Positions 1-64,000 of a DNA stretch of 64,000 nt are shown here, one piece after another. Each line of letters starts with the position of its first letter. Position 1 is the stretch's first letter. The DNA is from Pirellulales bacterium (lineage in GTDB: Bacteria; Planctomycetota; Planctomycetia; Pirellulales; JAICIG01). The notes under the pieces are model-generated. The model saw nothing but the letters and a program-made list of their open reading frames with translations, had not been told where the DNA came from and made no database searches. Position numbers and translations under genes: made by a program. The stretch is from assembly GCA_035531595.1 (NCBI GenBank), contig DATKSN010000114.1:11186-75185 (forward strand), read 5' to 3'.

Positions 1-1
1 G

Positions 2-256
2 ATTGTGATCGAAGGCCACACCGACGACTCGATGAAGGACAAAGTCCCCGCCGACCTGGTCAAGGAACTGTCGTTGAACCGCGCCAACGCCGTCAAGGAG
101 GCGCTGGTCCGCAAGTACAAGAACCTCGACCCCAACCAATTCGGCGTTCTGGGCGCCGGTTGGGACCGTCCGGCCGACCCGAACGACAAGGAAAACCACG
201 CCAAGAATCGCCGGGTCGAGATCAAGGTCTATTCGGCCGAGAAGGCGGGGGGATGA
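2..256 (+). CDS. OmpA/MotB-like peptidoglycan-binding domain protein, C-terminal fragment (5' end lies outside the window)
   Basis: Frame is open from the window edge. Translation IEGHTDD...LSLNRANAVKEALV...NRRVEIKVY carries the OmpA_C-like motifs (HTD, LSxxRA, NRRVE). Confidence 0.8.
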   Translation: MVIEGHTDDSMKDKVPADLVKELSLNRANAVKEALVRKYKNLDPNQFGVLGAGWDRPADPNDKENHAKNRRVEIKVYSAEKAGG

Positions 257-259
257 CCC

Positions 260-1204
260 GTGGCGAGCCTGCGGAAGCCGATTCCCCTTTGGCAGGCGTT
301 GCTCTGCGCCCTGTCCTGCATGGCCGTCTGCGGCGGCTTATGGTGGTTTGTCACCTGGGGCGAAGTCGAGCCTGAGCCGGGCTCGGGCGCGCATGAGCGT
401 CTTTACGGGCCGCTGGTGCTGCCCAGCCCCGCCGAAACCTACGCCAAGATTCCGAGCCTCTGGAGCAAGGACCACCTGGCGGAGAACACCTACAAGAGCC
501 TGCGCCGCGTCGTGCTGGGGTTCGGTTTGGCGGCGCTGGTGGGCGTGCCCGTCGGCGTGTTTTGCGGCTGCTTTTCACGGATCAACGCTTTCTTCTTGCC
601 GCTGACGGTCTTCGGCCGCAATGTGCCGATGGCGGCCCTGATCCCGCTGACCTTCGTGTTTTTCCACGGCACCACCGAAAAGCAGAAATACATGTTCATC
701 TTTCTGGCCTGCGTCGCGTTCATCGTGTCGGACACGGCCGGCGCCATCCGCGACATCGGCACGCAGTACATCGACACCGCCTTCACGCTCGGCGCGAACC
801 ACCGCCAGGTGGTGATGAAAGTCCTGTTTCCGCTGGCGTTGCCGAACATCTTCAATTCGCTGCGGCTGTTGTTTGGGTTGGCGTTCGGTTACATCATGCT
901 CGCCGAGCAGCATGCCAGCGGCGATGAGGTGGGCGGGCTGGGCTATATCCTCAATCTGGCCGAGGGCAGGGGCTCGAACCGCCCGTACATCATTCTGGTG
1001 ATCCTTCTCATCCCGATCGTGGCCTTGGCCATCGACTGGGTGTTGTTTCAGATCCAGCGTCAATTGTTTCCCTATCGCTACGGCGGGCGTGGCTACCTGT
1101 TGCGCTGCGCGCGGGCGGCCCTGCGCGGTTGGGAAGACCTGAAGCGGTTGTTCTTCACCACCGCTTCCGCCGACGCGTTCGCCGCCCCGCAAACCAAGCA
1201 ATGA
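260..1204 (+). CDS. ABC transporter permease, NitT/TauT (nitrate/sulfonate/bicarbonate) type
   Basis: 314-aa polytopic protein with a BPD_transp_1-like core (TAFTLGANHRQVVMKVLFPLALPNIFNSLRL). GTG start lies 3 nt after the upstream stop. Its stop overlaps the next ATG (ATGA). Confidence 0.85.
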   Translation: MASLRKPIPLWQALLCALSCMAVCGGLWWFVTWGEVEPEPGSGAHERLYGPLVLPSPAETYAKIPSLWSKDHLAENTYKSLRRVVLGFGLAALVGVPVGVFCGCFSRINAFFLPLTVFGRNVPMAALIPLTFVFFHGTTEKQKYMFIFLACVAFIVSDTAGAIRDIGTQYIDTAFTLGANHRQVVMKVLFPLALPNIFNSLRLLFGLAFGYIMLAEQHASGDEVGGLGYILNLAEGRGSNRPYIILVILLIPIVALAIDWVLFQIQRQLFPYRYGGRGYLLRCARAALRGWEDLKRLFFTTASADAFAAPQTKQ

Positions 1205-2196
1205 GCCTGACCACCAGCCAGCCGACCGGCGACAAACAACTGGGGACGGGGCCTGATGCGCCGTCGGGCCCGTCCGCGGCCCCAACCGGCCTCGCCCCGG
1301 CGCCGGCCGACGTGGGGGCCACGCCCGTCGGCATGGGCCAGGTCTTGCACAAGGTGCGCACGCCCGGCGAAATCGAGCGCCCCGCGGTCGTCGAGTTCAA
1401 ACACGTCGGCAAAACCTACAACGCCGGCGGCGCCAACGCCTACACGGCGATCAAGGACGTCACTTTCGTCGTCGAGGATCTCAAGGACAAGGGCGAATTC
1501 GTCTGCGTGTTGGGGCCCAGCGGTTGCGGCAAGAGCACGATCCTGCGGCTGATTGCCGGCCTCGAGCCGCAGCACCCGGCCACCCGCGGCGAAGTGCTGG
1601 TGTTGGGCAACCCGGTCGAACGGCCCGGTCCCGACCGCGGCATGGTGTTTCAGGACTACACCAGCTTCGACCACCGCACCGTGCTCGACAACGTCACCTT
1701 CGGCCTGGAGTGCCTGGGCGTGCCTCGCCACGAGCGCTACGAGTTGGGCCGGCAGTGGATCGAGCATGTGGGGCTGAACGTCGCCAAGGACCAGTCCAAG
1801 TACCCGCACGAGTTGTCGGGCGGGATGCGGCAGCGGGTGGCGATCGCGCGAACATTGGCCCTGCGCCCGCGGATCATCCTCATGGACGAACCTTTCGGCG
1901 CGCTCGACCCGAACACGCGCATGAACATGCAGGATCTACTGGTCGGGCTGTGGCGCGAGGTCGAGGCCACGGTGTTCTTCGTGACCCATTCGATCGAGGA
2001 GGCCGTGTTCCTGGGCGACCGGGTCTACGTGTTGAGCAACGCGCCGGGCACGATGCTCAAGGAATTGAAGGTCGAGCCGGCCGACCGACCCAGCCACGAG
2101 ATGCAGAAGGAGCCGCGCTTCCAGGAGACCGTTTGTTACATCCGCGACCTGATCGGCCAATTGGAAGAAAGCCAGCGCGCGGACGCCGGGCCGTAG
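1201..2196 (+). CDS. ABC transporter ATP-binding protein, NitT/TauT type
   Basis: Walker A GPSGCGKST, signature LSGGMRQRV, Walker B ILMDEPFGALD. ATG at 1201 overlaps the permease stop, so I prefer it to the ORF-track start at 1129. Confidence 0.9.
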   Translation: MSLTTSQPTGDKQLGTGPDAPSGPSAAPTGLAPAPADVGATPVGMGQVLHKVRTPGEIERPAVVEFKHVGKTYNAGGANAYTAIKDVTFVVEDLKDKGEFVCVLGPSGCGKSTILRLIAGLEPQHPATRGEVLVLGNPVERPGPDRGMVFQDYTSFDHRTVLDNVTFGLECLGVPRHERYELGRQWIEHVGLNVAKDQSKYPHELSGGMRQRVAIARTLALRPRIILMDEPFGALDPNTRMNMQDLLVGLWREVEATVFFVTHSIEEAVFLGDRVYVLSNAPGTMLKELKVEPADRPSHEMQKEPRFQETVCYIRDLIGQLEESQRADAGP

Positions 2197-2310
2197 AAAA
2201 AAGGCAACCGACAGGTTGATCGCTTTGCTGCCGATCCCGGAGCGGAATCGGAGAATGGCCCGGCGGCAAGACGGAACTGCGGGCCGACGGCGATGGTCCG
2301 ATTCGCATGC

Positions 2311-3072
2311 TCACGACGCGCGCGGCGGCCGGCCTTCGATGACGTCGCGCCAGAAGGCCGGAACGCCACGGTAGGCCTCCTGGTAGGTCGCTTCCAACGG
2401 CACATCGATATAGCGATCGGGCGTGAGGAACAGCGGCATCTCTGGTAAATCGGCCCCCACGGCGATGTGCTCGAGGTAGACGTCGACGAGCGTCCCCGCG
2501 GCGTAGCCCGCCAACGTCAACGGTTCGTCGGCCGGAAGATCATAAGGCTCGTCCGATTGTTGCAGCCTCTGAAGGATGATGCCGTGCATCCCCTGTGGGT
2601 CGTACGGGCCGGGTGGGAACAGGTCCACCAGCAGCAGATGCACACCCACTTCCAAGGCGGACACCGCTTTCTCGGCGAACTGCTCGACATGTCCGCGGCG
2701 ATCCTTGTTCGCCGGCGAGATGATTTCCACGAGAGCAACGAGGCGGTGCCCACTAACATGGCGAATCGCCACGGAGCGCCGTCGGCTCAGCGCCGCCGGT
2801 TCGACCGTCTGTTTGCGCCGCGCTCTGGGCGGCGCCTCGGCCACGGCGGTGCCACCGGAGGCGGGTGGCAATGGCAGCGGCTCCAGCGGCGCGGGGCCCG
2901 CGTGCAGCGTCAATACATCCGCAATGGAGCGTCCGACGTGCTGCTCGGCGAGGGCGTAGTATCCCGGCGGCAGCAAACCACCGTTGAGGGCCTTGCGGAT
3001 TTCCGGAATCCAAGCGACATGAAAATCATGGAAGATGCCCGCTTCAACGCCTGTCCAATCATGCACGGGCAT
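2311..3072 (-). CDS. DUF4058 family protein (Uma2-like PD-(D/E)xK fold suspected)
   Basis: N-terminus MPVHDW...IFHDFHVAWI and core VALVEIISPANK...GVHLLLVDL are typical of DUF4058. A paralog lies at 17885-18634. Confidence 0.75.
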   Translation of the reverse strand: MPVHDWTGVEAGIFHDFHVAWIPEIRKALNGGLLPPGYYALAEQHVGRSIADVLTLHAGPAPLEPLPLPPASGGTAVAEAPPRARRKQTVEPAALSRRRSVAIRHVSGHRLVALVEIISPANKDRRGHVEQFAEKAVSALEVGVHLLLVDLFPPGPYDPQGMHGIILQRLQQSDEPYDLPADEPLTLAGYAAGTLVDVYLEHIAVGADLPEMPLFLTPDRYIDVPLEATYQEAYRGVPAFWRDVIEGRPPRAS

Positions 3073-3240
3073 GGCAGCTTCTCCTGAATACGTCCAAAAA
3101 TGGATTGTACTCGAAACACTGACCGGGGGGAAACGGGACCGCAGTTTGGTAGTGATGTTGTTTGGAGTGTGTTTTGACTCAAACGCGACTGGAATTCCGG
3201 GGCGGTTGGGTTAGCATAACCCTTAACCCTGGAGGTTTCC

Positions 3241-4893
<1,653 letters not shown>

Positions 4894-4906
4894 CCACGGC
4901 GGCCGC

Positions 4907-6685
4907 TCAGCCATTGCGTCCATTCTTCAGCACGGGCCGCGGGTTTTTCCGGCAGCGCATTTGGCAGCGCTCTTCGAGCAGCGTCTTCAGCACGATCACG
5001 GTAATATTGTGCTGCAGTTTGTTAGGCGGCGGCGGAATCAGCCGCGCATGGGTCGTGTCGCCATGGACCGTGACGTGCATGCGAAACTCGTTATTTGACG
5101 CGTCCCACACTGAGGCGCCGTCCTTGACGTCCAAATCCCAGCAAACCAGCGCACTGAGGTGGTCGAACGTGTGGTTGAGGTGCGAACCGAGCAGGAACTT
5201 GAGCTCCACATAGGCGACTCGCTTGGCATCGAGCAGGTCGTCCGGTGTATTCCCTTTTCTGACGAGCAAGTCGATTCCGGAGTGGTCGTCGTAATCGAGG
5301 ATCTCCAGGCCCAGGAGCGTTGGATCCAGTATTTGGAGCTCGGAAATCAGCCCAAACAGGGTGATTTCGCGGGTGGGCTCGAAGAACGTGTGCGTCGTTC
5401 CGTTCGGCAGCGTCACCCGGCACTCTTGGCGTCCGTTGTACCGGGTGACGCGTCGTTGCAGGGCGCGCTTGTCCTTTTCACGCAGTCGGCTGAACAAGTC
5501 CTCTTGGTACTCGTTAAGGAACTTCGTCAAATCTCTGTCAGCCGAGATTTCGTCGATGAAGGCAATCAGCCCCTGTCGTACCGCGGCAAGAAGGCTTGCG
5601 GACGAATTCCCCACGGAGCCGCGGTTCGCGGTGAGCGAGAAATCCTGGCAGTTCAGTAAGATCAAAGGACGTCCTAGATCCGCTGGGATTACGTCGTGCT
5701 CTTCAATGTTGAGCCAGTCGAAACGCGCCTCGACGGGGATGTAATCGCGGCAGAGCCAAAGACCGTAACGCTCCTCTTCGAAATAATGCCCTGCACGCCC
5801 CTGCCGCTTGATGTCGGCATCCCGGTCGAGCCGTCCGCGTCGTCCTTCGAAGAGGGCAGCGACATCGATCTTGTATCCACCTTCGATCGTGCGTTGCGCG
5901 GCGGCGAAGGTCTTGCGAAAGTAGTTGAAAGGGCGCCGCTCGTCTTTTTGCTGCAGTACTTTCAGGGCGGTAACGTCCGCGTCCGGCCAGCGGTGACCGA
6001 AATCGATCAGCCGCGGCGAGGACTCACCAATGCCTTGCAACCAGAGCTGCAAGGGAGGGTCCGGCTTGGTTTTGTATACCACATGCTGGAACGAGCCGAA
6101 GACCGTGAACCACCGTAAATAACTCTCGACGGGGTCACGATAGAACGCGTCGATGAGGTTGACGCTGTTGGGCGTGAAATCGCGCAAGCGGATTGTCGTT
6201 CCCGTCGGGCCGATGAGCTGTAAGCCCGCGCGCAATCCTTCCGCGGGGCTCAATTCCTCAGGCGCTGGAAGGCGCTTCTGGTACACGCAGTCACGTGCGT
6301 CCGTGAGCCGAACGAAGGTCGATTCGACGCCGTCTTGGCAAGTCAGGACGGCAATTTCACTGGCTTGATAATAGATCTTGGTGCCGTGACCCTTGTAGCC
6401 TATGGCGGAGCGTCCCGCGACTGCCGGCTTTTCCGAGTAGCCGAGCCCGAAGAAATGGGCGAGCATCTCACGGCTCATCCCCTGGCCGTCATCCGAAATG
6501 GTGATCGTCAAGACCCGCCTGCCATCCGTCAGCGTTTCGGGCTCGGCGACGATCCGGACGTTCTTGGCCCCGGCGTCGTAGGAATTGTGAAGCGACTCTC
6601 GCAAGACCTCGATGGGCTTGGCGAAGTCGCTCGAAATCTCCGCTAACTCCCTCTTGACGTCGGCGGAGACGAGTATGGTTGCCAT
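4907..6685 (-). CDS. GHKL-superfamily ATPase (HATPase_c_3 / MORC-Hsp90-like) with a C-terminal PD-(D/E)xK-like region
   Basis: N-terminal Bergerat-fold motifs ESLHNSYDAGA (N box), ISDDGQGMS (G1) and GYKGHGTKIY (G2-like). The C-terminal GIDLLV...AYVELKF resembles a D...ExK nuclease motif. I chose the start at MATILVS (6685) rather than the ORF-track 6775. Confidence 0.7.
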   Translation of the reverse strand: MATILVSADVKRELAEISSDFAKPIEVLRESLHNSYDAGAKNVRIVAEPETLTDGRRVLTITISDDGQGMSREMLAHFFGLGYSEKPAVAGRSAIGYKGHGTKIYYQASEIAVLTCQDGVESTFVRLTDARDCVYQKRLPAPEELSPAEGLRAGLQLIGPTGTTIRLRDFTPNSVNLIDAFYRDPVESYLRWFTVFGSFQHVVYKTKPDPPLQLWLQGIGESSPRLIDFGHRWPDADVTALKVLQQKDERRPFNYFRKTFAAAQRTIEGGYKIDVAALFEGRRGRLDRDADIKRQGRAGHYFEEERYGLWLCRDYIPVEARFDWLNIEEHDVIPADLGRPLILLNCQDFSLTANRGSVGNSSASLLAAVRQGLIAFIDEISADRDLTKFLNEYQEDLFSRLREKDKRALQRRVTRYNGRQECRVTLPNGTTHTFFEPTREITLFGLISELQILDPTLLGLEILDYDDHSGIDLLVRKGNTPDDLLDAKRVAYVELKFLLGSHLNHTFDHLSALVCWDLDVKDGASVWDASNNEFRMHVTVHGDTTHARLIPPPPNKLQHNITVIVLKTLLEERCQMRCRKNPRPVLKNGRNG

Positions 6686-6771
6686 ATCGCGCACGGCGGA
6701 TGGTTGGGGAACAAATGCGGCCCACATTGTACCCGATGGCTTGCATTCCGGGAATGCAAGCCCCTCACCCC

Positions 6772-7521
6772 TCATCCCTCATCCCTCACCTCCCCACCGC
6801 CGGCGGACGTCACCTCCAGGAAAAGCTGCTCGAGCGACGTGTGTTGCTTTTCCAGGTTGCGGCGCAACTCGGCCAGCGTGCCGACGCAAAGCAGCTTGCC
6901 GCGGTCGACGATCCCGATCCGGTCGGCGATTTCCTCGGCCACGTCGAGCTGGTGGGTCGACATGAACACGGCCGTCCCTCGCGTCGCCTTCTCGCGCAGC
7001 AGGTTTTTCACCAACCGGCTGCTGCGCGGATCGAGTCCGACCATGGGCTCATCGATCACGAGCACCTTGGGATCGTGGAGCATGGCCGCGGCGAACACCA
7101 GCCGCTGCTTCATGCCGTGCGAATAGGTCTCGGTCAGTTCGTCGATGAACTCTCCCAGCGCGAAGTGGCCCAGTTCGCGTTCCACTCGCTCGATGGCCGC
7201 CTCGGCGCCGAGCCCGTGCATGCCCGCGATGAAGTGCAGGAACTCGCGTCCCGTCAGTTTGTCGTACAAGAACGGCACGTCGGGCACGAAGCCCAACAGC
7301 GCGCAGGCCTTGCGGCTGTCGGTCACCAGGTCGTGCCCTCCCAGTCGCACATGGCCGGAGCTGGGCCGCAGGAGTCCCACCAGCATTTTGATCGACGTTG
7401 TCTTGCCCGCCCCGTTGGGTCCGAGAAAGGCGAACAGCTCTCCGGCCGGCACGGTCAGATTCAGCCCGCTCACCGCCACTTTGCGGCCATAGGTGCGTGT
7501 GACGTTCTCGAACTCGATCAT
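6772..7521 (-). CDS. ABC transporter ATP-binding protein (ABC-2/DrrA-like)
   Basis: MIEFENVTRTYG..., Walker A GPNGAGKTT, signature YSHGMKQRL, Walker B LVIDEPMVGLD. Start set at the MIEFENV ATG (7521). Confidence 0.9.
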   Translation of the reverse strand: MIEFENVTRTYGRKVAVSGLNLTVPAGELFAFLGPNGAGKTTSIKMLVGLLRPSSGHVRLGGHDLVTDSRKACALLGFVPDVPFLYDKLTGREFLHFIAGMHGLGAEAAIERVERELGHFALGEFIDELTETYSHGMKQRLVFAAAMLHDPKVLVIDEPMVGLDPRSSRLVKNLLREKATRGTAVFMSTHQLDVAEEIADRIGIVDRGKLLCVGTLAELRRNLEKQHTSLEQLFLEVTSAGGGEVRDEG

Positions 7522-7550
7522 CGCTTGACGCGGCCTCGTCCCTTTAAGGT

Positions 7551-7645
7551 TCTGTGGGGAACGCCTTCCGTGGCGTTCCGTGAAGCGGGCGCGACGTCGT
7601 CTGGTGGGACCACGGAACGCCACGGAGGGCGTTCCCTACAGAGTC
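7551..7645. repeat. Inverted doublet of the palindromic element GGAACGCC-N6-GGCGTTCC (flanked by CTGTrGGG / CCCTACAG)
   Basis: ctgtggggaacgccttccgtggcgttccgtg (7551-7581) and cacggaacgccacggagggcgttccctacag (7611-7640) are near reverse complements. A third copy lies at 25508-25537. Confidence 0.7.
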
Positions 7646-7653
7646 CGGATCGT

Positions 7654-8664
7654 TTACCTTTCGACGGCCCGCGACAGCGCATCGTCCGACGAAAGCCGTT
7701 CGAACGTGAGCCGCGCCTCCAACAGCATCAACTCCTGCTTCAACACCGTACCGTCCAGCCCCACCCAGGCCTTGGCGCGCGCCGTCTGGTTGTTGGTCAA
7801 TTCCGCGCCGGGGTCGCCGCGAAACACCACCAAAAGCGCCGGCACGACCTGCCGGCGCCAGACGATCGGCTCGCGCCGCTCAACCGTCGCATGCAGGATC
7901 TCCAGCGGGCTGGTGGGCGGACGCAAAGGGCTATAGACCGGCACGGTCCACGACTGCCCGACACGCAGCTTGGGCAACCGTCCCGGCGGCGAAAGCGCGT
8001 CGGTCATCAGCGCGTCCGCCGCCAGGTAGCTGCTGGTGTTGTAGACGAATTCGCCCGAGCGGACCTTGAGCTTGAGCTGGTTCCCCTCGACGGTGCCCTG
8101 CATCACCACCTGGAACCGAGGGCCCCCTGTCTGGTAAGAGCCCGCTGTCTGGTGAGGGCCCGTTGCCTGGTGAGGGCTCGTTGGCTGGTGAGGGCCCGTT
8201 GGCTGGTCAACATCGTCCGGCGCGTCGCGATGCTCGCCGAACGTGGTGGTCGAGTTGAAGCCGATCGGCCGCCCCAGCGGGTCGATTTCCAGGCTGCCGT
8301 CGGCCGCCACCGCCAGGTTCAGGGCCGACAGTTCGCGTTCGTTCGCCAGCACGCGCAGCAGCGGCTTGAACCAATTGGGCATGATTTCGCCGACGGGCAG
8401 CCGTGTCAGTCGGACCTTGCTGCGGAACTGGGTCACGCCGTTGTCCCGCACAATGGCCCGGCTGACGGCCCATCCCAGCGGCTGGTCGTTCAGAGAGATC
8501 ATCCAGCCCGCCGGCTCTTCGTTCGCCTGGCGGTCCTTCAGGATCGTCCGATAGGTCGGCGGATCGCCGACGACCCAGGGGGGCAGAATCTTCACCTGGA
8601 TCAGCCAACCCATGCTGGCCATCCAGAACACCACCACCACGATGCTGAACCAGCGGCTGTACAT
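7654..8664 (-). CDS. Hypothetical N-terminally membrane-anchored protein with an internal hexapeptide repeat
   Basis: 336-aa ORF with a hydrophobic N-terminus (FSIVVVVFWMASMGWLI). Contains the repeat block PTGPHQPTSPHQATGPHQ. I recognise no family. Confidence 0.6.
   Translation of the reverse strand: MYSRWFSIVVVVFWMASMGWLIQVKILPPWVVGDPPTYRTILKDRQANEEPAGWMISLNDQPLGWAVSRAIVRDNGVTQFRSKVRLTRLPVGEIMPNWFKPLLRVLANERELSALNLAVAADGSLEIDPLGRPIGFNSTTTFGEHRDAPDDVDQPTGPHQPTSPHQATGPHQTAGSYQTGGPRFQVVMQGTVEGNQLKLKVRSGEFVYNTSSYLAADALMTDALSPPGRLPKLRVGQSWTVPVYSPLRPPTSPLEILHATVERREPIVWRRQVVPALLVVFRGDPGAELTNNQTARAKAWVGLDGTVLKQELMLLEARLTFERLSSDDALSRAVER
8127..8206. repeat. 18-bp in-frame tandem repeat (about 4.5 units) inside CDS 7654-8664
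   Basis: ctgtctggtaagagcccg / ctgtctggtgagggcccg / ttgcctggtgagggctcg / ttggctggtgagggcccg / ttggctggt... Confidence 0.8.
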
Positions 8665-8673
8665 GGGGTTATT

Positions 8674-9192
8674 CTAGTTGTGTTGGTGGGCGGTGCCCAC
8701 CCCACTGGCCACGCGGCCAAGCTGCCGCCGAAGCGACGTGTGCGGAAGCACCCGCGGACGCATGGAGACTGTCCGTCCCGAAGGCCAAACCACCGCGGCG
8801 GAGTTCCGTTGCGACGAGGTGGTACACGATGCTGTCGCGAGCGGTTTGCCGTCCGCCTTCACGATCTCACCCGCCGGTGGGGAGTTGTCCAACTCGTACA
8901 CTTCCCACACGAGTTCCAAGGCGTGAACAATCTGTCCGATGGAGCGGGTATTCTGACGACAATAGGCAAGCCCGGCATGCTCGACACCCGCGGCGGCCAA
9001 GGCCAGGAAGTCGTCGTCCTCGGTGAAGATGAGACGACCTTGGGCAAGACCGTAAGCCAACTGTTCGCCGTCGGCCGCGCCGAGAAGACCGGCGTCGGTC
9101 GAGGTGGTCACGTCGATGCCGAGCCGCCGCATTGCTCCGGCAATCGCGTGAGGGGCGTGCTCATCGAGATGAAAACGGATCGTCCGTGGCAT
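8674..9192 (-). CDS. DUF5615 family PIN-like domain protein (putative toxin partner of DUF433)
   Basis: MPRTIRFHLDEHAPHAIAGAMRRLGIDV...LIFTEDDDF matches the DUF5615 pattern. It overlaps the upstream DUF433 gene by 32 nt. The last ~55 aa are low-complexity and the ORF reads through a palindromic repeat, so the real C-terminus is uncertain. Confidence 0.7.
   Translation of the reverse strand: MPRTIRFHLDEHAPHAIAGAMRRLGIDVTTSTDAGLLGAADGEQLAYGLAQGRLIFTEDDDFLALAAAGVEHAGLAYCRQNTRSIGQIVHALELVWEVYELDNSPPAGEIVKADGKPLATASCTTSSQRNSAAVVWPSGRTVSMRPRVLPHTSLRRQLGRVASGVGTAHQHN
8685..8701. repeat. Palindromic element GGTGGGCGGTGCCCACC
   Basis: 17-nt element. The reverse-complement form GGTGGGCACCGCCCACC lies at 25342-25358, and a degenerate copy lies near 16806-16822. 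Confidence 0.5.
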
Positions 9193-9550
9193 CCTGGTCG
9201 GCCATCGTTTTCTGAATCCTGGATGGTCCCGCCTTGGCCTTCAACTCTGCGACGAGATTGTCCTCGTTCTCAATGTCCTTGTGAATTTCGTCCTGGTGGC
9301 ACCAATAGTAAGCGAGTGCGGCATGGACCTGGGCCCTGGTCAGGTGCGGATACTTGGCGACAACCTGAAGGGGTGACATCCCCATCTGTTCAACCCAAGT
9401 GTAGACGTGCTTGACCTTGATGCGCGTGCCGGCGATGCGCGCCTGCCCGCCGCAAACGCCCGGGGTCTTAACGATCAAATCGGCTAGGCTCGGCATTCCT
9501 GAGGCGGTCGATGGAGGTGTCGTCGTTGTCGGCGTCGTCATGTATTTCAT
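9161..9550 (-). CDS. DUF433 domain-containing protein (putative antitoxin-like partner)
   Basis: KTPGVCGGQARIAGTRIKVKHVYTWVEQMGMSPLQVVAKYPHLTRAQVHAALAYY is the canonical DUF433 core. It is paired with DUF5615. Confidence 0.8.
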   Translation of the reverse strand: MKYMTTPTTTTPPSTASGMPSLADLIVKTPGVCGGQARIAGTRIKVKHVYTWVEQMGMSPLQVVAKYPHLTRAQVHAALAYYWCHQDEIHKDIENEDNLVAELKAKAGPSRIQKTMADQDATDDPFSSR

Positions 9551-10021
9551 TATACGCGGACCTCCGGAGCCACCGCAAGAAGGTCGCTCCTTTCAAGCGA
9601 GACAAGTTCAACGCGGTCACACCGACCCGCAGCGCAAGCAAGGCAAGTTCAACGCTGGGCCTTGCTTGCGCCGCGAGTTATATCTTCGGCGCGAGTTCAA
9701 GCTCGAACAGAGTTTGACCGCGTCGGTCGCGAACGGGCGAGCGACGTTGTGCCCACTCGCGTGTCGACGCCGCCCCTTCGGGGCGGACAACCGGAAACAA
9801 ACCGCGTCCTGGGGCTGGCGCCCCGGGCTTTACGCCCTCGCCGCTTCGCGGCGGACACGTTGCACCAACGTGACTCCATGAAACGCCGCTGGAGCGCAAG
9901 TCTTCCGCCCCGCAGGGGCGCGGGCGTACAGCCTGGGGCGATAGCCCCAGTACCCTGATTTTGCGCACGCCAGTCCCACCCTGGCATAACGCATAGGGTT
10001 TTCGAGTAGTATAATGGTATC

Positions 10022-12232
10022 GTGAGAAGTGGATTGCCATACAACGAACATCTCTTGCTCGACGTCGAGGGGATGCACTGCGCCAGTTGCACGGCCCGCG
10101 TCGAGGGCGCGTTGGCGAAACTGCCGGGCGTGAGCGCGGCGCGAGCGAACCTGGCGATGAACCAGGCCTCGATCGACTTCGACGCGAGCCGCGTGTCGAC
10201 CGAGCAACTTGTGGCCGCACTGCGTGCCGGCGGTTATGAGGCGCGAATCTCGGCGGCCGGCGAAGCAAGGGTCGCAGCGCCTGTTCACGCAGCCTGGCGG
10301 CGCCGAACGCTGGTCGGCGTGGCACTGGCCGTCCCGTTGGCGACGGCGACCTACCTTGAAGTCGGGCCGGCCTTGGCTCGCGACGGGGCGCAATTCGTCT
10401 TGGCGACGGGCCTGCAAGCCTACCTCGGCTGGCCCTATTTCGTCGGCGCATGGCGGCGTCTCAAGCACGGCTCGACCAGCATGGATACGCTCGTGGCGCT
10501 GGGCACCGGGGCCGCCTATGCGGCCGGCGTCGAACAGGCGCTGACCGGCGCCGCGCATGGACACGGCATGTACTTTCTCGACGCCGGCATGATCCTGTGC
10601 TTCATCACGCTCGGCAAATGGCTCGAGTCGCTGGCCAAGGGTCGCGCATCGGCGGCCATTCACAAACTGCTGGACCTTACGCCTCCCGAAGCCACGGTGC
10701 TCGAAGGGCGCCTGAAGGGCCGTGTGCCGCTCGACGCCGTGGGAGTCGGCGAGTTGATTCTGGTACGCCCCGGCGAGCGCGTACCGCTCGACGCCGTGGT
10801 GGTCACGGGCGCCAGTGGCGTCGATGAATCGTGGTTGACCGGCGAATCACTGCCCATTGAAAAGCGGCCGGGCGATGAGGTGTTGGCCGGTACGCTCAAC
10901 GGGCACGGAGCGCTGACGGCCCGAGTCGCGCGGCCCGCCGGTAAGACGGCGCTCGACCAGACGATTGAGTTGGTGCGGCGAGCGCAGGAATCGAAGGCCC
11001 AGGTCGAGCGGCTGGCCGATCGTGTGGTGGCGTGGTTCGTGCCCGGCGTGCTGTTGCTGGCCGCCGTCACGCTTTCGGCCTGGGGGCTGGCCGGCCAATG
11101 GTCCGACGGGCTGTCGGCGGCCGTGGCCGTGCTGGTCGTGGCATGCCCCTGTGCCCTGGGGCTGGCGACCCCCACCGCCGTGCTGGTCGCCGGCGGGCGC
11201 GGCGCCGAGCGGGGCATTCTGATCAAAGAAGCCCAGGCGTTGGAAATCGCCGGCCGCCTGACCACGATCGTACTCGATAAGACCGGCACGGTCACGCTCG
11301 GCGCGCCGCAAGTCACGGAGCTTTTGCCCGCCACGGGCGTCGCGCCCGAAGAGTTGCTGGCCTTGGCGGCGGCGGCCGAACGACAGAGCCAGCACCCCTT
11401 GGCCGAGTGCATCGTGGCCGCCGCCACGAGACGCGGATTGGAGCTTGCCGCGGTCGAGGGCCTGCAGGTCGTGGCGGGCCAAGGGATTCGCGCCCAACGG
11501 GGCGATCGAACGATCCTGGTCGGCAACGAGCGTCTGTTGGACGCTGCCGGGTGCGAGCATAGCGCCCATCAAGCGGAGTTCGATCGGCTGCGCGCGGCGG
11601 GCGCGACGCCGCTTTTGGTGGCCGACGCCGGACGTTATCTGGGCGTGATGGGCGTGGCCGACCCGATCGCGCCCTTCAGCCGCGAAGCGGTCGAGCGATT
11701 GCAGGCTTTGGGTCTGGAAGTGCGGCTCTTGTCGGGCGACCACCGTGTGATCGCGGCGGCGGTGGCGGCGCAACTCGGCATCGCCGCGGCCGCGGTCACA
11801 TCGGAAGTGCGGCCCGCCGATAAAGAGGCCGAGGTCCGCCGTTTGCGGGCCGCCGGTCGGGTGGTGGCGATGGTCGGCGACGGTATCAACGACGCCCCGG
11901 CATTGTCGGCCGCCGATTTGGGGATCGCCATCGGCTCGGGTTCGGACGTGGCGATCGAGGCCGCCGACATCGTTCTCGTCGGCCGCGACCTGCGCGACGT
12001 GGCGCGGGTGGTCGTCCTTTCGCGCGCGACGTTGCGCACAATCCGGCAAAACCTGGCTTGGGCTTTCGCTTACAACGCGCTGCTTTTGCCCTCGGCCGCC
12101 GGACTGTTGGAGCCACTCATCGGCTGGCGGTTGCCGCCTCTGGCGGCGGCCGCGGCCATGGCCGCCAGCAGCGTTTCGGTCGTCGCCAACAGCCTCTTGC
12201 TGCGCCGAAAGCGGCTCGACCCAAGACCGTAG
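10022..12232 (+). CDS. copA: Heavy-metal (Cu+/Ag+-type) translocating P1B-type ATPase
   Basis: N-terminal HMA motif GMHCASC, transmembrane CPC motif (VACPCALGLATP), phosphorylation site DKTGTVT, and hinge GDGINDAPAL. Confidence 0.9.
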   Translation: MRSGLPYNEHLLLDVEGMHCASCTARVEGALAKLPGVSAARANLAMNQASIDFDASRVSTEQLVAALRAGGYEARISAAGEARVAAPVHAAWRRRTLVGVALAVPLATATYLEVGPALARDGAQFVLATGLQAYLGWPYFVGAWRRLKHGSTSMDTLVALGTGAAYAAGVEQALTGAAHGHGMYFLDAGMILCFITLGKWLESLAKGRASAAIHKLLDLTPPEATVLEGRLKGRVPLDAVGVGELILVRPGERVPLDAVVVTGASGVDESWLTGESLPIEKRPGDEVLAGTLNGHGALTARVARPAGKTALDQTIELVRRAQESKAQVERLADRVVAWFVPGVLLLAAVTLSAWGLAGQWSDGLSAAVAVLVVACPCALGLATPTAVLVAGGRGAERGILIKEAQALEIAGRLTTIVLDKTGTVTLGAPQVTELLPATGVAPEELLALAAAAERQSQHPLAECIVAAATRRGLELAAVEGLQVVAGQGIRAQRGDRTILVGNERLLDAAGCEHSAHQAEFDRLRAAGATPLLVADAGRYLGVMGVADPIAPFSREAVERLQALGLEVRLLSGDHRVIAAAVAAQLGIAAAAVTSEVRPADKEAEVRRLRAAGRVVAMVGDGINDAPALSAADLGIAIGSGSDVAIEAADIVLVGRDLRDVARVVVLSRATLRTIRQNLAWAFAYNALLLPSAAGLLEPLIGWRLPPLAAAAAMAASSVSVVANSLLLRRKRLDPRP

Positions 12233-12453
12233 CGCGAATAATCCGGGCTGGCCGACGGAATCTCTTTCCGGGCCAACTGCCCCTCGCTTTGTCAAGAGCG
12301 AAAAACGGCGACCGGCCCGCGCCGACTCGCCGGCGCGAAAAGTCCGTTTGTGGCAACGAAGGACCAAGCTTATAATGCACGCAGTCAGGCGGGGGATTTT
12401 GTTTCGCCTGTTGTGATCGTTCAAACGCGAAGCGTGTCTTCGAGAAGGCCCGC

Positions 12454-13017
12454 TTGAAAGATAAGGGAACCAGCGCCGTGTTATCCGTTCGCCCGAAGGT
12501 CGCCGAATTGGTTTTCCAACTTTATGGCCGGTCGCTGCACCCCGAGTTGTTCGAAGTGCATAGCTCGCGCGCCGTGCAACGCGGCGAATACGAGGCCACC
12601 ATCGACATTACCAGCGCCGGCCACGTCATCACCTGGCGCTACCACGGGCTGACGCTGACCGAAGTCGCCGCCTCGGCCCAGCACCCGCTGCCGCAAAAAC
12701 GGCGGCTGCTGTCGTATCGCCTCAAGGGCGAGCGGAGCGATCGCATGGAGTGCCGGGGCGGCGCGTCGTACCAGGTGAATTTCCAGCTCGAACCGGTCGA
12801 ACCCGAGGTGTTTTGGACTTGCCAGCAGGAGCTGAAGCACCTGGGCGAACAGCAGGGAATGCTGCACCACTTCCATTCGAGCGGCCGGATGGCGCTGGGC
12901 GCCTTGAGCTACATCAACGTCGAAACGCGCAATCGCAGCCTGCTGGTGCAGGCTTTCCACACTTTTCCCGACGACTACGCCATCGTCAAGAGCCAGTCGT
13001 TGTTCGAGATTCCCTGA
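12454..13017 (+). CDS. DUF2617-like protein
   Basis: 187-aa ORF. The LVFQLYGRSLHPELFEV pattern recalls DUF2617. The family assignment is from memory and is not verified. Confidence 0.5.
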   Translation: MKDKGTSAVLSVRPKVAELVFQLYGRSLHPELFEVHSSRAVQRGEYEATIDITSAGHVITWRYHGLTLTEVAASAQHPLPQKRRLLSYRLKGERSDRMECRGGASYQVNFQLEPVEPEVFWTCQQELKHLGEQQGMLHHFHSSGRMALGALSYINVETRNRSLLVQAFHTFPDDYAIVKSQSLFEIP

Positions 13018-13057
13018 ACTTTTTCGTTTTATCACGCCCTCGCCCACGAGCCACCTT

Positions 13058-13327
13058 ATGAACAAAGAAGAAATCCTCGCCAAGCTGGCCGCCGGCGAGC
13101 TCAAGGTCGACGAAGCCTCGAAGCTATTGGCCGAGACCGAAACGAAGGACCGCCGCAACCTCTACTGCAAGGTCAGCGAAAAGGGCGGGCTCAGCGTGTA
13201 CGGCCTGCAGCGCATGCCCGTCACGCTTTACGCCGGGCAGTGGGAACGTCTGTTGGATTTTTCCGATACGATCCGCGCGTTCATCAAGGAAAACGAAGGG
13301 AAGCTCAACCGCAAGGAGCGGGCGTAG
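13058..13327 (+). CDS. Small hypothetical protein (SHOCT-like N-terminal helix)
   Basis: 89-aa ORF with ordinary, protein-like composition. EEILAKLAAGELKVDEASKLL resembles SHOCT-like helices. Confidence 0.5.
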   Translation: MNKEEILAKLAAGELKVDEASKLLAETETKDRRNLYCKVSEKGGLSVYGLQRMPVTLYAGQWERLLDFSDTIRAFIKENEGKLNRKERA

Positions 13328-13353
13328 CTTTCCAGCCTGACGGGAACTGTGCG

Positions 13354-14037
13354 ATGAGCCTGGATGACCGGAACCAACGCCGCGCGGAGGCGGCGGCCGA
13401 ATTCGATCGGCGCCGCAACCGCCAAGACGGAACGCATGTGGCCAATTCGTTGGCCGACGGGCTGAGCACGTTGCGCGACGCGCTCTTTACGCGAGTCCAT
13501 TCCGACGTGGAGAAGAACGTCGGCATGGATTCGATGCTCAGTCCCGCCGCCGCCGACCGCGGCGCGGCCCATGGCCGCACCGAGATCGAGTTGTACCAGA
13601 TCGCGGAATCGGCGGCGACCGTCGAGCACGACGGCTACGTGGCCGACGACATGGTCTGGTATCGCGAATGGTTGTCGAAGCTGCGGCTGGGCGAGCGTTG
13701 GAACTCGCCGGTCGTGGCGGGCCGGCTGGAGCATTATCTCTCGAAGACCGCGGATGAACGCCGGCGCACGTTCGCCCAGTTGCTCGAACGCAGCCTGCCC
13801 GAAGCACGGCACGCGCCCTTGATCGTCTACCGTCTCTTTCCACCGGCCGTGGCGGTCGCCACCGCGGTGGCCTTCGGCGACCACGCCAAGGCCGACGTGG
13901 CTCGCAACCGCCAGGTTTTCATCTTGCCCGGCATCAGCGATTGCCCCAAGTGCCACGGCCGCGTGCTCGCCAACGAGGAAAAATGCCCGCAGTGCGGAAA
14001 TCCCTTTTGGATCTACGAATGGCTCACCGCCGATTAG
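13354..14037 (+). CDS. Hypothetical protein with a C-terminal zinc-ribbon
   Basis: CPKCHGRVLANEEKCPQCGNPF at the C-terminus. I chose the start at the MSLDDRNQ ATG (13354) to avoid overlap with the upstream gene. Confidence 0.55.
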   Translation: MSLDDRNQRRAEAAAEFDRRRNRQDGTHVANSLADGLSTLRDALFTRVHSDVEKNVGMDSMLSPAAADRGAAHGRTEIELYQIAESAATVEHDGYVADDMVWYREWLSKLRLGERWNSPVVAGRLEHYLSKTADERRRTFAQLLERSLPEARHAPLIVYRLFPPAVAVATAVAFGDHAKADVARNRQVFILPGISDCPKCHGRVLANEEKCPQCGNPFWIYEWLTAD

Positions 14038-14061
14038 CCCCGATTGTTCCAACGACCCGCT

Positions 14062-15738
14062 TCACGACAAATGACTGAAATCCGGCGGCCCCTGGTCTTC
14101 CAGCGCGAGGTCGTTGAGTGATCGCTCCCCCTCCGGCGCGAACTTGCGCGCGATGACCCGGCGGCGAAACGTTTCGTCGCCGCGGTTGAGCCGCCAGACG
14201 ACGATCCAAATGCCGCCGGTCAGGAACACGAAAACGCCCAGAAATACGCCGCTCGAAAAAGCCGGATCGACCCGCTCGGCCACGATCCAGAGCGGCTCGC
14301 GGCCGATGAACAAGGGCGCCAACTGCCTCGCCTCCGGACCCTTGGCCGCCGACGACTCGGAGCGGTAGGTCCAGACCTTGAAGAAAAAAGCCGGCACCCG
14401 CACGGTTTCGTTGATCCGTTCGCCGAGGGGCATTCCCTTGGGGAGCCGGCGCACGCAAAAGACCATCGGAAAGCTTTGGAACTCTTCGTCGCGCCAGCGA
14501 AGTCGTCCTTCGAGTTCCACGCTCACTTCCAGTTCGTAGTAATGATCGATGCCGAAGCGCGATGCGATGTCGGCGTCTTCCACGCGGACCAACGTCGCCC
14601 GTCGCGCCATACCGTCGAAGGCCACCAACTCGCCGAAGTGCCGCTCGGGCTTTTGCAGCAACGGGATCGCCTTGTAAAACCGGTTGTCGGTCAGTTCCGG
14701 CAACTCGCGCGCCCCGGTCCGGCCGGCGGCGGCGAGAAGTTGATAAAAGCACTCGCGGTCGGAGTACGCTCGTTCGGCGCCGGCCGATTGCGACAAGGGT
14801 CCAACGGCGCGGACGTCGTCGAACAACCCCAGGTCCATGCCCACGTCGCCCAGCAACGTCGCCGGATGCCAGGCGACGCGCCCCGCCGCGAACACCGGCC
14901 GCACCAACTCGGGTGAATCTCCCGCGAGCTTGACGAAAAAACCTTGCACGGAAGCCCGTTCGTCGAGCGGCACATCCAGCCGCCAGGCCTTCGGCACCTT
15001 GAGCGCGTAGATCGTCGCCGGCACATCGGACTTGCCGATGGCGAACTCGCAGCGGTAGTATTCCGGCAAGTTGAATTGTTCGGCCTTCGGCTGGGGAGGA
15101 TTTTCGCGCGTCACCGATTTCACGCGGCCGGAAAACTCGAAAATCTCGCCGCGGTGGGGGGCGGGTTCAAGGGCCAGGCGGTCCCAGTCCGGATCATGCT
15201 GCTTCCAGCGATCGATGTCCAACAGCGCGAAGCGCCGAATCGTCATCAGCAATCGCCAAAGCGTTTCTCGCTCGTTACCCTCCAGCGGCGTGCCGTCCTT
15301 CAGGGCGCTCAGGCGGCTGGCGTCCAAACCCAAGAGCGTCAACATCTCCCTGGGGCCGGAGATCGGCCCCGCGCGGGCGCCGCCGGTCGTGGCTTGCGCA
15401 TGAGGGGCCGCCGTGCGGTTTCGGGACTGCCGCGAATCGTCCAGAGGCTTGGCGGCTGGCTGCCGCGGCTGGTCCTGTTGCCGGTGTTGGTCCTGTTGCC
15501 GGTGTTCGTCCTGTTGCCGGTGTTCGTCCTGTTGCCGGTGTTGGTCCTGTTGCCGGTGTTGGTCCTGTTGCCGGGGCTGGTTCTGTTGCCGGGCTTCGGG
15601 GCGGCAATCCAAGGGAGGGCCGTCCCCGGCGGCAGTCGCTGGTCCATGGACGGCCCATGCCGTCGCTTGCAAGCACACCGCCCAGAATCGGGCCAGGCGG
15701 CGCGTCGCCCTGAACATGCCGTCGCGCCTACTCCTCAT
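14062..15738 (-). CDS. Hypothetical secreted/membrane protein with a (QQDQHR)n repeat; paralog of 15735-16697
   Basis: Signal-like MFRATRRLARFWAVCLQATAWAV and a C-terminal TM segment. It shares a domain with the upstream gene (VPAFFFKVWTYRS vs FTGFFYKRIPYEA). The ATG at 15738 overlaps the upstream stop (ATGA). Confidence 0.6.
   Translation of the reverse strand: MRSRRDGMFRATRRLARFWAVCLQATAWAVHGPATAAGDGPPLDCRPEARQQNQPRQQDQHRQQDQHRQQDEHRQQDEHRQQDQHRQQDQPRQPAAKPLDDSRQSRNRTAAPHAQATTGGARAGPISGPREMLTLLGLDASRLSALKDGTPLEGNERETLWRLLMTIRRFALLDIDRWKQHDPDWDRLALEPAPHRGEIFEFSGRVKSVTRENPPQPKAEQFNLPEYYRCEFAIGKSDVPATIYALKVPKAWRLDVPLDERASVQGFFVKLAGDSPELVRPVFAAGRVAWHPATLLGDVGMDLGLFDDVRAVGPLSQSAGAERAYSDRECFYQLLAAAGRTGARELPELTDNRFYKAIPLLQKPERHFGELVAFDGMARRATLVRVEDADIASRFGIDHYYELEVSVELEGRLRWRDEEFQSFPMVFCVRRLPKGMPLGERINETVRVPAFFFKVWTYRSESSAAKGPEARQLAPLFIGREPLWIVAERVDPAFSSGVFLGVFVFLTGGIWIVVWRLNRGDETFRRRVIARKFAPEGERSLNDLALEDQGPPDFSHLS
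15469..15594. repeat. 18-bp in-frame tandem repeat, 7 units, inside CDS 14062-15738
   Basis: Units of (c/t)tggtcctgttgccggtg, with ttcgtc variants, tile 15469-15594 exactly. They encode QQDQHR/QQDEHR on the minus strand. Confidence 0.9.
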
Positions 15739-16697
15739 GGCTTTAGGCCAACACCGCGCCGCGTGCGCGCCAGTACGAACCACACGACCGCCAGGCTGAA
15801 CAACGCCGCGCCGATCAACGCTCCGATCAGTCCGGTCGGGTCGAACGGCTGCGCGGCTGGCCGTCCCTCGACGACCGCGGTCAGGCGCCGGGTCACATTG
15901 CGGGCGAGCAACAGCGGGGCCGTGCGGATGCCGTCGCCGGCCTCGTAGGGTATTCGTTTGTAGAAGAACCCGGTGAATTCAACCGGCACGCGGACCTGCT
16001 CGCCCAACGGGAAATCGTCGCCGAGCTCGAGGAAGTAGGCGAGCACCACTTCCGCTCGGTCGTCGGGCTTGATGCAGGTCTTGTAATACGTCGTAATGCC
16101 GTAGGCGTTGGGCGGAGGTCGCCGAACCACCGCCGATCGCACTTCGCCCCGGAACGTCACCAGTTCCCCACGGTAGACCTTGGGCTGCGTGAATAATTGC
16201 GTGAACGTGACCGGGCCGCGCGACGAGCGCTCGATCTCCTTTGGACCGTGCTCGGCGAGCACCTTGAGCAAGTGGTAGTAGGCGTTGGCCTCGCTGGCCC
16301 GGAACGGCGTATCGTCGTCGACCTGCGCCAGGAAATCCGCGCGCACGCCGGAAAAAAAAAGCTTTCCAGGAGGGAGTTCCCGCACCGGTTCGTCGCGAGC
16401 GATGAACTCGTCGGGAGCCAACTCCGCGCGCGGCACACGCTTGAGCTTCGTGTCGATCGGCGCGCCCTCGGCCCTCTTGCCCGGATGGTTTGCCGCGGCG
16501 CCCGGGGCGTCGCCGCCGCCGCCCGCACGAGGCGGGGCGAGTAACTGCAACATCCACGGCAACCAAATGGGGTCGCGGGCTTTGGTCATCAGGAATACCA
16601 CCAGTCCCGCGGTCAGAACCAGCATCAGCAGCTTGAACTGTTCGCGGCGGCCGAGGTAATTCGGCGTGGGGCGACCTTTGCGGCGAAAATCGAGCAT
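15735..16697 (-). CDS. Hypothetical membrane protein; tandem paralog of 14062-15738
   Basis: 320 aa with an N-terminal TM (LLMLVLTAGLVVFLM) and a C-terminal TM (LIGALIGAALFSLAVVWFVLA). Its middle domain is shared with the downstream gene. Confidence 0.6.
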   Translation of the reverse strand: MLDFRRKGRPTPNYLGRREQFKLLMLVLTAGLVVFLMTKARDPIWLPWMLQLLAPPRAGGGGDAPGAAANHPGKRAEGAPIDTKLKRVPRAELAPDEFIARDEPVRELPPGKLFFSGVRADFLAQVDDDTPFRASEANAYYHLLKVLAEHGPKEIERSSRGPVTFTQLFTQPKVYRGELVTFRGEVRSAVVRRPPPNAYGITTYYKTCIKPDDRAEVVLAYFLELGDDFPLGEQVRVPVEFTGFFYKRIPYEAGDGIRTAPLLLARNVTRRLTAVVEGRPAAQPFDPTGLIGALIGAALFSLAVVWFVLARTRRGVGLKP

Positions 16698-16852
16698 GGT
16701 GTCATTCTACCCTGAGGAGGCCAAGGCGACAAGTTTCTCCCGAGTATGCACGAGTATGCATTCGTTCCGACACGGCCAAACTATTCCCCTGGGGATCAAT
16801 CCGTTGGGTGGCACCGCCCAGCAACACCACTCCCCAGAATCGCCATTGTGGT

Positions 16853-16876
16853 GTAGGCGTCCCGCCTGCCGGGCGG
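16853..16876. repeat. Palindromic element GTAGGCGTCCCGCCTGCCGGGCGG
   Basis: The reverse-complement copy ccgcccggcaggcgggatgcgtac lies at 33561-33584. Confidence 0.5.
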
Positions 16877-17104
16877 TTCTGCTGCCAGGTGGGAACTCGC
16901 ATTGGGCGCCAATTCGGCGATACGTGTCGACGCTTGGCGTCGTGCTGTCGGCCCGAGGGGCGCCTTCGCGGGCTCCGAAAAAACTGGCAAAACCGTACCT
17001 TTACCCGACGAAAGCTTCGGCGCGAGTGGCACAGATGGGCCTTGCGGGCGAAGCCCGCCTGCGATAGGTTCGTTTCAAGCCATTCCCCGCAACGCAAGGA
17101 GGTC

Positions 17105-17719
17105 ATGGCCGTGGCACGTCGCAAGTCTTCCCAACCGAACGAGATGGAAGTTCATTCTAACACACCGGCGATCGACGTTCCGGCGTCGACGGTGTACCAA
17201 CTCAAGATCACCCTGGCGGGCGTCAAGCCTCCCGTCTGGCGCCGCGTCGAAGTGGCCGATTGCTCGCTGGCCGAATTGCACGAGGTGATCCAGAACGTGA
17301 TGGGTTGGGATTTTTCGCACCTGTACTGCTTCGAGGTCGGCAAGCAACAGTATGGCCCTGACACGCTCGACGACGTGGATGAGGATGATGGCGAGATTCG
17401 CCTTAGCGACCTGGTCGAGTCGCGCACCAGCAAGTTCCGCTACACCTACGACTTCGGCGACAATTGGGAGCACGAAATCAAGATCGAGAAGACGCTCGCG
17501 GCCGAGAGCAAGGCCAAGTACCCGCGTTGCACCGAGGGGGCGCGGGCTTGTCCGCCGGAGGATTGCGGCGGCACTTGGGGATACGAGAACTTCCTGGAGG
17601 CCGTCCACGATCCCAAGCACGAGGAACACCACGACATGCTCGAATGGTGCGGCGGCAAATTCGACCCCGAAGCGTTCGACGTCAAACGGGTCAACAGCGC
17701 GCTCAAGCCGCGAAAATGA
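17105..17719 (+). CDS. Plasmid pRiA4b ORF-3-like family protein
   Basis: VYQLKITLAGVKPPVWRRVEV...LAELHEVIQNVMGWDFSHLYCF...YTYDFGDNWEHEIKIEK is the PRiA4_ORF3 signature. AGGAGG lies 2 nt upstream of the ATG at 17105. Confidence 0.8.
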   Translation: MAVARRKSSQPNEMEVHSNTPAIDVPASTVYQLKITLAGVKPPVWRRVEVADCSLAELHEVIQNVMGWDFSHLYCFEVGKQQYGPDTLDDVDEDDGEIRLSDLVESRTSKFRYTYDFGDNWEHEIKIEKTLAAESKAKYPRCTEGARACPPEDCGGTWGYENFLEAVHDPKHEEHHDMLEWCGGKFDPEAFDVKRVNSALKPRK

Positions 17720-17729
17720 TACGATACTC

Positions 17730-17752
17730 GTTCCCACGCTTCGCGTGGGAAC
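17730..17752. repeat. Isolated REP-like hairpin GTTCCCACGC-TTC-GCGTGGGAAC (possible terminator)
   Basis: Perfect 10-bp stem with a 3-nt loop, 11 nt after the stop of 17105-17719. Its core CACGCTTCGCGTG differs by one base from the BREX-locus REP core CACGCTCCGCGTG. Confidence 0.5.
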
Positions 17753-17884
17753 GGCTTCGCGGACGGTTCCTCGCCGACGTCGCCTCTGGCCTCTGGCGGG
17801 TCGCGCCGGTCACTGCTGCTCATTTCCATGACGCTCAGCGATTGCTGGGTCCGTGTCCTCAAAGCGCGGCGGTATTGATGGGTC

Positions 17885-18634
17885 TCACTCATCCTCGAAT
17901 GTGATCCCGTTCTCGACAACCTCGCGCATATCGTCCGGACAGCTCGCCCAGGTGCTCTCGTAGGTCGCCTCCAGAGGGACAGGAACGTAGCTATCCGGGT
18001 CGAGATACACCGCCATGTCGGGTAGCCGGTCTCCGACGGCAACAGGTTCGACGTAAGCGACTTTGGGCACTCGTCCGACGTACGTGGCGAGCGTGAGCGG
18101 CTTGTCCGCCGTTAATTCAAAGGGCCGCTCTTCGATCTCATCCCAGATCGCCTTGTGGATTCCTTGCGGGTCGCGCAACGAAGGGGGAAAGAGGTCGACG
18201 ACCAGAACGTGAACCGAGTGGCGGAGGAAATCGACCGTCTTATCCACGAATGCCCGCAAGGCCGCACGGCTCGATTTGTTCCCGGGCGACACGATTTCGA
18301 TGATCGAGACGACGTTGCCGAGTGAATGGTGAACGGTCACCCGGTTGGCAACGGCGGCGTAGGTTTCCGACTCGGCCAAAATGACGTGGCGCGTTTTCGG
18401 CGGGATGGCAGTGACGACTCCGCCGCCGAATGGCTCCGGCGCGCGGCGCGATCGCGTCCGCCGCTCGAGCGTCACGACATCTGGAATCAGCCCGGCGGCG
18501 TGCTGTTCGACGAGGGCCGAAAAGCCTTTCGGCAACAATCCGCCATTCAACGCATTGCGGATGGCGATCGTCCACGCTTGATGAAAGTCGTGGAACAAAT
18601 TGGCGTCAACACGTTTCCAATCGTGGATCGGCAC
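17885..18634 (-). CDS. DUF4058 family protein (second paralog)
   Basis: MPIHDWKRVDANLFHDFHQAWT...VSIIEIVSPGNK...VHVLVVDLFPP is colinear with 2311-3072. Confidence 0.75.
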   Translation of the reverse strand: MPIHDWKRVDANLFHDFHQAWTIAIRNALNGGLLPKGFSALVEQHAAGLIPDVVTLERRTRSRRAPEPFGGGVVTAIPPKTRHVILAESETYAAVANRVTVHHSLGNVVSIIEIVSPGNKSSRAALRAFVDKTVDFLRHSVHVLVVDLFPPSLRDPQGIHKAIWDEIEERPFELTADKPLTLATYVGRVPKVAYVEPVAVGDRLPDMAVYLDPDSYVPVPLEATYESTWASCPDDMREVVENGITFEDE

Positions 18635-18811
18635 GGTGGGTTCTCCTGAGCGGGCGACATGCCGATCATTATAAAGTCATTCCTTCACGTCGGCGATGGG
18701 AAAACGGGACGCGGAGCGTGGCCATGAACCACGGACGCGCCGCGGCGCGCCGAGGCCAGTCTCTCCGGCTCCACGACCGGCCCCGCCAACACGGTCGGTT
18801 CCGCGGGCACG

Positions 18812-19594
18812 CTATCCCGCCATCAACACGCCGCCGCAGACGTTGTACGCCTGGCCGGTTACGACGCCCGCGACGTCGCCGGCCAAGTAGACCGCCAACG
18901 GAGCGATCTCCTCGGGCTCCAGCCGGCGGCCGAGCAGCGTCTGGGCCGCCTCTTGGTCCTGAAACGAAACCCCACGCCGCTGGGCGTCGTATTCGATGCG
19001 GCGGTCGCTCATCATCGTGTGAACCGGGCCAGGGCAGATCGCGTTGACCGTGATCCCCTCCGCCGCGACTTCCAGTGCCAGCGTCCGAGTGAGCCCGAGA
19101 ACCCCGTGCTTGCCGGCGGAGTACGCGGCCCCGTGGAGCGTGCCGATCTTGCCGGCGATTGACGCCACCGTGATGATCCGGCCGAACCGCCGGGCCAGCA
19201 TGTCGGGCAGCACGGCCTTGCACAGCAGGTACGGCGCCGTCAGGTTCACTGCCAGCGACAGATCCCAGAAGGCGTCGTCGAAATCGACGACCGGTCGAGG
19301 GTCGGCGCTGCTGCCGATGCCGGCGTTGTTGACGAGGATCTCGATCGGCCCCAAAGCCTGCTTGACCTGGGCGACAACCTGCGCCGGCACGTTGCGGTCG
19401 GCGAGGTCCGCGGAAATCGCAATGGCCGTGCCGCCGGCCGACTTGATTTCCTCGACGACCTCATCCAGCTCCTTGGCCGTTCGCGCCGTTACCACGACCT
19501 TGGCGCCCTCGCGAGCGAACGCCAGCGCGATGGCCCGGCCAATTCCCCGCCCGGCACCAGTGACCAACGCAACCCGATCTTGAAGCAAAGGCAT
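18812..19594 (-). CDS. SDR family oxidoreductase (FabG-like)
   Basis: TGAGRGIGRAIA cofactor motif, NNAG, and catalytic YSAGK. Start set at MPLLQDRVALVTG, with GGAGGA upstream. Confidence 0.9.
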   Translation of the reverse strand: MPLLQDRVALVTGAGRGIGRAIALAFAREGAKVVVTARTAKELDEVVEEIKSAGGTAIAISADLADRNVPAQVVAQVKQALGPIEILVNNAGIGSSADPRPVVDFDDAFWDLSLAVNLTAPYLLCKAVLPDMLARRFGRIITVASIAGKIGTLHGAAYSAGKHGVLGLTRTLALEVAAEGITVNAICPGPVHTMMSDRRIEYDAQRRGVSFQDQEAAQTLLGRRLEPEEIAPLAVYLAGDVAGVVTGQAYNVCGGVLMAG

Positions 19595-19676
19595 TTTCCA
19601 TCCTCCAGGCGGTTCGATTTTCAAAGGTTGGCGCGTCGCAATGACGATTCTCACTTGGCCTCGGCCAACGACCCAT

Positions 19677-20453
19677 TCAACACCACGCTTTCCACCTGCG
19701 TTTCACCAGCCAGGCTTCCGCCGTGAGAATGCTCCCGCTCTCGCTCGGCTTGATCGGGTACGCTCCCCAGGATCCGTCTCGCTGCGCATACAAGCAGGTG
19801 CCGCCGAATGATCCGGTCATGCTCGCGGCCGAAAACCAGACCAGCACCCGCGTTCGATCCCTGCTGGTCTCCACGATCTGAGGAACCCGGTGGTAGGAGT
19901 ACCACGCGGAGGGTTCCGCAATCACATCGAGTGGAAGCCGGAAATAATGGAACAGGGCATCCTGCGCGGTACAAACGGCTCCGGTGTCGGAGTAGACGAA
20001 CTTGTACTTCCCTACCCTCCTCACGGGCAGGCGGTGCAAGCCTTTTTTTGCTTTCCGAAGAACCTTGTCGACAGAACCGAGTCCGTGGAACTTCCCCTTG
20101 GTGTCGCTGGCGACGACCTTGATGAGCTTCTGTGCGGATCCTTCGGCAACTTCGTGCCAGCTTCCACTTCGGCGTTCCACTTCCAGAAGCAAAGTGCCCT
20201 TGGCAGCGGCCAGTGGCGTGATCCTTCCCAGGATTTCAGTGGCGGGTTTGCCTTCTTCTTTCAGTTCCCTTTCGAGGTAGAACCTGCCTCTCAGCGCCCG
20301 CACTTGAACACCGAGGTAAGACAAAACGGGAGAAGCGACCACAGCCCTGGTCATTGCCGCCAGGATGGTGCTTTTTTCCTTTTCGGTCAGCCGCCGTGCT
20401 TTGGGCCGGGGGATCCGCTCCGGCCAGCGATTTCGCCGCCATCTCATAGGCAT
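19677..20453 (-). CDS. Hypothetical protein, visibly lower GC
   Basis: I chose the start at MPMRWRRNRW (AAGGA upstream). No family recognised. It abuts the truncated hydrolase remnant. Confidence 0.5.
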   Translation of the reverse strand: MPMRWRRNRWPERIPRPKARRLTEKEKSTILAAMTRAVVASPVLSYLGVQVRALRGRFYLERELKEEGKPATEILGRITPLAAAKGTLLLEVERRSGSWHEVAEGSAQKLIKVVASDTKGKFHGLGSVDKVLRKAKKGLHRLPVRRVGKYKFVYSDTGAVCTAQDALFHYFRLPLDVIAEPSAWYSYHRVPQIVETSRDRTRVLVWFSAASMTGSFGGTCLYAQRDGSWGAYPIKPSESGSILTAEAWLVKRRWKAWC

Positions 20454-20625
20454 GTTCCTTTGTTGATCGCCCAGGCAATCGAAACCTGGCAGTAGGGCCT
20501 CCAGCGGATCTACTTGCGATTCGCAGCGGCCGGGCATCGCCGCATTGTAGCCAATCCGTAGTCCGTCGCCCTGGCCTATTGTGGATTCCCAAGGCCGCTC
20601 GGGGGCCGTGGGAATCCAGGCTTCC

Positions 20626-20995
20626 GGCGGAAGCGGCAAGTCGATGGGCGGCCGGAGGGCCAGCATGGTCGCCGACGAGGGGAAGGTGGCGCGCTTGCTC
20701 TGCCTTGGCTACCCGTTTCACCCGACCGGCAAGCCGGAGAGGAAGGCTTCGGGTCGAGCACCTGGCGGCCCTCAAGACGCCGACATTGATCCTGCAAGGC
20801 ACACGCGACCCGTTCGGCAGCCAGGAGGAGGTCGCCGGTTACAAGCTTTTGTCGGCGGTCCAGGTCCATTGGCTTGCGGACGGCAATCACGACTTCAAGC
20901 CGCGCCGCGCTTCCGGCCGGATCGAACATGACAATTGGACCGAGGCGCTCGACGCGATCGAGCGGTTCGTCATGGGGTTGGAGCCGGAAACCTAA
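20626..20995 (+). pseudogene. Alpha/beta hydrolase (COG3571-like) remnant: 5'-truncated and frameshifted
   Basis: GKSMGGRRASMVADEGKVARLLCLGYPFHPTGKPE is read in one frame. LRVEHLAALKTPTLILQGTRDPFGS...HWLADGNHDF is read in another. The frame switches near 20741-20748, and the whole N-terminal half is missing. Confidence 0.65.
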
Positions 20996-21335
20996 CCTAA
21001 GAGCCCATCCCAGAGCTGCCTACGGTGGCGATGCCGCCCCCCGTCCCCAGGCCCGCCATGCCATTGATTCCAGCCGGCCCACTGGAGAGCGGTTTGGCCA
21101 CCGCGGTCTGCGGGCTGGGCTGGCCGGTTGCCGCGGCGGGCGCCATCTGCTGGATCGGCGTCATCAGTTGCTGCTGGGGGCCACCGAGGTGATATCTGAT
21201 CTTGTCGAGGATCGAGCCGTGATGATGCCCTCGTAGGGGGCGGCGATCTCCTGCAGCACCAAATCGACGTTCAGCAGGGGGTCACGGACACTGTTTGCGA
21301 TCGTCTGGAGGGCCATCGGTTTGACCCGTGAGCCG

Positions 21336-21740
21336 TTAATCCGAAGCCGGAACAGATAGACCCTGCGCGACTTGTTCTCGCACGAACCGTTGATCGTCGT
21401 CGTTGAGCTTCTCGAGCGGCACGGTAACGAACCTGTTGTTGGCCTTCCTGAGTCGCACCAATTCACCTTCAAGAGCGACGAACACCGCTTCAATCTCGTG
21501 TTTGCCAGACCGATCCGCCCATTTCCTTAGCGGGCGAGCATACGCCGATTTATCCAAGGGTTCGATGTGGTCAATCATTGACTTTGGATACCGGCCGCGG
21601 CTTCCGCTTAAGCCGATGAGTACGTAGCTGTCGGTTTCATCAACGTAATCGAGAATCGGGCGGGGCTTGCCTTTCGCGAAATGAACGATGTACTTCTGTA
21701 TTGGTCGAGCATGGCGTGGGGACGCCTCCGTTTTTGGCAA
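21336..21740 (-). CDS. SHD1 (SLA1 homology domain 1) domain-containing protein
   Basis: RKWADRSGKHEIEAVFVALEGELVRLRKANNRFVTVPLEKLNDDDQRFV matches the SHD1 pattern. GC is lower than the surroundings. Confidence 0.7.
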   Translation of the reverse strand: MPKTEASPRHARPIQKYIVHFAKGKPRPILDYVDETDSYVLIGLSGSRGRYPKSMIDHIEPLDKSAYARPLRKWADRSGKHEIEAVFVALEGELVRLRKANNRFVTVPLEKLNDDDQRFVREQVAQGLSVPASD

Positions 21741-23276
21741 ATCAGGTTTATTTTGATCTCCTCGGTGTCGTTCGCCGCCTTGCTGATGCCACTAGGCTCG
21801 GGCGTCCAGCGGCACTGCTCGTCGGGACCGCCGCCGGAGCAGGTGCTGGGAAACCTCGACGCCCAGGGCCCCTCCTGCGACATCTACAGCTTGGGAGTGA
21901 TCCTGTACGAATCGCTCACGGGTCGATTGCCTTTCGAGGGCCCGTCAGGCGCCGTGATCGGCCAAATCCTGGCCGTCGAGCCGGAACCGCCGTCGAAGCA
22001 CCGCCCGACGCTTGACCCCGCGCTGGAGGCGATCTGCCTGAAGGCCATGGCGAAGCAAGCGGCGTCGCGTTTCGCGTCGATGAAGGAATTCGCAGCCGCA
22101 TTGTCGGAATACCTGCGCGGTGGGGCGGCGGCGGCGCCGTCGCCCTACCCGGTTGGGACTGACACGCGGTTGCCGCGGCCGCTCGACAGGGAATTCGCCG
22201 CGTCCGCAACAGCGGCGCCATCGGCCGACCTTCCGCAATGGTCCGAGGCGCCCACGGCCCGAATTCGAGCATTGCCATCAACGACCGGTCGCACGCGAGG
22301 TTGGAATTCGGCTCGGCGACTACGGCATTTGGCGGCCATCGCGGGACTATCGGCGGTGATCGTCGTGGTCGGGATTGGCGTCATCACGGCGCCGCGGAAG
22401 CAAGACGGTGGGGAAATGGTGAAGATGAACCCCGGCCAGATCGACCCAAAACCGCCGCCGCAGCTGGCGGCGCCACCGCTCGCCATCGCGCCGTGTACTC
22501 CGGAACAGGCGAGACAGCACCAGGAGGCCTGGGCCAAGTACCTCGGGGCGGACCCTTTCAAGACCAATTCCATCGGCATGAAGCTTGTCTTGATCCCGCC
22601 GGGGAAATTTCTCATGGGATCGCCGCCGTCGGAGGTTGGTCGCCGAGAGAACGAGCTTCAACACCGTGTGCGGATCACGAAGCCGTTTTACCTGGGCGCG
22701 TACGAGGTGACGCAGAGAGAATACCAAGCCGTGATGGGGAATAATCCAAGCTATTTTTCGCCGGAGGGCGCTGGCAAAGACGAGGCGCGCGGCCAGGACG
22801 GCAGTCAATTCCCAGTCGAAAATGTTTCGTGGGACGACGCCAACGAGTTTTGCCGCAAACTGTCGGCCATGGCCGCGGAGAAGTCGGCGCGGCGCGTCTA
22901 CCGCCTGCCGACCGAGGCGGAATGGGAATACGCCTGCCGAGCCGGCACCACGACGCCGTTCCACTTCGGTGGCCAGTGCAACGGTGCGAAGGCCAACTGC
23001 AATGGCAACTTTCCGTATGGAACGAACGTCAAGGGTCCAAACCTGGGTCGAACAGCGCAGGTCGGTTCGTACGCGCCGAACCCATTCGGCCTGGGCGACA
23101 TGCACGGGAACGTCTGGGAGTGGTGCTCTGACTCGGCCGCCGCCGGCTCCTTCCGCGTGATTCGCGGCGGTGGCTGGAACGACGTCCCTGTCGTCTGTCG
23201 TTCCGCCCGCCGCGGCAGCGTCGAGCCCGCGTACCGTGGCAACTTCATCGGTTTTCGGGTGGTTCGCGCGCGTTAG
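21681..23276 (+). CDS. FGE-sulfatase (SUMF1/formylglycine-generating-enzyme-like) domain protein retaining only the C-lobe of an N-terminal Ser/Thr kinase domain (5'-truncated)
   Basis: DIYSLGVILYESLTGRLPFEG...LKAMAKQAASRF are kinase subdomains IX-XI only. There is no GxGxxG, HRD or DFG motif. A TM segment follows (LAAIAGLSAVIVVVGIGVI), then an FGE domain (RVTKPFYLGAYEVTQREY...YRLPTEAEWEYACRAG...GNVWEWC). The first ~20 codons overlap the SHD1 gene on the other strand, so the true start is unclear. Confidence 0.65.
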   Translation: MNDVLLYWSSMAWGRLRFWQIRFILISSVSFAALLMPLGSGVQRHCSSGPPPEQVLGNLDAQGPSCDIYSLGVILYESLTGRLPFEGPSGAVIGQILAVEPEPPSKHRPTLDPALEAICLKAMAKQAASRFASMKEFAAALSEYLRGGAAAAPSPYPVGTDTRLPRPLDREFAASATAAPSADLPQWSEAPTARIRALPSTTGRTRGWNSARRLRHLAAIAGLSAVIVVVGIGVITAPRKQDGGEMVKMNPGQIDPKPPPQLAAPPLAIAPCTPEQARQHQEAWAKYLGADPFKTNSIGMKLVLIPPGKFLMGSPPSEVGRRENELQHRVRITKPFYLGAYEVTQREYQAVMGNNPSYFSPEGAGKDEARGQDGSQFPVENVSWDDANEFCRKLSAMAAEKSARRVYRLPTEAEWEYACRAGTTTPFHFGGQCNGAKANCNGNFPYGTNVKGPNLGRTAQVGSYAPNPFGLGDMHGNVWEWCSDSAAAGSFRVIRGGGWNDVPVVCRSARRGSVEPAYRGNFIGFRVVRAR

Positions 23277-23612
23277 TTCCTGCGGCCCAGTCGTCTTGTA
23301 CTCTGAATCTCTGATCTCTGTTCTCTGCAAACGGGGCGCGGGGGGCATCTCGATGGTGAATCAGATGGCGGGCTACCACGCCCCGGCGCCGCGCGAGAAA
23401 GACCCCATTGAGCTTGACTAGCAAGCAAGTTAATCCAGCGCGGTCGATTGTCAACCGTCTGAATCCGGGCGGCTTGGGCGTTGGGTGACGCGACGGCCTG
23501 AACTCTGGCGAGTCCCGCCACAGACGGTAAGCTATCCTTGACTGACCTGCCACACGCCACCGGGTCGCGCGACCACTCACTACTCACTACTCACCACTGA
23601 CCACTGCCCACC

Positions 23613-25265
23613 ATGAACACTCCCGCGATCAAGAAGCTGCGGCAAACATTGGCCGCCGACCAACCGGCGTACGGCCTGTGGGTGACGCTCGAATCGGCGA
23701 GCATCACCGAGATGGCCGTCGCCTTGGGCGTGGATTGGGTCGTGATTGACGCCGAGCACGGCCACCTCGATTGGAAAGACATCCTGGCCCACCTGCGGAC
23801 GACCGTGCGTAGCGAGACGGTGGCCTTGGTGCGGATCGCCGAGCTGAACGTGGCCCTGATCAAGCGCGCGCTCGACATCGGCGCCGACGGCGTCGTGGTG
23901 CCTTGGATCGAATCGGTCGAGCAGGTCCGGCAAGCCGTCGCTTTCGCGCACTACCCGCCCGACGGCCGGCGCGGGATCGGCGCCGAGCGGGCCACCTGCT
24001 GGGGCAGTTGCTTCGGCGCGCATGTCGCGGAGGCCGACGAACATGTGCTTGTCGTGCCGATCATCGAATCGGTACGGGCGGGGCGCGACATCGAGTCGCT
24101 CTGCCAGGTGCCGGGTGTCGAGATGTTCTTCATCGGGCCGGCCGACTACTCGTCGACGGCGGGCTATCCAGGCCAATGGGAAGGACCGGGCGTGGCCGAA
24201 CAGATCCTGCACGTCAAGGACGTCGTTCGCCGGCACGGCAAGCACTGCGGCCTGCTGGCCACCAGCAACGAAAACCTGATCGAGCGCCGCGAGCAAGGGT
24301 TCCGCGTACTGGGCCTGGGGCTCGACGGAGGCTTACTGCTGCGCAGCCTCACCGGCGCGCTGGCCACGGTGGGCCGCCAACGCCGGATTCTGCCCACGTT
24401 CGAGCCGGAAAACCAGCCGCATCCCGCGGCGGCGCTTCCCGCGGCGAGCGTGCCCGACACGATGAAGGCCGACCGGCGCGAGGCGATGAATCCGCTGCCG
24501 GCCGCGGCGCGCGTCGAGATCGAGCGCGGCGTCATCTTCCGGCCGCTGGTTGGGGCGCACAACCAGGCTCGGAACCTGACCACCGGCATCGTCAACTTCA
24601 TGCCCGGCGCCGAGTTGCCCTATCACACGCATCCGCACGCCGAGGCGGTGACCGTCTTGCAGGGGCGGCTGGCGTTCGAGGTCGAGGGACGGCGTTACGT
24701 CCTGGGCCCGCTCGACAACATCTACGTTTCCAAGGAACTGGCCCACCACGCGGCCAACCTCTCCGCCAACCAGCCGGCGGTGGTCCATATCGCGATGGCC
24801 AGCCACGCCCCCAGCCGCACGCTGGTCGAGCGCGATTTCGCTCGCCGCGAGATGGGCGACGACGCGGCCGGCGCGCCGGGCGCCGAGCGAGTCAACCGGC
24901 ATGCGACGACGGCCTGGTACGAACCCAACCCCGGCGCGCGGTTTCAGGATTTCTACAACCGCGACCTGGGCTGCCCCGAAATGAGCGGGGGCTACGGACT
25001 GTTCCAGCCCGGCGGCCGGCTGCCCTGTCACATCCACGACTTCGACGAGTCGATTTCAATCATCCAGGGCACGGCCACCTGCGTGGTCGATGGGCACCGT
25101 TACAGCCTGGCGAACCACGCCACGGCCCTCTGCCCGCGGGGAACGTGCCATTATTTCATCAACGACACGCGGGAGCCGATGGCCATGCTCTGGGTCTACG
25201 CCGGCCCCTTGCCGCAGCGGCTGGTCATGCGGGAAGCTTGTTGTCACCCGGCAAATGTAGGTTAG
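23613..25265 (+). CDS. HpcH/HpaI aldolase domain fused to a C-terminal bicupin
   Basis: N-terminal GLWVTLESASITEMAVALGVDWVVIDAEHG...IKRALDIGADGVVVPWIES is HpcH/HpaI-like. The C-terminus has two cupin motifs: LPYHTHPHAEAVTVLQG and LPCHIHDFDESISIIQG. Confidence 0.8.
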   Translation: MNTPAIKKLRQTLAADQPAYGLWVTLESASITEMAVALGVDWVVIDAEHGHLDWKDILAHLRTTVRSETVALVRIAELNVALIKRALDIGADGVVVPWIESVEQVRQAVAFAHYPPDGRRGIGAERATCWGSCFGAHVAEADEHVLVVPIIESVRAGRDIESLCQVPGVEMFFIGPADYSSTAGYPGQWEGPGVAEQILHVKDVVRRHGKHCGLLATSNENLIERREQGFRVLGLGLDGGLLLRSLTGALATVGRQRRILPTFEPENQPHPAAALPAASVPDTMKADRREAMNPLPAAARVEIERGVIFRPLVGAHNQARNLTTGIVNFMPGAELPYHTHPHAEAVTVLQGRLAFEVEGRRYVLGPLDNIYVSKELAHHAANLSANQPAVVHIAMASHAPSRTLVERDFARREMGDDAAGAPGAERVNRHATTAWYEPNPGARFQDFYNRDLGCPEMSGGYGLFQPGGRLPCHIHDFDESISIIQGTATCVVDGHRYSLANHATALCPRGTCHYFINDTREPMAMLWVYAGPLPQRLVMREACCHPANVG

Positions 25266-25341
25266 CCTTTCCAGGCGGACAGGACCGTGTGAAATGAGGC
25301 GGCGCAAACTCCCGTCAGTCTGGAAAGCCTAACCGACGTAG

Positions 25342-25358
25342 GGTGGGCACCGCCCACC
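25342..25358. repeat. Palindromic element GGTGGGCACCGCCCACC
   Basis: Reverse-complement form of the element at 8685-8701. Confidence 0.5.
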
Positions 25359-25507
25359 AACCCACGCGCGCAAGAAAGTACCGAACCGGGCGAAAACTGC
25401 TGAAGGTCGGCGACGCGCAGCCAGAGTACCTTCGGCGGCGGCACCTCCCATTATAGTTGAATGTCCACCCGCGCACAGCGTTCTTTACCGCCGACCGCTC
25501 GCGGGAT

Positions 25508-25537
25508 ACGGAACGCCACGGAGGGCGTTCCCTACAG
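25508..25537. repeat. Palindromic element ACGGAACGCCACGGAGGGCGTTCCCTACAG
   Basis: Identical to the right-hand unit at 7611-7640. Confidence 0.7.
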
Positions 25538-25609
25538 AATCGGGCTCGCGTGCCGATCTTAGCTTTGAAGAGCTTCGAAGAGAGCCGTCGCGTCAAACGG
25601 CGTAGCTCA

Positions 25610-27814
25610 CTACTTCGCCTTCGGCAATTGCTCAATCCACGCTCGGATCAGCTCGGCGGCCTGCGCATCGACGACCGACGTCGCCAAGGGCGGCATCCGG
25701 CCCTGGCCAAGTCGCGTGATCCGCTGCAAGAGCAGCGACCGATCCGGCTCGCCGGGGGCGACGAGCTTCGCCTCGGCGATTCCGAAGGCATGGTGCAGCG
25801 GGCTGACCCCGACAATGTTGGCCTTGGCAAGTTCGGTCGTGAAGGCCAACTCCATCCGGGCGTTGCCGCCGCCGTCGGTCACATGGCAATGGGAGCAGTT
25901 GGCGTGCAGGTACGACCGCGCACGGGCTTCGATCGCGGCCGTCGCGTCAGCCGGATCGGTCAGCCGCGGGTAGGCGCCGGGCGGCTGCGATAGCTTCTCC
26001 TTGAAAAGCCCGGCGTGGCTGAAGGCGCGAAGCTGGTTGTCGACCATGCCGCCGTAATCGTGGTCGCGATTCATCTGCGGCGTGGTCAGCCCAAGCACCC
26101 ACTGGGCGGCCCGCGAATGGCACATCATGCACTCGGCCCGGCTGGGAAAACGCCACCTCTGCGCGCGCTTGCCGTCCGGCGCGGCGGGGTCGGCGATCGC
26201 GTAGTCGCGGTTGGTGCCGGCCGCGTCGACCAGCGTGGCGTCGGTCTGCTCGTCGTTCCAGAGGTACGAGTATCCGTGCCATTGCCCTTCCTGCCGTGTC
26301 AGGAAACGAGTCTCGACCCGCCGCCGTGAAGCCGCATTGCCGGGCTCGAGCTGCAGCGAGAATGTTTTGACCAGCACCGTCCCCTCAGGCGAAACCCACG
26401 CGGTGTCGGCGTGGAACTCGATCGTCGAGTCGCCCGGCAGGCCCAAGAACCGCTCCTTGTACGCCCCGTCGGACCAAAGCGGCGAGTTGACCGAGTAGGA
26501 AACCAGCCACGGCGCCGGGGTGTGCTCGGCGACCGAAGCGAACACGCCCGACTCGCTCAGCTTGCGGGGAAAATCGCTCTTTGCCTTCAATGGCTCGGCG
26601 GGCGCTCGCTCAAGCTGGTACAGCTCGCCACCGATGAGATCGGCAAAATAGATGTCGCCGGCAAGGTCAGTCCCGAAGGCGAGGAACTTGATCCGCGCGC
26701 CGGCCAACTCTCCCTGCCAGGTGACTCCGCCCAGATGGTAGCGGAAGCCCCAGACGCGGCCTGTCTCATGGTCGCCGTAAAGGTAGACGCCACGCAGTTC
26801 GGGAAACCGCTCGCCGTGGTAGACGAAGCCGCCGACGATCGAGCGGAACTCGGAGTGCGGGTGTTCGACCACCGGCGGCACCAGCGGCGTCGGGCCGCGC
26901 CGGCGCTCGGCGTAGAAGGGATGGCGGCCTTCCATCACGCTCCAGCCGTAGTTGCCGCCGCGCTCGATCAGGTAGATCATCTCCCATTGGTCCTGGCCGA
27001 TGTCACCGAGCCACAGCCGGCCCGTCGTCCGGTCGAAGCTGAACCGCCACGGGTTGCGCAGCCCGTAGGCCCAGATCTCCGGCCGCGCTCCAGCCACGCC
27101 AACGAACGGATTGTCGGCCGGCACGCGGTAGGGCTGCTCGCGTGTCGCGCCTTCCACGTCGATCCGCGCCATCGTCGCCAACAGGTCGGCCAGATCCTGG
27201 CCGGTCTCCTTGGGGTCGGAGCCGCCCGTGCCGTCGCCGGCCGAGAGATAGAGATAGCCGTCAGGCCCGAAGGCCAGGTCGCCGCCGTTGTGCCCGGCCG
27301 TCTCCCATTCGAGGATCACCAGCTCGCTATCGGGCTTCACGCGCCGCGCCGGCCCGCGCTCGACCTCGTACCGCGAGAGGCGATCGGTGGGCTTTTCGGC
27401 CTTGGCGCTGTTGCCCAGCACGAACAGGTAGCCGTTCTCGGCGTAGCGCGGGTGGAACGTGAGCGAGTAGACCTCTCGGCCGCAATCGAGCAGCAGTTCG
27501 GTTTCGGCCGTTTCCTGATCATTGATGAAGGCCAGGATTTTACCGTCGCGCTGGGTGACGATGATGCGGTCGGTGTCCGGTTCGTTGGCCAGATACAGCG
27601 GCTGGTCGAACTTCAGCTTGGGGAACGCCCTCTGCACGCAGTAGGGGGGCGGCGGATCGGGCGAACCGACGACGCGCGAAGTGGTCCAGAGAGTTCGCAC
27701 GGGAAGTCCGTAGGGCGGCTCGGCGGGCTGTGCGTCGACGCGCGAGGGCAACGCGACCGCCAGGAGTGAGGCGAGGAGTGGGAAGCGAAGCAGGAGTTCT
27801 TTCAACGTCGGCAT
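25610..27814 (-). CDS. PQQ-dependent sugar dehydrogenase-like beta-propeller fused to a C-terminal di-heme cytochrome c region
   Basis: Signal peptide LLASLLAVALPSRVDAQ, the SGDH signature AYGLRNPWRFSFD...LWLGDIGQDQWE...GGNYGW, and two CxxCH motifs (CMMCH, CSHCH). Confidence 0.8.
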   Translation of the reverse strand: MPTLKELLLRFPLLASLLAVALPSRVDAQPAEPPYGLPVRTLWTTSRVVGSPDPPPPYCVQRAFPKLKFDQPLYLANEPDTDRIIVTQRDGKILAFINDQETAETELLLDCGREVYSLTFHPRYAENGYLFVLGNSAKAEKPTDRLSRYEVERGPARRVKPDSELVILEWETAGHNGGDLAFGPDGYLYLSAGDGTGGSDPKETGQDLADLLATMARIDVEGATREQPYRVPADNPFVGVAGARPEIWAYGLRNPWRFSFDRTTGRLWLGDIGQDQWEMIYLIERGGNYGWSVMEGRHPFYAERRRGPTPLVPPVVEHPHSEFRSIVGGFVYHGERFPELRGVYLYGDHETGRVWGFRYHLGGVTWQGELAGARIKFLAFGTDLAGDIYFADLIGGELYQLERAPAEPLKAKSDFPRKLSESGVFASVAEHTPAPWLVSYSVNSPLWSDGAYKERFLGLPGDSTIEFHADTAWVSPEGTVLVKTFSLQLEPGNAASRRRVETRFLTRQEGQWHGYSYLWNDEQTDATLVDAAGTNRDYAIADPAAPDGKRAQRWRFPSRAECMMCHSRAAQWVLGLTTPQMNRDHDYGGMVDNQLRAFSHAGLFKEKLSQPPGAYPRLTDPADATAAIEARARSYLHANCSHCHVTDGGGNARMELAFTTELAKANIVGVSPLHHAFGIAEAKLVAPGEPDRSLLLQRITRLGQGRMPPLATSVVDAQAAELIRAWIEQLPKAK

Positions 27815-27829
27815 CCGTACATTGGCGGC

Positions 27830-28015
27830 TTACAGGCGAGGGATTTCAAGTAGGTCGCAAATCTTCCTCGCGAGGGCCTCTCCAATTTCGCGATGCCGCG
27901 GCACCGGGGCGCGTCGTCGATTCGCCGGATTGCGGTACATGGAATGGTTCGCGCCTTGACGTAAAAGTTCGCACCCATATTTTTCCAGGTGCCGGATAAG
28001 ATCGTGCCGTTTCAT
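27830..28015 (-). CDS. hicA: Type II toxin HicA
   Basis: MKRHDLIRHLEKYGCELLRQGANHSMYRNPANRRRAPVPRHREI is canonical HicA. Its ATG overlaps the hicB stop (ATGA). Confidence 0.85.
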   Translation of the reverse strand: MKRHDLIRHLEKYGCELLRQGANHSMYRNPANRRRAPVPRHREIGEALARKICDLLEIPRL

Positions 28016-28242
28016 GTGGCGGGCACGTCGACCGTTAGGGTTTCCAAGACCGCCTCGCGCGGCGCCTCCATAGCCGCGTCCTCGCGATAGCTTTCCAGGA
28101 GCATCTCAACCACCTCCTTGATCATGGCGCGGGCCTCATTCATGTCCTTACCCTGTGTCATGGCGCCGGGCAATTCGGGCACGGTTGCCATAATCCATCC
28201 GTCTTCGATCGGCTGGTAAACTACCGTGTACTCGCGTTTCAT
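28012..28242 (-). CDS. hicB: Type II antitoxin HicB (UPF0150-like)
   Basis: MKREYTVVYQPIEDGWIMATVPELPGAMTQGKDMNEARAMIKEVVE is HicB-like. Start set at this ATG, not the longer ORF-track start. Confidence 0.8.
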   Translation of the reverse strand: MKREYTVVYQPIEDGWIMATVPELPGAMTQGKDMNEARAMIKEVVEMLLESYREDAAMEAPREAVLETLTVDVPAT

Positions 28243-28363
28243 GGTAAAACCCTCGAATGGTACGTGTGCCGCCAGTATGGAGTATACGATTGGATGTTGT
28301 GCCATTATAGGTCTCGACCCGAACTGTCGCCAGAAGTTGTTGGATAAGCCGCTGGGAGTCCGC

Positions 28364-28681
28364 ATGAGCACCGCACCGAAGCCCCGCCACCGTTGGCTCC
28401 AGTTCAAGCTGAAGACGCTGTTCATGTTGGTGGCCGTGTTGGCGGCCGGCCTGGGTTGGTTCAAATGGAAGTTGGACCGTAAGCGGAACGAGCTCGCGGC
28501 CGCCAGCAAGCTTATAGATCGTGGCGCGGTACTCTATTTGGACTTTGGCACTGACCCCAGCGACCCAAGTTTGCCGTACCGGCTATTCGGTGAGCGCTTC
28601 GGTGAGCGCTGGCCAAGCATTCGCCAAAGCAGCAGCCACACGCCGCGTGCCGCAACCTTTCGCGAGTGGTTCCTTGCGTGA
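28364..28681 (+). CDS. Probable truncated remnant of a Planctomycete-type anchored protein (N-terminal ~100 aa only)
   Basis: PRHRWLQFKLKTLFMLVAVLAAGLGWFKW...LIDRGAVLYLDF is the usual N-terminal anchor/linker. The sequence then degenerates and stops. Confidence 0.35.
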   Translation: MSTAPKPRHRWLQFKLKTLFMLVAVLAAGLGWFKWKLDRKRNELAAASKLIDRGAVLYLDFGTDPSDPSLPYRLFGERFGERWPSIRQSSSHTPRAATFREWFLA

Positions 28682-28767
28682 ACCTTTTCCTGCCCGTCGG
28701 CGCGCGAAGGCAACGCCACCGCCAGGAGCGAGGCCGTAGCGAGGGGACATGCCTCACGCTTACTGGG

Positions 28768-28974
28768 TCATAGGGGACGCGACCGCCCCGCTCGATGTTC
28801 CGCCAGCGCCCGCTCGAGCAGATCGTCCAGGCGACCGTCGCGTTCGTCCTGCGCGATCTGCTGATCCCACTGGCGCTCGGCGTACTCGACCAGCCAGGCG
28901 CGCACCTGGGCCACCTGCTCGGGCGACAATTGCGCAATGGCCGTGGTGATTGCCTCGACGGTATTCATGGACAT
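28768..28974 (-). CDS. Orphan ParD/Phd-like antitoxin-type small protein
   Basis: LSPEQVAQVRAWLVEYAERQWDQQIAQDERDGRLDDLLERALAEHRAG resembles addiction-module antitoxins. I could find no toxin ORF downstream. Confidence 0.55.
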   Translation of the reverse strand: MSMNTVEAITTAIAQLSPEQVAQVRAWLVEYAERQWDQQIAQDERDGRLDDLLERALAEHRAGRSRPL

Positions 28975-28975
28975 T

Positions 28976-29104
28976 CTAGTCCTGTCGTTTCTTGGCCGTG
29001 GTGGTAGCGACCACTAGGATCGTTCCGATAGCCAAGACGAGTAGACCGAGTCCGATCGCGGCGTAAGGTAGCAACCAGCTTTGGAACGCTTCTTGGGGAG
29101 TCAT
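28976..29104 (-). CDS. Possible 42-aa single-TM peptide
   Basis: My own translation is MTPQEAFQSWLLPYAAIGLGLLVLAIGTILVVATTTAKKRQD. Its stop lies 1 nt before the ATG of 28768-28974. It is below the ORF-track size cutoff. Confidence 0.25.
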   Translation of the reverse strand: MTPQEAFQSWLLPYAAIGLGLLVLAIGTILVVATTTAKKRQD

Positions 29105-29229
29105 CCCGGAGAACTCCGAGGGTCTAATGTTAGTCCGGATTATTCATGGTCAGGGGGAACAGCGGGCAGCAGGAAGAACAACCTCCAAACTACCCACGAG
29201 CCACCTGCCCGTCCAGCACCTCAATAGGT

Positions 29230-30402
29230 CTACCGCACTCGGCAGCGGAAGCGCACGATGCCGCCTTGGCCCGGCTCGAGCGGGTCGCTGATTTCCCAAC
29301 GCAGGATCAACGATTCGCCTTCGTTTTGCTGGTTGGAGAATTCGGCCTTGAGGCTCGATTGAGCGCTGTCGGCGACGTACTCCAAACGGGTCGTGAGGCT
29401 GTCGATGATCACGATGTTGCCCAAGGGCTGAGTGCCGACGTTGTCGAAGCGGAGCGTGAAGTCGATGGTCTCGCCCGGCAGGGCCGTCCGCGTCGAGGCG
29501 ACCTTGATGATCCGCAGTTGCGGCTCGCGGAAATCCTTGACGGTGTACACCTCCTCGACCTGTTCGTCCTTGGCCATTTCGACGGCCGCCTTCTTGTCGA
29601 GCAGCACTTGCACCGCCTGGTCACCGGCCCAGACGATGGCCGCCTGAGTGCCTTCGGCCAGGCGGGCCTTTTCGGCCTGGTCGTACAAGCCCTTCTTGAT
29701 GACGTGCAGGTCTTCAAAGGGCAGGAACGCATCCTGGAAACCAAAGGAGGTGAGCGTATTGGAAACGGCGCCGTCGCCTTGCCGCGTGCGGTAGGCGCCG
29801 GCGATCTTGGTGCCCACGTCGCCGCGGGCCTGCACGCGCTGCAAGCTGGTGGTGGCCTGCTCGATGTCGTCGTGGCGCACCAGGTGCTCGCGGAGCCTCA
29901 CGCCGATCGGCTGGTCGATCTGCTCGCTGGCCAGGAACGTGGTCACGCTCCGCACGGCGCCGAAACGCGGGGCGTAAATATGCACCCGGTTCGATGGCTC
30001 GACCAGCGTGCGGCCGTCGAGCGCGTCGTAGTGGGCCACGGTGTCTTCCAAGTCGAGCCCTTCGACTTGCCAATCGGGCGCGACCACCACGGGCCCCTCG
30101 CGGTCGCCGCCGTCGCGCAGGTACTCATCGTAGGGCCACGGCTGCTTTAACCCCGGCGGTTGCCATGGGTTGACGGGCTCGTACGGCGCGGGCGTGTGGC
30201 TGTAAGCTTCGGGCGGCGGCCCTTCGTCGAAGCCGGGCGGGGGTCCGCCCGTCGAGGCCGTCGCGGGCAAGCCGTCGGGGCCCAAGGGCGAGAGCGGAGG
30301 CCCGCCGGCGCGCGGATTCGACCGGCAGGAACAAAGCAGCAAGGCCGCCAGCATGGCCAACGCGGCTCGCAACGCTGGGGCGGTCGAAATGGCGACTTTC
30401 AT
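29230..30402 (-). CDS. Lipoprotein with a C-terminal DUF11-like (conserved repeat) domain
   Basis: Lipobox LLLCSC. The C-terminal GETIDFTLRFDNVGTQPLGNIVIIDSL...GGIVRFRCRV is DUF11-like. Its ATG overlaps the upstream stop (ATGA). Confidence 0.7.
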   Translation of the reverse strand: MKVAISTAPALRAALAMLAALLLCSCRSNPRAGGPPLSPLGPDGLPATASTGGPPPGFDEGPPPEAYSHTPAPYEPVNPWQPPGLKQPWPYDEYLRDGGDREGPVVVAPDWQVEGLDLEDTVAHYDALDGRTLVEPSNRVHIYAPRFGAVRSVTTFLASEQIDQPIGVRLREHLVRHDDIEQATTSLQRVQARGDVGTKIAGAYRTRQGDGAVSNTLTSFGFQDAFLPFEDLHVIKKGLYDQAEKARLAEGTQAAIVWAGDQAVQVLLDKKAAVEMAKDEQVEEVYTVKDFREPQLRIIKVASTRTALPGETIDFTLRFDNVGTQPLGNIVIIDSLTTRLEYVADSAQSSLKAEFSNQQNEGESLILRWEISDPLEPGQGGIVRFRCRVR

Positions 30403-31223
30403 CGGATGGTACGTCCCCCCGCCGCGCCCCGCCTCGGCCGCGCAGCGCCGCTCGATTCCAGCCCTTTGGGCACGCCTTGAGCCGGCATGCGCGGCCGGAA
30501 CCGTGTGAACGGCGGTGAACCGTGCAGGAAACCATCGTCCGGACCTTCCTCAAGATCGGGCACGCGTCCGCCCATGCGCACGATGGCCATGGGCCGTCCC
30601 CAGTGGTCGGCTTCTTCCAGCGGATTGACGCCCGGCCCCACGTCGAACCAGTCCTGGTCGTCGGGCCGTTCGGCGACCGGCAGTGCGAGGTTGGGGTCTT
30701 CGAGGTACACGACTCGCGTGACGAACTTGCCGTCGAGGGCCAGTTGCAGGTCTTCCTCGGTAAGCTCGATGGGTATCGGAAATCGCCGCCTTTCGCCGTC
30801 CGGCGGATAAAGACGGTCGATGACCTCGATCGTCGGATAGACCTCCAGTCCTTCGTATTGGGAAATGTTCGACACGCGCAGGCGATAAACCGGCGCGATC
30901 AGAAGGCCGACCTGGACCGGCCCGGCTTGCGGTTCGCCGAAATCGCCGTTGACCGCCAGTGAGATGCGGGCTCCCTTGGGTGCCCGGATTTCGACCGGCT
31001 GGAAATATCCAGGCAAAGGTCCACCCCGCTGGAGTCGCTCGCTTCCAATCGCTCCCGGCGGCTCGGTGCCGTCAAAGCGATAGTGGACCTTGGGAGGCTG
31101 GGCCGACAGCGGCAGCGTCGTCCACCCGCTCGCCAGGAACACCATCGCCACGTAGCGGGCGACTTGGGCCCGGCGCCGCGGGTAGGCGGACGCCGGGTTG
31201 CGGGGGTTAGGGACCATGGTCAT
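30399..31223 (-). CDS. Hypothetical exported protein; paralog of 31236-32336
   Basis: Blocks shared with its neighbour: YRLRVSNISQYEGLEVYPTIEV / YRLKLTNIPGREGVELYPTLEI, IELTEEDLQLALDGKFVTRVVYLEDP / MQFTEEDFDQVLSGNFVTKVIYLPDP, and GRPMAIVRMGGR / GAILAIVRMGNK. Confidence 0.65.
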   Translation of the reverse strand: MTMVPNPRNPASAYPRRRAQVARYVAMVFLASGWTTLPLSAQPPKVHYRFDGTEPPGAIGSERLQRGGPLPGYFQPVEIRAPKGARISLAVNGDFGEPQAGPVQVGLLIAPVYRLRVSNISQYEGLEVYPTIEVIDRLYPPDGERRRFPIPIELTEEDLQLALDGKFVTRVVYLEDPNLALPVAERPDDQDWFDVGPGVNPLEEADHWGRPMAIVRMGGRVPDLEEGPDDGFLHGSPPFTRFRPRMPAQGVPKGLESSGAARPRRGAAGGRTIR

Positions 31224-31235
31224 GGACGGAGTTCC

Positions 31236-32336
31236 TCAAGGCGCGCAATCGGTGCATTCATCGGAGGCGGGCGAGGCGACCGTCTGGTGCTTGCTTCGCC
31301 AGGGTGCGCGGAACTTCAAGAGTGGGGTGCGAATCCGCTCGTGGATGTACAGCTTGTGCGGTGGTTTGGGATAACTCATACCCGGCGATTGCTTCACATG
31401 AACGCCGATTTTCTCGACCGGATTGGGAATGCGCATGTTCGTGTGGTTGTGGATGGTGTGCTTCTGCAATCCAGCCGGAATTCCCAGTGGAAGGTGCGGC
31501 GGGCCGGGCAGGCCGATCGGTGTGCCGCTGATCGGCATGCCGTACTGCGGAGCGGTCGCGCCGGCGACCAGGCCGGGCGGCAAGGCCATGCCGTTGCCGT
31601 TCAGTCCGCCGCCATCCGGTCCGCAATAGCCGGCGGCCACGGCGGCGTCGCCGTAGCCGGCGACACCGTCTTCACCGACCACTTCTTCGCCGCCGCCCAC
31701 TTGCAGATCCTTGTTGCCCATGCGAACGATCGCCAGGATCGCGCCCCGGCGGTCGGCCTCGATGATCGGATCGATGCCCGGATCGAGCCGGGTGCTGACC
31801 AACGTGTCGATGCCGGCCAGGGCCAGTTCCTGGAACTCCGGGTCGGGCAGGTAGATGACCTTGGTGACGAAGTTGCCCGACAACACCTGGTCGAAGTCCT
31901 CTTCCGTGAACTGCATCGGGATGGCGTTGTGCGCCAGGTAGGCCTCGGTTCGCGGCAACGCGGGCCCGATCTCAAGCGTCGGATAAAGCTCGACGCCCTC
32001 GCGGCCGGGGATATTGGTGAGCTTCAGCCGGTAGATCGCACCCTGCGGAAAGTTGAAACGACCGGGGCAGATCAGCGGCTCGACATCGAACTGTCCGGGT
32101 CCGATTTCCCAGGTGACGATCATCCCATCCGGTCCGGCAAAAATGATCTGCGACCTGGCGCCGGGCATGGGTTGCACGCCGCCCGGCTCGCCCAACATCA
32201 TCACGCCCGGCCCAGGGCCATCGACTCCGGGTCCGGGGTGCATAATTTGCTGCGCGGGCGGTAGATTGTTCGTGAATGGCGATTTGCAGCCGACAATGGC
32301 CACCACAATGCTCAGTAGGGTCAGCGGGTACTTCAT
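31236..32336 (-). CDS. Hypothetical lipoprotein; paralog of 30399-31223
   Basis: Start set at MKYPLTLLSIVVAIVGC (lipobox, GGGGGA upstream). The paralogous blocks are listed under 30399-31223. Confidence 0.65.
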   Translation of the reverse strand: MKYPLTLLSIVVAIVGCKSPFTNNLPPAQQIMHPGPGVDGPGPGVMMLGEPGGVQPMPGARSQIIFAGPDGMIVTWEIGPGQFDVEPLICPGRFNFPQGAIYRLKLTNIPGREGVELYPTLEIGPALPRTEAYLAHNAIPMQFTEEDFDQVLSGNFVTKVIYLPDPEFQELALAGIDTLVSTRLDPGIDPIIEADRRGAILAIVRMGNKDLQVGGGEEVVGEDGVAGYGDAAVAAGYCGPDGGGLNGNGMALPPGLVAGATAPQYGMPISGTPIGLPGPPHLPLGIPAGLQKHTIHNHTNMRIPNPVEKIGVHVKQSPGMSYPKPPHKLYIHERIRTPLLKFRAPWRSKHQTVASPASDECTDCAP

Positions 32337-32539
32337 CGAATCCCCCTCGGATCGGTCCAGACGCGCCTCGGGCCGTGGCCCGCGGACGCTTCTGGTGGTT
32401 GGTTTCCTGCGGCCGCGCGGACGGCCACATGTGGCGAAACATTGGCGTGGCTGGTTTGCCGCCGCCAACCTATAATTACCCAAGTAATTGGTCGGTTTGG
32501 TAGATCTCGATTCTTTGGCAAATCCGGCAGAACCCTAAG

Positions 32540-33439
32540 ATGAGCTACCTCTCCCCCAGATTCGCGGCCGCCGGGGCTTTGGGCCGTTGGCGTGGTCTGC
32601 TCGGCCTCGCGATCCTGGTTTTGGCGGCGTGCAAGGCACGCGCCGAAGAGTCCGCGGCGCACAAGCTGCTTCGCGATGCCCGTACCGCCCTCGATTCGCA
32701 CCAATGGGTTTCCGCTAAAATCCATCAGCAAATCGACTTGTACGAGCAGCAGTTGATCGGAAACGGCACCTACCGACAGGGGCCGCCCGAGAGCCATTGG
32801 ATGCTGCTGGACTTGAAGGTCAAAATGGGCGGTACGAATTGGTTCGTGCAAGAACGGTGCGACGGCGAGTCACACTGGCAAATCCGGACCCAGGGAGCGA
32901 CACGCACGGAATTGTCACGCATCGACATCACGCGCTTGCGCAAGGCCCGCGACGATTGGCAGGCGGCGCACGGCAATGCTCCCCATCTGGGCTTGGGTGG
33001 TTTACCGAAGCTGTTGGGCGCGCTGGATCAGGCATTCGAGTTCAAAACGGTCAGCAATGCGACGCTGGCCCGGCAGCCGGTTTACGCCTTGAGGGGACAA
33101 TGGCGGCCTGAGCGGCTGGCGAAATGGCTACCCGAACAGAAAGACGCGATCGTCGCCGGCCGTCCGGTCGATCTGCGCCAATTGCCCCCCCCGATACCCG
33201 ACCACGTATTCGTGTTGCTCGGCCGCGACGATCTGTTTCCGTACCGCATTGAATACGGACGCGACGATTCACCCATAGCGGGTAAATCGCGTATCCTGGT
33301 GGCCATGAACCTCGACGAGGTCGCGTTCGACGAGCCGGTCGAAGCGCGCGAATTCATGTTCGATCCGGGCGCCGCGCCGGTGATCGACCTGACGGAGATC
33401 TATCTGCAAAAGCTCGCCTTGCCGCCCAAGCCACGCTGA
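32540..33439 (+). CDS. Hypothetical secreted protein
   Basis: Signal-like LLGLAILVLAACKARA. 299 aa. No family recognised. Confidence 0.6.
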   Translation: MSYLSPRFAAAGALGRWRGLLGLAILVLAACKARAEESAAHKLLRDARTALDSHQWVSAKIHQQIDLYEQQLIGNGTYRQGPPESHWMLLDLKVKMGGTNWFVQERCDGESHWQIRTQGATRTELSRIDITRLRKARDDWQAAHGNAPHLGLGGLPKLLGALDQAFEFKTVSNATLARQPVYALRGQWRPERLAKWLPEQKDAIVAGRPVDLRQLPPPIPDHVFVLLGRDDLFPYRIEYGRDDSPIAGKSRILVAMNLDEVAFDEPVEAREFMFDPGAAPVIDLTEIYLQKLALPPKPR

Positions 33440-33560
33440 ATCACTTTGCGGGATCTGCGGCCCTGGCTGACTGTTCCGGCGGTCCAGCTTGCACTGAAGA
33501 AGAACGGCCTGGCGGCTCGATCCGTAACCGAGGAAATGTCGTTTTGCCCCTATCCCAGAA

Positions 33561-33584
33561 CCGCCCGGCAGGCGGGATGCGTAC
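33561..33584. repeat. Palindromic element CCGCCCGGCAGGCGGGATGCGTAC nested in a 12-bp inverted repeat
   Basis: Reverse complement of the element at 16853-16876, flanked by cctatcccagaa / ttctgggatagg (about 33549-33611). Confidence 0.5.
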
Positions 33585-33635
33585 ATCACAACGGGCGCTT
33601 CTGGGATAGGCCCTTAGCCCGCGGAGGACCGGCAC

Positions 33636-33971
33636 ATGAGCTTGTTCCACTCCTTGTTTGGCTTCTGGAATGCCCCGTCGCCCACCGAACTGGCGAGGCA
33701 AGTCGCCCAGCGTAGCTACGCCCTGGTGCGTGACTTGGTCGAGGGGCGCACATGGGCCATGAGCCGCGCGGAAGCACGCGGCTACGTGCGGGCAAAGGCC
33801 GGCCCGGTGATCCGCGCCGAGATCGCGGCCCTGATCCAGCGCTCCGGGCGTTTGGGCGAGCACGGTCAGTCGTCGGTGTTCGCGCTGGCCAGCGACCGCG
33901 TCATTCAATCGGTGCTGGCCGACATCGGACGTGAACAGGCGCGGCAACGCGACGCGAAACGCGCGGCGTAG
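33636..33971 (+). CDS. Hypothetical protein
   Basis: 111-aa ORF with GGAGGA upstream. No family recognised. Confidence 0.45.
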   Translation: MSLFHSLFGFWNAPSPTELARQVAQRSYALVRDLVEGRTWAMSRAEARGYVRAKAGPVIRAEIAALIQRSGRLGEHGQSSVFALASDRVIQSVLADIGREQARQRDAKRAA

Positions 33972-34011
33972 TTGCGAGCCATGGTAACTTGGCTAAGTAA
34001 CAGCAAGGTGG

Positions 34012-34341
34012 TTATTTCTTCGCCTTCGTCGCGGGGATCTCCAACCGGCAGCAGCCGAAATCGAGGTGCTCGGCCTTGCCGGACTTGGTTTCGGACTGGA
34101 ACACGTCGGGATGCAGCCGGTAGATGATGAATCGGCCTTGCCGCTCGTCGAGCGCAATGCCCGCGTTGCGCAGGACGCCGAGGTGGTGCGAAACATTGAC
34201 GATCTCTTCGCCCAGTTCCGCGGCGATCTCGCCCACGTTCTTGGGGCCCACGCGGAGGCACTGCACGATCTTGAGCCGATCGGGATCGGCCACCGCCTTC
34301 AGCAAACGGGCGCAACGATCGGGTTCAAGGTCGTCTGTCAT
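34012..34341 (-). CDS. ArsR/SmtB family transcriptional regulator
   Basis: LLKAVADPDRLKIVQCLRVGPKNVGEIAAELGEEIVNVSHHLGVLRNAGI is the ArsR winged-helix signature. Confidence 0.9.
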   Translation of the reverse strand: MTDDLEPDRCARLLKAVADPDRLKIVQCLRVGPKNVGEIAAELGEEIVNVSHHLGVLRNAGIALDERQGRFIIYRLHPDVFQSETKSGKAEHLDFGCCRLEIPATKAKK

Positions 34342-34365
34342 GCCGGCAGCCAGCGATTGTTTTTG

Positions 34366-35238
34366 TCAACGGGTCTCGCCGCGTCCCGTTGGAAATGTGA
34401 TACCGCCGCGGCGACCCTCATCATAAGCGGCAGCCGGCTTGGCCGACAACGGCTGGCTCGTGATGGCCAGCACTTCATCGCGCACGCGGCCGTTGGTGGC
34501 CACGGCCTCGGCGCCATGGATCGTGGGCCGTCCTTGCCAGTCGGTGAATGTGCCGCCGGCCTCCTCCAACAGCGGCTGCAAGGCGGCGCAGTCCCAGACG
34601 TTCATCTTGGGGTCGACCATCGCCTCGGCACGCCCCGTGGCGACCAAGAGGTAGCCGTAGCCGTCGCCCCAGGTGCGGCTCAGCCGGCTGGCGGCTTGCA
34701 AGCGTTCGTAGGCCTCGCGCCGGCCGGTGGCGTCGAACGTCTTGATCTCCGACGTGCAGAACAGCCCTTCGGCCAGCGTGGCTTTGGTCGAAACGCGCGC
34801 CGGCAGCGGCGCCGCGCCGGCGCGCGCGAACCAGGCTCCTAGCCCGACCGCCGCGTAGCCGGTTTCGTCGAGCGCCGGAATATGGACCACGCCGACCACG
34901 CACTTGCCCTCGTACTCGACGCCGATGAGCGTCGAGTAAAGCGGCACGCCGGAAATGAACGATTTGGTGCCGTCAATCGGGTCGAGGATCCAACGAAAAC
35001 CCGAACGGCCCGGCCGGTCGGCCAGTTCCTCGCCCAGGATCGCGTCATCGGGAAAGGCGGCGGCGATCCGCAGGCGGAGATGCTGCTCCGCTTCGCGATC
35101 GGCCACGGTCACGGGCGATTGGTCGTGTTTCAACTCGACGGCGTAGTTGCCGTGGCGGAAATAGCCCAGCGTGATCGCGCCGGCTTCACGGGCGGCCGTC
35201 AAGGCCAGGTCCAGGCGTGGGGTCAGGTCATGGGTCAT
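34366..35238 (-). CDS. Inositol monophosphatase family protein (HisN/SuhB-like)
   Basis: SPVTVADREAE...ILGEE...WILDPIDGTKSF are the IMPase metal-binding motifs. About 30 extra C-terminal residues look low-complexity. Confidence 0.85.
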   Translation of the reverse strand: MTHDLTPRLDLALTAAREAGAITLGYFRHGNYAVELKHDQSPVTVADREAEQHLRLRIAAAFPDDAILGEELADRPGRSGFRWILDPIDGTKSFISGVPLYSTLIGVEYEGKCVVGVVHIPALDETGYAAVGLGAWFARAGAAPLPARVSTKATLAEGLFCTSEIKTFDATGRREAYERLQAASRLSRTWGDGYGYLLVATGRAEAMVDPKMNVWDCAALQPLLEEAGGTFTDWQGRPTIHGAEAVATNGRVRDEVLAITSQPLSAKPAAAYDEGRRGGITFPTGRGETR

Positions 35239-35357
35239 GGGTCATATTGCGGAGCGTGAGGCGAAATTGTAATGTCAGTATTCATGGGATGGTTGTTCCA
35301 CTTGAGTCTAACCGGCTGGCCTTGCCACGACCAGCCATTTGAGGAAAGGTTGCGATC

Positions 35358-35639
35358 GTGGGCGCGATCTTCGATAAGATTCGCGAGGCGGTAGCCGATG
35401 GCCGTTATGTTGTTTCATGGCACGCGGACGAGCGTTGTGAAGAACGCGAAGTAACCGATTGGCAACTTGTTGCGGGGGTCGATGACGCAGAGTTGGTCCG
35501 AGAACGACCGGCTAGCAAACCAAATCCATCGATCGTGGTGCGGCAGGTCTTGCAGGACGGTTCCGAGGTTGAGGTCATTTGGTCTTGGATGGCGCAGAGT
35601 CGCCGTGCGAAACTCGTCACAGTTTATTTTTCGGATTGA
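35358..35639 (+). CDS. DUF4258 domain-containing protein (putative RelE/BrnT-like toxin fold)
   Basis: IREAVADGRYVVSWHADERCEEREVTDWQLVAGV...VVRQVLQDGSEVEVIW fits the DUF4258 pattern. Confidence 0.65.
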   Translation: MGAIFDKIREAVADGRYVVSWHADERCEEREVTDWQLVAGVDDAELVRERPASKPNPSIVVRQVLQDGSEVEVIWSWMAQSRRAKLVTVYFSD

Positions 35640-35642
35640 GCC

Positions 35643-35861
35643 ATGAGTGAGCGACGCGAAAAACGCAAGCGATGGGTTCAACGCGGGCAATATGCCGTGG
35701 AGGTTGAAATTGAAGTGGTCTATCCAGACGACGATCCCAGTGATGCGTGTCTGGAGCCCACCACGATCCGCTGGCTTGATGAAATCGCACGGCGAGCCGA
35801 GACCGGAGATGTCGATTACCTTCGCAGTGTCGGACGCGTCTTCCAAGCGGTGGCGCCCTAG
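35643..35861 (+). CDS. Small hypothetical protein, possible cognate partner of DUF4258
   Basis: 72-aa acidic ORF that starts 3 nt after the DUF4258 stop. Its stop abuts the next ORF. Confidence 0.45.
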   Translation: MSERREKRKRWVQRGQYAVEVEIEVVYPDDDPSDACLEPTTIRWLDEIARRAETGDVDYLRSVGRVFQAVAP

Positions 35862-35873
35862 TTGACGTTTGAC

Positions 35874-36467
35874 ATGGCTCGGCAAGAGAACGATCGCGAA
35901 GATTTGTTGGCCGAAGCGACGGCGCTGGTCGAGCGCGTCGAGTTGGCCGTGGTCGGCTGCGAGCAGACCGTCGTCGCTGGTTTCCGCCGCGACGGTTCGG
36001 CGAGTCTTTATTTTGGCCCCGAACCGGCTTACCACTTCAATTCGCTGGACGAGCTGCGCCGCGGATACGTCGAGGGGCTGCTTTACAAGGCGGAGCGAAT
36101 TGCCGGGACGACACAGGTTGCTGGGTCCGTACAGGTTGCTGGGTCCGTACAGGTTGCTGGATCCATACAGGTTGCTGGATCCGTACAGGTTGCTGGATCC
36201 GTACAGGGCCGGCTGGTTTCGCTGCAGCGGCGCCGCGCGGCGGGCGAGGTTCAGCTCCTGCGACACGACCTGACCGTCGACGAGACCAGCCGCTTTCTCG
36301 ACGCGCTGGCCGGCCGGCTCAGCGACCTCCGACAGGCGCTCGATCAAGGCCGATATCAGATCGTCGGCCAGGTGCCCGCCGACGCGAACGTGATCGAGCG
36401 CCTGCGTCATTGGCTCGGACGCCTGCCCGCGCCGATCGCCGTCGCCTCTTCGCCGCGCGTGCGGTAA
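35874..36467 (+). CDS. Hypothetical protein with a (VQVAGS)5 repeat
   Basis: ORF with ATG at 35874 (the ORF track gives an alternative TTG at 35862). No family recognised. Confidence 0.5.
   Translation: MARQENDREDLLAEATALVERVELAVVGCEQTVVAGFRRDGSASLYFGPEPAYHFNSLDELRRGYVEGLLYKAERIAGTTQVAGSVQVAGSVQVAGSIQVAGSVQVAGSVQGRLVSLQRRRAAGEVQLLRHDLTVDETSRFLDALAGRLSDLRQALDQGRYQIVGQVPADANVIERLRHWLGRLPAPIAVASSPRVR
36114..36203. repeat. 18-bp in-frame tandem repeat, 5 units
   Basis: caggttgctgg(g/a)tcc(g/a)ta repeated 5 times, tiling 36114-36203. Confidence 0.9.
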
Positions 36468-36502
36468 ACACGTCTTGACTTCAAAATCGACCGGCGTCTA
36501 AA

Positions 36503-37468
36503 TTGTCGGTTTGTCCAGCCCATTTCGAGTGGGGGATTCCCGTGAAACCGGAACTCGTTCGATTCTCGACGCACCCAGGTTCATTCCGGGTGCATGCCAA
36601 CCATTGCACGAACCCCGAATGCGACTGTACCGAGTTGAGGTTCGCGTTGCGGCAAGACGCGGAGGAAGGCGAAACCGGTTCGGAAGGCTTGCGATTGCTG
36701 CTACGAATCGACAGCGAAACCTGGGAGGAGATCGAGCCGCCGTCGCGGCCGGCGCCGATGGCCCTCTTGGTCCGGGAGTTCCTCGACGACTACCCGCCAC
36801 GCGAGAAGCAGGCGCTACGGAACCGCTGCCAGTCGAAGAAGCGGGCGGCGCGGCGCATGCGACAGTACCGCTTCGATTCGAACTCGATCGCGAACGGAAA
36901 GCTCGTCGCCTTCGGCGAGATACTCGCGGATCGTCGCGCCGAGGGAGCCGCCTTGGCGTACTACGCCTATGAGATCGAGCACCAGGGCACTCAATACATC
37001 GTTGACGACCTTTATTGTCCGAATCCCGACTGTAACTGCCGCGAAGTCCGACTGATCTTCATTCGCTGCATGCCTCCCAGCGGTCCTGACGAGGTGAAAA
37101 CCGCCGAGGACCATTTCCTGGCGACGATGCCCCTTGCGGGTCGGCCGAAGGTAACGGAGTGCTACGCATGCGCGCTCGAGGAGGCGAAGGCGATTCTCGC
37201 CGCCTGGTGGGACCGCCATCACGACCGCCTCCGCGACCACACATGGCGATACGACAAGGTCAAGGAAATCGCGCGCCGCGGCCCGTCGCGGTTGGAAGAC
37301 CGGTGGTCGCGGCTTGAATTGCCGTCCGAGGAACCGGAGCCCGAGACCCACGTCAGCCGCGCGGGCCGCAACGACCCTTGTCCCTGCGGCAGCGGCAAGA
37401 AGTTCAAGAAGTGTTGCGGGCAAAAGAGCGGTATCGCCGGCGATCTCGAAGCGAGCGAACTCGAATAG
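36503..37468 (+). CDS. SEC-C metal-binding motif protein with two CxNPxCxC elements
   Basis: C-terminal [19 protein letters not shown] (SEC-C motif). Internal [10 protein letters not shown] and [14 protein letters not shown] at 36542 is an alternative start. Confidence 0.7.
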
Positions 37469-37640
37469 CCTGCGATCATCAGCTTCATTTTCGTCGAACG
37501 ACTGTCCGCCGCAGCCAGCCAAGGTCGCGGAACATTACAATGCCGTCGAACCGCAAAACGGCTCCTGGTTTACGGTAACAGGGCAACAACCTTGACTGTT
37601 ATGCACTTCGCTATACCATGAGCGGTGGAGGATCCATACC

Positions 37641-37946
37641 ATGGCCAAGCCCCGCGGCAACGGTCGAGCGAAAAAAGCCGGTTCGTCGACGACCTTGATG
37701 GTCCGGTTGGACTCGGATAGCAAAGACTGTCTGGTCCGGGCCGCCCATTTACGGCGGATCAGTGTCAGCGACTACGTGCGCGCGGTCACGGTCGCACAGG
37801 CAAGAAGGGAAGCGTTGGCTGCCGAGGAGCAGGTCATCGCCCTGACGCCGGAGGAGCAGTTGGCGTTCTGGGAGGCGCTGAACCGCCCCGTCGAATTGAC
37901 CTCCGCTCAGAAGCGGCTCGGCGCCCTGGTGCGAGGCGAGGCGTGA
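37641..37946 (+). CDS. DUF1778 (TacA-type, RHH) antitoxin
   Basis: TTLMVRLDSDSKDCLVRAAHLRRISVSDYVRAVTVAQARR...LTPEEQLAFWEALN is the DUF1778 pattern. Confidence 0.8.
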   Translation: MAKPRGNGRAKKAGSSTTLMVRLDSDSKDCLVRAAHLRRISVSDYVRAVTVAQARREALAAEEQVIALTPEEQLAFWEALNRPVELTSAQKRLGALVRGEA

Positions 37947-38209
37947 AGTGCGTTCTGCTTCCGGCCGGCTTTTGTTTTGAGCGCCTCCGCCGAGCCCATC
38001 CGCGCAAGACATTTCGCTCGGGCCAAGAACAAGTGGACCACTGGTTGGCGCTTGTTCTTGAGCGCGCAGCGCCTCGCAGCAATGCTGACACCCGTAGACG
38101 AAATTATCTGACCGTGACACCCCAGACTGGAATCTTCACGCCCGTATGCGGTACACTAGACACCGGCGACCAAACCATCCGCGCCGGCCGTGACGATCCG
38201 CGGCCATGA
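37943..38209 (+). pseudogene. Remnant of the cognate GNAT (TacT-like) toxin; only the N-terminal ~35 aa are recognisable
   Basis: FERLRRAHPRKTFRSGQEQVDHWLAL fits the TacT N-terminal pattern (L..H....F.CG...LD.WL). No acetyl-CoA-binding core follows. The ORF is 88 aa, against roughly 160-175 aa expected. Confidence 0.5.
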
Positions 38210-41200
38210 CGCAAGACTCCCCCTCAAGGACTCACCCTGTGAAACCGTCCCTCTCGAAAACGGCGCTGGCCGCCCTGGCCGCCGCATTGCCGGGCTTCGC
38301 CACGTCGGCATGTGCCGGCGAAACGCAGCTCAACGGTCACACCTTCACTCTGCCGCCGGGCTTTGAAATCGTTCAGGTCGCCGGGCCGCCCTTGGTCGAC
38401 CGGCCGATTACGGCCGACTTCGACGAGCAGGGCAGGCTCTATGTGGGCGACTCGTCCGGCTCCAACGACAATGTGAAAAAACAACTGGCCGACAAGCCGC
38501 ACCGTATTGTTCGCCTTGAAGACGCCGACGGCGACGGCCGTTTCGACACCCGCACCGTCTTCGCCGAGGGAATGATGTTTCCCGAAGGGACGATGTGGCT
38601 CGACGGTTCGCTCTACGTCTCGGCCCCGCCCAGCATCTGGAAACTCACCGATACCGACGGCGACGGCAGGGCCGACGTTCGCGTGGAATGGTTCCAGGGC
38701 AAGACGCTCAACGGCTGCGCGAACGACCTGCACGGGCCTTATGCCGGGCCTGACGGCTGGATCTACTGGTGCAAGGGCGCCTTCGAGGAGCAAACCTACG
38801 ATCGCCCCGGCCGGCCGCCCCTGGTGACCCGCGCGGCGCACATCTTTCGCTGCCGGCGCGACGGATCGGGGGTCGAGCTGGTGATGACCGGTGGCATGGA
38901 TAACCCGGTCGACGTCGTCTTCACGCCCGGCGGCGAGCGGATTTTCACGACGACGTTCTTGCAGCACCCCGGCGGCGGCCTGCGCGACGGGCTGATCCAC
39001 GCCATCTACGGCGGAGTCTACGGCAAAGTCCACAGCGTGATCGAAGGCCACCCACGAACCGCTCCCGACGTGATGCCCGTCCTGGTCCATTTGGGGCCCG
39101 CAGCCCCCTGCGGCCTGACACGCTACGATTCCGACGTGTTCGGAGCGGAATACCGCGACAACCTGTTCGCCGCGGCCTTCAACATGCAGAAGATCACCCG
39201 CCACGCCCTGACGCCCGAGGGGGCAAGCTTCGCCTCGAAAAACGAGGACTTCCTGGTATCGAGCAACCACGACTTTCACCCCACCGACGTCTTGGCCGAC
39301 GCTGACGGCAGCCTGATCGTGGTCGACACAGGCGGCTGGTATAAGCTCTGCTGCCCGACCTCGCAGCTCCACAAGCCCGACCTGCTGGGGGCGATCTATC
39401 GCGTGCGGCGCACCGATGCTAAGCCGCTCGACGACCCGCGCGGGCTTCAGTTGGCGTGGGCCAACGCGAAGCCCGACGAGCTGGCCGGCCGCCTGGCCGA
39501 TCGACGGCCCGCCGCGCGACGCCGCGCCATCGAAGAGCTAGGCCGACGCGGGGAAAGCGCCGTGCCAACGCTGGCCGACGCCGCGCGGACGGCGAAATCG
39601 GCCGAGTCGCGGCGAAACGCCGTCTGGGCCGCGACGCGGATCGACGACGACGGCGCGCGCGGCGTCGCGCGCGCGGCGCTGGCCGACCAGGACGACACCG
39701 TGCGCCAGGCCGCGATTCATTCGGCCAGTGTGCGGCGCGATCATGCCGCGTTGCCTGAGCTTATTGAATTGCTTGGCGGCCCTTCGCGGCAGAACCGCCG
39801 CGCCGCCGCCGAGGCGCTGGGGCGCATTGGCGACCAGGCGGCCGTGCCGGCGCTCTTAGCCGCCGCCGGATCGGCCGCCGACCGAGCGATTGAACACTCG
39901 CTGACTTTCGCCTTGATCGAAATCGCCGACCGAAATGCCACGGCGCAGGGATTGGCGAGTTCCAACCTTCTCACCCGGCGCGCGGCGCTGGTGGCGCTCG
40001 ACCAGATGCCCGACGGCGGGCTTACCGCCGAGATCGCCGCCCCGTTCCTGGAGTCCGAAGATGCGAAGCTGAATCAAACGGCGGCCTGGATCGTGGGCCA
40101 TCATCCAGGCTGGGGCGGGGCGTTGGCTGGACATTTCCGCCGCAGGCTCGGCACTTCGGCCCTTCCGGCGGCGGAGCGAGCCGAGTTGGAGGGGCAACTG
40201 GCGCGTCTGGCCTCGGCAGTCGAGATCCAGGACTTGCTATCGGCGCGCCTGCGAGATACCACGGCCTCACGGGAAGAACGCCCGAGCGCTCTGGCGGCCA
40301 TGGCTCGGTCGGGGTTGAAGGACATCCCCGCCGGCTGGATCGCCGGCCTGGCGGAAATTCTGAGCGGCGGCGATTCCGCGCTCGTCGCGCCGGCCGTGGC
40401 CACCGTGCGAGCGCTGGGGATCGCGCCGGAGCGGGCCGGCCAGCTCAAGCCGGCATTACTGAAAATCGCCGCTGCCGCCGACGCCCCGGACGAACTGCGC
40501 GTGGCGGCGCTGGCGGCCATGCCGGGTGGACTGGCGGAGGTTTCGGCCGACGCGCTGGCCTTTCTGTTGGCCCAGCTCGACGCCGAGCGAGCCGTGAGCA
40601 CTCGCGCGGCCGCCGTGGAAGTGCTCTCGAAGGCCAGGCTGGCGCGCGAGCAATTGGACCAATTGGCCGACTCGCTCAAGATCGTCGGCCCCATGGAAAT
40701 TGATCGGCTGTTGGGGGCCTTCGAGCAATCGGGCGACGAGCAGTTTGGCGTGAAGCTGCTGTCGGCGCTGGGCGACGCGCCGGCCCTTTCGGCGTTGCGG
40801 GTTGAAACGCTCAAGCCGCGGTTGGCCAAATTCGGCCCGTCGGTCCAGAAACTGGCCGAAGCGCTTTACGCGCGGCTTGAAGTGGGTACCGCCCAGCAGA
40901 AGGCGCGACTCGAGGAATTGCTGGCGTCGTTGCCCGCCGGCGAAATCCGCCGTGGGCAGGCCGTCTTCAACGGCAAGAAGGCGGCCTGCGCCTCGTGTCA
41001 CGCGATCGGCTACCTGGGCGGCCGATTGGGGCCCGACATGACGCGCATCGGCCAGACGCGCTCCGACCGCGACCTGTTGGAGGCGATCGTCTTTCCCAGC
41101 GCCAGCTTCGTCCGCAGCTTCGAGCCGGTTTTGGTGACCACGCAAGACGGACGATCGTTCAGCGGGTTGTTGCTCAAGGACGCGTCCGACGAGATCGTGT

Positions 41201-41355
41201 TGGTCAAGTCGCCCACCGAGGAGTACCGCATTGCGCGCGACGACATCGACGAGATGTTGCCGGGCACGGTTTCCATCATGCCGCAGGGGCTTGACCAGCA
41301 GTTGTCGTTGCAGGAATTGTCGGACCTGGTGGCCTTTCTGCGGGCGTGCAAATGA
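38206..41355 (+). CDS. PVC-type heme-binding protein: membrane-bound-dehydrogenase-like beta-propeller, HEAT repeats, and a C-terminal cytochrome c
   Basis: N-terminal propeller (GRLYVGDS, DGDGRFD, DGDGRAD). HEAT-like repeats (RRRAIEELGRRG, RRAAAEALGRIG). C-terminal CASCHAIG...GPDMT heme-binding domain. Confidence 0.85.
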   Translation: MTQDSPSRTHPVKPSLSKTALAALAAALPGFATSACAGETQLNGHTFTLPPGFEIVQVAGPPLVDRPITADFDEQGRLYVGDSSGSNDNVKKQLADKPHRIVRLEDADGDGRFDTRTVFAEGMMFPEGTMWLDGSLYVSAPPSIWKLTDTDGDGRADVRVEWFQGKTLNGCANDLHGPYAGPDGWIYWCKGAFEEQTYDRPGRPPLVTRAAHIFRCRRDGSGVELVMTGGMDNPVDVVFTPGGERIFTTTFLQHPGGGLRDGLIHAIYGGVYGKVHSVIEGHPRTAPDVMPVLVHLGPAAPCGLTRYDSDVFGAEYRDNLFAAAFNMQKITRHALTPEGASFASKNEDFLVSSNHDFHPTDVLADADGSLIVVDTGGWYKLCCPTSQLHKPDLLGAIYRVRRTDAKPLDDPRGLQLAWANAKPDELAGRLADRRPAARRRAIEELGRRGESAVPTLADAARTAKSAESRRNAVWAATRIDDDGARGVARAALADQDDTVRQAAIHSASVRRDHAALPELIELLGGPSRQNRRAAAEALGRIGDQAAVPALLAAAGSAADRAIEHSLTFALIEIADRNATAQGLASSNLLTRRAALVALDQMPDGGLTAEIAAPFLESEDAKLNQTAAWIVGHHPGWGGALAGHFRRRLGTSALPAAERAELEGQLARLASAVEIQDLLSARLRDTTASREERPSALAAMARSGLKDIPAGWIAGLAEILSGGDSALVAPAVATVRALGIAPERAGQLKPALLKIAAAADAPDELRVAALAAMPGGLAEVSADALAFLLAQLDAERAVSTRAAAVEVLSKARLAREQLDQLADSLKIVGPMEIDRLLGAFEQSGDEQFGVKLLSALGDAPALSALRVETLKPRLAKFGPSVQKLAEALYARLEVGTAQQKARLEELLASLPAGEIRRGQAVFNGKKAACASCHAIGYLGGRLGPDMTRIGQTRSDRDLLEAIVFPSASFVRSFEPVLVTTQDGRSFSGLLLKDASDEIVLVKSPTEEYRIARDDIDEMLPGTVSIMPQGLDQQLSLQELSDLVAFLRACK

Positions 41356-41364
41356 TTCTTTTCA

Positions 41365-41555
41365 GAGGCCAGGGGCTTGCCCCCTGGAGTTTCACGTTGG
41401 TCTCTAGATCGAAAGCGGCCGCATTCCCGTCGTCCGTGTCGCCCCGCAGGCCGCCGAAGGCGACCTGCGGGGCGACACGGGGAAAGGCAGGTAGTCCGGG
41501 GAGCCTGCGTGTGTAGATACGAGCGTGAAACTCCAGGGGGCAAGCCCCTGGCCTC
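41365..41555. repeat. MITE-like element: perfect 32-bp terminal inverted repeats around a 127-bp core with a 15-bp-stem hairpin
   Basis: gaggccaggggcttgccccctggagtttcacg (41365-41396) is the exact reverse complement of 41524-41555. The internal hairpin is gtgtcgccccgcagg...cctgcggggcgacac (41436-41478). It lies between convergent genes. Confidence 0.8.
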
Positions 41556-41719
41556 AAAAAGATGTGTGGAACAACGAGGGCGTCAGCCCCACGAAGCTCT
41601 GCCACCAGCCACCACCTTCTCGTGACAAAACGTCTCATTCTGGGCCGCGCACAGTCTAAAGCCCTGAAGGGGCGACAGCGACCGTAGTTCGGCCGATTTC
41701 GCGCGGTTACAAGGTACTC

Positions 41720-42904
41720 TCAAATTCCCAACTCGGTCTTCACTGCCGCGAAGGCCTCGATCGCCGTCTGCAGATCGTCGCGCGTGTGCGCCGCCGAGAC
41801 TTGCGCGCGGATCCGCGCCTTGCCTTGCGGCACGACGGGGTACGAGAAACCGACGACATAGACGCCGCGCTCGAGCATCCGCTCGGCCATCCGCGCCGCC
41901 AGCGCCGCTTCGCCGAGCATGATCGGTACGATCGGGTGTTCTCCCGCGACGATGTTGAAGCCGCGCCGCGTCATTCCGGCACGGAAGAAGCGCGCGTTTT
42001 CATGGAGCTTGTCGCGCAGCGCCGTCGAGCGCCCCAAGAGATCGAGCGCGGCCAGCGACGCGCCGACGATCGGCGGCGGCAACGTGTTGGAAAACAGGTA
42101 GGGCCGTGAGCGCTGCCGCAGAAACTGGACGATCTCGGCGCGGCCACTGGTGAACCCGCCACTGCCGCCCCCCAGCGCCTTGCCCAAGGTGCCGGTGATC
42201 ACGTCGATGCGGCCCATCACGCCGTGGTGCTCGTGCGTGCCGCGCCCGCGCGGGCCCATGAAGCCCAGCGCGTGCGAATCGTCGACCATCACCAAGGCGT
42301 CGTACTTGTCGGCCAGTTGGCAGATCGCCGGCAGGTTCGCCGGCGTGCCGTCCATCGAGAAGACGCCGTCGGTGGCGATCATGCGGAAGCGGGTCGCGCG
42401 GGCTTCTTGCAACCGTGCCTCCAGGTCGGCCATGTCATGGTTGCGGTAGCGGAACCGTTGCGCCTTCGAGAGCCGAACGCCGTCGATGATCGAGGCGTGG
42501 TTCAACTCGTCGGAGATCACCGCGTCGTCGCCTCCCAGCAACGTCTCGAACAGCCCGCCATTGGCGTCGAAACAGGAGGAATAAAGGATCGTATCGTCGG
42601 TGCCGATAAACTCGGACAATCTTCGCTCGAGATCCTTGTGCGGCTGTTGTGTGCCGCAGATGAACCGAACCGAGGCCAGGCCGTAGCCCCAGCGATCGAG
42701 CGCCTGATGGGCGGCCGCGACGATCTCGGGGTGATCGGCCAGTCCCAAGTAATTGTTGGCGCACATGTTGAGCACGTCGGCGCGGCCTTCGGCGCCGACA
42801 TGGGCGCTCTGCGGCGTTGAAAGCACGCGTTCGCCCTTGAACGTGCCCGCCACGCGGATCTCGTCGAGTTGCCTGGTCAGGTGTTGTTGGAAGGAGATAA
42901 CCAT
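41720..42904 (-). CDS. kbl: Glycine C-acetyltransferase (2-amino-3-ketobutyrate CoA ligase)
   Basis: Colinear with E. coli Kbl as I recall it: [65 protein letters not shown]. Confidence 0.95.
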
Positions 42905-42962
42905 CGCTGTGGAGGATCAGGGTTCGGGGTTCCCGGTTCAGGGTTCAGGCGTTCCGTCCCCG

Positions 42963-44003
42963 CTACCCTTCATTCCAGGTCAAAATCACTTTGCCCGACT
43001 GGCCCGAAAGCATCGCGTCGAAGCCCTGCTGGAACTCGGCGGCCGGGAAACGGTGGGTAATGACCGGGCTGATGTCCAGGCCCGATTCGAGCATGACGGT
43101 CATCTTGTACCAGGTCTCGTACATCTCGCGGCCGTAGATGCCCCGGATCGTGAGCATGTTGAACACGACCGTCGTCCAATCGATGGCCATTTCCGAGCTC
43201 AGGATGCCGAGCATCGCGATCTTGCCTCCGTGACACATGTTGGCCAGCATCTCGCGGAAGGCGGCGGGGTTGCCGGACATCTCCAAACCGACGTCGAACC
43301 CCTCCTTCATGCCCAGCTTCTCCTGGGCCTGGGCGAGCGTGCCGCCGCGAACGTCGAGCGCGAGCGTGACGCCCATCCGGCGGGCCAATTCCAGCCGGTA
43401 CGGATTGACGTCGGTAATCACGACGTGCCGCGCGCCGGCATGGCGGACCACCGCGGCGGCCATGACGCCGATCGGACCGGCGCCGGTAATCAGCACGTCC
43501 TCGCCCAGCACGTCGAACGAGAGCGCCGTGTGGACCGCGTTGCCGAAAGGATCGAAGATCGACTGCACGTCGCGCGGGATCGCCGGATCGTGGACCCAGA
43601 CGTTGGTCATGGGCAGCGCCAGATACTCGGCGAAAGCGCCGGGCCGGTTGACGCCGACTCCTTGGGTGTCCTTGCAGAGGTGGCGGCGGCCGGCCAGGCA
43701 GTTGCGGCAGTGGCCGCAGACGACGTGCCCCTCGCCGCTGACGACGTCTCCGGGCTGGAAGTCCTTGACGTTCGAGCCGACCTCGACGATCCGGCCCACG
43801 AACTCGTGCCCCACGACCATGGGCACGGGGATCGTGCGCCGGGCCCAGGCGTCCCATTGGTGAATGTGGACGTCGGTGCCGCAGATGCCGGTGCGGAGCA
43901 CCTGGATCAGCACGTCGTTGACGCCGAAATCGGGGACGGGCACATCGTCGAGCCACAAGCCCGGCTCCGGGCGCCGCTTGACCAAGGCGCGCATTGTTTT
44001 CAT
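42963..44003 (-). CDS. tdh: L-threonine 3-dehydrogenase
   Basis: [38 protein letters not shown] closely matches the Tdh zinc-ADH signature. Start set at MKTMRALV. It lies upstream of kbl on the same strand. Confidence 0.95.
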
Positions 44004-44119
44004 CAGAACGTAGTCCCCAACGCCCAAGTTCCAACGCCCAACGCCGCCCGACCGGCAGTTCATTGTAACGTGCCGGCCCGCTTGACTCCAAGGGTGGTCG
44101 GGACGACAATCCTCGCCTT

Positions 44120-44569
44120 ATGCCCGCCATCTTTGAATTCCCGCACGTCGTGACTGCCGACGAGATCGACGCCCTGGGGCACGCCAACAACCTCTGTTAC
44201 TTGAACTGGATGCAGGCGGCGGCCTTGGCCCACTCCGCGGCGCAAGGATGGCCCGCGGAGGCTTACCAGCGGTTGGGGCTGGGCTGGGTGGTGCGCCGGC
44301 ACGAGATCACCTACGAGCGGCCGGCGTTCGAGGGAGACGCCATCGTCGCCCGAACTTGGGTGGCCGGATTCAGGAGGGCCAGCTCGGTACGGCGCTACGA
44401 CATGCTCCGCGCCGGCGACGGCAAGCGGCTGGCGACGGCGGCGACCTGCTGGGCGTTTGTCAACTACGCCACGGGGCTGCCCACCCGCGTGCCGCCGGAA
44501 ATCGTCGAGTCGTTCGTGCTGGTCGAGGATGCGGCGTCGTTTCCCTCATCGCCGGCCAGGTTTTCCTAA
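44120..44569 (+). CDS. Acyl-CoA thioesterase, 4HBT/YbgC-like hotdog fold
   Basis: VTADEIDALGHANNLCYLNWMQAAALAHS...GLGWVVRRHEITYERPAFEGD is the typical 4HBT pattern. Confidence 0.85.
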   Translation: MPAIFEFPHVVTADEIDALGHANNLCYLNWMQAAALAHSAAQGWPAEAYQRLGLGWVVRRHEITYERPAFEGDAIVARTWVAGFRRASSVRRYDMLRAGDGKRLATAATCWAFVNYATGLPTRVPPEIVESFVLVEDAASFPSSPARFS

Positions 44570-44623
44570 CCCTTTTTGGGTGGTCCGCAGTCCAAAATTC
44601 TTTTCCACCGCGGCGGAAAATTG

Positions 44624-44653
44624 TTGACATCCGGCCGCCCGGTCTGGTATAAA
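44624..44653 (+). promoter_or_regulatory. Sigma-70-like promoter: TTGACA, 18 nt, TATAAA
   Basis: ttgacatccggccgcccggtctggtataaa has a consensus -35 and a 5/6 match to the -10. It sits in an otherwise GC-rich intergenic region. Confidence 0.55.
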
Positions 44654-44659
44654 TACAGT

Positions 44660-44858
44660 TGTGGGTTGGCCCTACGGCCAACGTCCGAACTGAAACCTCG
44701 GATACGGAGTGCTGCAATGCAAGATCCACCTGGTTTGGTTCTCTGAGGGGCGGCCCGTCAGGCTGTTCCTCGCACGGCTTTGTCGTACGAGTTTCCGTCA
44801 CATTCACTCTGGATAAAGAACGACCTGCCTTGCCATCCGGCAAGGCAGGTTTGTTTTT
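44660..44858 (+). ncRNA. Candidate ~200-nt small RNA or leader of unknown class
   Basis: Bounded by the promoter above and a textbook intrinsic terminator. Internal hairpins are present (gttggcc-ctac-ggccaac; tccga...tcgga). The only ORF crossing it runs through the terminator and has poor composition. Confidence 0.45.
44824..44858 (+). terminator. Rho-independent terminator
   Basis: cctgccttgcc-atcc-ggcaaggcagg (11-bp perfect stem, 4-nt loop) followed by tttgttttt. Confidence 0.75.
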
Positions 44859-45107
44859 GCGCCCTGGGGGCGCAGTGGCGCCGACCGCGCCGTAGCCCGC
44901 GACAGCCGATAGCAACAGCCGGTCGGCACTATGTTCGCGCTCGCGAAAAATGCCGAGGCGGCCCCTTGACGGTCGCCATAAAACGGGCAAGATGATTTGC
45001 TGATCGGGCGGCCGAAAGTTGGTTGCAGTCAATCACTTGCGCCGGCAGTTTTGTCTCGCCCGAGCAACGCTGGATCGGCTCATTCCCGAGCCAATGGCGC
45101 GTACGCG

Positions 45108-45908
45108 ATGAGGCAACTGGTGCAGGCAGCGATTCTATTCCCCGAAACGCTGGGCTTCCGCGACGGCTCCGCCAGCGTTCATACCAGCCGCACGATGATG
45201 CTGGATGAGCTATCGCTCGTGATCGAAAAAGTTGGCCCGGCCGCAAGGGCCAACGACTACGTTGCGGCCATCGTTGAGGAAAATGCGTTGGGCAAGCCGA
45301 CCCAGAGCACCCGTCAGCGGACTGCCAAACGACTCAGGGAGCTTTACGCCTTGGACCCGCGCTGCACCCTGTTTCGTCGGCTACGCCATTTTTGGACGGG
45401 CGTGCCGGCTGGCCGCCCGATGCTGGCTTTCCTGGCGGCTGCTGCGCGTGATCCACTCCTGCGAGAAACAACCCCATTCATGCTCTCCCTTCGGGAAGGG
45501 GAAAGCGTCGACGCTGGTGAGATCTCCGAGCACCTGCGGCAAGCGTATCCTGCTCGGTTCGCCGCGACCACTCTTCACTCCACGGCACAGAACCTCGCGT
45601 CGACTTGGACCCAGGCGGGCTATCTGCGCGGTAAGGTCAAGAAGTGTCGGTCGCACCCTCATGTGCCCCCCGTCGTGGCGGCATTCGCCGTCCTTCTCGG
45701 CTATCTTTGTGGCTTGCGGGGGAAGCTGCTCTTGGACTCGACGTGGACGCGGCTGTTGGATCGGTCTCCCGTCGCCCTGTCGGACCTCATGATCGAAGCC
45801 TCGCGCCAGGGCTGGCTCAATTATAAGGCGGCCGGCAACGTCGTCGAGATCACGTTCCCTGGCCTGTTGAAGCCACCGGAAGAGAAGGCCGCCGATGAGC
45901 AGAATTGA
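45108..45908 (+). CDS. brxA: BREX protein BrxA (DUF1819-like)
   Basis: Sits immediately upstream of brxB and overlaps it. IVEENALGKPTQSTRQRTAKRLRELYALDP fits my recollection of the DUF1819 pattern. The start is uncertain (ATG 45108 chosen), and it is longer than a typical BrxA. Confidence 0.7.
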   Translation: MRQLVQAAILFPETLGFRDGSASVHTSRTMMLDELSLVIEKVGPAARANDYVAAIVEENALGKPTQSTRQRTAKRLRELYALDPRCTLFRRLRHFWTGVPAGRPMLAFLAAAARDPLLRETTPFMLSLREGESVDAGEISEHLRQAYPARFAATTLHSTAQNLASTWTQAGYLRGKVKKCRSHPHVPPVVAAFAVLLGYLCGLRGKLLLDSTWTRLLDRSPVALSDLMIEASRQGWLNYKAAGNVVEITFPGLLKPPEEKAADEQN

Positions 45909-46467
45909 TTTATTGCGCAAAAACTACCAACGGATTTGCCGCCTGCCGTGGGATCACAACACCGCCGGCCCGCAACGGGTTTGGCTGGCGGTTTACGACA
46001 AGGAAGACGAACGCAAGCTGCGATTGCGACTTGGCCTGTTCAGGGAAGCCACGGAACAGGCGGGCCACCACTGGCACGCCTTCGATTGCACCGACGCTTT
46101 TGCCGACTGGCTCGCCAATCCCCCCTATTCCGACTACGCCGAAAGTTACTTCGAGTCGCCGCCTCGGCTGGGAACCGCTCCGCTTGCCGCCTTCAAAAAG
46201 TCATTGGCTGCGGATCTGTCGAAAAGGCTTCAATCCGTCGAGGCGCCCGAAGATACCGTGGTTGCCGTCTATGGGGTGGCGTCCTTGTTCGGGTTCCTGC
46301 GGATTTCCGAGCTCCTGCCTTTGGTCGAGGACCACATTCGCGGACGGCTTCTGGTCTTCTTCCCCGGCGTTTATGAACAAGACAACTACCGCCTGCTCGA
46401 CGCGCGCGATGGCTGGAATTATCACGCGGTGCCGATCACGGCCGGCGAAGGGGAGCTTCACCGATGA
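45895..46467 (+). CDS. brxB: BREX protein BrxB (DUF1788)
   Basis: VWLAVYDKEDERKLRLRL...LFGFLRISELL...GRLLVFFPGVYEQDNYRLLDARDGWNYHAVPIT is the DUF1788 signature. It overlaps brxA by 14 nt and brxC by ATGA. Confidence 0.9.
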   Translation: MSRIDLLRKNYQRICRLPWDHNTAGPQRVWLAVYDKEDERKLRLRLGLFREATEQAGHHWHAFDCTDAFADWLANPPYSDYAESYFESPPRLGTAPLAAFKKSLAADLSKRLQSVEAPEDTVVAVYGVASLFGFLRISELLPLVEDHIRGRLLVFFPGVYEQDNYRLLDARDGWNYHAVPITAGEGELHR

Positions 46468-49400
46468 TGAACCGAGAGGTCTACGAGAAAGATCCCCGCA
46501 CCAATACTCTACTGAACCAGGGCGTGGTCAAGGTGACCTGCGGGTACTCCGAGCAGGAGTTGAAGACGCTTCGTTGGGAAATTGAGAACTTCGTTTGCCG
46601 AGACCAGTACGAGAACGGCGTGGACCGCATCCTGTCCACCTACTTGGCCAACCTCGATCAACCTGAGCAACCGGGTGTTTGGGTCAGTGGTTTTTACGGT
46701 TCCGGAAAAGGGCATCTGGTCAAGGTACTGCAACACCTTTGGATCGACTTCGAGTTCCCCGATGGAGCCAAGGCCCGCGGCCTCGCCAAGCTGCCGACGA
46801 ATACCCATGACTACTTCAAGGAGCTGACGACGGCGGCGAAGCGTCTTGGCGGCCTGCATGCCGCCGCCGGAACCCTGGGGTCCGGCGCGTGCGAGAGCGT
46901 CCGCCTCGATCTCTTGAGCATCATCTTTCAGTCGCTCTCGCTGCCCGGCGAGTTTCGCACCGCGAATTTCGTGCTGTGGCTTCGTGACGAGGGCTTGGAA
47001 GAGGCCGTGATGGCGGCCATCGCCAAATCCGGGCTGGACAAGGACGCAACCCTGGCGAACTTCTACGTTTCGGATCCCATTGCCAAGGCGATCTTGAAGG
47101 AGCGTTCCGATTTCGCCAACAAGCCCGGCGATGTCAAGCTGCTGCTGGAGAAGCAGTTCCCTGAAAAGATGGACGTTTCCATCGACGAGATGATCGCCAA
47201 GATCAAACAGGCCCTCGGTAGTCATCACGCTCCGCGTGATGGAAACTCCGGCAAGAAAGGCAAACTCCCCTGCACGCTGATCGTGCTGGACGAGGTTCAG
47301 CAGTACATCGGCGACAGCGTGGACCGCTCCAAGGCGGTGCAGGATGTACAGGAGCAGTGCTGTGCCCGGCTGGGCGCCAACGTGATGTTCGTCGCCACGG
47401 GTCAGAACGCATTGTCCGGCACGCCGCTGTTGCAACGCCTCCAAGGGCGGTTCCCAATCCCGATCGAATTGCACGACACCGACGCGGACCAGGTCACCCG
47501 CGAGCTCGTCCTCAAGAAAAAGCCGTCCACGGAGCCGACAATCAAGAAACTCGTCGAAGACCATAGCGGCGAGATCGAGCGGCAACTGGCTGGCACGACG
47601 ATTGCCTTCAACTCCCGCGACAGGCAGTTGCTCGTAAAGGATTATCCGATCTTGCCCGTGCGGCGGCGATTGTGGGAGCGGGTATTGCGCGCCGTCGACA
47701 AGGCAGGGACAGGCGCCCAGCTTCGCACCCAACTTTGGATTGTCTACGACGCCGTACAAAAGACCGCCGATCTTCCGCTCGGCAACGTGGTCAGCGGGGC
47801 TTTCTTGTTCGAGCACATCAAGACCAAGGTGCTGCAATCGGGTGTCCTGCTGCAAGAGATCTCGGAAACCATTGCTCGCCAGAAGCAGGAAGACGAGGGC
47901 GAGCTTCGCTACCAACTGTGCGCATTGATCTTCCTGATCGGGCAGTTGCCGCACAACAAAGAACCGCTTGACGCGGGCATTCGTGCCAACGCGGAGACGC
48001 TCGCCGACCTGCTCGTCACCGATCTGACCACCAGCAGTGCCGGACTTCGCAAGACGGTCCCCGAACTCTTGGAGAAGTTGGTCGCGTCCGGGGCCGTCAT
48101 GCAGGTCGACGACGAATACCGGATGCAGACCCGCGAAGGCAGCGAGTGGAACCAGGCGTTTCAAGAGGCCCGCAACAAGCTGATCGCCGATGCCGGCAAA
48201 TTGGCCGGCGAGCGGTCGCAACTGCTCAAGACGCAGTGCGGCGAGATCCTCAAGAAGTCGAAACTGCTGCATGGCACCAGCAAGGAAGCCCGCAAATTCG
48301 AGCTTCACTTCGGGGCGGATGCTCCGGACACAAGCGGTTCCACTGTGCCCGTCTGGATTCGCGATGGTTGGGAGGTCCAGGAGAAGACGGTCGTCAGCGA
48401 TGCCCGTGCCGCGGGCGACTCCGCCGCCGTGGTCTATGGGTTCGTCAAGCCGACGAAGTCCGAGGAGCTCAAACACGCGATCGCCAGTCACTACGCCGCG
48501 ACCGCCACGCTCAATGCCAAGGGTACGCCCTCGACGCCGGAAGGGATCGAGGCGCGAAAGGCGATGGAAACCCGCCTGGAGCAGGCCGAAGGAACCCGCA
48601 ATGGTCTGATCGAAGAGATCCTCAACGAAACCGCCATTTACACCGCCGGGGGCGAGGTGGTCAACGGAATCCTGCTCGAAGGCAAAGTCCAGGACGCCGC
48701 AAGAGCGTGCCTCGACAGGCTCTTCCCGCGGTTTCAACTGGGCGACTCACCCGACTGGCACAAGGTTATCGAACGTGCCAAAAAGGGGGACGGCGACGCC
48801 CTGGAGGCCATGGGTCACAAAGGCGACCCCGAGAACCACGCCGTCTGCAAGGCGGTCATCGACTACGTCGGCAGCGGCAAAAAGGGTACCGATGTTCGCA
48901 AGCAATTCGCCGGGCCGCCCTGCGGCTGGCCGCAGGACGCCATCGACGCCGCCCTGATCGTCTTGGCCAACGGCGGCGTTTTGCAAGCGCGCAGCGGCAA
49001 CGAGCCCATCGCCAAGGGCAAACTCGACCAGAAGAATATGACCGGTGCCGAGTTTCGTACCGAATCGGTGAAGCTCACCACCCAAGAATTTGTTGCCATC
49101 AGAGGCGTCTACAAGAAAGTTGGCTTGAACAGTTCATCGGGCCAGGAGTCATTGCACGCGCCGGAGTTCCTCAGCCGCGTCCATCGCCTCGCCGAGGATG
49201 CCGGGGGTGACGCTCCGCTGCCCAAACGCCCCGAGACTCGCCATTTGCTCGACATGGCCAACCGTGTCGGCAACGACCAACTCAAGGCCATCTACGACAA
49301 TAAGGATCGCTTGACGCAGGAGATCGCCGACTGGCAGAAGCGCAAGGATCTGATCGCGAAGCGCGAGCCGCACTGGAAGGAGCTAACAGCGCTGTTGGTC

Positions 49401-49934
49401 CACGCCGCTGAGTTGCCCGTGGCCGGGGAGGTCCAAGCGGAAGTCAAAGCCATCGAAAAGCACCATCGCCTGTTGGACGATCCCGACCCCGTGCCGGGGC
49501 TCGTGAACAAGCTAACGGAGGCGTTGCGCGGCGCGATCAACGAAACTCATTCCGCCTGCGCCGCCGCGCGTGAAAAGGGGCTGGAGGGACTCGAAGGCAA
49601 CGACCCCTGGCAAAAACTCACGCCCGAGCAGCGATACGAAATCCTCTCGAAGAACGGCGTCCGGGAAATGCCGGCGATCGCGGTTGGCACAACCGACGAG
49701 GTTCTGACCACGCTGGCGAAAACGCGGATCAGCGAACTGGCCGCGATTCGCGATGCCTTGCCGACCCGCTTCAGCAACGCCCTGGCCACGGCGGCGAAGC
49801 TGCTCGAGCCGAAGGCCCAGCACGTCGATCTCCCGAGCGGAACGATCAAGAACGATGACGACTTGAAGAGTTGGTTGACATCGGCGGAGGATAAGATTCG
49901 TGGAAAACTCAAGGACGGGCCGGTGATCGTGTAG
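46464..49934 (+). CDS. brxC: BREX system P-loop protein BrxC
   Basis: 1156 aa. P-loop GFYGSGKGHLVKVL, Walker B-like LIVLDEVQQY. Size and position (after brxB, before pglX) fit BrxC. Confidence 0.9.
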   Translation: MMNREVYEKDPRTNTLLNQGVVKVTCGYSEQELKTLRWEIENFVCRDQYENGVDRILSTYLANLDQPEQPGVWVSGFYGSGKGHLVKVLQHLWIDFEFPDGAKARGLAKLPTNTHDYFKELTTAAKRLGGLHAAAGTLGSGACESVRLDLLSIIFQSLSLPGEFRTANFVLWLRDEGLEEAVMAAIAKSGLDKDATLANFYVSDPIAKAILKERSDFANKPGDVKLLLEKQFPEKMDVSIDEMIAKIKQALGSHHAPRDGNSGKKGKLPCTLIVLDEVQQYIGDSVDRSKAVQDVQEQCCARLGANVMFVATGQNALSGTPLLQRLQGRFPIPIELHDTDADQVTRELVLKKKPSTEPTIKKLVEDHSGEIERQLAGTTIAFNSRDRQLLVKDYPILPVRRRLWERVLRAVDKAGTGAQLRTQLWIVYDAVQKTADLPLGNVVSGAFLFEHIKTKVLQSGVLLQEISETIARQKQEDEGELRYQLCALIFLIGQLPHNKEPLDAGIRANAETLADLLVTDLTTSSAGLRKTVPELLEKLVASGAVMQVDDEYRMQTREGSEWNQAFQEARNKLIADAGKLAGERSQLLKTQCGEILKKSKLLHGTSKEARKFELHFGADAPDTSGSTVPVWIRDGWEVQEKTVVSDARAAGDSAAVVYGFVKPTKSEELKHAIASHYAATATLNAKGTPSTPEGIEARKAMETRLEQAEGTRNGLIEEILNETAIYTAGGEVVNGILLEGKVQDAARACLDRLFPRFQLGDSPDWHKVIERAKKGDGDALEAMGHKGDPENHAVCKAVIDYVGSGKKGTDVRKQFAGPPCGWPQDAIDAALIVLANGGVLQARSGNEPIAKGKLDQKNMTGAEFRTESVKLTTQEFVAIRGVYKKVGLNSSSGQESLHAPEFLSRVHRLAEDAGGDAPLPKRPETRHLLDMANRVGNDQLKAIYDNKDRLTQEIADWQKRKDLIAKREPHWKELTALLVHAAELPVAGEVQAEVKAIEKHHRLLDDPDPVPGLVNKLTEALRGAINETHSACAAAREKGLEGLEGNDPWQKLTPEQRYEILSKNGVREMPAIAVGTTDEVLTTLAKTRISELAAIRDALPTRFSNALATAAKLLEPKAQHVDLPSGTIKNDDDLKSWLTSAEDKIRGKLKDGPVIV
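47218..47241. repeat. Single REP unit inside brxC, in-frame
   Basis: gtagtcatcacgctccgcgtgatg, translated as ...GSHHAPRDG... Confidence 0.85.
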
Positions 49935-49939
49935 CCATC

Positions 49940-50843
49940 GTAGACCTCACGCTCCGCGTGAGGAAACATCACGCGGAGCGTGATGACTACCGTAGATTTT
50001 ACGCTTGAGCGTGACGAAGCGCCGCGGCGAGATTGGTGACTTCGTCGAGACGACGACGTTACAATGAATCGAACTACCATGAACACACACGCCTCCTCAG
50101 TCCCCGCGATGCCGGTCCACCTGTTCGACGCCGACGCGGAATTATCGATCGTCGAGCGCCGCTTGCCTCATTGGTCGCAGGCCGGCGCGATTTGCTTCAT
50201 CACATGGCGCACGAACGACTCCATGCCCAAGCAAGTCCTCGACGAATGGTACTCCGATCGAAACCATTGGCTTCGATCGCATGGAATCAATCCCGCCGAC
50301 TCGAATTGGCGAGCACGGCTCGCGGAAATCGACCGTCGATCCGCGCGCGACTTTCTCGATACGTTCTGGAACCGCTGGCACGACGCTCTTGACGCGGGAC
50401 ACGGAAAGTGCGTGCTGCGCCGGCCGGACCTCTCGGAAATCGTCGCCAAGAGCCTCCGCCACTTCGACGGCGAGCGGTACGTCATGCTCGACTACGTGGT
50501 GATGCCCAACCATGTCCACCTGCGGGCTTCCTTTCCCGACGAAGGAGCCATGGTGGCACAGTGCGAGTCGTGGAAGCACTTCATGGCCGTGCAAATCAAT
50601 CGACGGCTGGACCGAAAAAAGCGGTTTTGGGAGCAGGATGCGTTCGATCACCTTCTCCGCAGTGAAGAACAATTCCACTACCTTCGCCGGTACATCGCCG
50701 AGAACCCGGCCAAGGCACGTCTTGGCCCGGGTGAGTCCAGGCACTACTCTAAACCACTTTGAAGCTGCGGCCACCGTAGACCTCACGCCACCGTAGACCT
50801 CACGCTCCGCGTGAGGAAACATCACGCGGAGCGTGATGACTAC
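49940..50843 (+). mobile_element. RAYT gene flanked on both sides by REP doublets (REPIN-like), inserted between brxC and pglX
   Basis: Left doublet 49940-49990: gtagacctcacgctccgcgtgagg-aaa-catcacgcggagcgtgatgactac. An identical doublet lies at 50793-50843, preceded by a partial unit at 50776-50790. Confidence 0.8.
50064..50762 (+). CDS. REP-associated tyrosine transposase (RAYT; IS200/IS605 Y1 HUH family)
   Basis: LPHWSQAGAICFITWRTNDSMP, HUH motif VVMPNHVHL, and catalytic-Tyr region FHYLRRYIAENP. It is flanked by REP doublets. Confidence 0.85.
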   Translation: MNRTTMNTHASSVPAMPVHLFDADAELSIVERRLPHWSQAGAICFITWRTNDSMPKQVLDEWYSDRNHWLRSHGINPADSNWRARLAEIDRRSARDFLDTFWNRWHDALDAGHGKCVLRRPDLSEIVAKSLRHFDGERYVMLDYVVMPNHVHLRASFPDEGAMVAQCESWKHFMAVQINRRLDRKKRFWEQDAFDHLLRSEEQFHYLRRYIAENPAKARLGPGESRHYSKPL

Positions 50844-50871
50844 GATCGTGCTCAGCCCGACGCCAGAAACC

Positions 50872-53800
50872 ATGCCCGCACTCGCAACCGACCTTCGCAA
50901 GCAACTCGAAAACGTCTGCATCCAGGCGCGCGACCTGGCCGAGGCCGCGGCGCGCTCCGCCCTGCAAAAACGGGCGGTCGATGTCCCGGAGCCGTTCACG
51001 CACTTCAGCGCCGCCGACAAGGAATTGCGGAACCGCCTCCGCGCTCGCGGGCGCCAAATGGGTGACGTTCGCCACGCCAACAAGACGCAAGCCATCGACC
51101 AGCTCACCCAGGAGCTCGCCTACGAATACTGGCACCGCATGCTCTTTGCCCGCTTCCTGGCCGAGAACAACCTGCTGATAAACACCGAAGGGGTCGCCGT
51201 CAGCCTCGAAGAGTGCGAGGAACTGGCCAAGACCGTAGACGTCACGCTCCGCGTGACGGGCGACGGGACGCATCACGCGGAGCGTGATGTCTACGGTGGC
51301 GCCCCCAACGGCTTCGTCCTGGCCGCGCGCTACGCCAGCCGGATGCTGCCCCAGATTTTTCGCACCGACGACGTGCTGCTCGAAATCGAATTTCCCGCTG
51401 AGCAACGGCTGACTCTTGAAAGACTCCTGGCCAGCTTGCCCAAGGAGACGTTCCTGGCCGACGACAGCCTCGGCTGGGTGTACCAGTTCTGGCAGAGCAA
51501 GCGTAAGGACCAGGTGAACGCGGCCGGCGCGAAGATCGACGCCACGACGCTTTCGGCCGTCACCCAACTCTTCACTGAGCACTACATGGTGGAGTTCCTG
51601 CTTCACAACACGATCGGGGCCTGGTGGGTGGCCAAGGAAGGAGTTGGGCCACGGATCAAACACGGATCAAACACGGATGGGAAGAGAGAATACGCCAATG
51701 GCATTGATCCGAGTTCCATTCGTGCTCCGTCCGTCGCTTTGTCCGATTTCGAATACCTGCGTTGGCGCGACGACGGCACGCCCGCGGCGGGCACGTTCGA
51801 CGGTTGGCCGCGCCGCGCCGCGGAGCTGAAAGTGCTCGACCCCTGCTGCGGCTCGGGGCACTTCCTCGTCGCGGCGTTCAACCTGCTCGTGCCGCTGCGG
51901 ATGGTTGAAATGACTCAGGCGAGCGGGGGGCGTCAGCCCCCTGTTTCCGAAGTGGTCGACGCGGTCCTCCGCGACAACCTGTTCGGGCTGGAGCTCGATC
52001 CCCGCTGCACGCAGATTGCCGCCTTCGCCTTGGCCTTGGCGGCGTGGCGGTATCCCGACCGTAGCCATCACGCTCCGCGTGATGAGGACCGTAGCCATCA
52101 CGCTCCGCGTGATGAAACCGTCACGCGGAGCGTGACGTCTACGGTAGAGCCGCTCGGCTACCGCGAACTGCCGCCCTTGAACATCGCCTGCGTCGGCATT
52201 GGGCCACAGGCCGGCGAGGACGAATGGCTCAAGCTCGCCCAGCAATCGGGCCGGCCGATGAACGCCCTCTCGCGCGAGCCGATCCTCGACGGGCTGCGGA
52301 ACTTGCACGCGCTGTTTTCCAACGCGCCGACCTTGGGTTCGCTCATCGACCCGAATCAAATGTCGGCGGACCTGATCACCGCCGACTATCGAACCTTGCA
52401 GCCCTACCTGGCCGCCGCTTTGGCGGCCGACGACCGTAGTCATGCGGACCGTAGTCATCACGCTCCGCGTGATGGGACCGTCACGCGGAGCGTGACGTCT
52501 ACGATGGACGACGACGCGCGCCAGCGAGCCGTGGCCGCCCAAGGCATGGCCAAAGCCGCCGAGTTGCTCGCCGGCGAATACACGCTGGTCGTCACCAACG
52601 TGCCGTACCTCGGCCGCGGGAAGCAGGATGAGACGCTCAAAAGCTACTTGGAGAAGCACTATGCCGAAGGCAAGGCCGATTTGGCCACCGCCTTCGTGCT
52701 GCGGTGTCTGGAGTTCTGTGCCGGCGGCGGCACGGCGGCGCTGGTGACGCCGCAGAACTGGTTGTTCTTGACAAGCTATACCAGGCTACGGCAACGTCTG
52801 TTGGAAGACAGGACGTGGAATGCGGTCGCTCGATTGGGCGAACGCGCATTTGAGAGCGACGCGGCTGCCGGAGCGTTTGTGGCGATGCCGATGTTGTCGG
52901 CGACAGGGCCCGGCGACGACAACATGGTGGTCGGACTTGACGCGTCGGGGGAGAGGGACAGCTCCGAAAAGGCAAAGGCCTTGTGCCAAAAGCGTCTCAT
53001 GCTCGTCAGCCAAAAGTCACAGTTTGCGAATCCCGATGCCGCGATCAGGATGGAGGTTGTTTCCGGCAAGCTTCTTTCTGAGCATGCTTCATCGACGCAG
53101 GGCTTGAAAACGGGCGATGACGAAAGGTGGCGCAGATTCTTTTGGGAGATTTGGCGAGATGGCGCTCGGTGGCGGCTGCTTCAGAGCACAGTCGAAACTA
53201 CAATCGCTTTCGGTGGAAAGGAAAGTGTAATCGACTGGGCCGGGCGAGGGGAACAAATGGCCCGGCTTCAAGGCATGGCCGCTTGGGGGAGTGCGGGTGT
53301 AGCCGTCAAGCTCATGCGCTCACTACCTGTAACGTTGTACACAGGCGAGGTGTTTGACAGCAACGTATCCCCGGTCGTTCCATATCAACGAGATTTATTA
53401 CCCGCGATCTGGTGTTTCTGTGAGTCGGGTGATTTGGCCAAGGGAATTCGTAAGGTGAATACCAAACTAAACATCGCTGAGGGAAGCCTTGTGAAAATCC
53501 CCTTCGACCTCGCCCACTGGCAGCAGGTGGCCGCCGAGAAGTACCCGAACGGCTTGCCGGAGCCTGAGAGCGACGATCCGACGCAGTGGCTGTTTCACGG
53601 CCGGCCGGAGCAATCGACCGGGCCCTTGCAAGTGGCCGTGGCGCGGATGCTGGGCTACCGTTGGCCGGCGGAGCTCGACGCGTCGATGCGTCTCAGCCGG
53701 CGGGCGCGGGAATTGGTCGAGCGGTGCGACGAGTTGGTCCCTTTCGCCGACGCCAACGGCCTGGTGCCCATCTCCTCGGTGCGCGGCGAGCCGCCGGCGG

Positions 53801-54525
53801 CCGAGCGGTTGCTGGAGTTGCTGCGCGCCACCGTAGGCATCTCGCTCCGCGAGATGAATCCTCACGCGGAGCGTGAGGTCTACGATGGGCGTGATGACTA
53901 CGGTGTCTTGCTCGAGCGGGCGCTTGGCGACGCGGGCTGCAAGCCCGGCACCTCGCTCGACGACTGGCTCCGCAACCAGTTCTTCGAGCAACACTGCAAG
54001 CTGTTCCATAATCGCCCCTTCATCTGGCACATCTGGGACGGCCGCAAGGACGGCTTCTCCTGCCTGGTCAACTACCACAAGCTCAACCACAAGACGCTGG
54101 AAAACCTGACCTACTCGTACCTGGGCGACTGGATCGCGGCCCAGGCCGCGGAGGCCAAGGCCGATAGAACCGGTGCCGGACTGCGACTCGCCGCCGCCCA
54201 GGCGTTGCAAGCCAAGCTCAAGCTGATTTTGGCCGGCGAGCCGCCTTACGACATTTTCGTTCGCTGGAAGCCGCTTTCGGAACAGGCCATCGGCTGGCAC
54301 CCGGAGCTGAACGACGGTGTCCGAATGAATATCCGTCCTTTCATCGAGGCCGACATCCTGCGGAAAAAACCGAACATCAAGTGGACCAAGGACCGCGGCA
54401 AGGAACCCGGGCGGGATAAAGCGGAATACCCCTGGTTCTGGAAGGGCGAGGCGTTCGTGGGGGATCGGGTGAACGACGTACACTTCACCAACGCCGAGAA
54501 ACAGGCGGCGAGGAGCAAGAAGTAA
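50872..54525 (+). CDS. pglX: BREX-1 adenine-specific DNA methyltransferase PglX
   Basis: SAM motif I LDPCCGSGHFLVAAF and motif IV variant VVTNVPYLGRGK, about 1200 aa, positioned after brxC. Start set at the MPALATDL ATG (50872), because the ORF-track start lies inside the REP doublet. Confidence 0.9.
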   Translation: MPALATDLRKQLENVCIQARDLAEAAARSALQKRAVDVPEPFTHFSAADKELRNRLRARGRQMGDVRHANKTQAIDQLTQELAYEYWHRMLFARFLAENNLLINTEGVAVSLEECEELAKTVDVTLRVTGDGTHHAERDVYGGAPNGFVLAARYASRMLPQIFRTDDVLLEIEFPAEQRLTLERLLASLPKETFLADDSLGWVYQFWQSKRKDQVNAAGAKIDATTLSAVTQLFTEHYMVEFLLHNTIGAWWVAKEGVGPRIKHGSNTDGKREYANGIDPSSIRAPSVALSDFEYLRWRDDGTPAAGTFDGWPRRAAELKVLDPCCGSGHFLVAAFNLLVPLRMVEMTQASGGRQPPVSEVVDAVLRDNLFGLELDPRCTQIAAFALALAAWRYPDRSHHAPRDEDRSHHAPRDETVTRSVTSTVEPLGYRELPPLNIACVGIGPQAGEDEWLKLAQQSGRPMNALSREPILDGLRNLHALFSNAPTLGSLIDPNQMSADLITADYRTLQPYLAAALAADDRSHADRSHHAPRDGTVTRSVTSTMDDDARQRAVAAQGMAKAAELLAGEYTLVVTNVPYLGRGKQDETLKSYLEKHYAEGKADLATAFVLRCLEFCAGGGTAALVTPQNWLFLTSYTRLRQRLLEDRTWNAVARLGERAFESDAAAGAFVAMPMLSATGPGDDNMVVGLDASGERDSSEKAKALCQKRLMLVSQKSQFANPDAAIRMEVVSGKLLSEHASSTQGLKTGDDERWRRFFWEIWRDGARWRLLQSTVETTIAFGGKESVIDWAGRGEQMARLQGMAAWGSAGVAVKLMRSLPVTLYTGEVFDSNVSPVVPYQRDLLPAIWCFCESGDLAKGIRKVNTKLNIAEGSLVKIPFDLAHWQQVAAEKYPNGLPEPESDDPTQWLFHGRPEQSTGPLQVAVARMLGYRWPAELDASMRLSRRARELVERCDELVPFADANGLVPISSVRGEPPAAERLLELLRATVGISLREMNPHAEREVYDGRDDYGVLLERALGDAGCKPGTSLDDWLRNQFFEQHCKLFHNRPFIWHIWDGRKDGFSCLVNYHKLNHKTLENLTYSYLGDWIAAQAAEAKADRTGAGLRLAAAQALQAKLKLILAGEPPYDIFVRWKPLSEQAIGWHPELNDGVRMNIRPFIEADILRKKPNIKWTKDRGKEPGRDKAEYPWFWKGEAFVGDRVNDVHFTNAEKQAARSKK
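51235..51294. repeat. REP doublet inside pglX, in-frame (60 nt)
   Basis: gtagacgtcacgctccgcgtgacg-N12-catcacgcggagcgtgatgtctac, translated VDVTLRVTGDGTHHAERDVY. Confidence 0.85.
51649..51736. repeat. CACGGAT-rich 11-mer repeat element inside pglX, in-frame (boundaries approximate)
   Basis: ccacggatcaaacacggatcaaacacggatgggaagagagaatacgccaatgg...ccattcgtgctccgtccgtcg. Same family as the elements at 54527, 56395, 59703 and 60151. Translated PRIKHGSNTDGKREYANGIDPSSIRAPSV. Confidence 0.7.
52061..52142. repeat. REP triplet (two direct units plus one inverted) inside pglX, in-frame
   Basis: gtagccatcacgctccgcgtgatg twice (52061-52084 and 52091-52114), then cgtcacgcggagcgtgacgtctac (52119-52142). 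Translated DRSHHAPRDEDRSHHAPRDETVTRSVTST. Confidence 0.85.
52436..52502. repeat. REP doublet plus a partial unit inside pglX, in-frame
   Basis: gtagtcatgcg (partial), gtagtcatcacgctccgcgtgatg (52451-52474), and cgtcacgcggagcgtgacgtctac (52479-52502). Translated DRSHADRSHHAPRDGTVTRSVTST. Confidence 0.85.
53833..53901. repeat. REP doublet (variant stem) plus a partial unit inside pglX, in-frame
   Basis: gtaggcatctcgctccgcgagatg-aat-cctcacgcggagcgtgaggtctac, then gcgtgatgactac. Translated VGISLREMNPHAEREVYDGRDDY. Confidence 0.85.
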
Positions 54526-54526
54526 G

Positions 54527-54580
54527 GCACGGCTGAAACACGGGCGGAACACGAATGGAAGCGGTAGAATGGAATGGCGG
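54527..54580. repeat. Junction repeat (GAAACACGGGCGGAACACGrATGGAAGnGGTAnAATGG) with a possible -10 box
   Basis: ggcacggctgaaacacgggcggaacacgaatggaagcggtagaatggaatgg. TAGAAT at 54565-54570 lies 45 nt upstream of the ATPase ATG. A near-copy lies at 56405-56447, and a degenerate copy at about 56741-56780 lies upstream of hicB. Confidence 0.5.
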
Positions 54581-54615
54581 CAGGAGAACCCTCAAGGTCC
54601 AGAAGGAAAAAACGG

Positions 54616-55713
54616 ATGATCACGTCGATAACCATCGAAAACTTCAAGAACATTCGGCGGCAGCAGATTGATCTTGAGCCGCTCACGGTCTTCGTCGGCG
54701 CGAACGGAAGTGGCAAGACGAGCGTGCTTGAAGCGATCAATGTGGCTGTTAGAACAGCAACTGGCTCGCCCGAGAAAGTGCCTCCCTACCGACCTAACTG
54801 CGACTGGCTTTATACACGAGGTGGTCACGGCGATTTGAAAATTACCTTTGCGACAGAGCATGGGCAGTTTTGGGTGACGGCAAGTCCACCCATCGCCTTT
54901 CCGCCGCCAATCGAGCTTTTGGGGAAAAGCCAATGGGCCTTTGCCGTGCGTTGTTCGACCGACCTGCGCTTGGAGGACGCAGTCGCACTAGCGAAATCAA
55001 CGGTTTTCTTGGGCCTGTCCGCGTCAAAATTGGCGAAACCGTCGTACTCTGCTCTCAATCCGCCGACGTTGGCGTACAATGGGGGCGGTCTCGCGTCGGT
55101 TCTTGCTCACATGGCTCTGAACGCCCCGGACGTGTTTGACGAATTGGTCTCGCGGTTGCGGGAGTTGGTTCCTCAGTTGAAACGGATTCGCTTCAAGAAG
55201 GCCGCCGTCAAACTCCCGGAGAAGGAGTTGGTGCGTTTTGGCGAGGAAACGATGCGACGGCGATTTTCACGAACCTACCAAGGCGAGGAGCTTCTGTTTG
55301 ATTTCGAAAACGGGTCCAATATCCTGGCGCAAACGGCAAGCGAAGGGACGCTCGTGCTACTTGGGTTGTTGACAGTGGTTCTTCGACCAGAGCGACCCGA
55401 TGTCCTGCTCCTGGACGACCTGGAACACGGCCTTCACCCGTTGGCGCAACAATCGTTGCTCGAAATGCTGCGAAAGCTGATGCAGACGTTTCCTCGATTG
55501 CAGATCGTGGCGACCACCCATTCGCCGTACCTTCTCAACTACCTCTCCCCACAGCAAGTGCGAATCATGGCCATCGGGCCGGATGGCTATACGCGTTGTG
55601 GGCGGCTGACCGATCATCCTAAGTTTTCGACGTGGAAGGACGAGATGGCTCCGGGTGAGATGTGGAGCCTGTTTGGGGAGAAATGGCTCGCGGAAAAGGG
55701 GGCCGCGGAATGA
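54616..55713 (+). CDS. AAA_21/AAA_15-type (ABC/OLD-like) ATPase nested in the BREX locus
   Basis: MITSITIENFKNI, Walker A GANGSGKTS, Walker B LLLDDLEHGLHP, and TTHSPYLL. Start set at 54616 (AAGGA upstream). Confidence 0.85.
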   Translation: MITSITIENFKNIRRQQIDLEPLTVFVGANGSGKTSVLEAINVAVRTATGSPEKVPPYRPNCDWLYTRGGHGDLKITFATEHGQFWVTASPPIAFPPPIELLGKSQWAFAVRCSTDLRLEDAVALAKSTVFLGLSASKLAKPSYSALNPPTLAYNGGGLASVLAHMALNAPDVFDELVSRLRELVPQLKRIRFKKAAVKLPEKELVRFGEETMRRRFSRTYQGEELLFDFENGSNILAQTASEGTLVLLGLLTVVLRPERPDVLLLDDLEHGLHPLAQQSLLEMLRKLMQTFPRLQIVATTHSPYLLNYLSPQQVRIMAIGPDGYTRCGRLTDHPKFSTWKDEMAPGEMWSLFGEKWLAEKGAAE

Positions 55714-56370
55714 GCCTGCAAATCGCCGTCGTCCATGAGGCTGCGGCCGACTTTCAGACGGCCACGAAGCTTGCCGACCGAGCAATGTGCGCGGCCATTA
55801 GCTGGCTCGACGAAGAGCTGCTGGGGACATTTCGCGAACGAGTCGGCGCTTCCGGACGCGGCAGCCGCGCGTCGTGCTATCACCTTCCTCCGGAACGAGT
55901 TCCCCGAACTGGGGGCAATCGTACTGGTCCGAGATCGGGACGATGAGCCGGAGCGACGAGGCGGCCTGGAACAAGCACGCCGCCACAACAACACCCACTT
56001 CGTGATCGTAGTGGGATTTGCCGTTGTGGAACGTGAGAGTTGGGTGATCTGCGGGTATGAGTCTCTCAACGAAGGTGAGTCGGCTTGCCTAGAAGCGGAG
56101 CGAAAGCGGCTCGGCTTCGACCCGCGATTCCGGAGCCACGAACTAACGGCATGTAAGAACGACCAGGCCAAACGCAGCCCGAAGCGGGTTCTTGCCGTCT
56201 TGACCGACGGAGACCACAATCGCGAGCGCCGTTGCTGGCGAGAGACCCCGCTCGAAGTGCTTCGCGACCGCGGAAAGCACAATGGACTTGCGGATTATCT
56301 TGCGGAAGTTGAACAGCGGCTCGCGCCGTTGATCTCGGGTCACGAAATGAGACCGGTGAAACCCTGTTGA
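55710..56370 (+). pseudogene. Toprim/DUF4276-like partner of the ATPase, interrupted by a frameshift
   Basis: The ATG overlaps the ATPase stop (ATGA). Frame A encodes MSLQIAVVHEAAADF...EELLGTFRER and then degenerates to a stop at 55946. Frame +1 encodes ...AITFLRNEFPELGAIVLVRDRDDEP...VVGFAVVERESWVICG... to 56370. The E / DxD / E spacing resembles Toprim. The frame switch lies somewhere in about 55800-55870. Confidence 0.55.
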
Positions 56371-56394
56371 CGAGGGGAACACAAAAAGCCACCG

Positions 56395-56455
56395 ATGAGC
56401 CACCGATGAAACACGGGCGGAACACGGATGGAAGAGGTACAATGGCGTAGTCGAG
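56395..56455. repeat. Junction repeat copy (CACCGATGA 11-mers, GAAACACGGGCGGAACACGGATGGAAGAGGTACAATGG)
   Basis: gccaccgatgagccaccgatgaaacacgggcggaacacggatggaagaggtacaatggcg, with TACAAT at 56438-56443. Confidence 0.6.
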
Positions 56456-56809
56456 TATGGAGCGGCGGACAAGAAACCAAGGCCCTTGAAAAGCAGGATC
56501 AACATGAAGTCGTCGAGCACTGGGCCGTCGATTGGAGCGCGCACGGGAACTGCCACGACCCGCCGCATCGGGCGGCCTGCGGTTTGGGCCTCGGCGTCGC
56601 TTGGTATCGTGACGTGCTGCGGGCCAAGCTCGTTTCGCTGCGTCTGCCGCTTCGCCTGCTGCTGGAGTACAAGGAAAAGCTGACGGCGCAAATCGAGAAA
56701 TTAGAACGACAATTCCATGAGCAACAGTGATTGAGTTCCGGTGGCACGGGCAAAGCAACGGCCGAAAGGGTAGAATGGGATCTGGTGTCACGCCAAACAG
56801 GAGTTTCTC

Positions 56810-57031
56810 ATGAGCACGCGATACACGGTCAGTGACGGCAAGCTCGTCCTGAACCTTGAACCGGCGGAGGAAGGAGGGTACGTCGTGACTTCGCCTCTCG
56901 ACCCCGAGCTGATTACCGAGGGCGAGACCATCGAAGAGGCGTTTGCCAACGCTCGCGACGCCACCGCGGCCCTTAAGCAATCGAGGGTCAAGCTACTGCG
57001 CCGGGTGTCGGCACCGACCTCTCGAGGATAA
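56810..57031 (+). CDS. hicB: HicB-like (UPF0150) antitoxin
   Basis: YTVSDGKLVLNLEPAEEGGYVVTSPLDPELITEGETIEEAFANARDA is HicB-like. AGGAG lies upstream. Confidence 0.7.
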   Translation: MSTRYTVSDGKLVLNLEPAEEGGYVVTSPLDPELITEGETIEEAFANARDATAALKQSRVKLLRRVSAPTSRG

Positions 57032-57042
57032 GATCGCCCCCA

Positions 57043-57231
57043 ATGAATCGCCGGGACGCCACCTGCGCGAGCATGGATGCGTGTTGCACCATCATGGCGC
57101 AAAACACGACGTTTGGCTCAATCCCGCAAACCTTGCCCAGGCGCCGGTCCCGCGGCATTCCAAGATCAAACGCGGCACAGCTCGGGGGGGTGTGCGGAAT
57201 ATTGGGCATTCCGCGCCCACCGGGGCCTTAG
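57043..57231 (+). pseudogene. hicA: HicA toxin gene with two frame disruptions
   Basis: MNRRD is read in the ATG frame. RHLREHGCVLHHHGAKHDVWLNPANLAQAPVPRHSKIKRGTAR is read in the -1 frame. GVCGILGIPRPPGP is read back in the ATG frame. The second switch coincides with a G7 run at 57184-57190. Confidence 0.65.
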
Positions 57232-57252
57232 TCGTTAGTCTTCCTTCAATTC

Positions 57253-59688
57253 ATGGCAACTTTAACGCAACCGACTGTGTTCGACGCTCTGCTCGCCTCG
57301 CTGGCGAAGGCCGCGGACCACAACCGTGATGACGCGGTTGGGCCCGCCGCGGTCCTCTGGCCGGATGAGAAGCGGGAGTGGGAACGGCTCCTGCCCCGGA
57401 TCCGGGTATTGCTGCCGCACTTTCTCGTCTTGGGGCCATATGACAAACCCAACCGCACCGGCCCGGCGATCTGGCTTCGCTACGTCCTGGCGGCCAAGGT
57501 TCCCGACATCACCTGGCCGACAGGCACGGTGCCGATCATCTACCTGCCCGGCGTCAGCCGAGCCACACTGCGCGCGACCGAAGAATGCCCCAACGAGCTG
57601 AAGCCTCTGGCTGAACTCCAATACCGCGGTGCGTTCTGGTCGCAGGTCAATGCCAAGGACTGGACGATCGCCGCGTTCCTGCAAACGAACCACGGCGGCC
57701 TGCAACTCAAGATCGCCAAGGACCAGGCCACGGCGACCGCGATCCGCCGTGCCATCGACAAGCTGCTCGATGTGCCAGTTGCCGACTTGCAAGCCCAGTG
57801 CGCCAATGCCGAGCTTAACAGCCAATTCTTCAACCTGCTCATCAGCGACGATCCTGTGGACGACCTCTTGACCTGGCTTGCCGACCCACAAGCCACCCGC
57901 GAGCGATGGGACACTGACCGCTGGGAAGCCATGTGCGGCGACTCGGTGAAAAACTACGGCTTCGACCCAGCGCGCGACGGGCCGTTGGTCGGCGCCGAGA
58001 AACTCGGCCTGCAAGAGAAGAACGTTTGGAAGACCGCCTGGAAGCGATTCGCGACCGCACCCAGCCGTTACGCCGGCCTCATCGAACAGCTTCGCCGCGC
58101 CAAGCCGCAACCGAAAGGCGCGACCAAAGGGCAGCCGCTTTTCCAAAATGCCGAGGAATGCTGGCCCCAGGACAACGAGGCCGCGGAAGCCGAGCTTCGC
58201 CGGTCGTTGCTGCACGTCGCTTCGGCATCGCCGTCGGAGGCGCGCCAAACGCTCGCGGAGCTGGAAAACCATCACAAACAACGGCGCGAGTGGGTGTGGG
58301 CCAGGCTGCACCTGACACCGTTGGCCAACGCGCTACAACACCTCGCCCAACTGTCACAAGTCACCGAAACGCCGTTGACCGGCGCGACCCTCGCCGACAT
58401 GGTGAATGCCTACACTGGCGAGTTGAATCCTCACGCCACCGTAGACATCTCGCTCCGCGAGATGAATCCTCACGCGGAGCGTGAGGTCTACGATGGCTGG
58501 AAGGCCGATGCCGCGGTGCTCGACGCCCTTGCCGCGGTCTCGCACTCGCAAGATCGCGACGTGATATGCGGCGCCATTTCGCAGGTCTATACACCTTGGC
58601 TTCGCGACGCCGCTGAACTGTTCCAAGAGCGCGTCAAGCACGAGCCGTTACCCGGTCGCGAGTTGTCCCGCTTGTCGGACGTTGCCAGTGGAACCTGCGT
58701 CCTGTTCGCCGACGGTTTGCGGTACGATATTGGGCGGAAACTCAAGGCGGCTCTTGAAGTGAAGTTGGGTTCCGTGCAATTGCGGCACCAATTCGTCGCC
58801 CTGCCCTCCGTGACGCCGACCGCCAAGCCCGCCGTCTCGCCCGTCGCCGATAAGATCAAGGGATCCACGGCGGGCGAAGAATTCCGTCCCTGCGTGGCAG
58901 TGGGCGAAAAAGAACTGACGACTGACCGTTTCCGCAAGCTGCTGGAAGACGACGGTTATCAAATCCTCGGCCCTGCCGACAACGGCGAACCCAAGGGCCG
59001 CGCCTGGACCGAGTTTGGCAACCTCGACAAGACCGGACACCATGAAGGCATCGGACTCGCCAGGCGCATCGGGGAATTGCTCACGACCCTGACACAGCGG
59101 GTTGAGTCGCTCCTGGCCGCCGGTTGGCGAGAAGTCCGCATCGTGACCGACCACGGCTGGTTGCTCGTGCCCAAGTGTTTACCGAAGAGCGATCTGCCGA
59201 AATACCTCACGGCAACCCGCTGGGGGCGCTGTGCCGTCGTCAAGCCGTCGGCCACGGTCGAGTTTCCGTGCTTTTCGTGGTTTTGGGCGGCAGACGTGCG
59301 TATCGCTTGCCCCAGCGGCATTGACAGCTTCATCGCCGGCAAGGAGTACAGCCACGGCGGGCTCAGTTTGCAGGAGTGCGTTGTGCCGCAGCTTACAATC
59401 CAAGCCGCAAGCCAGCCCTTGGTTTCGGCGAGAATCGAGTCGTACAAGTGGGCCGGGCTCCGTTGCCGCGTCAAGGTTGAAGGGGGCTTCGACAACTGCA
59501 CCGTGGACCTGCGAGACAAGGCGGCCGACCCGGCATCCTCCCTGACAGGGGCGAAGTCGGTGGGCAAAGACGGCAGCCTGGCCCTCGTCGTCGAGTACGA
59601 TGCGCGGGATGGCACCGCGGCGATCCTCGTCTTGCTCGACGCGGACGGCAACGTCCTGGAAAAAACGCCCGTGACGGTAGGAGGGTAA
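57253..59688 (+). CDS. pglZ: BREX-1 alkaline-phosphatase-fold protein PglZ
   Basis: 811 aa. CVLFADGLRYDIGRKL and ...IVTDHGWLL are PglZ-domain motifs. Position fits, between pglX and brxL. Confidence 0.9.
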   Translation: MATLTQPTVFDALLASLAKAADHNRDDAVGPAAVLWPDEKREWERLLPRIRVLLPHFLVLGPYDKPNRTGPAIWLRYVLAAKVPDITWPTGTVPIIYLPGVSRATLRATEECPNELKPLAELQYRGAFWSQVNAKDWTIAAFLQTNHGGLQLKIAKDQATATAIRRAIDKLLDVPVADLQAQCANAELNSQFFNLLISDDPVDDLLTWLADPQATRERWDTDRWEAMCGDSVKNYGFDPARDGPLVGAEKLGLQEKNVWKTAWKRFATAPSRYAGLIEQLRRAKPQPKGATKGQPLFQNAEECWPQDNEAAEAELRRSLLHVASASPSEARQTLAELENHHKQRREWVWARLHLTPLANALQHLAQLSQVTETPLTGATLADMVNAYTGELNPHATVDISLREMNPHAEREVYDGWKADAAVLDALAAVSHSQDRDVICGAISQVYTPWLRDAAELFQERVKHEPLPGRELSRLSDVASGTCVLFADGLRYDIGRKLKAALEVKLGSVQLRHQFVALPSVTPTAKPAVSPVADKIKGSTAGEEFRPCVAVGEKELTTDRFRKLLEDDGYQILGPADNGEPKGRAWTEFGNLDKTGHHEGIGLARRIGELLTTLTQRVESLLAAGWREVRIVTDHGWLLVPKCLPKSDLPKYLTATRWGRCAVVKPSATVEFPCFSWFWAADVRIACPSGIDSFIAGKEYSHGGLSLQECVVPQLTIQAASQPLVSARIESYKWAGLRCRVKVEGGFDNCTVDLRDKAADPASSLTGAKSVGKDGSLALVVEYDARDGTAAILVLLDADGNVLEKTPVTVGG
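58426..58491. repeat. REP doublet (variant stem) plus a partial unit inside pglZ, in-frame
   Basis: aatcctcacgcca (partial), gtagacatctcgctccgcgagatg (58441-58464), aat, and cctcacgcggagcgtgaggtctac (58468-58491). Translated NPHATVDISLREMNPHAEREVYDG. Confidence 0.85.
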
Positions 59689-59702
59689 GGTTAAGAAATG
59701 AG

Positions 59703-60182
59703 CCACGGATGAAACACGGATGAAACACGGATAAGAGCACGCATAGGAGCACTGGTTGGATCATGGAATTGCAGCACAAGGAGATCACGGAGCAGATCAT
59801 CGGGGCCGCATTTGAGGTTCATCGAACTCTCGGCTACGGATTTCTGGAAAGGGTGTACCAGCGCGCCTTGCAGGTCGAACTTCGCAATCGCGGCCTCAAG
59901 GCCGAAGTTGCGGCCGGGGTCTGAGTCGTCTACAAGACCGCGGAAGTCGGATTTTACAAACCCGACTTGTTCGTGAACGATTCCGTCATCGTCGAACTCA
60001 AGGTTGCGAAGAGCTACAATTCGGAAGACGAGGCGCAGTTGCTCAATGAATTGAAGTCCACCGGCGTGAAGGTGGGCCTGCTCATCAACTTCGGCAGGAC
60101 CAAAGTCGAGTTCAAACGAATGGTGTTCTGACCGAGGCTTCTATATTCCGTTATCCGTGTTTCATCCGTGTTTCATCCGTGG
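59703..60182. mobile_element. Cassette bounded by perfect 32-bp inverted repeats and carrying a GxxExxY gene
   Basis: ccacggatgaaacacggatgaaacacggataa (59703-59734) is the exact reverse complement of 60151-60182. Mobility is inferred only. Confidence 0.45.
59763..60131 (+). pseudogene. GxxExxY family (PDDEXK_3) protein gene with an in-frame TGA
   Basis: My own translation is MELQHKEITEQIIGAAFEVHRTLGYGFLERVYQRALQVELRNRGLKAEVAAGV*VVYKTAEVGFYKPDLFVNDSVIVELKVAKS...GLLINFGRTKVEFKRMVF. It contains the G-x-x-E-x-x-Y (GFLERVY) and D...ELK motifs. The stop is at 59922-59924. Confidence 0.7.
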
Positions 60183-60200
60183 CCAACGAAGTTTTATCCT

Positions 60201-62246
60201 ATGGAACTTGATCAGCTCGACCGAACCGCCGCCGAAGCGTTCGACGGGTACATCGTCCGCAAGGATCTGGTGCGCAAATTCGCGCGGCAGTACCCCGTGC
60301 CCACCTACGTCTGCGAGTTCCTTCTGGGTCGCTACTGCGCCAGCACGGACGAACAAGAAATCCAGGAAGGCTTGCAGATCGTCGAGCGACAACTCCGCGA
60401 CCGGGCTGTTCGTAGCGGCGAGGAAGAACTGTTCAAGGCCCGCGCCAAGGAGACCGGGTCGGTCAAGATCATCGACGTCATTTCCGCCCGCCTCGACACG
60501 AAAACCAACTCCTTTCTGGCGACGCTTCCCAGCCTGCGACTGAAAGACGTTTCGATCGACGATCGGCTGGTACACGACAACGAACGAATGCTCACGGGCG
60601 GTTTCTACGCCGAGATCGACCTCACCTACGACGCCATCGTCGCCGAAGAGAAAAACGGCAGGCCATTCTCGGTGGCCGGCCTGCGGCCGATCCAGCTCAG
60701 CAAGCGCGAGGTGCTCGACGCGCTTTACGAAGGCCGCAGGCGGTTTGCCACCGCCGACTGGAAACAGTTTCTGCTCCGCGGCGTTGGACTGGAACCCACG
60801 CGGATCACGGGCCGAAACTTGGACGCGATGATTCTGCGCATGGTTCCATTCGTCGAAAACAACTACAACATGGTCGAGCTTGGCCCGAGGGGCACGGGCA
60901 AGAGCCACCTGTTCCAGCAGATCTCCCCCTACGCCCATCTGGTTTCCGGCGGCAAGGCCACCGTCGCACGCATGTTCGTCAACATGTCGTCCGGCCAACG
61001 GGGGCTGGTTTGCCAGTACGACGTGGTCTGCTTCGACGAAGTGTCGGGCGTTTCCTTCGATCAGAAGGACGGCGTCAACATCATGAAGGGCTACATGGAG
61101 TCGGGCGAATTCAGCCGGGGCAAAGAGAGCATCCGGGCTTACGGCAGCGTCGTGATGGTGGGCAACTTTGAGGTCGACGTCGAGCACCAGCAGCGAGTAG
61201 GCCATTTGTTCGGCCCGATGCCGCCCGAAATGCGGAACGACACGGCCCTGATGGATCGCATCCACTGCTACCTGCCCGGTTGGGACGTGCCCAAGATCAG
61301 CGAGGCGATCAAAACCGACCACTTTGGCCTCGTCTCCGATTTCTTGAGTGAATGCTGGAGCCGCTTGCGCAGCCAAAGCCGAATTGCCGGGCTTCAGGGC
61401 CGCCTCACCTACGGCGGCGCCCTGAGCGGACGCGATCAGAATGCCGTGACGAAGACGATCAATGGGCTGTTGAAGCTGATCCACCCCTGCGCGGACGATC
61501 AGGTTAGCGACGACGACCTCGAATGGGCCGTTCGCTTGGCCTTGGAATGCCGCCGGCGGGTGAAGGAGCAGCAAAAACGCATCGGCAGCGCCGAGTTTCG
61601 CAACACCCAATTCAGCTACACCCTCGGCCAGAATGGCGTCGAGAAGTTCGTGGTCACGCCCGAACTCCAGAGCGAAGACCACATTGGCCGCGATCCATTG
61701 CCGGCCGGGCAGGTGTGGGCCATCAGCCCCGGCGGCGAGGACGAGGGTTCCGGCTTGTACCGCATCGAGGTCAACGAGGGATCCGGCAGCGGCGTCAAGA
61801 TCCTCAACCGCCCGGCTCCGCCGGCCTTCGCGGAATCGGTGAAGTACGCTGAAGCCAATCTCAACTCGCGTTCCACGGAGCTCGTCGGCGACCGCAACCC
61901 GCGCGAGCACGAGTTTGCCATCCAGCTTCGCGCCTTCGACGCCAGCAAGAGTGGGCGATCCCTTGGTGTCGCCGCGTGTTTGGCGATGTGCTCCGCCCTG
62001 ATCAACAAGAGCCTTCGCGGCGGTTTGGTTGTTGTTGGCGGAATCAACCTCGGTGGTTCGATTGACCCACTTCACAACGCCATGGACGTGGTTGAAGTCG
62101 CCGCCGAGAAGGGCGCCTCCGTGATCCTCATTCCCGTGACTTCGCGCAAGCAGCTTAATGCGCTGTCCGACGATTTGGCGACCAAGGTCACGCTCGTCTT
62201 TTACAACGACGCCCGCGAGGCCCTCATTAAGGCGATCGCGGACTAG
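60201..62246 (+). CDS. brxL: BREX system Lon protease-like protein BrxL
   Basis: MELDQLDRTAAEAFDGYIVRKDLVRKF..., P-loop GPRGTGKSH, and a C-terminal Lon-protease-like domain (GVAACLAMCSALINKSLRGGLVVVGGINLGGSI). It is the terminal gene of the locus. Start set at 60201, because the ORF-track start lies in the inverted repeat. Confidence 0.9.
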   Translation: MELDQLDRTAAEAFDGYIVRKDLVRKFARQYPVPTYVCEFLLGRYCASTDEQEIQEGLQIVERQLRDRAVRSGEEELFKARAKETGSVKIIDVISARLDTKTNSFLATLPSLRLKDVSIDDRLVHDNERMLTGGFYAEIDLTYDAIVAEEKNGRPFSVAGLRPIQLSKREVLDALYEGRRRFATADWKQFLLRGVGLEPTRITGRNLDAMILRMVPFVENNYNMVELGPRGTGKSHLFQQISPYAHLVSGGKATVARMFVNMSSGQRGLVCQYDVVCFDEVSGVSFDQKDGVNIMKGYMESGEFSRGKESIRAYGSVVMVGNFEVDVEHQQRVGHLFGPMPPEMRNDTALMDRIHCYLPGWDVPKISEAIKTDHFGLVSDFLSECWSRLRSQSRIAGLQGRLTYGGALSGRDQNAVTKTINGLLKLIHPCADDQVSDDDLEWAVRLALECRRRVKEQQKRIGSAEFRNTQFSYTLGQNGVEKFVVTPELQSEDHIGRDPLPAGQVWAISPGGEDEGSGLYRIEVNEGSGSGVKILNRPAPPAFAESVKYAEANLNSRSTELVGDRNPREHEFAIQLRAFDASKSGRSLGVAACLAMCSALINKSLRGGLVVVGGINLGGSIDPLHNAMDVVEVAAEKGASVILIPVTSRKQLNALSDDLATKVTLVFYNDAREALIKAIAD

Positions 62247-62354
62247 GCAATTTGAAACACCGAACACACAAAACAACGAACGCCATCATGAAGGCCACCA
62301 AGGTTCTCCTGCGTTGGTACAAGTCCACATGACCCTCCATCGCACATTCATTTC

Positions 62355-63917
62355 ATGATCCCAACGCCAAAAACGACCGAGTCGCGCGGCTGGGGCGCGC
62401 CAAATGTCGTCCTGGCGACGGCCTTGGCCGTGTCGGCCGTGGCCGTGCTCGTTTGCGAGCGCGTGTTGCGCGGCCGCGAGTTGCCCTTGGGAATTCCCGG
62501 CGAGTGGGCTTGGGAGCGATTGCCCCTTTGGCGCGTGACTTCCTGGCCGGCCCAAGGCGTCGCCATCTTCCTGGCGCTTTCGCTGGCGACCTGGACGGCC
62601 TGGGGATTGAGCTGGATCGAGGGCGCCTCGCGCCGCGTCTGGCTGGCCTCCATCGCCTGTACCATGTTGCTGGCAGCCGCGTTTCAAATCGAAGCGGAAG
62701 CCGTGGCGCCGAAGGGTCTCCACAAATGGGCCACGGCGCTGTACCACGAGCAAATCAGCGGTCCCTATTGGGTGGCGCGTCACGAGGTCCGCGACGTCGA
62801 TTCGCTACTGCGTCATTACGACCGCTTCTTGGCCGCGCACCGTCCCGACCACATTTCGACGCATCCGCCGGGCTGGTTCATCGCCTATCGCGCCCTCTTG
62901 AGTTGGTTCGACGAGCACCCTGCCGCCGCCCATCGGGTTTGCCGCGCCCAGCCGAGCGATATGACGCTCGCGTTCGATCAACTCGAAGAAGGAGGGCAAC
63001 TCATTCCTCCGGCCGACCGCGCCACGATCGCGTGCGCGGCGCTCGGAAGCCGCGCCGCGGCGGTGCTGGTGGTGTTGCCGATCGCCTGGCTCGCGCGTCA
63101 GCGTGGTCGTCGTTCGACGGCTTGGATGGCGGCCGCCGGCGCCGCTTTGATACCGGCCGGCATTTTGTTCGCGCCGCGTTCCGACACGGTTTATCCGACC
63201 GCCGCGGCCCTGATTCTGGCGGTCACATGTCACACCATGCGCACACGGAGCCTGTTCTCCGCCGCCGCCGCCGGATGGTTGCTGTTCCTGGGCATGTTCA
63301 CCTCGTTGGCATTTGCCGCCGTCGGTGCGTTTGCCGGACTGTATGCGTCGCTCGAAGTCGTCAGCGGCCGAAGCCACACTGGCGTGACGTCGCCCGACGT
63401 GACCGCGCGGGGCGGCGGGCTGTGGCGCCTCGTGGGCGCCGCGGCGGCCGGCTGGCTGGCTTGTCCGCTGGTACTCTACCTTGGCTGGGGACACAATATC
63501 TTGCAAACCTGGTCGATCAATCTGGCCAAGAACGCCGAGTTCTACCAACATGTGCGACGGACCTATTCGTATTGGGTTTGCGTCAACCTCATCGAGTTGG
63601 CCGTGGCCATGGGCTTGCCGGCCGCCGTGTTGCTGGCCGTTCGAGCATCGAGCGAGTTGCGCGCAATCGCGCGGCGCCTTCCTTTCGATGCGCTCATGGT
63701 CAGTTGGCTGGCGATCTTGCTCCTTCTGAATTTCTCGGGCAAGAATCTAGGCGAGGTTGCCCGGCTCTGGCTGTTTCTGATGCCTCTCGGCGTGGCCCTG
63801 GCCGCGGAGCCATTGTGCCAACTTCACCGTCGCGCCGCCGCCGTGGCCGTGTTCGTGTTCGTCGTGCTGCAGGCTTTCGCCTGCCTGGTGCTGTCGCGCG
63901 ACCTGACGGTGCTGTAA
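62355..63917 (+). CDS. Polytopic inner-membrane protein of unknown function
   Basis: 520 aa with many hydrophobic segments. No motif I can name with confidence. Confidence 0.6.
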   Translation: MIPTPKTTESRGWGAPNVVLATALAVSAVAVLVCERVLRGRELPLGIPGEWAWERLPLWRVTSWPAQGVAIFLALSLATWTAWGLSWIEGASRRVWLASIACTMLLAAAFQIEAEAVAPKGLHKWATALYHEQISGPYWVARHEVRDVDSLLRHYDRFLAAHRPDHISTHPPGWFIAYRALLSWFDEHPAAAHRVCRAQPSDMTLAFDQLEEGGQLIPPADRATIACAALGSRAAAVLVVLPIAWLARQRGRRSTAWMAAAGAALIPAGILFAPRSDTVYPTAAALILAVTCHTMRTRSLFSAAAAGWLLFLGMFTSLAFAAVGAFAGLYASLEVVSGRSHTGVTSPDVTARGGGLWRLVGAAAAGWLACPLVLYLGWGHNILQTWSINLAKNAEFYQHVRRTYSYWVCVNLIELAVAMGLPAAVLLAVRASSELRAIARRLPFDALMVSWLAILLLLNFSGKNLGEVARLWLFLMPLGVALAAEPLCQLHRRAAAVAVFVFVVLQAFACLVLSRDLTVL

Positions 63918-64000
63918 AGAGGTGGGCGGCGCAAGACGCTACTACCCTGTCGCCGGGTGACCGGGCCGTGCCGGCGCCGACAGCGGCGAATTCGCAACGC

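Follow-up and report, generated by a model that had tools for sequence, protein, structure and literature searches.

In-frame REP/REPIN insertions in a BREX type 1 operon of a Pirellulales bacterium cluster around a resident RAYT gene

How a defence operon comes to carry palindromic repeats inside its coding sequence, next to a putative transposase for such repeats, and whether its proteins still function with them, is the question raised by a BREX locus from a Pirellulales bacterium. We analysed this locus within a 64-kb stretch of one contig, called the window here and numbered from its first letter. All six core genes of BREX type 1 are arranged in order along the + strand, each with a strong HMM score: brxA (44997..45908; PADLOC BrxA PDLC02450, E 1.2e-90; start codon uncertain), brxB (45895..46467; PADLOC BrxB, E 4.8e-66), brxC for a P-loop ATPase of 1156 aa (46464..49934; NCBIfam BREX_BrxC 727 bits, PADLOC 1399 bits), pglX for the BREX-1 adenine methyltransferase of 1217 aa (50872..54525; PADLOC PglX 1450 bits), pglZ for the BREX-1 phosphatase type B of 811 aa (57253..59688; NCBIfam BREX_PglZ_1_B 844 bits), and brxL for a Lon-like protease (60168..62246; PADLOC BrxL 961 bits). 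The start of pglX is most likely the ATG at 50872, the position to which Met1 of every ortholog aligns, and the mechanically called ORF begins at GTG 50833. The Walker A and Walker B columns of BrxC (GFxGSGK, LDEV) are invariant in its ortholog alignment (A3), as are motif I DPCCGSGHF and motif IV TNVP of PglX in alignment A1; PglX has sequence relatives with solved structures (8c45, 9ewz). The interval from pglX to pglZ is occupied by an accessory pair on the + strand (54574..56370), with 48-nt direct repeats on either side (54525-54572 and 56398-56445). Its first gene (54574-55713) encodes an AAA_21/AriA-like ATPase and its second (55735-56370) a partner of 211 aa; the pair belongs to the operon context and lies outside the REP system. 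The small ORFs at 56428-57240 resemble HicB/HicA by eye, and as they had no NCBIfam match, no claim is made for them. Among the genome-collection contigs listed (L001-L120), none matches the window or any of its BREX genes.

The repeat itself is a GTAG-tagged palindrome, CGTAGnCnTCACGC-TCC-GCGTGAnG. A scan with its 25-nt consensus at up to two mismatches recovered 16 full units, which group into eight clusters and lie without exception from 47.2 to 58.5 kb in the 64-kb window, and the consensus of these units, CGTAGnC-nTCACGC-TCC-GCGTGAn-G, retains the 5' GTAG tag. The core TCACGCNNNGCGTGA occurs in 14 exact copies, all within 47225-58484, compared with 0.5 expected and a maximum of three in shuffled sequence. 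Six clusters are intragenic, one in brxC (47217-47241), four in pglX (51234-51295, 52060-52143, 52450-52503 and 53832-53884) and one in pglZ (58440-58492), while two (49939-49991 and 50792-50844) flank the gene of a REP-associated tyrosine transposase (RAYT). These are the six intragenic sites listed in the first-pass annotation and the RAYT flanks that it mentioned, and the single, inverted-doublet and triplet forms that it described were all recovered in the unit scan; its cluster sites were right, but several clusters extend into additional partial units (49993-50016, 50775-50791, 52433-52449, 53878-53902 and 58426-58439). Its impression that the other ~50 kb are free of the family was borne out by zero units at up to two mismatches in the remaining ~53 kb, and relaxing the threshold to six mismatches outside the clusters yielded three hits, each with six mismatches, which is chance level (controls 0-4). 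All eight clusters are therefore confined to 11.3 kb. The hairpin at 17730 that had been considered related (CCCACGC-TTC-GCGTGGG) lacks GTAG and lies outside the family consensus, and it was rejected as a member. Rfam and tRNA scans of the window returned no matches.

Seven of the eight clusters are head-to-head (+ then -) doublets or a triplet, which is the REPIN arrangement, and three REPIN subtypes are each present twice (the two intergenic clusters, the second and third pglX clusters, and the fourth pglX cluster with that of pglZ), pointing to replication as doublets. The 8-bp stem is preserved through compensatory variants across 325 units, a set preselected for at least seven of eight stem pairs, which limits what can be read into stem conservation. 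Folding of the cluster DNA gave z-scores of -3.8 to -9.8, with strong hairpins at -22 to -36 kcal/mol. The family has a wide distribution in Planctomycetota and their relatives, and among the matches listed in PVC genomes ~93% of copies are intergenic. The concentration in the BREX locus noted earlier is thus real: six of eight clusters are intragenic here, compared with ~7% of 155 clusters elsewhere among the matches listed (binomial P 3e-6). At neither the brxC nor the pglZ insert did codon-level alignment reveal a target-site duplication, a criterion for MITEs.

The gene between brxC and pglX (50064..50762, + strand) encodes an intact 232-aa HUH/Y1 transposase co-oriented with the operon, with the HUH motif VMPNHVHL and the tyrosine motif YLRRYIAENP; H150, H152 and Y210 are invariant in an alignment of its relatives (A6). 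The best PDB match of its profile is E. coli TnpA-REP (4er8, E 1.8e-7), with ISDra2 and IS608-type TnpA ranking behind; a single-sequence search against PDB gave nothing meaningful, and the profile search was required. NCBIfam REP_Tyr_transpos is the best family for all 18 of 18 relatives, the window protein alone scoring below the curated cut-offs (55 bits against 80 for REP_Tyr_transpos; 20.4 against 23 for Pfam Y1_Tnp). By these comparisons the gene is assigned to the RAYT clade rather than to IS200/IS605 TnpA, in agreement with the first-pass annotation. Upstream of the RAYT gene, after the stop codon of brxC, stands a REPIN doublet (49939-49991) with a degenerate third unit (element 49939..50016); downstream, after the stop codon of the RAYT and before the ATG of pglX, stands a partial unit with an inverted doublet (50775..50844) that folds into a long hairpin (-24.8 kcal/mol, z -9.8). 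The two doublets are nearly identical over 57 nt. Because pglX starts at ATG 50872, the doublet at 50792-50844 is 5' of the gene rather than inside it. The same REP family flanks RAYT relatives of at least 48% identity in ~20 metagenome contigs and three genome contigs, and this REP-flanked arrangement (REPtron) occurs in L005, L111, L120 and L121.

Each intragenic REP is a clean indel of 11-33 aa relative to 60-120 orthologs per protein, and translation reproduced the insert peptides quoted earlier. The 33-nt brxC insert (47217..47249, +) consists of a single unit (47217-47241; hairpin -8.4 kcal/mol, z -3.8) encoding GSHHAPRDGNS (aa 252-262), a gap in 60 of 60 orthologs, placed between the helix at 240-254 and the Walker-B strand at 270-276. 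The 72-nt pglZ insert (58423..58494, +), a partial unit plus a REP doublet, encodes LNPHATVDISLREMNPHAEREVYD (aa 391-414) and is a gap in 58 of 60 aligned proteins. The other two are P0121, which matches the window protein at 100% identity, and P0128, where a REPIN of the same subtype occupies this site. Among close orthologs the insert is present or absent at one and the same site. The four PglX segments are missing in most of 120 orthologs. Insert 1 (51231..51299, +), a doublet of units 51234-51258 and 51271-51295, encodes TVDVTLRVTGDGTHHAERDVYG; its site holds four other repeat-peptide types in 7 of the 120 orthologs, and only one of its three sense frames is open, the one that the gene uses. 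Insert 2 (52057..52146, +), a triplet (+,+,-) encoding DRSHHAPRDEDRSHHAPRDETVTRSVTSTV, takes a doublet form in the close relative L122, 100% identical over the units. Insert 3 (52430..52506, +), a partial unit plus doublet encoding DRSHADRSHHAPRDGTVTRSVTSTM, is found only in the window among the 120 orthologs and is also present in L122. Inserts 2 and 3 fall between methyltransferase motifs I and IV (DPCCGSGHF and NVPYLG), as had been proposed. Insert 4 (53829..53905, +), a doublet plus partial unit encoding TVGISLREMNPHAEREVYDGRDDYG, shares its REPIN subtype with the pglZ insert, carries a compensatory stem variant (TCTCGC/GCGAGA) in its first unit, and takes the place of a conserved 12-aa segment, YGxKWSNSLLHD; its site is a hot spot where other repeat families occur in ~10 orthologs.

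The four REP sites in pglX are accompanied by in-frame copies of two other families that the first-pass annotation missed. A repeat of the AACACGGAT type (51647..51745, +) encodes PRIKHGSNTDGKREYANGIDPSSIRAPSVA, varies in presence among PglX orthologs at this site, and has intergenic DNA copies at 54525, 56398, 59701 and 60151. A small palindrome, GGGGGGCGTCAGCCCCC (51915..51945, +), adds ASGGRQPPV and amounts to a 7-aa insert when compared with any of the 21 orthologs of alignment A1; its peptide recurs at a different site in P0006.

In AlphaFold2 models, every pglX and brxC insert coincides with coil of pLDDT <50 between structured elements (BrxC residues 255-264; PglX residues 126-140, 399-428 and 527-545 for inserts 1 to 3, and 263-273 and 282-286 for the AACACGGAT-type peptide), so these inserts are predicted to occupy loops. 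All six intragenic clusters are read in a single open sense frame, for which the chance probability is ~4e-6, and the long ORFs stay open through the units without stop codons, as was first claimed; one or two of the three antisense frames are open too, which explains the antisense ORFs that read through them. The gaps in the BrxC, PglX and PglZ alignments exclude ancestral peptide segments, and the open frames led us to reject pseudogenes. Judged from their sequences, the BREX proteins probably still work.

Decay under relaxed selection, with the inserts marking early pseudogenisation, could draw on the reduction of the L122 locus to fragments, on brxC being fragmented or shortened in L210 and L212, and on a GxxExxY gene in the locus that carries an internal stop codon. 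We regard it as very improbable, since the six core ORFs are intact without frameshifts or stops, the six inserts share the open frame, and the columns invariant among orthologs are preserved, those of Walker A/B and of methyltransferase motifs I and IV included. Even less credible is an artefact in which a short-read assembler stitched REPs into coding sequence. The sequence is metagenome-derived, repeats of 60-90 nt can mislead assemblers, and the L122 junctions lie at REPs; but identical PglX is reported on three contigs in JGI and ENA, the window PglZ is 100% identical over 99% of its length to the NCBI Pirellulales MAG protein P0121, the second and third pglX clusters stand in the same coding context in the independent L122 assembly (87-93% identical), and chimeras would not all keep the reading frame. 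This explanation was rejected on the independent contigs and the shared coding context.

Comparison with other loci revealed that the RAYT-in-BREX layout recurs in diverged relatives and is unique neither to the window locus nor to its REP family. In L121, where PglX is 53% and the RAYT 67% identical to those of the window, the same brxC-RAYT-pglX layout carries 17 units of the window REP, found only within 9.1-16.4 kb of 23.7 kb, at pglX and pglZ sites that differ from those of the window; its intergenic copies are also enriched inside the locus (pglX/pglZ and pglZ/brxL). In L202, the brxC-pglX slot contains a different RAYT, a 242-aa protein identified by BLASTP to the window RAYT (31% identity, E 4e-18) and by an NCBIfam REP_Tyr_transpos match, with no Pfam match. 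Its hairpin, GGCAGACC-GGAA-GGTCTGCC, flanks this RAYT gene and occurs at four places in pglX (three insert sites of the ortholog alignment) and once in pglZ. L206 has a RAYT in the slot, and its pglX contains a further RAYT-like ORF together with the REPs of that ORF; the non-BREX locus L124 has an in-frame REP in a 1306-aa gene 0.7 kb from a RAYT. RAYTs thus occupy the brxC-pglX slot in at least four diverged BREX lineages with at least three REP families, and in three loci, representing two family pairs, the repeat family inside pglX is that of the local RAYT. BREX loci showing no RAYT of the window family have zero clusters of the window REP (10 loci) or one (L205, L207), a contrast limited to the available sequence; the contigs of L207 and L168 break off at the slot. 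Unrelated cargo (ORF6N, bAvd, ParE) is the commoner occupant of the slot, and most RAYT relatives at 54-67% identity lie away from BREX (L123, L124, L130, L140, L142). L122, whose RAYT is 93% identical, has lost all but the final 136 nt of brxC and keeps, besides the RAYT, just two fragments of pglX, and its BREX deletions terminate at or beside REP clusters; its pglX REP units differ from those of the window at 1 of 112 positions, compared with 23 of 215 in flanking codons (Fisher P 4e-4).

Local REP seeding by the resident RAYT, combined with selection that retained only in-frame loop insertions, is in our judgement the best explanation and probably the correct one. The elements would be non-autonomous REP/REPINs, with their GTAG tag, 8-bp hairpin, TCC loop and mostly head-to-head doublets, and the RAYT, as an HUH/Y1 single-strand DNA transposase, would recognise the hairpins. 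The RAYT, or host processes acting on the hairpins, would then repeatedly copy REPs within a few kb of the RAYT gene. Because the operon has almost no intergenic space, most landing sites would be coding, and the survivors of purifying selection on a functional BREX would be those with a length divisible by three, in the right frame and in a permissive loop. The 11-33-aa peptides would be passengers, most likely disordered surface loops without a function of their own. We infer that the window RAYT is the mobilising enzyme for these REPs and that insertion is preferentially local, the local excess being defined by 53 kb of flank in the window and 13 kb in L121. To our knowledge, RAYT-mediated REP mobility is inferred in the literature and has never been reconstituted. 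Distance alone is insufficient and tolerance must contribute, because brxC, as near the RAYT as pglX, is almost insert-free (1, 0 and 0 inserts in three loci); BrxC is 1142-1152 aa long in the 120 matches listed, apart from two shorter entries, and its alignment identity is 78% compared with 54-56% for PglX. A directional bias in insertion is possible.

Tolerance could also be the whole explanation, with REPs landing genome-wide, permissive loops of PglX (less so PglZ) keeping them, and the neighbouring RAYT being incidental. In its favour, a few PglX sites carry at least six repeat-peptide families across 120 orthologs, and the more conserved BrxC is almost insert-free. Two further observations support it and count against local seeding: other-family in-frame peptides occupy the same PglX hot spots in the insert-rich loci L203 and L211, whose slot holds no RAYT, and L205 carries the window REP in pglZ with no RAYT nearby. 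We nevertheless consider general tolerance unlikely, given that copies, even intergenic ones, are absent from the other 53 kb of the window and from the 13 kb flanking the L121 BREX, that the intergenic copies of L121 are likewise enriched inside its locus, that the pglX repeat family matches that of the local RAYT in the three loci above, and that loci showing no RAYT of the window family have at most one cluster. Somewhat more doubtful still is the idea that the REPtron serves the defence locus adaptively. The hairpins in pglX and pglZ, together with a co-transcribed RAYT, would then form a switch for phase variation of a costly system, by reversible excision and insertion or by REP-REP deletion; otherwise they would modulate mRNA structure and expression, or vary loops against phage anti-BREX proteins. 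The recurrence of RAYTs in one slot across diverged lineages and REP families, the greater conservation of pglX REPs than of flanking codons between the window and L122, the same-site presence and absence of the pglZ insert (compatible with precise excision), the L122 deletions at REP clusters and the strength of the hairpins all agree with it. On the other hand, most RAYT relatives are not beside BREX, the slot is more often filled by other cargo, insert positions vary between loci, REP conservation is explicable by gene conversion among copies, and switching is conjectural. We hold with equally slight confidence that the RAYT and its REPs form a co-inherited planctomycete BREX module in which excision and re-insertion or REP-bounded deletion remodels defence, or in which the RAYT is an HUH nuclease accessory; if true, transposase-driven phase variation or diversification would be new for BREX.

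Local seeding with in-frame retention has partial precedents. In-frame REPs of this kind are already known, because intragenic GTAG REPs of 20-30 aa, as singles and dimers, were catalogued in 2013, with the largest number in Opitutus terrae, a member of the PVC group (Di Nocera et al. 2013, BMC Genomics 14:522, PMC3733652). That set resembles ours in its GTAG hairpins, its in-frame singles and head-to-head dimers encoding ~7-30 aa, its occasional two inserts per gene and its repeat-flanked RAYT genes, and it includes one N-6 DNA methylase, Oter_3011 (PMC3733652). The HAPRD and HAER peptides were not found in its supplementary table of intragenic peptides (PMC3733652), and it is by these peptides that the window stem-loop TCACGC-TCC-GCGTGA is set apart from that set, whose consensus figure covers 24 GTAG families. 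The catalogued intragenic copies are scattered over genomes with a bias to DNA-repair genes, whereas the window has six sites in one RAYT-housing defence operon of recurrent layout. The first-pass claim that the case is unusual therefore stands for the dense packing in a defence operon beside a RAYT, but not for in-frame insertion, which is also seen in other loci and families. The Pseudomonas REPIN-RAYT system (Bertels & Rainey 2011, PMC3116915, and later papers) is alike in its replicating inverted doublets, its single REPIN-flanked RAYT and its hairpin held by compensatory change. Pseudomonas REPINs are extragenic, dispersed and present in hundreds of copies, and their RAYTs are described as vertically inherited, single-copy genes; the window differs in having copies around the RAYT, mostly intragenic, and a RAYT in a mobile-looking defence operon. 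Rickettsia palindromic elements are in-frame palindromes that add tolerated short peptides to proteins reported as expressed (summarised in PMC3733652). They share in-frame palindromic insertion with the window REPs, a likeness in behaviour alone. RPE-1 is longer and lives in a reduced obligate-intracellular genome, and we know of no local RAYT linked to it. With respect to BREX-1 loci that carry accessory genes, the brxA-brxB-brxC-pglX-pglZ-brxL order and the cargo in the brxC-pglX and pglX-pglZ slots are shared; the first slot of the window contains a transposase and repeats, unlike defence-effector cargo, and the second the AriA/AAA_21-like ATPase pair. In Salmonella, a BREX locus harbours PARIS. 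A 2026 BREX diversity survey (PMC12839542) uses none of the words transposase, IS200, RAYT and HUH.

What appears to be new is that REPs have invaded a defence operon so densely and that RAYT and BREX are recurrently linked; the junction of brxC and pglX looks like a cargo slot with repeated capture of RAYTs. Set against the usual picture of REP-RAYT systems as dispersed, extragenic and vertically inherited, clustering near RAYTs, mostly within genes, in independent loci with different RAYT/REP pairs provides natural-history evidence for local (cis) RAYT action, for which the window locus offers a compact test system. The inserts also point to loops in BrxC and PglX, and probably in PglZ, that can accommodate 11-33 additional residues. 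One such site lies eight residues ahead of Walker B, and two lie in the stretch from methyltransferase motif I to motif IV, a map useful for engineering and for reading solved PglX structures. More broadly, repeat-encoded peptides inflate and diversify protein families of Planctomycetota and can mislead gene callers, as illustrated by the GTG start at 50833 within a REPIN and by the antisense ORFs that run through the units.

The 45–62.3 kb region of the window contained a type 1 BREX operon on the + strand, comprising brxA (44997–45908), brxB (45895–46467), brxC (46464–49934), pglX (50872–54525), pglZ (57253–59688), and brxL (60168–62246), with a GC content of 61–62% versus 63–66% in the rest of the window. 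The window PglZ was 100% identical to a protein from an NCBI "Pirellulales bacterium" MAG, and three contigs on record encoded a PglX identical to that of the window. Our scan with the 25-nt REP consensus CGTAGnCnTCACGCTCCGCGTGAnG (≤2 mismatches) revealed 16 units in 8 clusters: a single unit in brxC, a doublet on each side of a 232-aa ORF in the brxC-pglX slot (50064–50762), a doublet, a triplet, and two more doublets in pglX, and a doublet in pglZ. This confirmed the six in-frame sites in brxC, pglX (four), and pglZ, as well as the flanking copies, described in the first-pass annotation. The core TCACGCNNNGCGTGA was present in 14 exact copies (0.5 expected), all within 47225–58484, so the reported confinement to the BREX region of the window also held. 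The longest pglX ORF begins at GTG 50833, inside the inverted doublet (REPIN) downstream of the 232-aa ORF; in every ortholog Met1 lines up with ATG 50872, so a gene caller may prepend 13 spurious residues.

All multi-unit clusters were arranged head-to-head, several with an extra partial unit, and as single strands they were predicted to form hairpins with energies from -22 to -36 kcal/mol (z -7 to -10), compared with -8.4 kcal/mol (z -3.8) for the single brxC unit. Three doublet subtypes occurred twice each, namely the RAYT-flanking pair, the second and third pglX clusters (pglX_2/pglX_3), and the fourth pglX cluster with pglZ (pglX_4/pglZ), the last pair having a common compensatory TCTCGC/GCGAGA stem; such pairing is expected if the copied unit is the doublet. 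The 8-bp stem varied by paired changes across 325 units from 138 sources, which is indicative only because these units were preselected at ≥7/8 pairs. The same REP was found in at least 120 genome stretches from Pirellulaceae, Gemmataceae, Planctomycetaceae, Kuenenia, Verrucomicrobia, and Lentisphaerae.

Judged from its sequence, the 232-aa neighbor is a REP-associated tyrosine transposase (RAYT), with VMPNHVHL as its HUH motif and YLRRYIAENP as its Tyr motif, both invariant in an 18-sequence alignment. The RAYT profile matched the E. coli TnpA-REP structure 4er8 best (E 1.8e-7), with IS200/IS605 transposases behind it. NCBIfam REP_Tyr_transpos was the best family for 18/18 aligned sequences, the window RAYT as a single protein scoring under the curated cut-offs. 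The window REP also flanked relatives at least 48% identical to it, on about 20 contigs from metagenomes and 3 from genomes.

Alignment with orthologs identified the REP segments of brxC, pglX, and pglZ as insertions appearing as clean indels. The BrxC insert GSHHAPRDGNS (aa 252–262; 33 nt) was absent from 60/60 orthologs, the PglZ insert LNPHATVDISLREMNPHAEREVYD (aa 391–414; 72 nt) from 58/60 aligned proteins, and the four PglX segments from most of 120 orthologs. The PglZ exceptions were the identical copy P0121 and the ortholog P0128, in which both the REPIN subtype and the site were the same as in the window. No target duplication was seen at the two sites checked at codon level (brxC and pglZ). 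Together with the RAYT profile match, these ortholog gaps support the original interpretation of REP insertions beside a putative RAYT. Only 1/3 sense frames of each doublet is open, and every intragenic window copy uses it, keeping the long ORFs open as first described; the chance that all six are open is ~4e-6. The methyltransferase motifs I and IV of PglX and Walker A and B of BrxC were invariant alignment columns. In the AlphaFold2 model of PglX, coil with pLDDT <50 at 126–140, 263–286, 399–428, and 527–545, together with a dip at 1002–1005, coincided with repeat-derived stretches, and in the BrxC model residues 255–264 formed coil between a helix (240–254) and the Walker-B strand (270–276). 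The inserts of both proteins are thus placed in predicted loops.

To gauge how unusual this location is, a codon-usage test was applied to 155 clusters among the matches listed (L001–L120); the test, which recovered 6/6 intragenic window clusters, is approximate because the window itself supplied the training data for its codon model. Coding ORFs harbored 11/155 clusters (7%), in unrelated host genes (RibD-like deaminase, UvrD-like helicase, oxidoreductase, PSCyt/DUF1553, RND pump, and radical-SAM protein), and none of these loci contained BREX genes. The 6/8 intragenic clusters in the window are therefore strongly in excess (P 3e-6). By the codon test, the other palindromic families that lie outside the operon were all intergenic; at least three occurred in the window (7550–7642, 25508–25548, 2338–2376; 16843–16881/33556–33594; 41360–41560), GGAACGCCACGGAGGGCGTTCC being one example, and two of them, GGAACGCCACGGAGGGCGTTCC included, also matched in L122, a close relative. 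Three arrays of 18-nt tandem repeats with 6-aa periodicity lay at 8118–8207, 15443–15616, and 36082–36207, two of them within coding ORFs by codon score.

The layout recurred elsewhere, although locus choice was biased to insert-rich PglX proteins, and frequencies are not to be read from this set. Locus L121 (brxA-brxB-brxC-RAYT-pglX-pglZ-brxL; PglX 53% and RAYT 67% identical to the window) carried 17 units of the window REP confined to 9.1–16.4 kb of 23.7 kb, on the RAYT flanks, at several other pglX sites, once in pglZ, and in both downstream intergenic gaps. In BREX locus L202, a different RAYT (31% identical) occupied the same slot, and its own hairpin, GGCAGACC-GGAA-GGTCTGCC, flanked it and occurred at four places in pglX (three ortholog-alignment insert sites) and once in pglZ. 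Locus L206 had a RAYT (a separate Y1_Tnp gene) in this slot and a second RAYT-like sequence (HVHLIF ... YVRQNPVRKG) lying whole and in frame within a 1480-aa pglX ORF (6769–11211; P0098), flanked by its own palindromes CACAGCCGCCCCCGGCTGTG, a third hairpin family, and a tandem array. A 36% identical RAYT lay directly 5' of pglX in L168/L169, and non-BREX locus L124 had an in-frame REP unit in the large gene that lies 0.7 kb away from the RAYT there. Among RAYT relatives with long flanking sequence, the majority were not beside BREX. In planctomycete BREX-1 loci, the cargo carried in the slot at the brxC-pglX junction varies and includes RAYTs; in L203, L204, L205, and L208–L212 this slot held an ORF6N-domain gene (5 loci), a ParE toxin (2), or a bAvd/23S-rRNA-IVP gene (1). 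The slot between pglX and pglZ is often occupied by an AAA_21 ATPase pair, PIN, or other genes; the window has an AAA_21/AriA-like ATPase there, along with a 211-aa partner plus small ORFs. The 48-nt direct repeats on either side of the ATPase and its partner (54525–54572 and 56398–56445; 88% identical, AACACGGAT family) suggest a cassette insertion. The pglZ-brxL gap carries a MITE-like cassette (59702–60183), a GxxExxY-family gene (TIGR04256, 133 bits) with an in-frame TGA (59922–59924) between perfect 33-nt inverted repeats GCCACGGATGAAACACGGATGAAACACGGATAA.

We consider it likely that the REPs were copied locally: a RAYT living in the operon would seed copies nearby, selection would retain only in-frame copies at loop positions, and the encoded peptides would be passengers. 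PglX itself also held an in-frame copy of another repeat family (51647–51745, encoding PRIKHGSNTDGKREYANGIDPSSIRAPSVA), found at the same site in many orthologs and intergenically at four operon places, and a hairpin of a third family (51915–51945; GGGGGGCGTCAGCCCCC) adding ASGGRQPPV. General tolerance of PglX nevertheless seems an unlikely explanation; BREX loci with ORF6N, bAvd, or ParE in the slot had 0 or 1 clusters of the window REP. Between the window and L122, REP units and spacers differed at 1/112 positions and flanking codons at 23/215 (P 4e-4), and the window triplet (pglX_2) corresponded to the L122 doublet plus a 30-nt in-frame duplication. An adaptive switching or regulatory role is a somewhat more doubtful proposition.

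L122 (RAYT 93% identical, DNA 87–93%) is a decayed relative: in its BREX remnant at 9688–11115, brxC is reduced to its final 136 nt and pglX to two fragments, and apart from these only the RAYT is left, together with its doublets. The breakpoints lie at or beside REP clusters and reflect either a deletion associated with the REPs or an assembly error at these repeats. For the window, decay is very improbable, and brxC, pglX, and pglZ with their inserts look functional from their sequences. An artefact is harder still to credit; pglX_2 and pglX_3 are present in L122, an independent assembly.

The earlier judgment that this arrangement is unusual stood for the excess in a defense operon and not for in-frame invasion as such, a kind already known since 2013. 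Di Nocera et al. defined GTAG-tagged REPs, PVC superphylum families included, described RAYT genes with REPs on their flanks, and catalogued REPs within genes, more than half being dimers encoding 20–30 aa, with the highest numbers in Opitutus terrae and Rickettsia conorii (PMC3733652). A limited literature search turned up no description of a RAYT within BREX, and transposases go unmentioned in a 2026 survey of BREX (PMC12839542). The parts that appear new are this REP family, its density in a defense operon, and the recurrent RAYT-in-BREX layout.

What the first reader, a model, noticed from the sequence alone, without database searches (positions are those of the whole stretch)
54616..56370. 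AAA-ATPase plus Toprim/DUF4276-like two-gene module nested between pglX and pglZ (split-OLD / PARIS / AbiL-like architecture)
A 365-aa ABC/OLD-type ATPase (GANGSGKTS, LLLDDLEHGLHP, TTHSP) is translationally coupled by an ATGA overlap to a ~220-aa ORF. That ORF carries E (VVHEAAAD), DxD (VRDRDDE) and a second E (VVERESW) in Toprim-like spacing.

An ATPase plus a small Toprim nuclease is the logic of the OLD, Gabija GajA, PARIS AriAB and AbiL systems. Accessory defence modules are known to nest in BREX loci. I cannot assign this pair to a named, validated system from the sequence alone, so it may represent an uncharacterised variant. As assembled, the Toprim-like gene needs a +1 frame change near 55800-55870.
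Basis: partly seen in the sequence, partly recalled or inferred. Interest (0 to 1): 0.7.

Follow-up and report, generated by a model that had tools for sequence, protein, structure and literature searches.

The report
Broken ATPase–nuclease defence pair inside BREX
Two coupled genes sitting between pglX and pglZ of a BREX phage-defence operon are a divergent member of a known candidate defence pair (ABC ATPase plus small DUF4276-like Toprim nuclease), but here the nuclease gene is disabled by a 98-base deletion.

Summary
An intact 365-aa OLD/ABC-type ATPase (54616-55713) overlaps by ATGA a second gene that changes frame at 55820/55821.

The frame change is not a 1-nt slip. It is a 98-nt deletion that removes about 32 codons of a normally 245-aa protein.

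The second protein belongs to a large Planctomycetota family (about 1,270 clusters at 50% identity) with no Pfam model. E10, D108-x-D110, E142 and K191 are conserved in 98-100% of members. Its only library match is PADLOC HEC-01B (DUF4276, Toprim superfamily). The ATPase's best matches are HEC-01A.

In every evaluable related locus (about 45) the two genes are adjacent, and 35 of 38 checked junctions share the 4-nt overlap. About half of the loci lie in the same pglX-pglZ slot.

The slot is a cargo hotspot. It can be empty, or hold toxin-antitoxin pairs, bona fide HEC-01, or this pair, which is often decayed.

OLD-ABC/Toprim pairs embedded in BREX are already described (PARIS in Salmonella, HEC-01, a 2026 BREX survey). 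This is therefore a new, unannotated member of a known kind, and a pseudogenised copy. HEC-01 itself has no demonstrated activity.

The parts
54616..55713 (+). Intact OLD/ABC-type ATPase gene (365 aa). Walker A is GANGSGKT, signature-like motif SEGT, Walker B LLLDDLE, H-loop TTHS.
   Evidence: Translation. Pfam AAA_21/AAA_15. PADLOC HEC-01A 2.1e-34, AriA 2.4e-29, AbiLi 1e-23. NCBIfam MAD3 2e-29, far below its cut-off. Full-length alignment to homologues at 36-62% identity.
55710..55820 (+). 5' remnant of ORF2 (frame 0, 37 native codons, MSLQIAVVHEAAAD...WLDEELL). It starts in an ATGA overlap with the ATPase stop. As encoded, it reads out of frame after the junction to a stop at 55946.
   Evidence: The 4-nt (A/G/T)TGA overlap is present in 35 of the 38 junctions examined in related loci.
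55820..55821 (+). Deletion junction. 98 nt (about 32 codons, YERTW...GITA in the closest relative) are missing, which shifts the downstream part to frame +1. Only 2 nt of exact microhomology (imperfect CTTGG/CTGGG) lie at the junction.
   Evidence: DNA alignment with L040, L001 and L002. Protein alignment.
55822..56370 (+). 3' remnant of ORF2 (frame +1, 182 native codons, WGHFANE...RDRDD...VERESW...SPKRVL...CW). GenBank annotates a 199-aa hypothetical protein here.
   Evidence: (P0001, 98% identity, Pirellulales MAG). dN/dS against L040 is 0.25.
54525..54572 (+). Intergenic repeat (GAAACACGGxx tandem 11-mers) upstream of the ATPase. A second copy follows ORF2.
   Evidence: Repeat family D5, 88% identity between the two copies. 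Motif scan. The same element occurs in L040's spacer.
56398..56445 (+). Second copy of the intergenic repeat, just after ORF2.
56428..56730 (+). Further cargo in the same slot: an N-terminally truncated copy (100 aa) of a 148-151-aa protein family with no Pfam match.
   Evidence: BLASTP cluster with ORFs of L062, L063 and L068. No Pfam hit.
56810..57031 (+). hicB-like antitoxin gene (73 aa), apparently intact.
   Evidence: Weak Pfam HicB_lk_antitox hit, 0.0067. Homologue lies next to an intact HicA in L063.
57043..57231 (+). hicA-like toxin pseudogene (at least 2 frameshifts relative to the intact 64-aa HicA of L063).
   Evidence: The conceptually repaired translation hits Pfam HicA_toxin at 1.3e-6, 28.8 bits. 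L063 HicA scores 4.1e-9. Reading of the sequence.
50833..54525 (+). pglX (BREX methyltransferase), upstream boundary of the slot.
   Evidence: PADLOC PglX E=0, 1450 bits. Pfam Eco57I/MmeI_Mtase/N6_Mtase.
57253..59688 (+). pglZ, downstream boundary of the slot.
   Evidence: PADLOC PglZ 4.4e-280.

Best explanation
This is an accessory two-gene defence cassette carried as cargo in the pglX-pglZ slot of a type I BREX operon of a Pirellulales (Planctomycetota) genome.

Gene 1 is an OLD-family ABC ATPase. Gene 2 belongs to a large, unannotated family that is a remote relative of DUF4276/HEC-01B, the small Toprim-superfamily partner of HEC-01 and of MAD3/MAD4.

Inferred mechanism, by analogy with PARIS:
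- The ATPase, whose insert region (residues about 46-240) is hypervariable, acts as sensor and holds the small metal-dependent nuclease inactive.
- A phage cue, plausibly an anti-BREX or anti-restriction factor, triggers ATP-dependent release.
- The nuclease then cuts nucleic acid, giving a back-up or abortive layer behind BREX.

In this genome the effector gene has lost 98 nt. That removes a structured segment and breaks the frame, so the cassette is most likely dead. It sits among other decayed cargo (a truncated 148-aa-family gene and a hicA pseudogene).

Shown here: gene identities, obligate pairing and coupling, slot occupancy, the deletion. Inferred: nuclease activity, sensor role, trigger, abortive outcome.
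For: Family matches:
- ATPase: AAA_21/AAA_15. Top PADLOC hits are HEC-01A, followed by AriA, PtuA and AbiLi.
- ORF2: its only library match is HEC-01B PDLC04196, 6.4e-7, residues 1-129 against profile positions 1-131 of 197. Of 50 intact members, 7 also hit that profile, at E 0.002-0.01.
- Calibration: a bona fide DUF4276 protein (L099; Pfam 3.6e-28) scores only 17.9 bits on PDLC04196. The window protein scores 27.5 bits.
- The HEC-01B prototype is a DUF4276 protein. DUF4276 is assigned to the Toprim superfamily (PMC12065111; Payne et al.).

Sequence and structure of ORF2:
- Collinear motifs with DUF4276: E after strand 1, F-x-G, RDQD, xRE-x-W/F.
- E10, D14, D108, E142, W144 and K191 are 100% conserved, and D110 98%, in 245 diverse members.
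- AF2 model of an intact homologue: pLDDT 93.9, an alpha/beta N-domain plus a helical C-domain.
- The best named structural neighbour is an RloB-like protein (probability 0.96, E 0.011), with primase Toprim hits lower down.

Pairing and context:
- The ATPase is immediately upstream in every evaluable locus (about 45). A 4-nt overlap is present in 35 of 38 junctions.
- Same BREX slot in 14 of 36 genome loci, and in 16 of the 80 PglZ-anchored metagenome loci as a pair or a remnant of it.
- In the same BREX clade the slot is otherwise empty or holds TA modules. In a distant clade it holds a bona fide HEC-01.

Decay:
- Deletion shown.
- The model of the deleted protein drops to pLDDT 41-78 in the N-domain.
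- Independent ORF2 losses: L040/L044, L059, L063, L073/L075, L036.

ATPase variability: core and C-terminal tail are conserved, the insert is hypervariable.

Literature: PARIS mechanism and BREX embedding.
Against: - No Pfam or NCBIfam model matches ORF2.
- hhalign probability against DUF4276 is only 3-10%.
- Removing the family-specific insert from other members did not improve their HEC-01B scores, so the window's 6.4e-7 is the best case.
- Foldseek against PDB found no Toprim, OLD or AriB structure at E<0.01.
- No PDB sequence hit.
- HEC-01 gave no protection against any phage tested, so even the reference system has no demonstrated function.
- The PARIS-like mechanism is purely analogical.
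- The deletion cannot be checked against reads.
Confidence: 0.7

Rival explanations
1. The pair is not independent cargo. It is a lineage-specific working arm of Planctomycetota BREX, an ATPase-driven nuclease effector or regulator that acts with PglX/PglZ, as MAD3/MAD4 do inside MADS.
For: - In most slot-embedded copies the pair is packed with spacers of about 15-30 nt after pglX and under 25 nt before pglZ.
- In L042 and L043 the ORF2 stop overlaps the pglZ start by 4 nt.
- In MADS, mad3 and mad4 deletions reduce defence, and the lethal mad5 deletion is tolerated when mad3 is removed.
- The ATPase's best NCBIfam hit is MAD3.
Against: - In the PglZ-anchored sample, 11 close-clade BREX loci have pglX and pglZ directly abutting. 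About 13 more carry unrelated cargo.
- About half of the pairs lie outside any BREX locus.
- ORF2 is repeatedly lost while the BREX genes stay intact.
- PARIS in the same slot of Salmonella BREX is dispensable for BREX defence and methylation.
Confidence: 0.12
2. ORF2 is not a Toprim nuclease. It is an unrelated alpha/beta protein (adaptor, regulator or antitoxin-like partner of the ATPase), and the E/DxD/E pattern is only a superficial resemblance.
For: - No Pfam hit.
- Foldseek PDB top hits are generic three-layer alpha/beta folds such as lumazine synthase and reductases, at E>0.01.
- hhalign probability is below 10%.
Against: - PADLOC HEC-01B is the only hit, and it is significant.
- Four collinear motifs are shared with DUF4276.
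- Acidic residues and a lysine are 98-100% conserved.
- The partner ATPase belongs to the same clade as partners of DUF4276, AriB and RloB proteins.
- The best named BFVD neighbour is RloB-like.
- A bona fide DUF4276 pair occupies the identical slot.
Confidence: 0.1
3. The 98-nt gap is a MAG assembly or population-consensus artefact, and the organism carries an intact, functional pair.
For: - The source is a metagenome-assembled genome (P0001 annotation).
- Both ORF2 remnants retain all conserved motifs, and dN/dS against L040 is still below 1 (0.07 and 0.25).
Against: - A clean 98-nt loss with only 2-nt microhomology and no flanking repeat is not a typical assembly collapse.
- Neighbouring cargo (hicA, the 148-aa-family gene) is also degraded.
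- Independent ORF2 lesions occur in several related loci from other assemblies.
Confidence: 0.12
4. It is a PARIS (AriA/AriB) or AbiL (AbiLi/AbiLii) system proper.
For: The ATPase hits AriA (2.4e-29) and AbiLi (1.1e-23) profiles. PARIS occupies the same slot in Salmonella BREX. There is a BFVD RloB-like neighbour.
Against: ORF2 and 50 relatives give no hit to AriB, DUF4435 or RloB models in PADLOC or Pfam. ORF2 is 245 aa, against about 300 aa (35 kDa) for AriB.
Confidence: 0.03

Closest known systems
HEC-01 (PADLOC 'Hma-embedded candidate 01': ABC ATPase HEC-01A + DUF4276/Toprim HEC-01B; Payne et al., bioRxiv 10.1101/2024.01.29.577857)
   Same: - Two co-directional genes: an ABC ATPase followed by a roughly 200-250-aa partner that carries E ... 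RDxD ... RE motifs.
- Found embedded in larger methylation-based defence systems, including BREX.
- These are the best or only PADLOC matches for both window proteins.
- A bona fide HEC-01 sits in the same pglX-pglZ slot in L099.
   Different: - The scores are far below those of true members: 117 against 606 bits for A, 27.5 against 267 bits for B.
- ORF2 fails Pfam DUF4276.
- Its family is 245 aa against 192, with extra structured elements between helix 1 and the RDxD strand, and its own conserved SPKRVL and CW motifs.
- The family is essentially confined to Planctomycetota.
- HEC-01 itself showed no anti-phage activity.
PARIS (AriA OLD-ABC ATPase + AriB DUF4435 Toprim), including the copy embedded in Salmonella D23580 BREX
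   Same: Separate ATPase and small Toprim-type effector genes. The location can be inside a type I BREX operon. It is a plausible 'anti-anti-restriction' back-up to BREX.
   Different: The effector family differs: there is no DUF4435/AriB match. No trigger or target is known. Here the effector gene is broken.
MADS MAD3/MAD4 (AAA/ABC ATPase + DUF4276 homologue inside a methylation-associated defence operon)
   Same: An ATPase plus DUF4276-like pair nested in a methyltransferase-based multi-gene system. MAD3 is the ATPase's best NCBIfam hit. In MADS both genes contribute to defence.
   Different: The MAD3 score of 103 bits is far below the 420-bit cut-off. No mad4 profile hit. The host system is BREX, not MADS. 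The pair is dispensable for many sister BREX loci.
AbiL (AbiLi ATPase + AbiLii RloB-like) and class 1/2 OLD/Gabija nucleases
   Same: OLD-family ABC ATPase working with a Toprim-superfamily nuclease. AbiLi profile hit 1e-23. Weak structural resemblance to an RloB-like protein.
   Different: No RloB Pfam hit. OLD and GajA are single fused polypeptides and Gabija needs a helicase, whereas here there are two separate genes and no helicase.

Membership tests
HEC-01 (PADLOC candidate system) | Gene A matches the HEC-01A ABC-ATPase profiles | tested here: met
   The top three PADLOC hits are HEC-01A (2.1e-34, 8.7e-33, 1.6e-30). The match is weak and in two stretches, compared with a bona fide member at 6.9e-183.
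HEC-01 (PADLOC candidate system) | Gene B matches the HEC-01B profiles | tested here: inconclusive
   The window protein scores 6.4e-7 on PDLC04196 over two-thirds of the profile. Of 50 intact relatives, 7 hit that profile and a few hit other HEC-01B profiles, all at 0.001-0.01. Insert-trimmed relatives do no better.
HEC-01 (PADLOC candidate system) | A and B adjacent on the same strand | tested here: met
   ATGA overlap in the window. A is adjacent and upstream of B in every evaluable locus (about 45); 35 of 38 junctions have the 4-nt overlap.
HEC-01 (PADLOC candidate system) | Anti-phage activity | not testable with these tools
   The prototype gave no protection in the published assay.
Pfam DUF4276 (PF14103) | Score above the Pfam gathering threshold | tested here: not met
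   No hit at E<=1 for the window protein or for 50 relatives. Positive controls pass: HEC-01B prototype at 41 bits and L099 at 99.6 bits.
Pfam DUF4276 (PF14103) | Profile-profile homology to DUF4276 | tested here: inconclusive
   hhalign P=0.0034, probability 9.5%. P=0.013-0.015 with more diverse alignments, though the alignment is collinear over four motifs. hmmsearch per-sequence P is about 3e-4 to 5e-3.
Toprim superfamily | Conserved Glu after strand 1, and DxD after strand 3 | tested here: met
   E10 is 100%, D108 100% and D110 98% conserved in 245 members. They lie at the ends of predicted strands 3-9 and 100-108. The window copy retains them.
Toprim superfamily | Three-layer alpha/beta fold with sheet order 2-1-3-4, superposable on known Toprim domains | tested here: inconclusive
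   The model is confident (pLDDT 93.9). Foldseek against PDB gave no hit at E<0.01. BFVD gave an RloB-like protein at E 0.011, probability 0.96, and primases at E>0.1.
PARIS | AriB (DUF4435 Toprim) partner | tested here: not met
   No AriB or DUF4435 hit in PADLOC or Pfam.
PARIS | AriA-type ABC ATPase | tested here: inconclusive
   The AriA profile scores 2.4e-29 but is outranked by HEC-01A. These ATPase profiles cross-hit broadly.
AbiL | AbiLii / RloB (PF13707) partner | tested here: not met
   No RloB hit in Pfam. Only a weak structural neighbour.
MADS MAD3/MAD4 | MAD3 equivalog score and a mad4 match | tested here: not met
   NF047739 scores 103 bits against a cut-off of 420. No mad4 hit for ORF2 or its relatives.
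Type I BREX (host locus) | brxA, brxB, brxC, pglX, pglZ and brxL in order | tested here: met
   All six match PADLOC profiles, with E from 4.8e-66 to 0.

The most novel reading that the evidence does not exclude
In one Planctomycetota clade of type I BREX, the ATPase plus DUF4276-like pair would be a recruited, operon-integrated nuclease arm rather than a free-standing abortive-infection cassette. It is translationally coupled ATPase to ORF2 to PglZ in some loci. It would cooperate with PglX/PglZ, as MAD3/MAD4 do in MADS, and so give BREX a dedicated ATP-driven Toprim effector. Its repeated loss would reflect autoimmune cost.
Probability: 0.1. Interest if true: 0.65.

Novelty: new member of a known kind. 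Interest (0 to 1): 0.33.

Why it matters
The kind of system is already catalogued: an OLD-type ABC ATPase plus a small Toprim-like effector embedded between pglX and pglZ. Examples are PARIS in Salmonella BREX, HEC-01, and the 2026 BREX survey that reports OLD-ABC-linked nucleases in at least 1,242 taxa across BREX and BREX-related systems. The find therefore does not change how BREX is understood.

It adds three things:
- A large Planctomycetota protein family (about 1,270 clusters at 50% identity) that no Pfam or NCBIfam model covers. Defence annotators will mostly miss it.
- A clear picture of the pglX-pglZ junction as a cargo hotspot in this BREX clade.
- Repeated, independent loss of the putative nuclease with retention of the ATPase, which fits a costly effector.

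For annotation of this window, the practical message is that the second gene is a pseudogene and the cassette is probably inactive.

Tried and rejected
Searches that found nothing useful:
- Pfam and NCBIfam scans of ORF2 and of 50 relatives gave nothing relevant.
- A PDB sequence search with the family profile gave no hit at E<=10.
- Foldseek of the confident intact-homologue model against PDB returned only generic alpha/beta folds at E>0.01.
- Foldseek of the window's deletion variant was equally uninformative, and that model is of low confidence.
- Looking up the GenBank product P0001 to recover the source contig failed; it is not on record.
- The promoter and terminator scan of the slot showed nothing above background.

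Tests of the DUF4276 link that did not strengthen it:
- I tested whether the family-specific insert is what hides the similarity. Trimming it from eight relatives did not raise HEC-01B scores and left hhalign P at about 0.013.
- I tested whether L099's bona fide DUF4276 protein bridges the two families. It does not (P 0.06-0.07).

Ideas rejected:
- PARIS or AbiL membership: no AriB, DUF4435 or RloB match.
- The pair as a core BREX gene: sister loci lack it.
- The 48-nt flanking direct repeat as a target-site duplication or transposon end: the same GAAACACGGAT element occurs in other intergenic spacers of the locus and in L040, so it looks like a generic intergenic repeat.
Full report
**What is in the sequence.**
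The region lies inside a complete type I BREX locus. PADLOC profiles identify:
- BrxA (44997-45908)
- BrxB (45895-46467)
- BrxC (46464-49934)
- PglX (50833-54525)
- PglZ (57253-59688)
- BrxL (60168-62246)

E-values run from 4.8e-66 to 0.

Between pglX and pglZ lies an ORF from the ATG at 54616 to the TGA at 55713. It encodes 365 aa with GANGSGKTS, LLLDDLEHGLHP and TTHSP. It matches Pfam AAA_21 (4.4e-31) and AAA_15 (4.4e-24).

Its stop overlaps, as ATGA, the start of a second gene at 55710. That gene reads MSLQIAVVHEAAADF... in frame 0 and continues as ...WGHFANE...VRDRDDE...VVERESW... in frame +1 up to 56370.

**The frame break is a deletion.**
Homologues of the second protein are 245-250 aa long. 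A protein alignment shows that the window copy lacks about 32 residues between WLDEELLG and WGHF.

A DNA alignment with the closest relative (L040, about 95% identical in the flanks) shows a clean 98-nt gap at window position 55820/55821. Only 2 nt of exact microhomology lie at the junction. Because 98 = 3x32+2, the downstream part is thrown into frame +1.

The AF2 model of an intact homologue is very confident (pLDDT 93.9). It places a short strand and a helix in the missing segment. The model of the window's deleted protein falls to pLDDT 41-78 across the N-terminal domain.

As encoded, the gene would give two products:
- A 78-aa peptide (37 native residues).
- Possibly the 199-aa product that GenBank annotates (P0001, Pirellulales MAG), which lacks the first strand and its invariant Glu.

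I conclude that it is a pseudogene, subject to read-level confirmation.

**What the two proteins are.**
*ATPase.* Its best PADLOC matches are three HEC-01A profiles (2.1e-34 to 1.6e-30), followed by AriA, PDC-M07A, PtuA and AbiLi. Its best NCBIfam match is MAD3, far below the cut-off.

*ORF2.* It has no Pfam or NCBIfam match at E<=1, and neither do 50 relatives. Its single library hit is PADLOC HEC-01B (PDLC04196, 6.4e-7, residues 1-129 against profile positions 1-131 of 197).

*What HEC-01 is.* It is a candidate system of an ABC ATPase plus a Toprim-like protein, found embedded in Hma and other systems. The prototype showed no protection against the phages tested (Payne et al.). The prototype HEC-01B is annotated 'DUF4276 family protein' in the paper's supplementary table, and I confirmed that it matches Pfam DUF4276. 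DUF4276 and RloB have been assigned to the Toprim superfamily, and Mad4 is a DUF4276 homologue (PMC12065111).

**How strong is the DUF4276/Toprim link?** It is only moderate.

Evidence in favour:
- Four collinear motifs are shared with DUF4276: Glu after strand 1, F-x-G, RDQD, xRE-x-(W/F).
- E10, D14, D108, E142, W144 and K191 are 100% conserved, and D110 98%, in 245 diverse members.
- A bona fide DUF4276 protein scores lower (17.9 bits) on PDLC04196 than the window protein does (27.5 bits).
- The best named BFVD structural neighbour is an RloB-like protein (E 0.011, probability 0.96), with primase Toprim domains further down the list.

Evidence against:
- hhalign against a DUF4276 alignment gives P=0.003-0.015, probability 3-10%.
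- Of 50 intact relatives, 7 reach PDLC04196 and a few reach other HEC-01B profiles, all at E 0.001-0.01.
- Trimming the family-specific insert does not help.
- Foldseek against PDB gives no Toprim hit.
- A PDB sequence search is empty.

I therefore file ORF2 as a remote DUF4276/HEC-01B-like family. It is probably Toprim, but it is not a member of Pfam DUF4276.

**Is the pairing conserved?** Yes, very strongly.

Thirty-six genome loci encode an ORF2 relative. All are labelled Planctomycetota MAGs except two contigs of one MAG labelled Alcaligenaceae. The ATPase homologue lies immediately upstream in every evaluable case. In 35 of the 38 junctions examined, the genes share a 4-nt (A/G/T)TGA overlap.

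The family is large: 1,268 clusters at 50% identity with E<=1e-3.

The ATPases split into two clades. The Walker A region, the C-terminal ABC core and a C-terminal tail (LTDHPKFSTWKDEMAPGEMWSLFGEKWL) are 44-82% identical to the window protein in both. Residues 46-240 fall to 11-42% in the divergent clade, and to 11-29% in most of that stretch. This pattern fits a variable sensing insert and a constant partner-binding surface. That reading is an inference.

**Genomic context across relatives.**
Fourteen of the 36 genome loci have the pair in exactly the pglX-pglZ slot, as do L040, L042 and L043. In L042 and L043 the ORF2 stop even overlaps the pglZ start. The other copies are outside BREX. Examples are a copy beside three tyrosine recombinases (L037) and one among housekeeping genes (L041).

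For an unbiased view I anchored a metagenome scan on PglZ. Within the close BREX clade (PglZ at least 58% identical), the evaluable loci split as follows:
- About 14 carry the pair or remnants of it.
- 11 have pglX and pglZ abutting (gap of 60 nt or less).
- About 13 carry other cargo.

The other cargo includes DUF433+DUF5615 toxin-antitoxin pairs, a VapBC-like pair, and HicAB with a 148-aa protein.

In the distant clade none carries this pair. One locus (L099) carries a bona fide HEC-01 in the same slot (HEC-01A 6.9e-183, HEC-01B 1.6e-80, Pfam DUF4276 3.6e-28). So the pair is accessory cargo in a hotspot, not a core BREX gene.

**Decay.**
ORF2 is damaged or missing in several BREX-embedded copies while the ATPase persists:
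- In-frame loss of the VERE region in L040/L044.
- Complete absence in L059 and L063.
- Truncation to about 60 codons in L073/L075 and L036.
- A frameshift in L035.

The window adds another, independent lesion.

dN/dS between the window and L040 is 0.07 for the ORF2 5' part and 0.25 for the 3' part. For comparison, PglZ gives 0.15 and BrxL 0.05. The lesion therefore looks recent.

The window's slot also holds other cargo:
- An N-truncated copy of the 148-aa family (56428-56730).
- An intact hicB-like gene (56810-57031).
- A hicA pseudogene (57043-57231).

Repeated loss of the small partner is what one expects of a costly effector, but this is an inference.

**Mechanism.**
The best-supported reading is a PARIS-like logic. 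In PARIS an OLD-type ABC ATPase senses a phage cue and releases a small Toprim nuclease. Here that would be a back-up layer for BREX.

Nothing in my data shows nuclease activity, a trigger or a target, and HEC-01 itself lacks a phenotype.

The main alternative is that the pair works with BREX as an integrated effector arm, like MAD3/MAD4 in MADS. The tight operon packing favours it. Sister BREX loci without the pair, and the many non-BREX copies, argue against it.

**Novelty.**
ATPase/Toprim pairs nested in BREX are established:
- Salmonella D23580 BREX carries ariAB, and its authors surveyed the cargo lying between PglX and PglZ.
- Payne et al. catalogued genes embedded in BREX.
- A 2026 survey reports OLD-ABC-linked nucleases in at least 1,242 taxa across BREX and BREX-related systems.

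This instance is a new, unannotated and divergent member of that kind, and it is a broken copy. Interest is modest.

Noticed in passing
window 47225-58484 (e.g. 49947-49983, 50800-50836, 51242-51287, 52068-52135, 52458-52495, 53840-53876, 58448-58484); ORF 50064-50762: A palindromic REP-like element (core TCACGCGGAGCGTGA flanked by CGTAGAC/GTCTACG) occurs 16 times inside the BREX locus and only once (with 2 mismatches) in the rest of the 64-kb window, against 0.45 expected by chance. Pairs of copies flank a weak IS200/Y1-transposase (RAYT-like) ORF between brxC and pglX. Several copies lie inside pglX and pglZ as in-frame insertions absent from homologues (PglX aa 135-152, 415-430, 532-554; PglZ about aa 389-396). 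This recalls the Rickettsia palindromic elements found in coding sequence.
   Followed up: partly
window 56428-57231: The slot between ORF2 and pglZ holds further decayed cargo: an N-truncated copy of a 148-151-aa protein family with no Pfam match, an intact hicB-like gene, and a hicA toxin pseudogene with at least 2 frameshifts. The intact arrangement is seen in L063.
   Followed up: partly
window 51647-51694, 54525-54572, 56398-56445, 59701-59748, 60151-60183 (inverted); L040 778-862: Tandem 11-mers GAAACACGGAT form a repeat in the intergenic spacers after pglX, after ORF2, after pglZ and (inverted, 100% complementary, 416 nt apart) before brxL. The same element is in the spacer of a related locus. 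Its function is unknown; it could be a regulatory site or a REP-type element.
   Followed up: partly
L044-L123 (PglZ-anchored metagenome loci): The pglX-pglZ junction of this BREX clade is a cargo hotspot. It can be empty, or hold DUF433+DUF5615 TA pairs (at least 7 loci), a VapBC-like pair, HicAB, a 227-aa unknown protein, a 477-aa protein, bona fide HEC-01 (L099), or the pair studied here.
   Followed up: partly
L001-L043, ATPase homologues: The partner ATPases form two clades (about 55-62% and about 36-40% identity to the window). The ABC core and C-terminal tail are conserved, but the insert (residues 46-240) is hypervariable. The ORF2 partner stays 47-76% identical to a reference family member (P0002) in both clades. 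This suggests diversifying selection on a sensor region.
   Followed up: partly
window 62355-63917: A 520-aa ORF directly downstream of brxL has no Pfam or PADLOC match.
   Followed up: no
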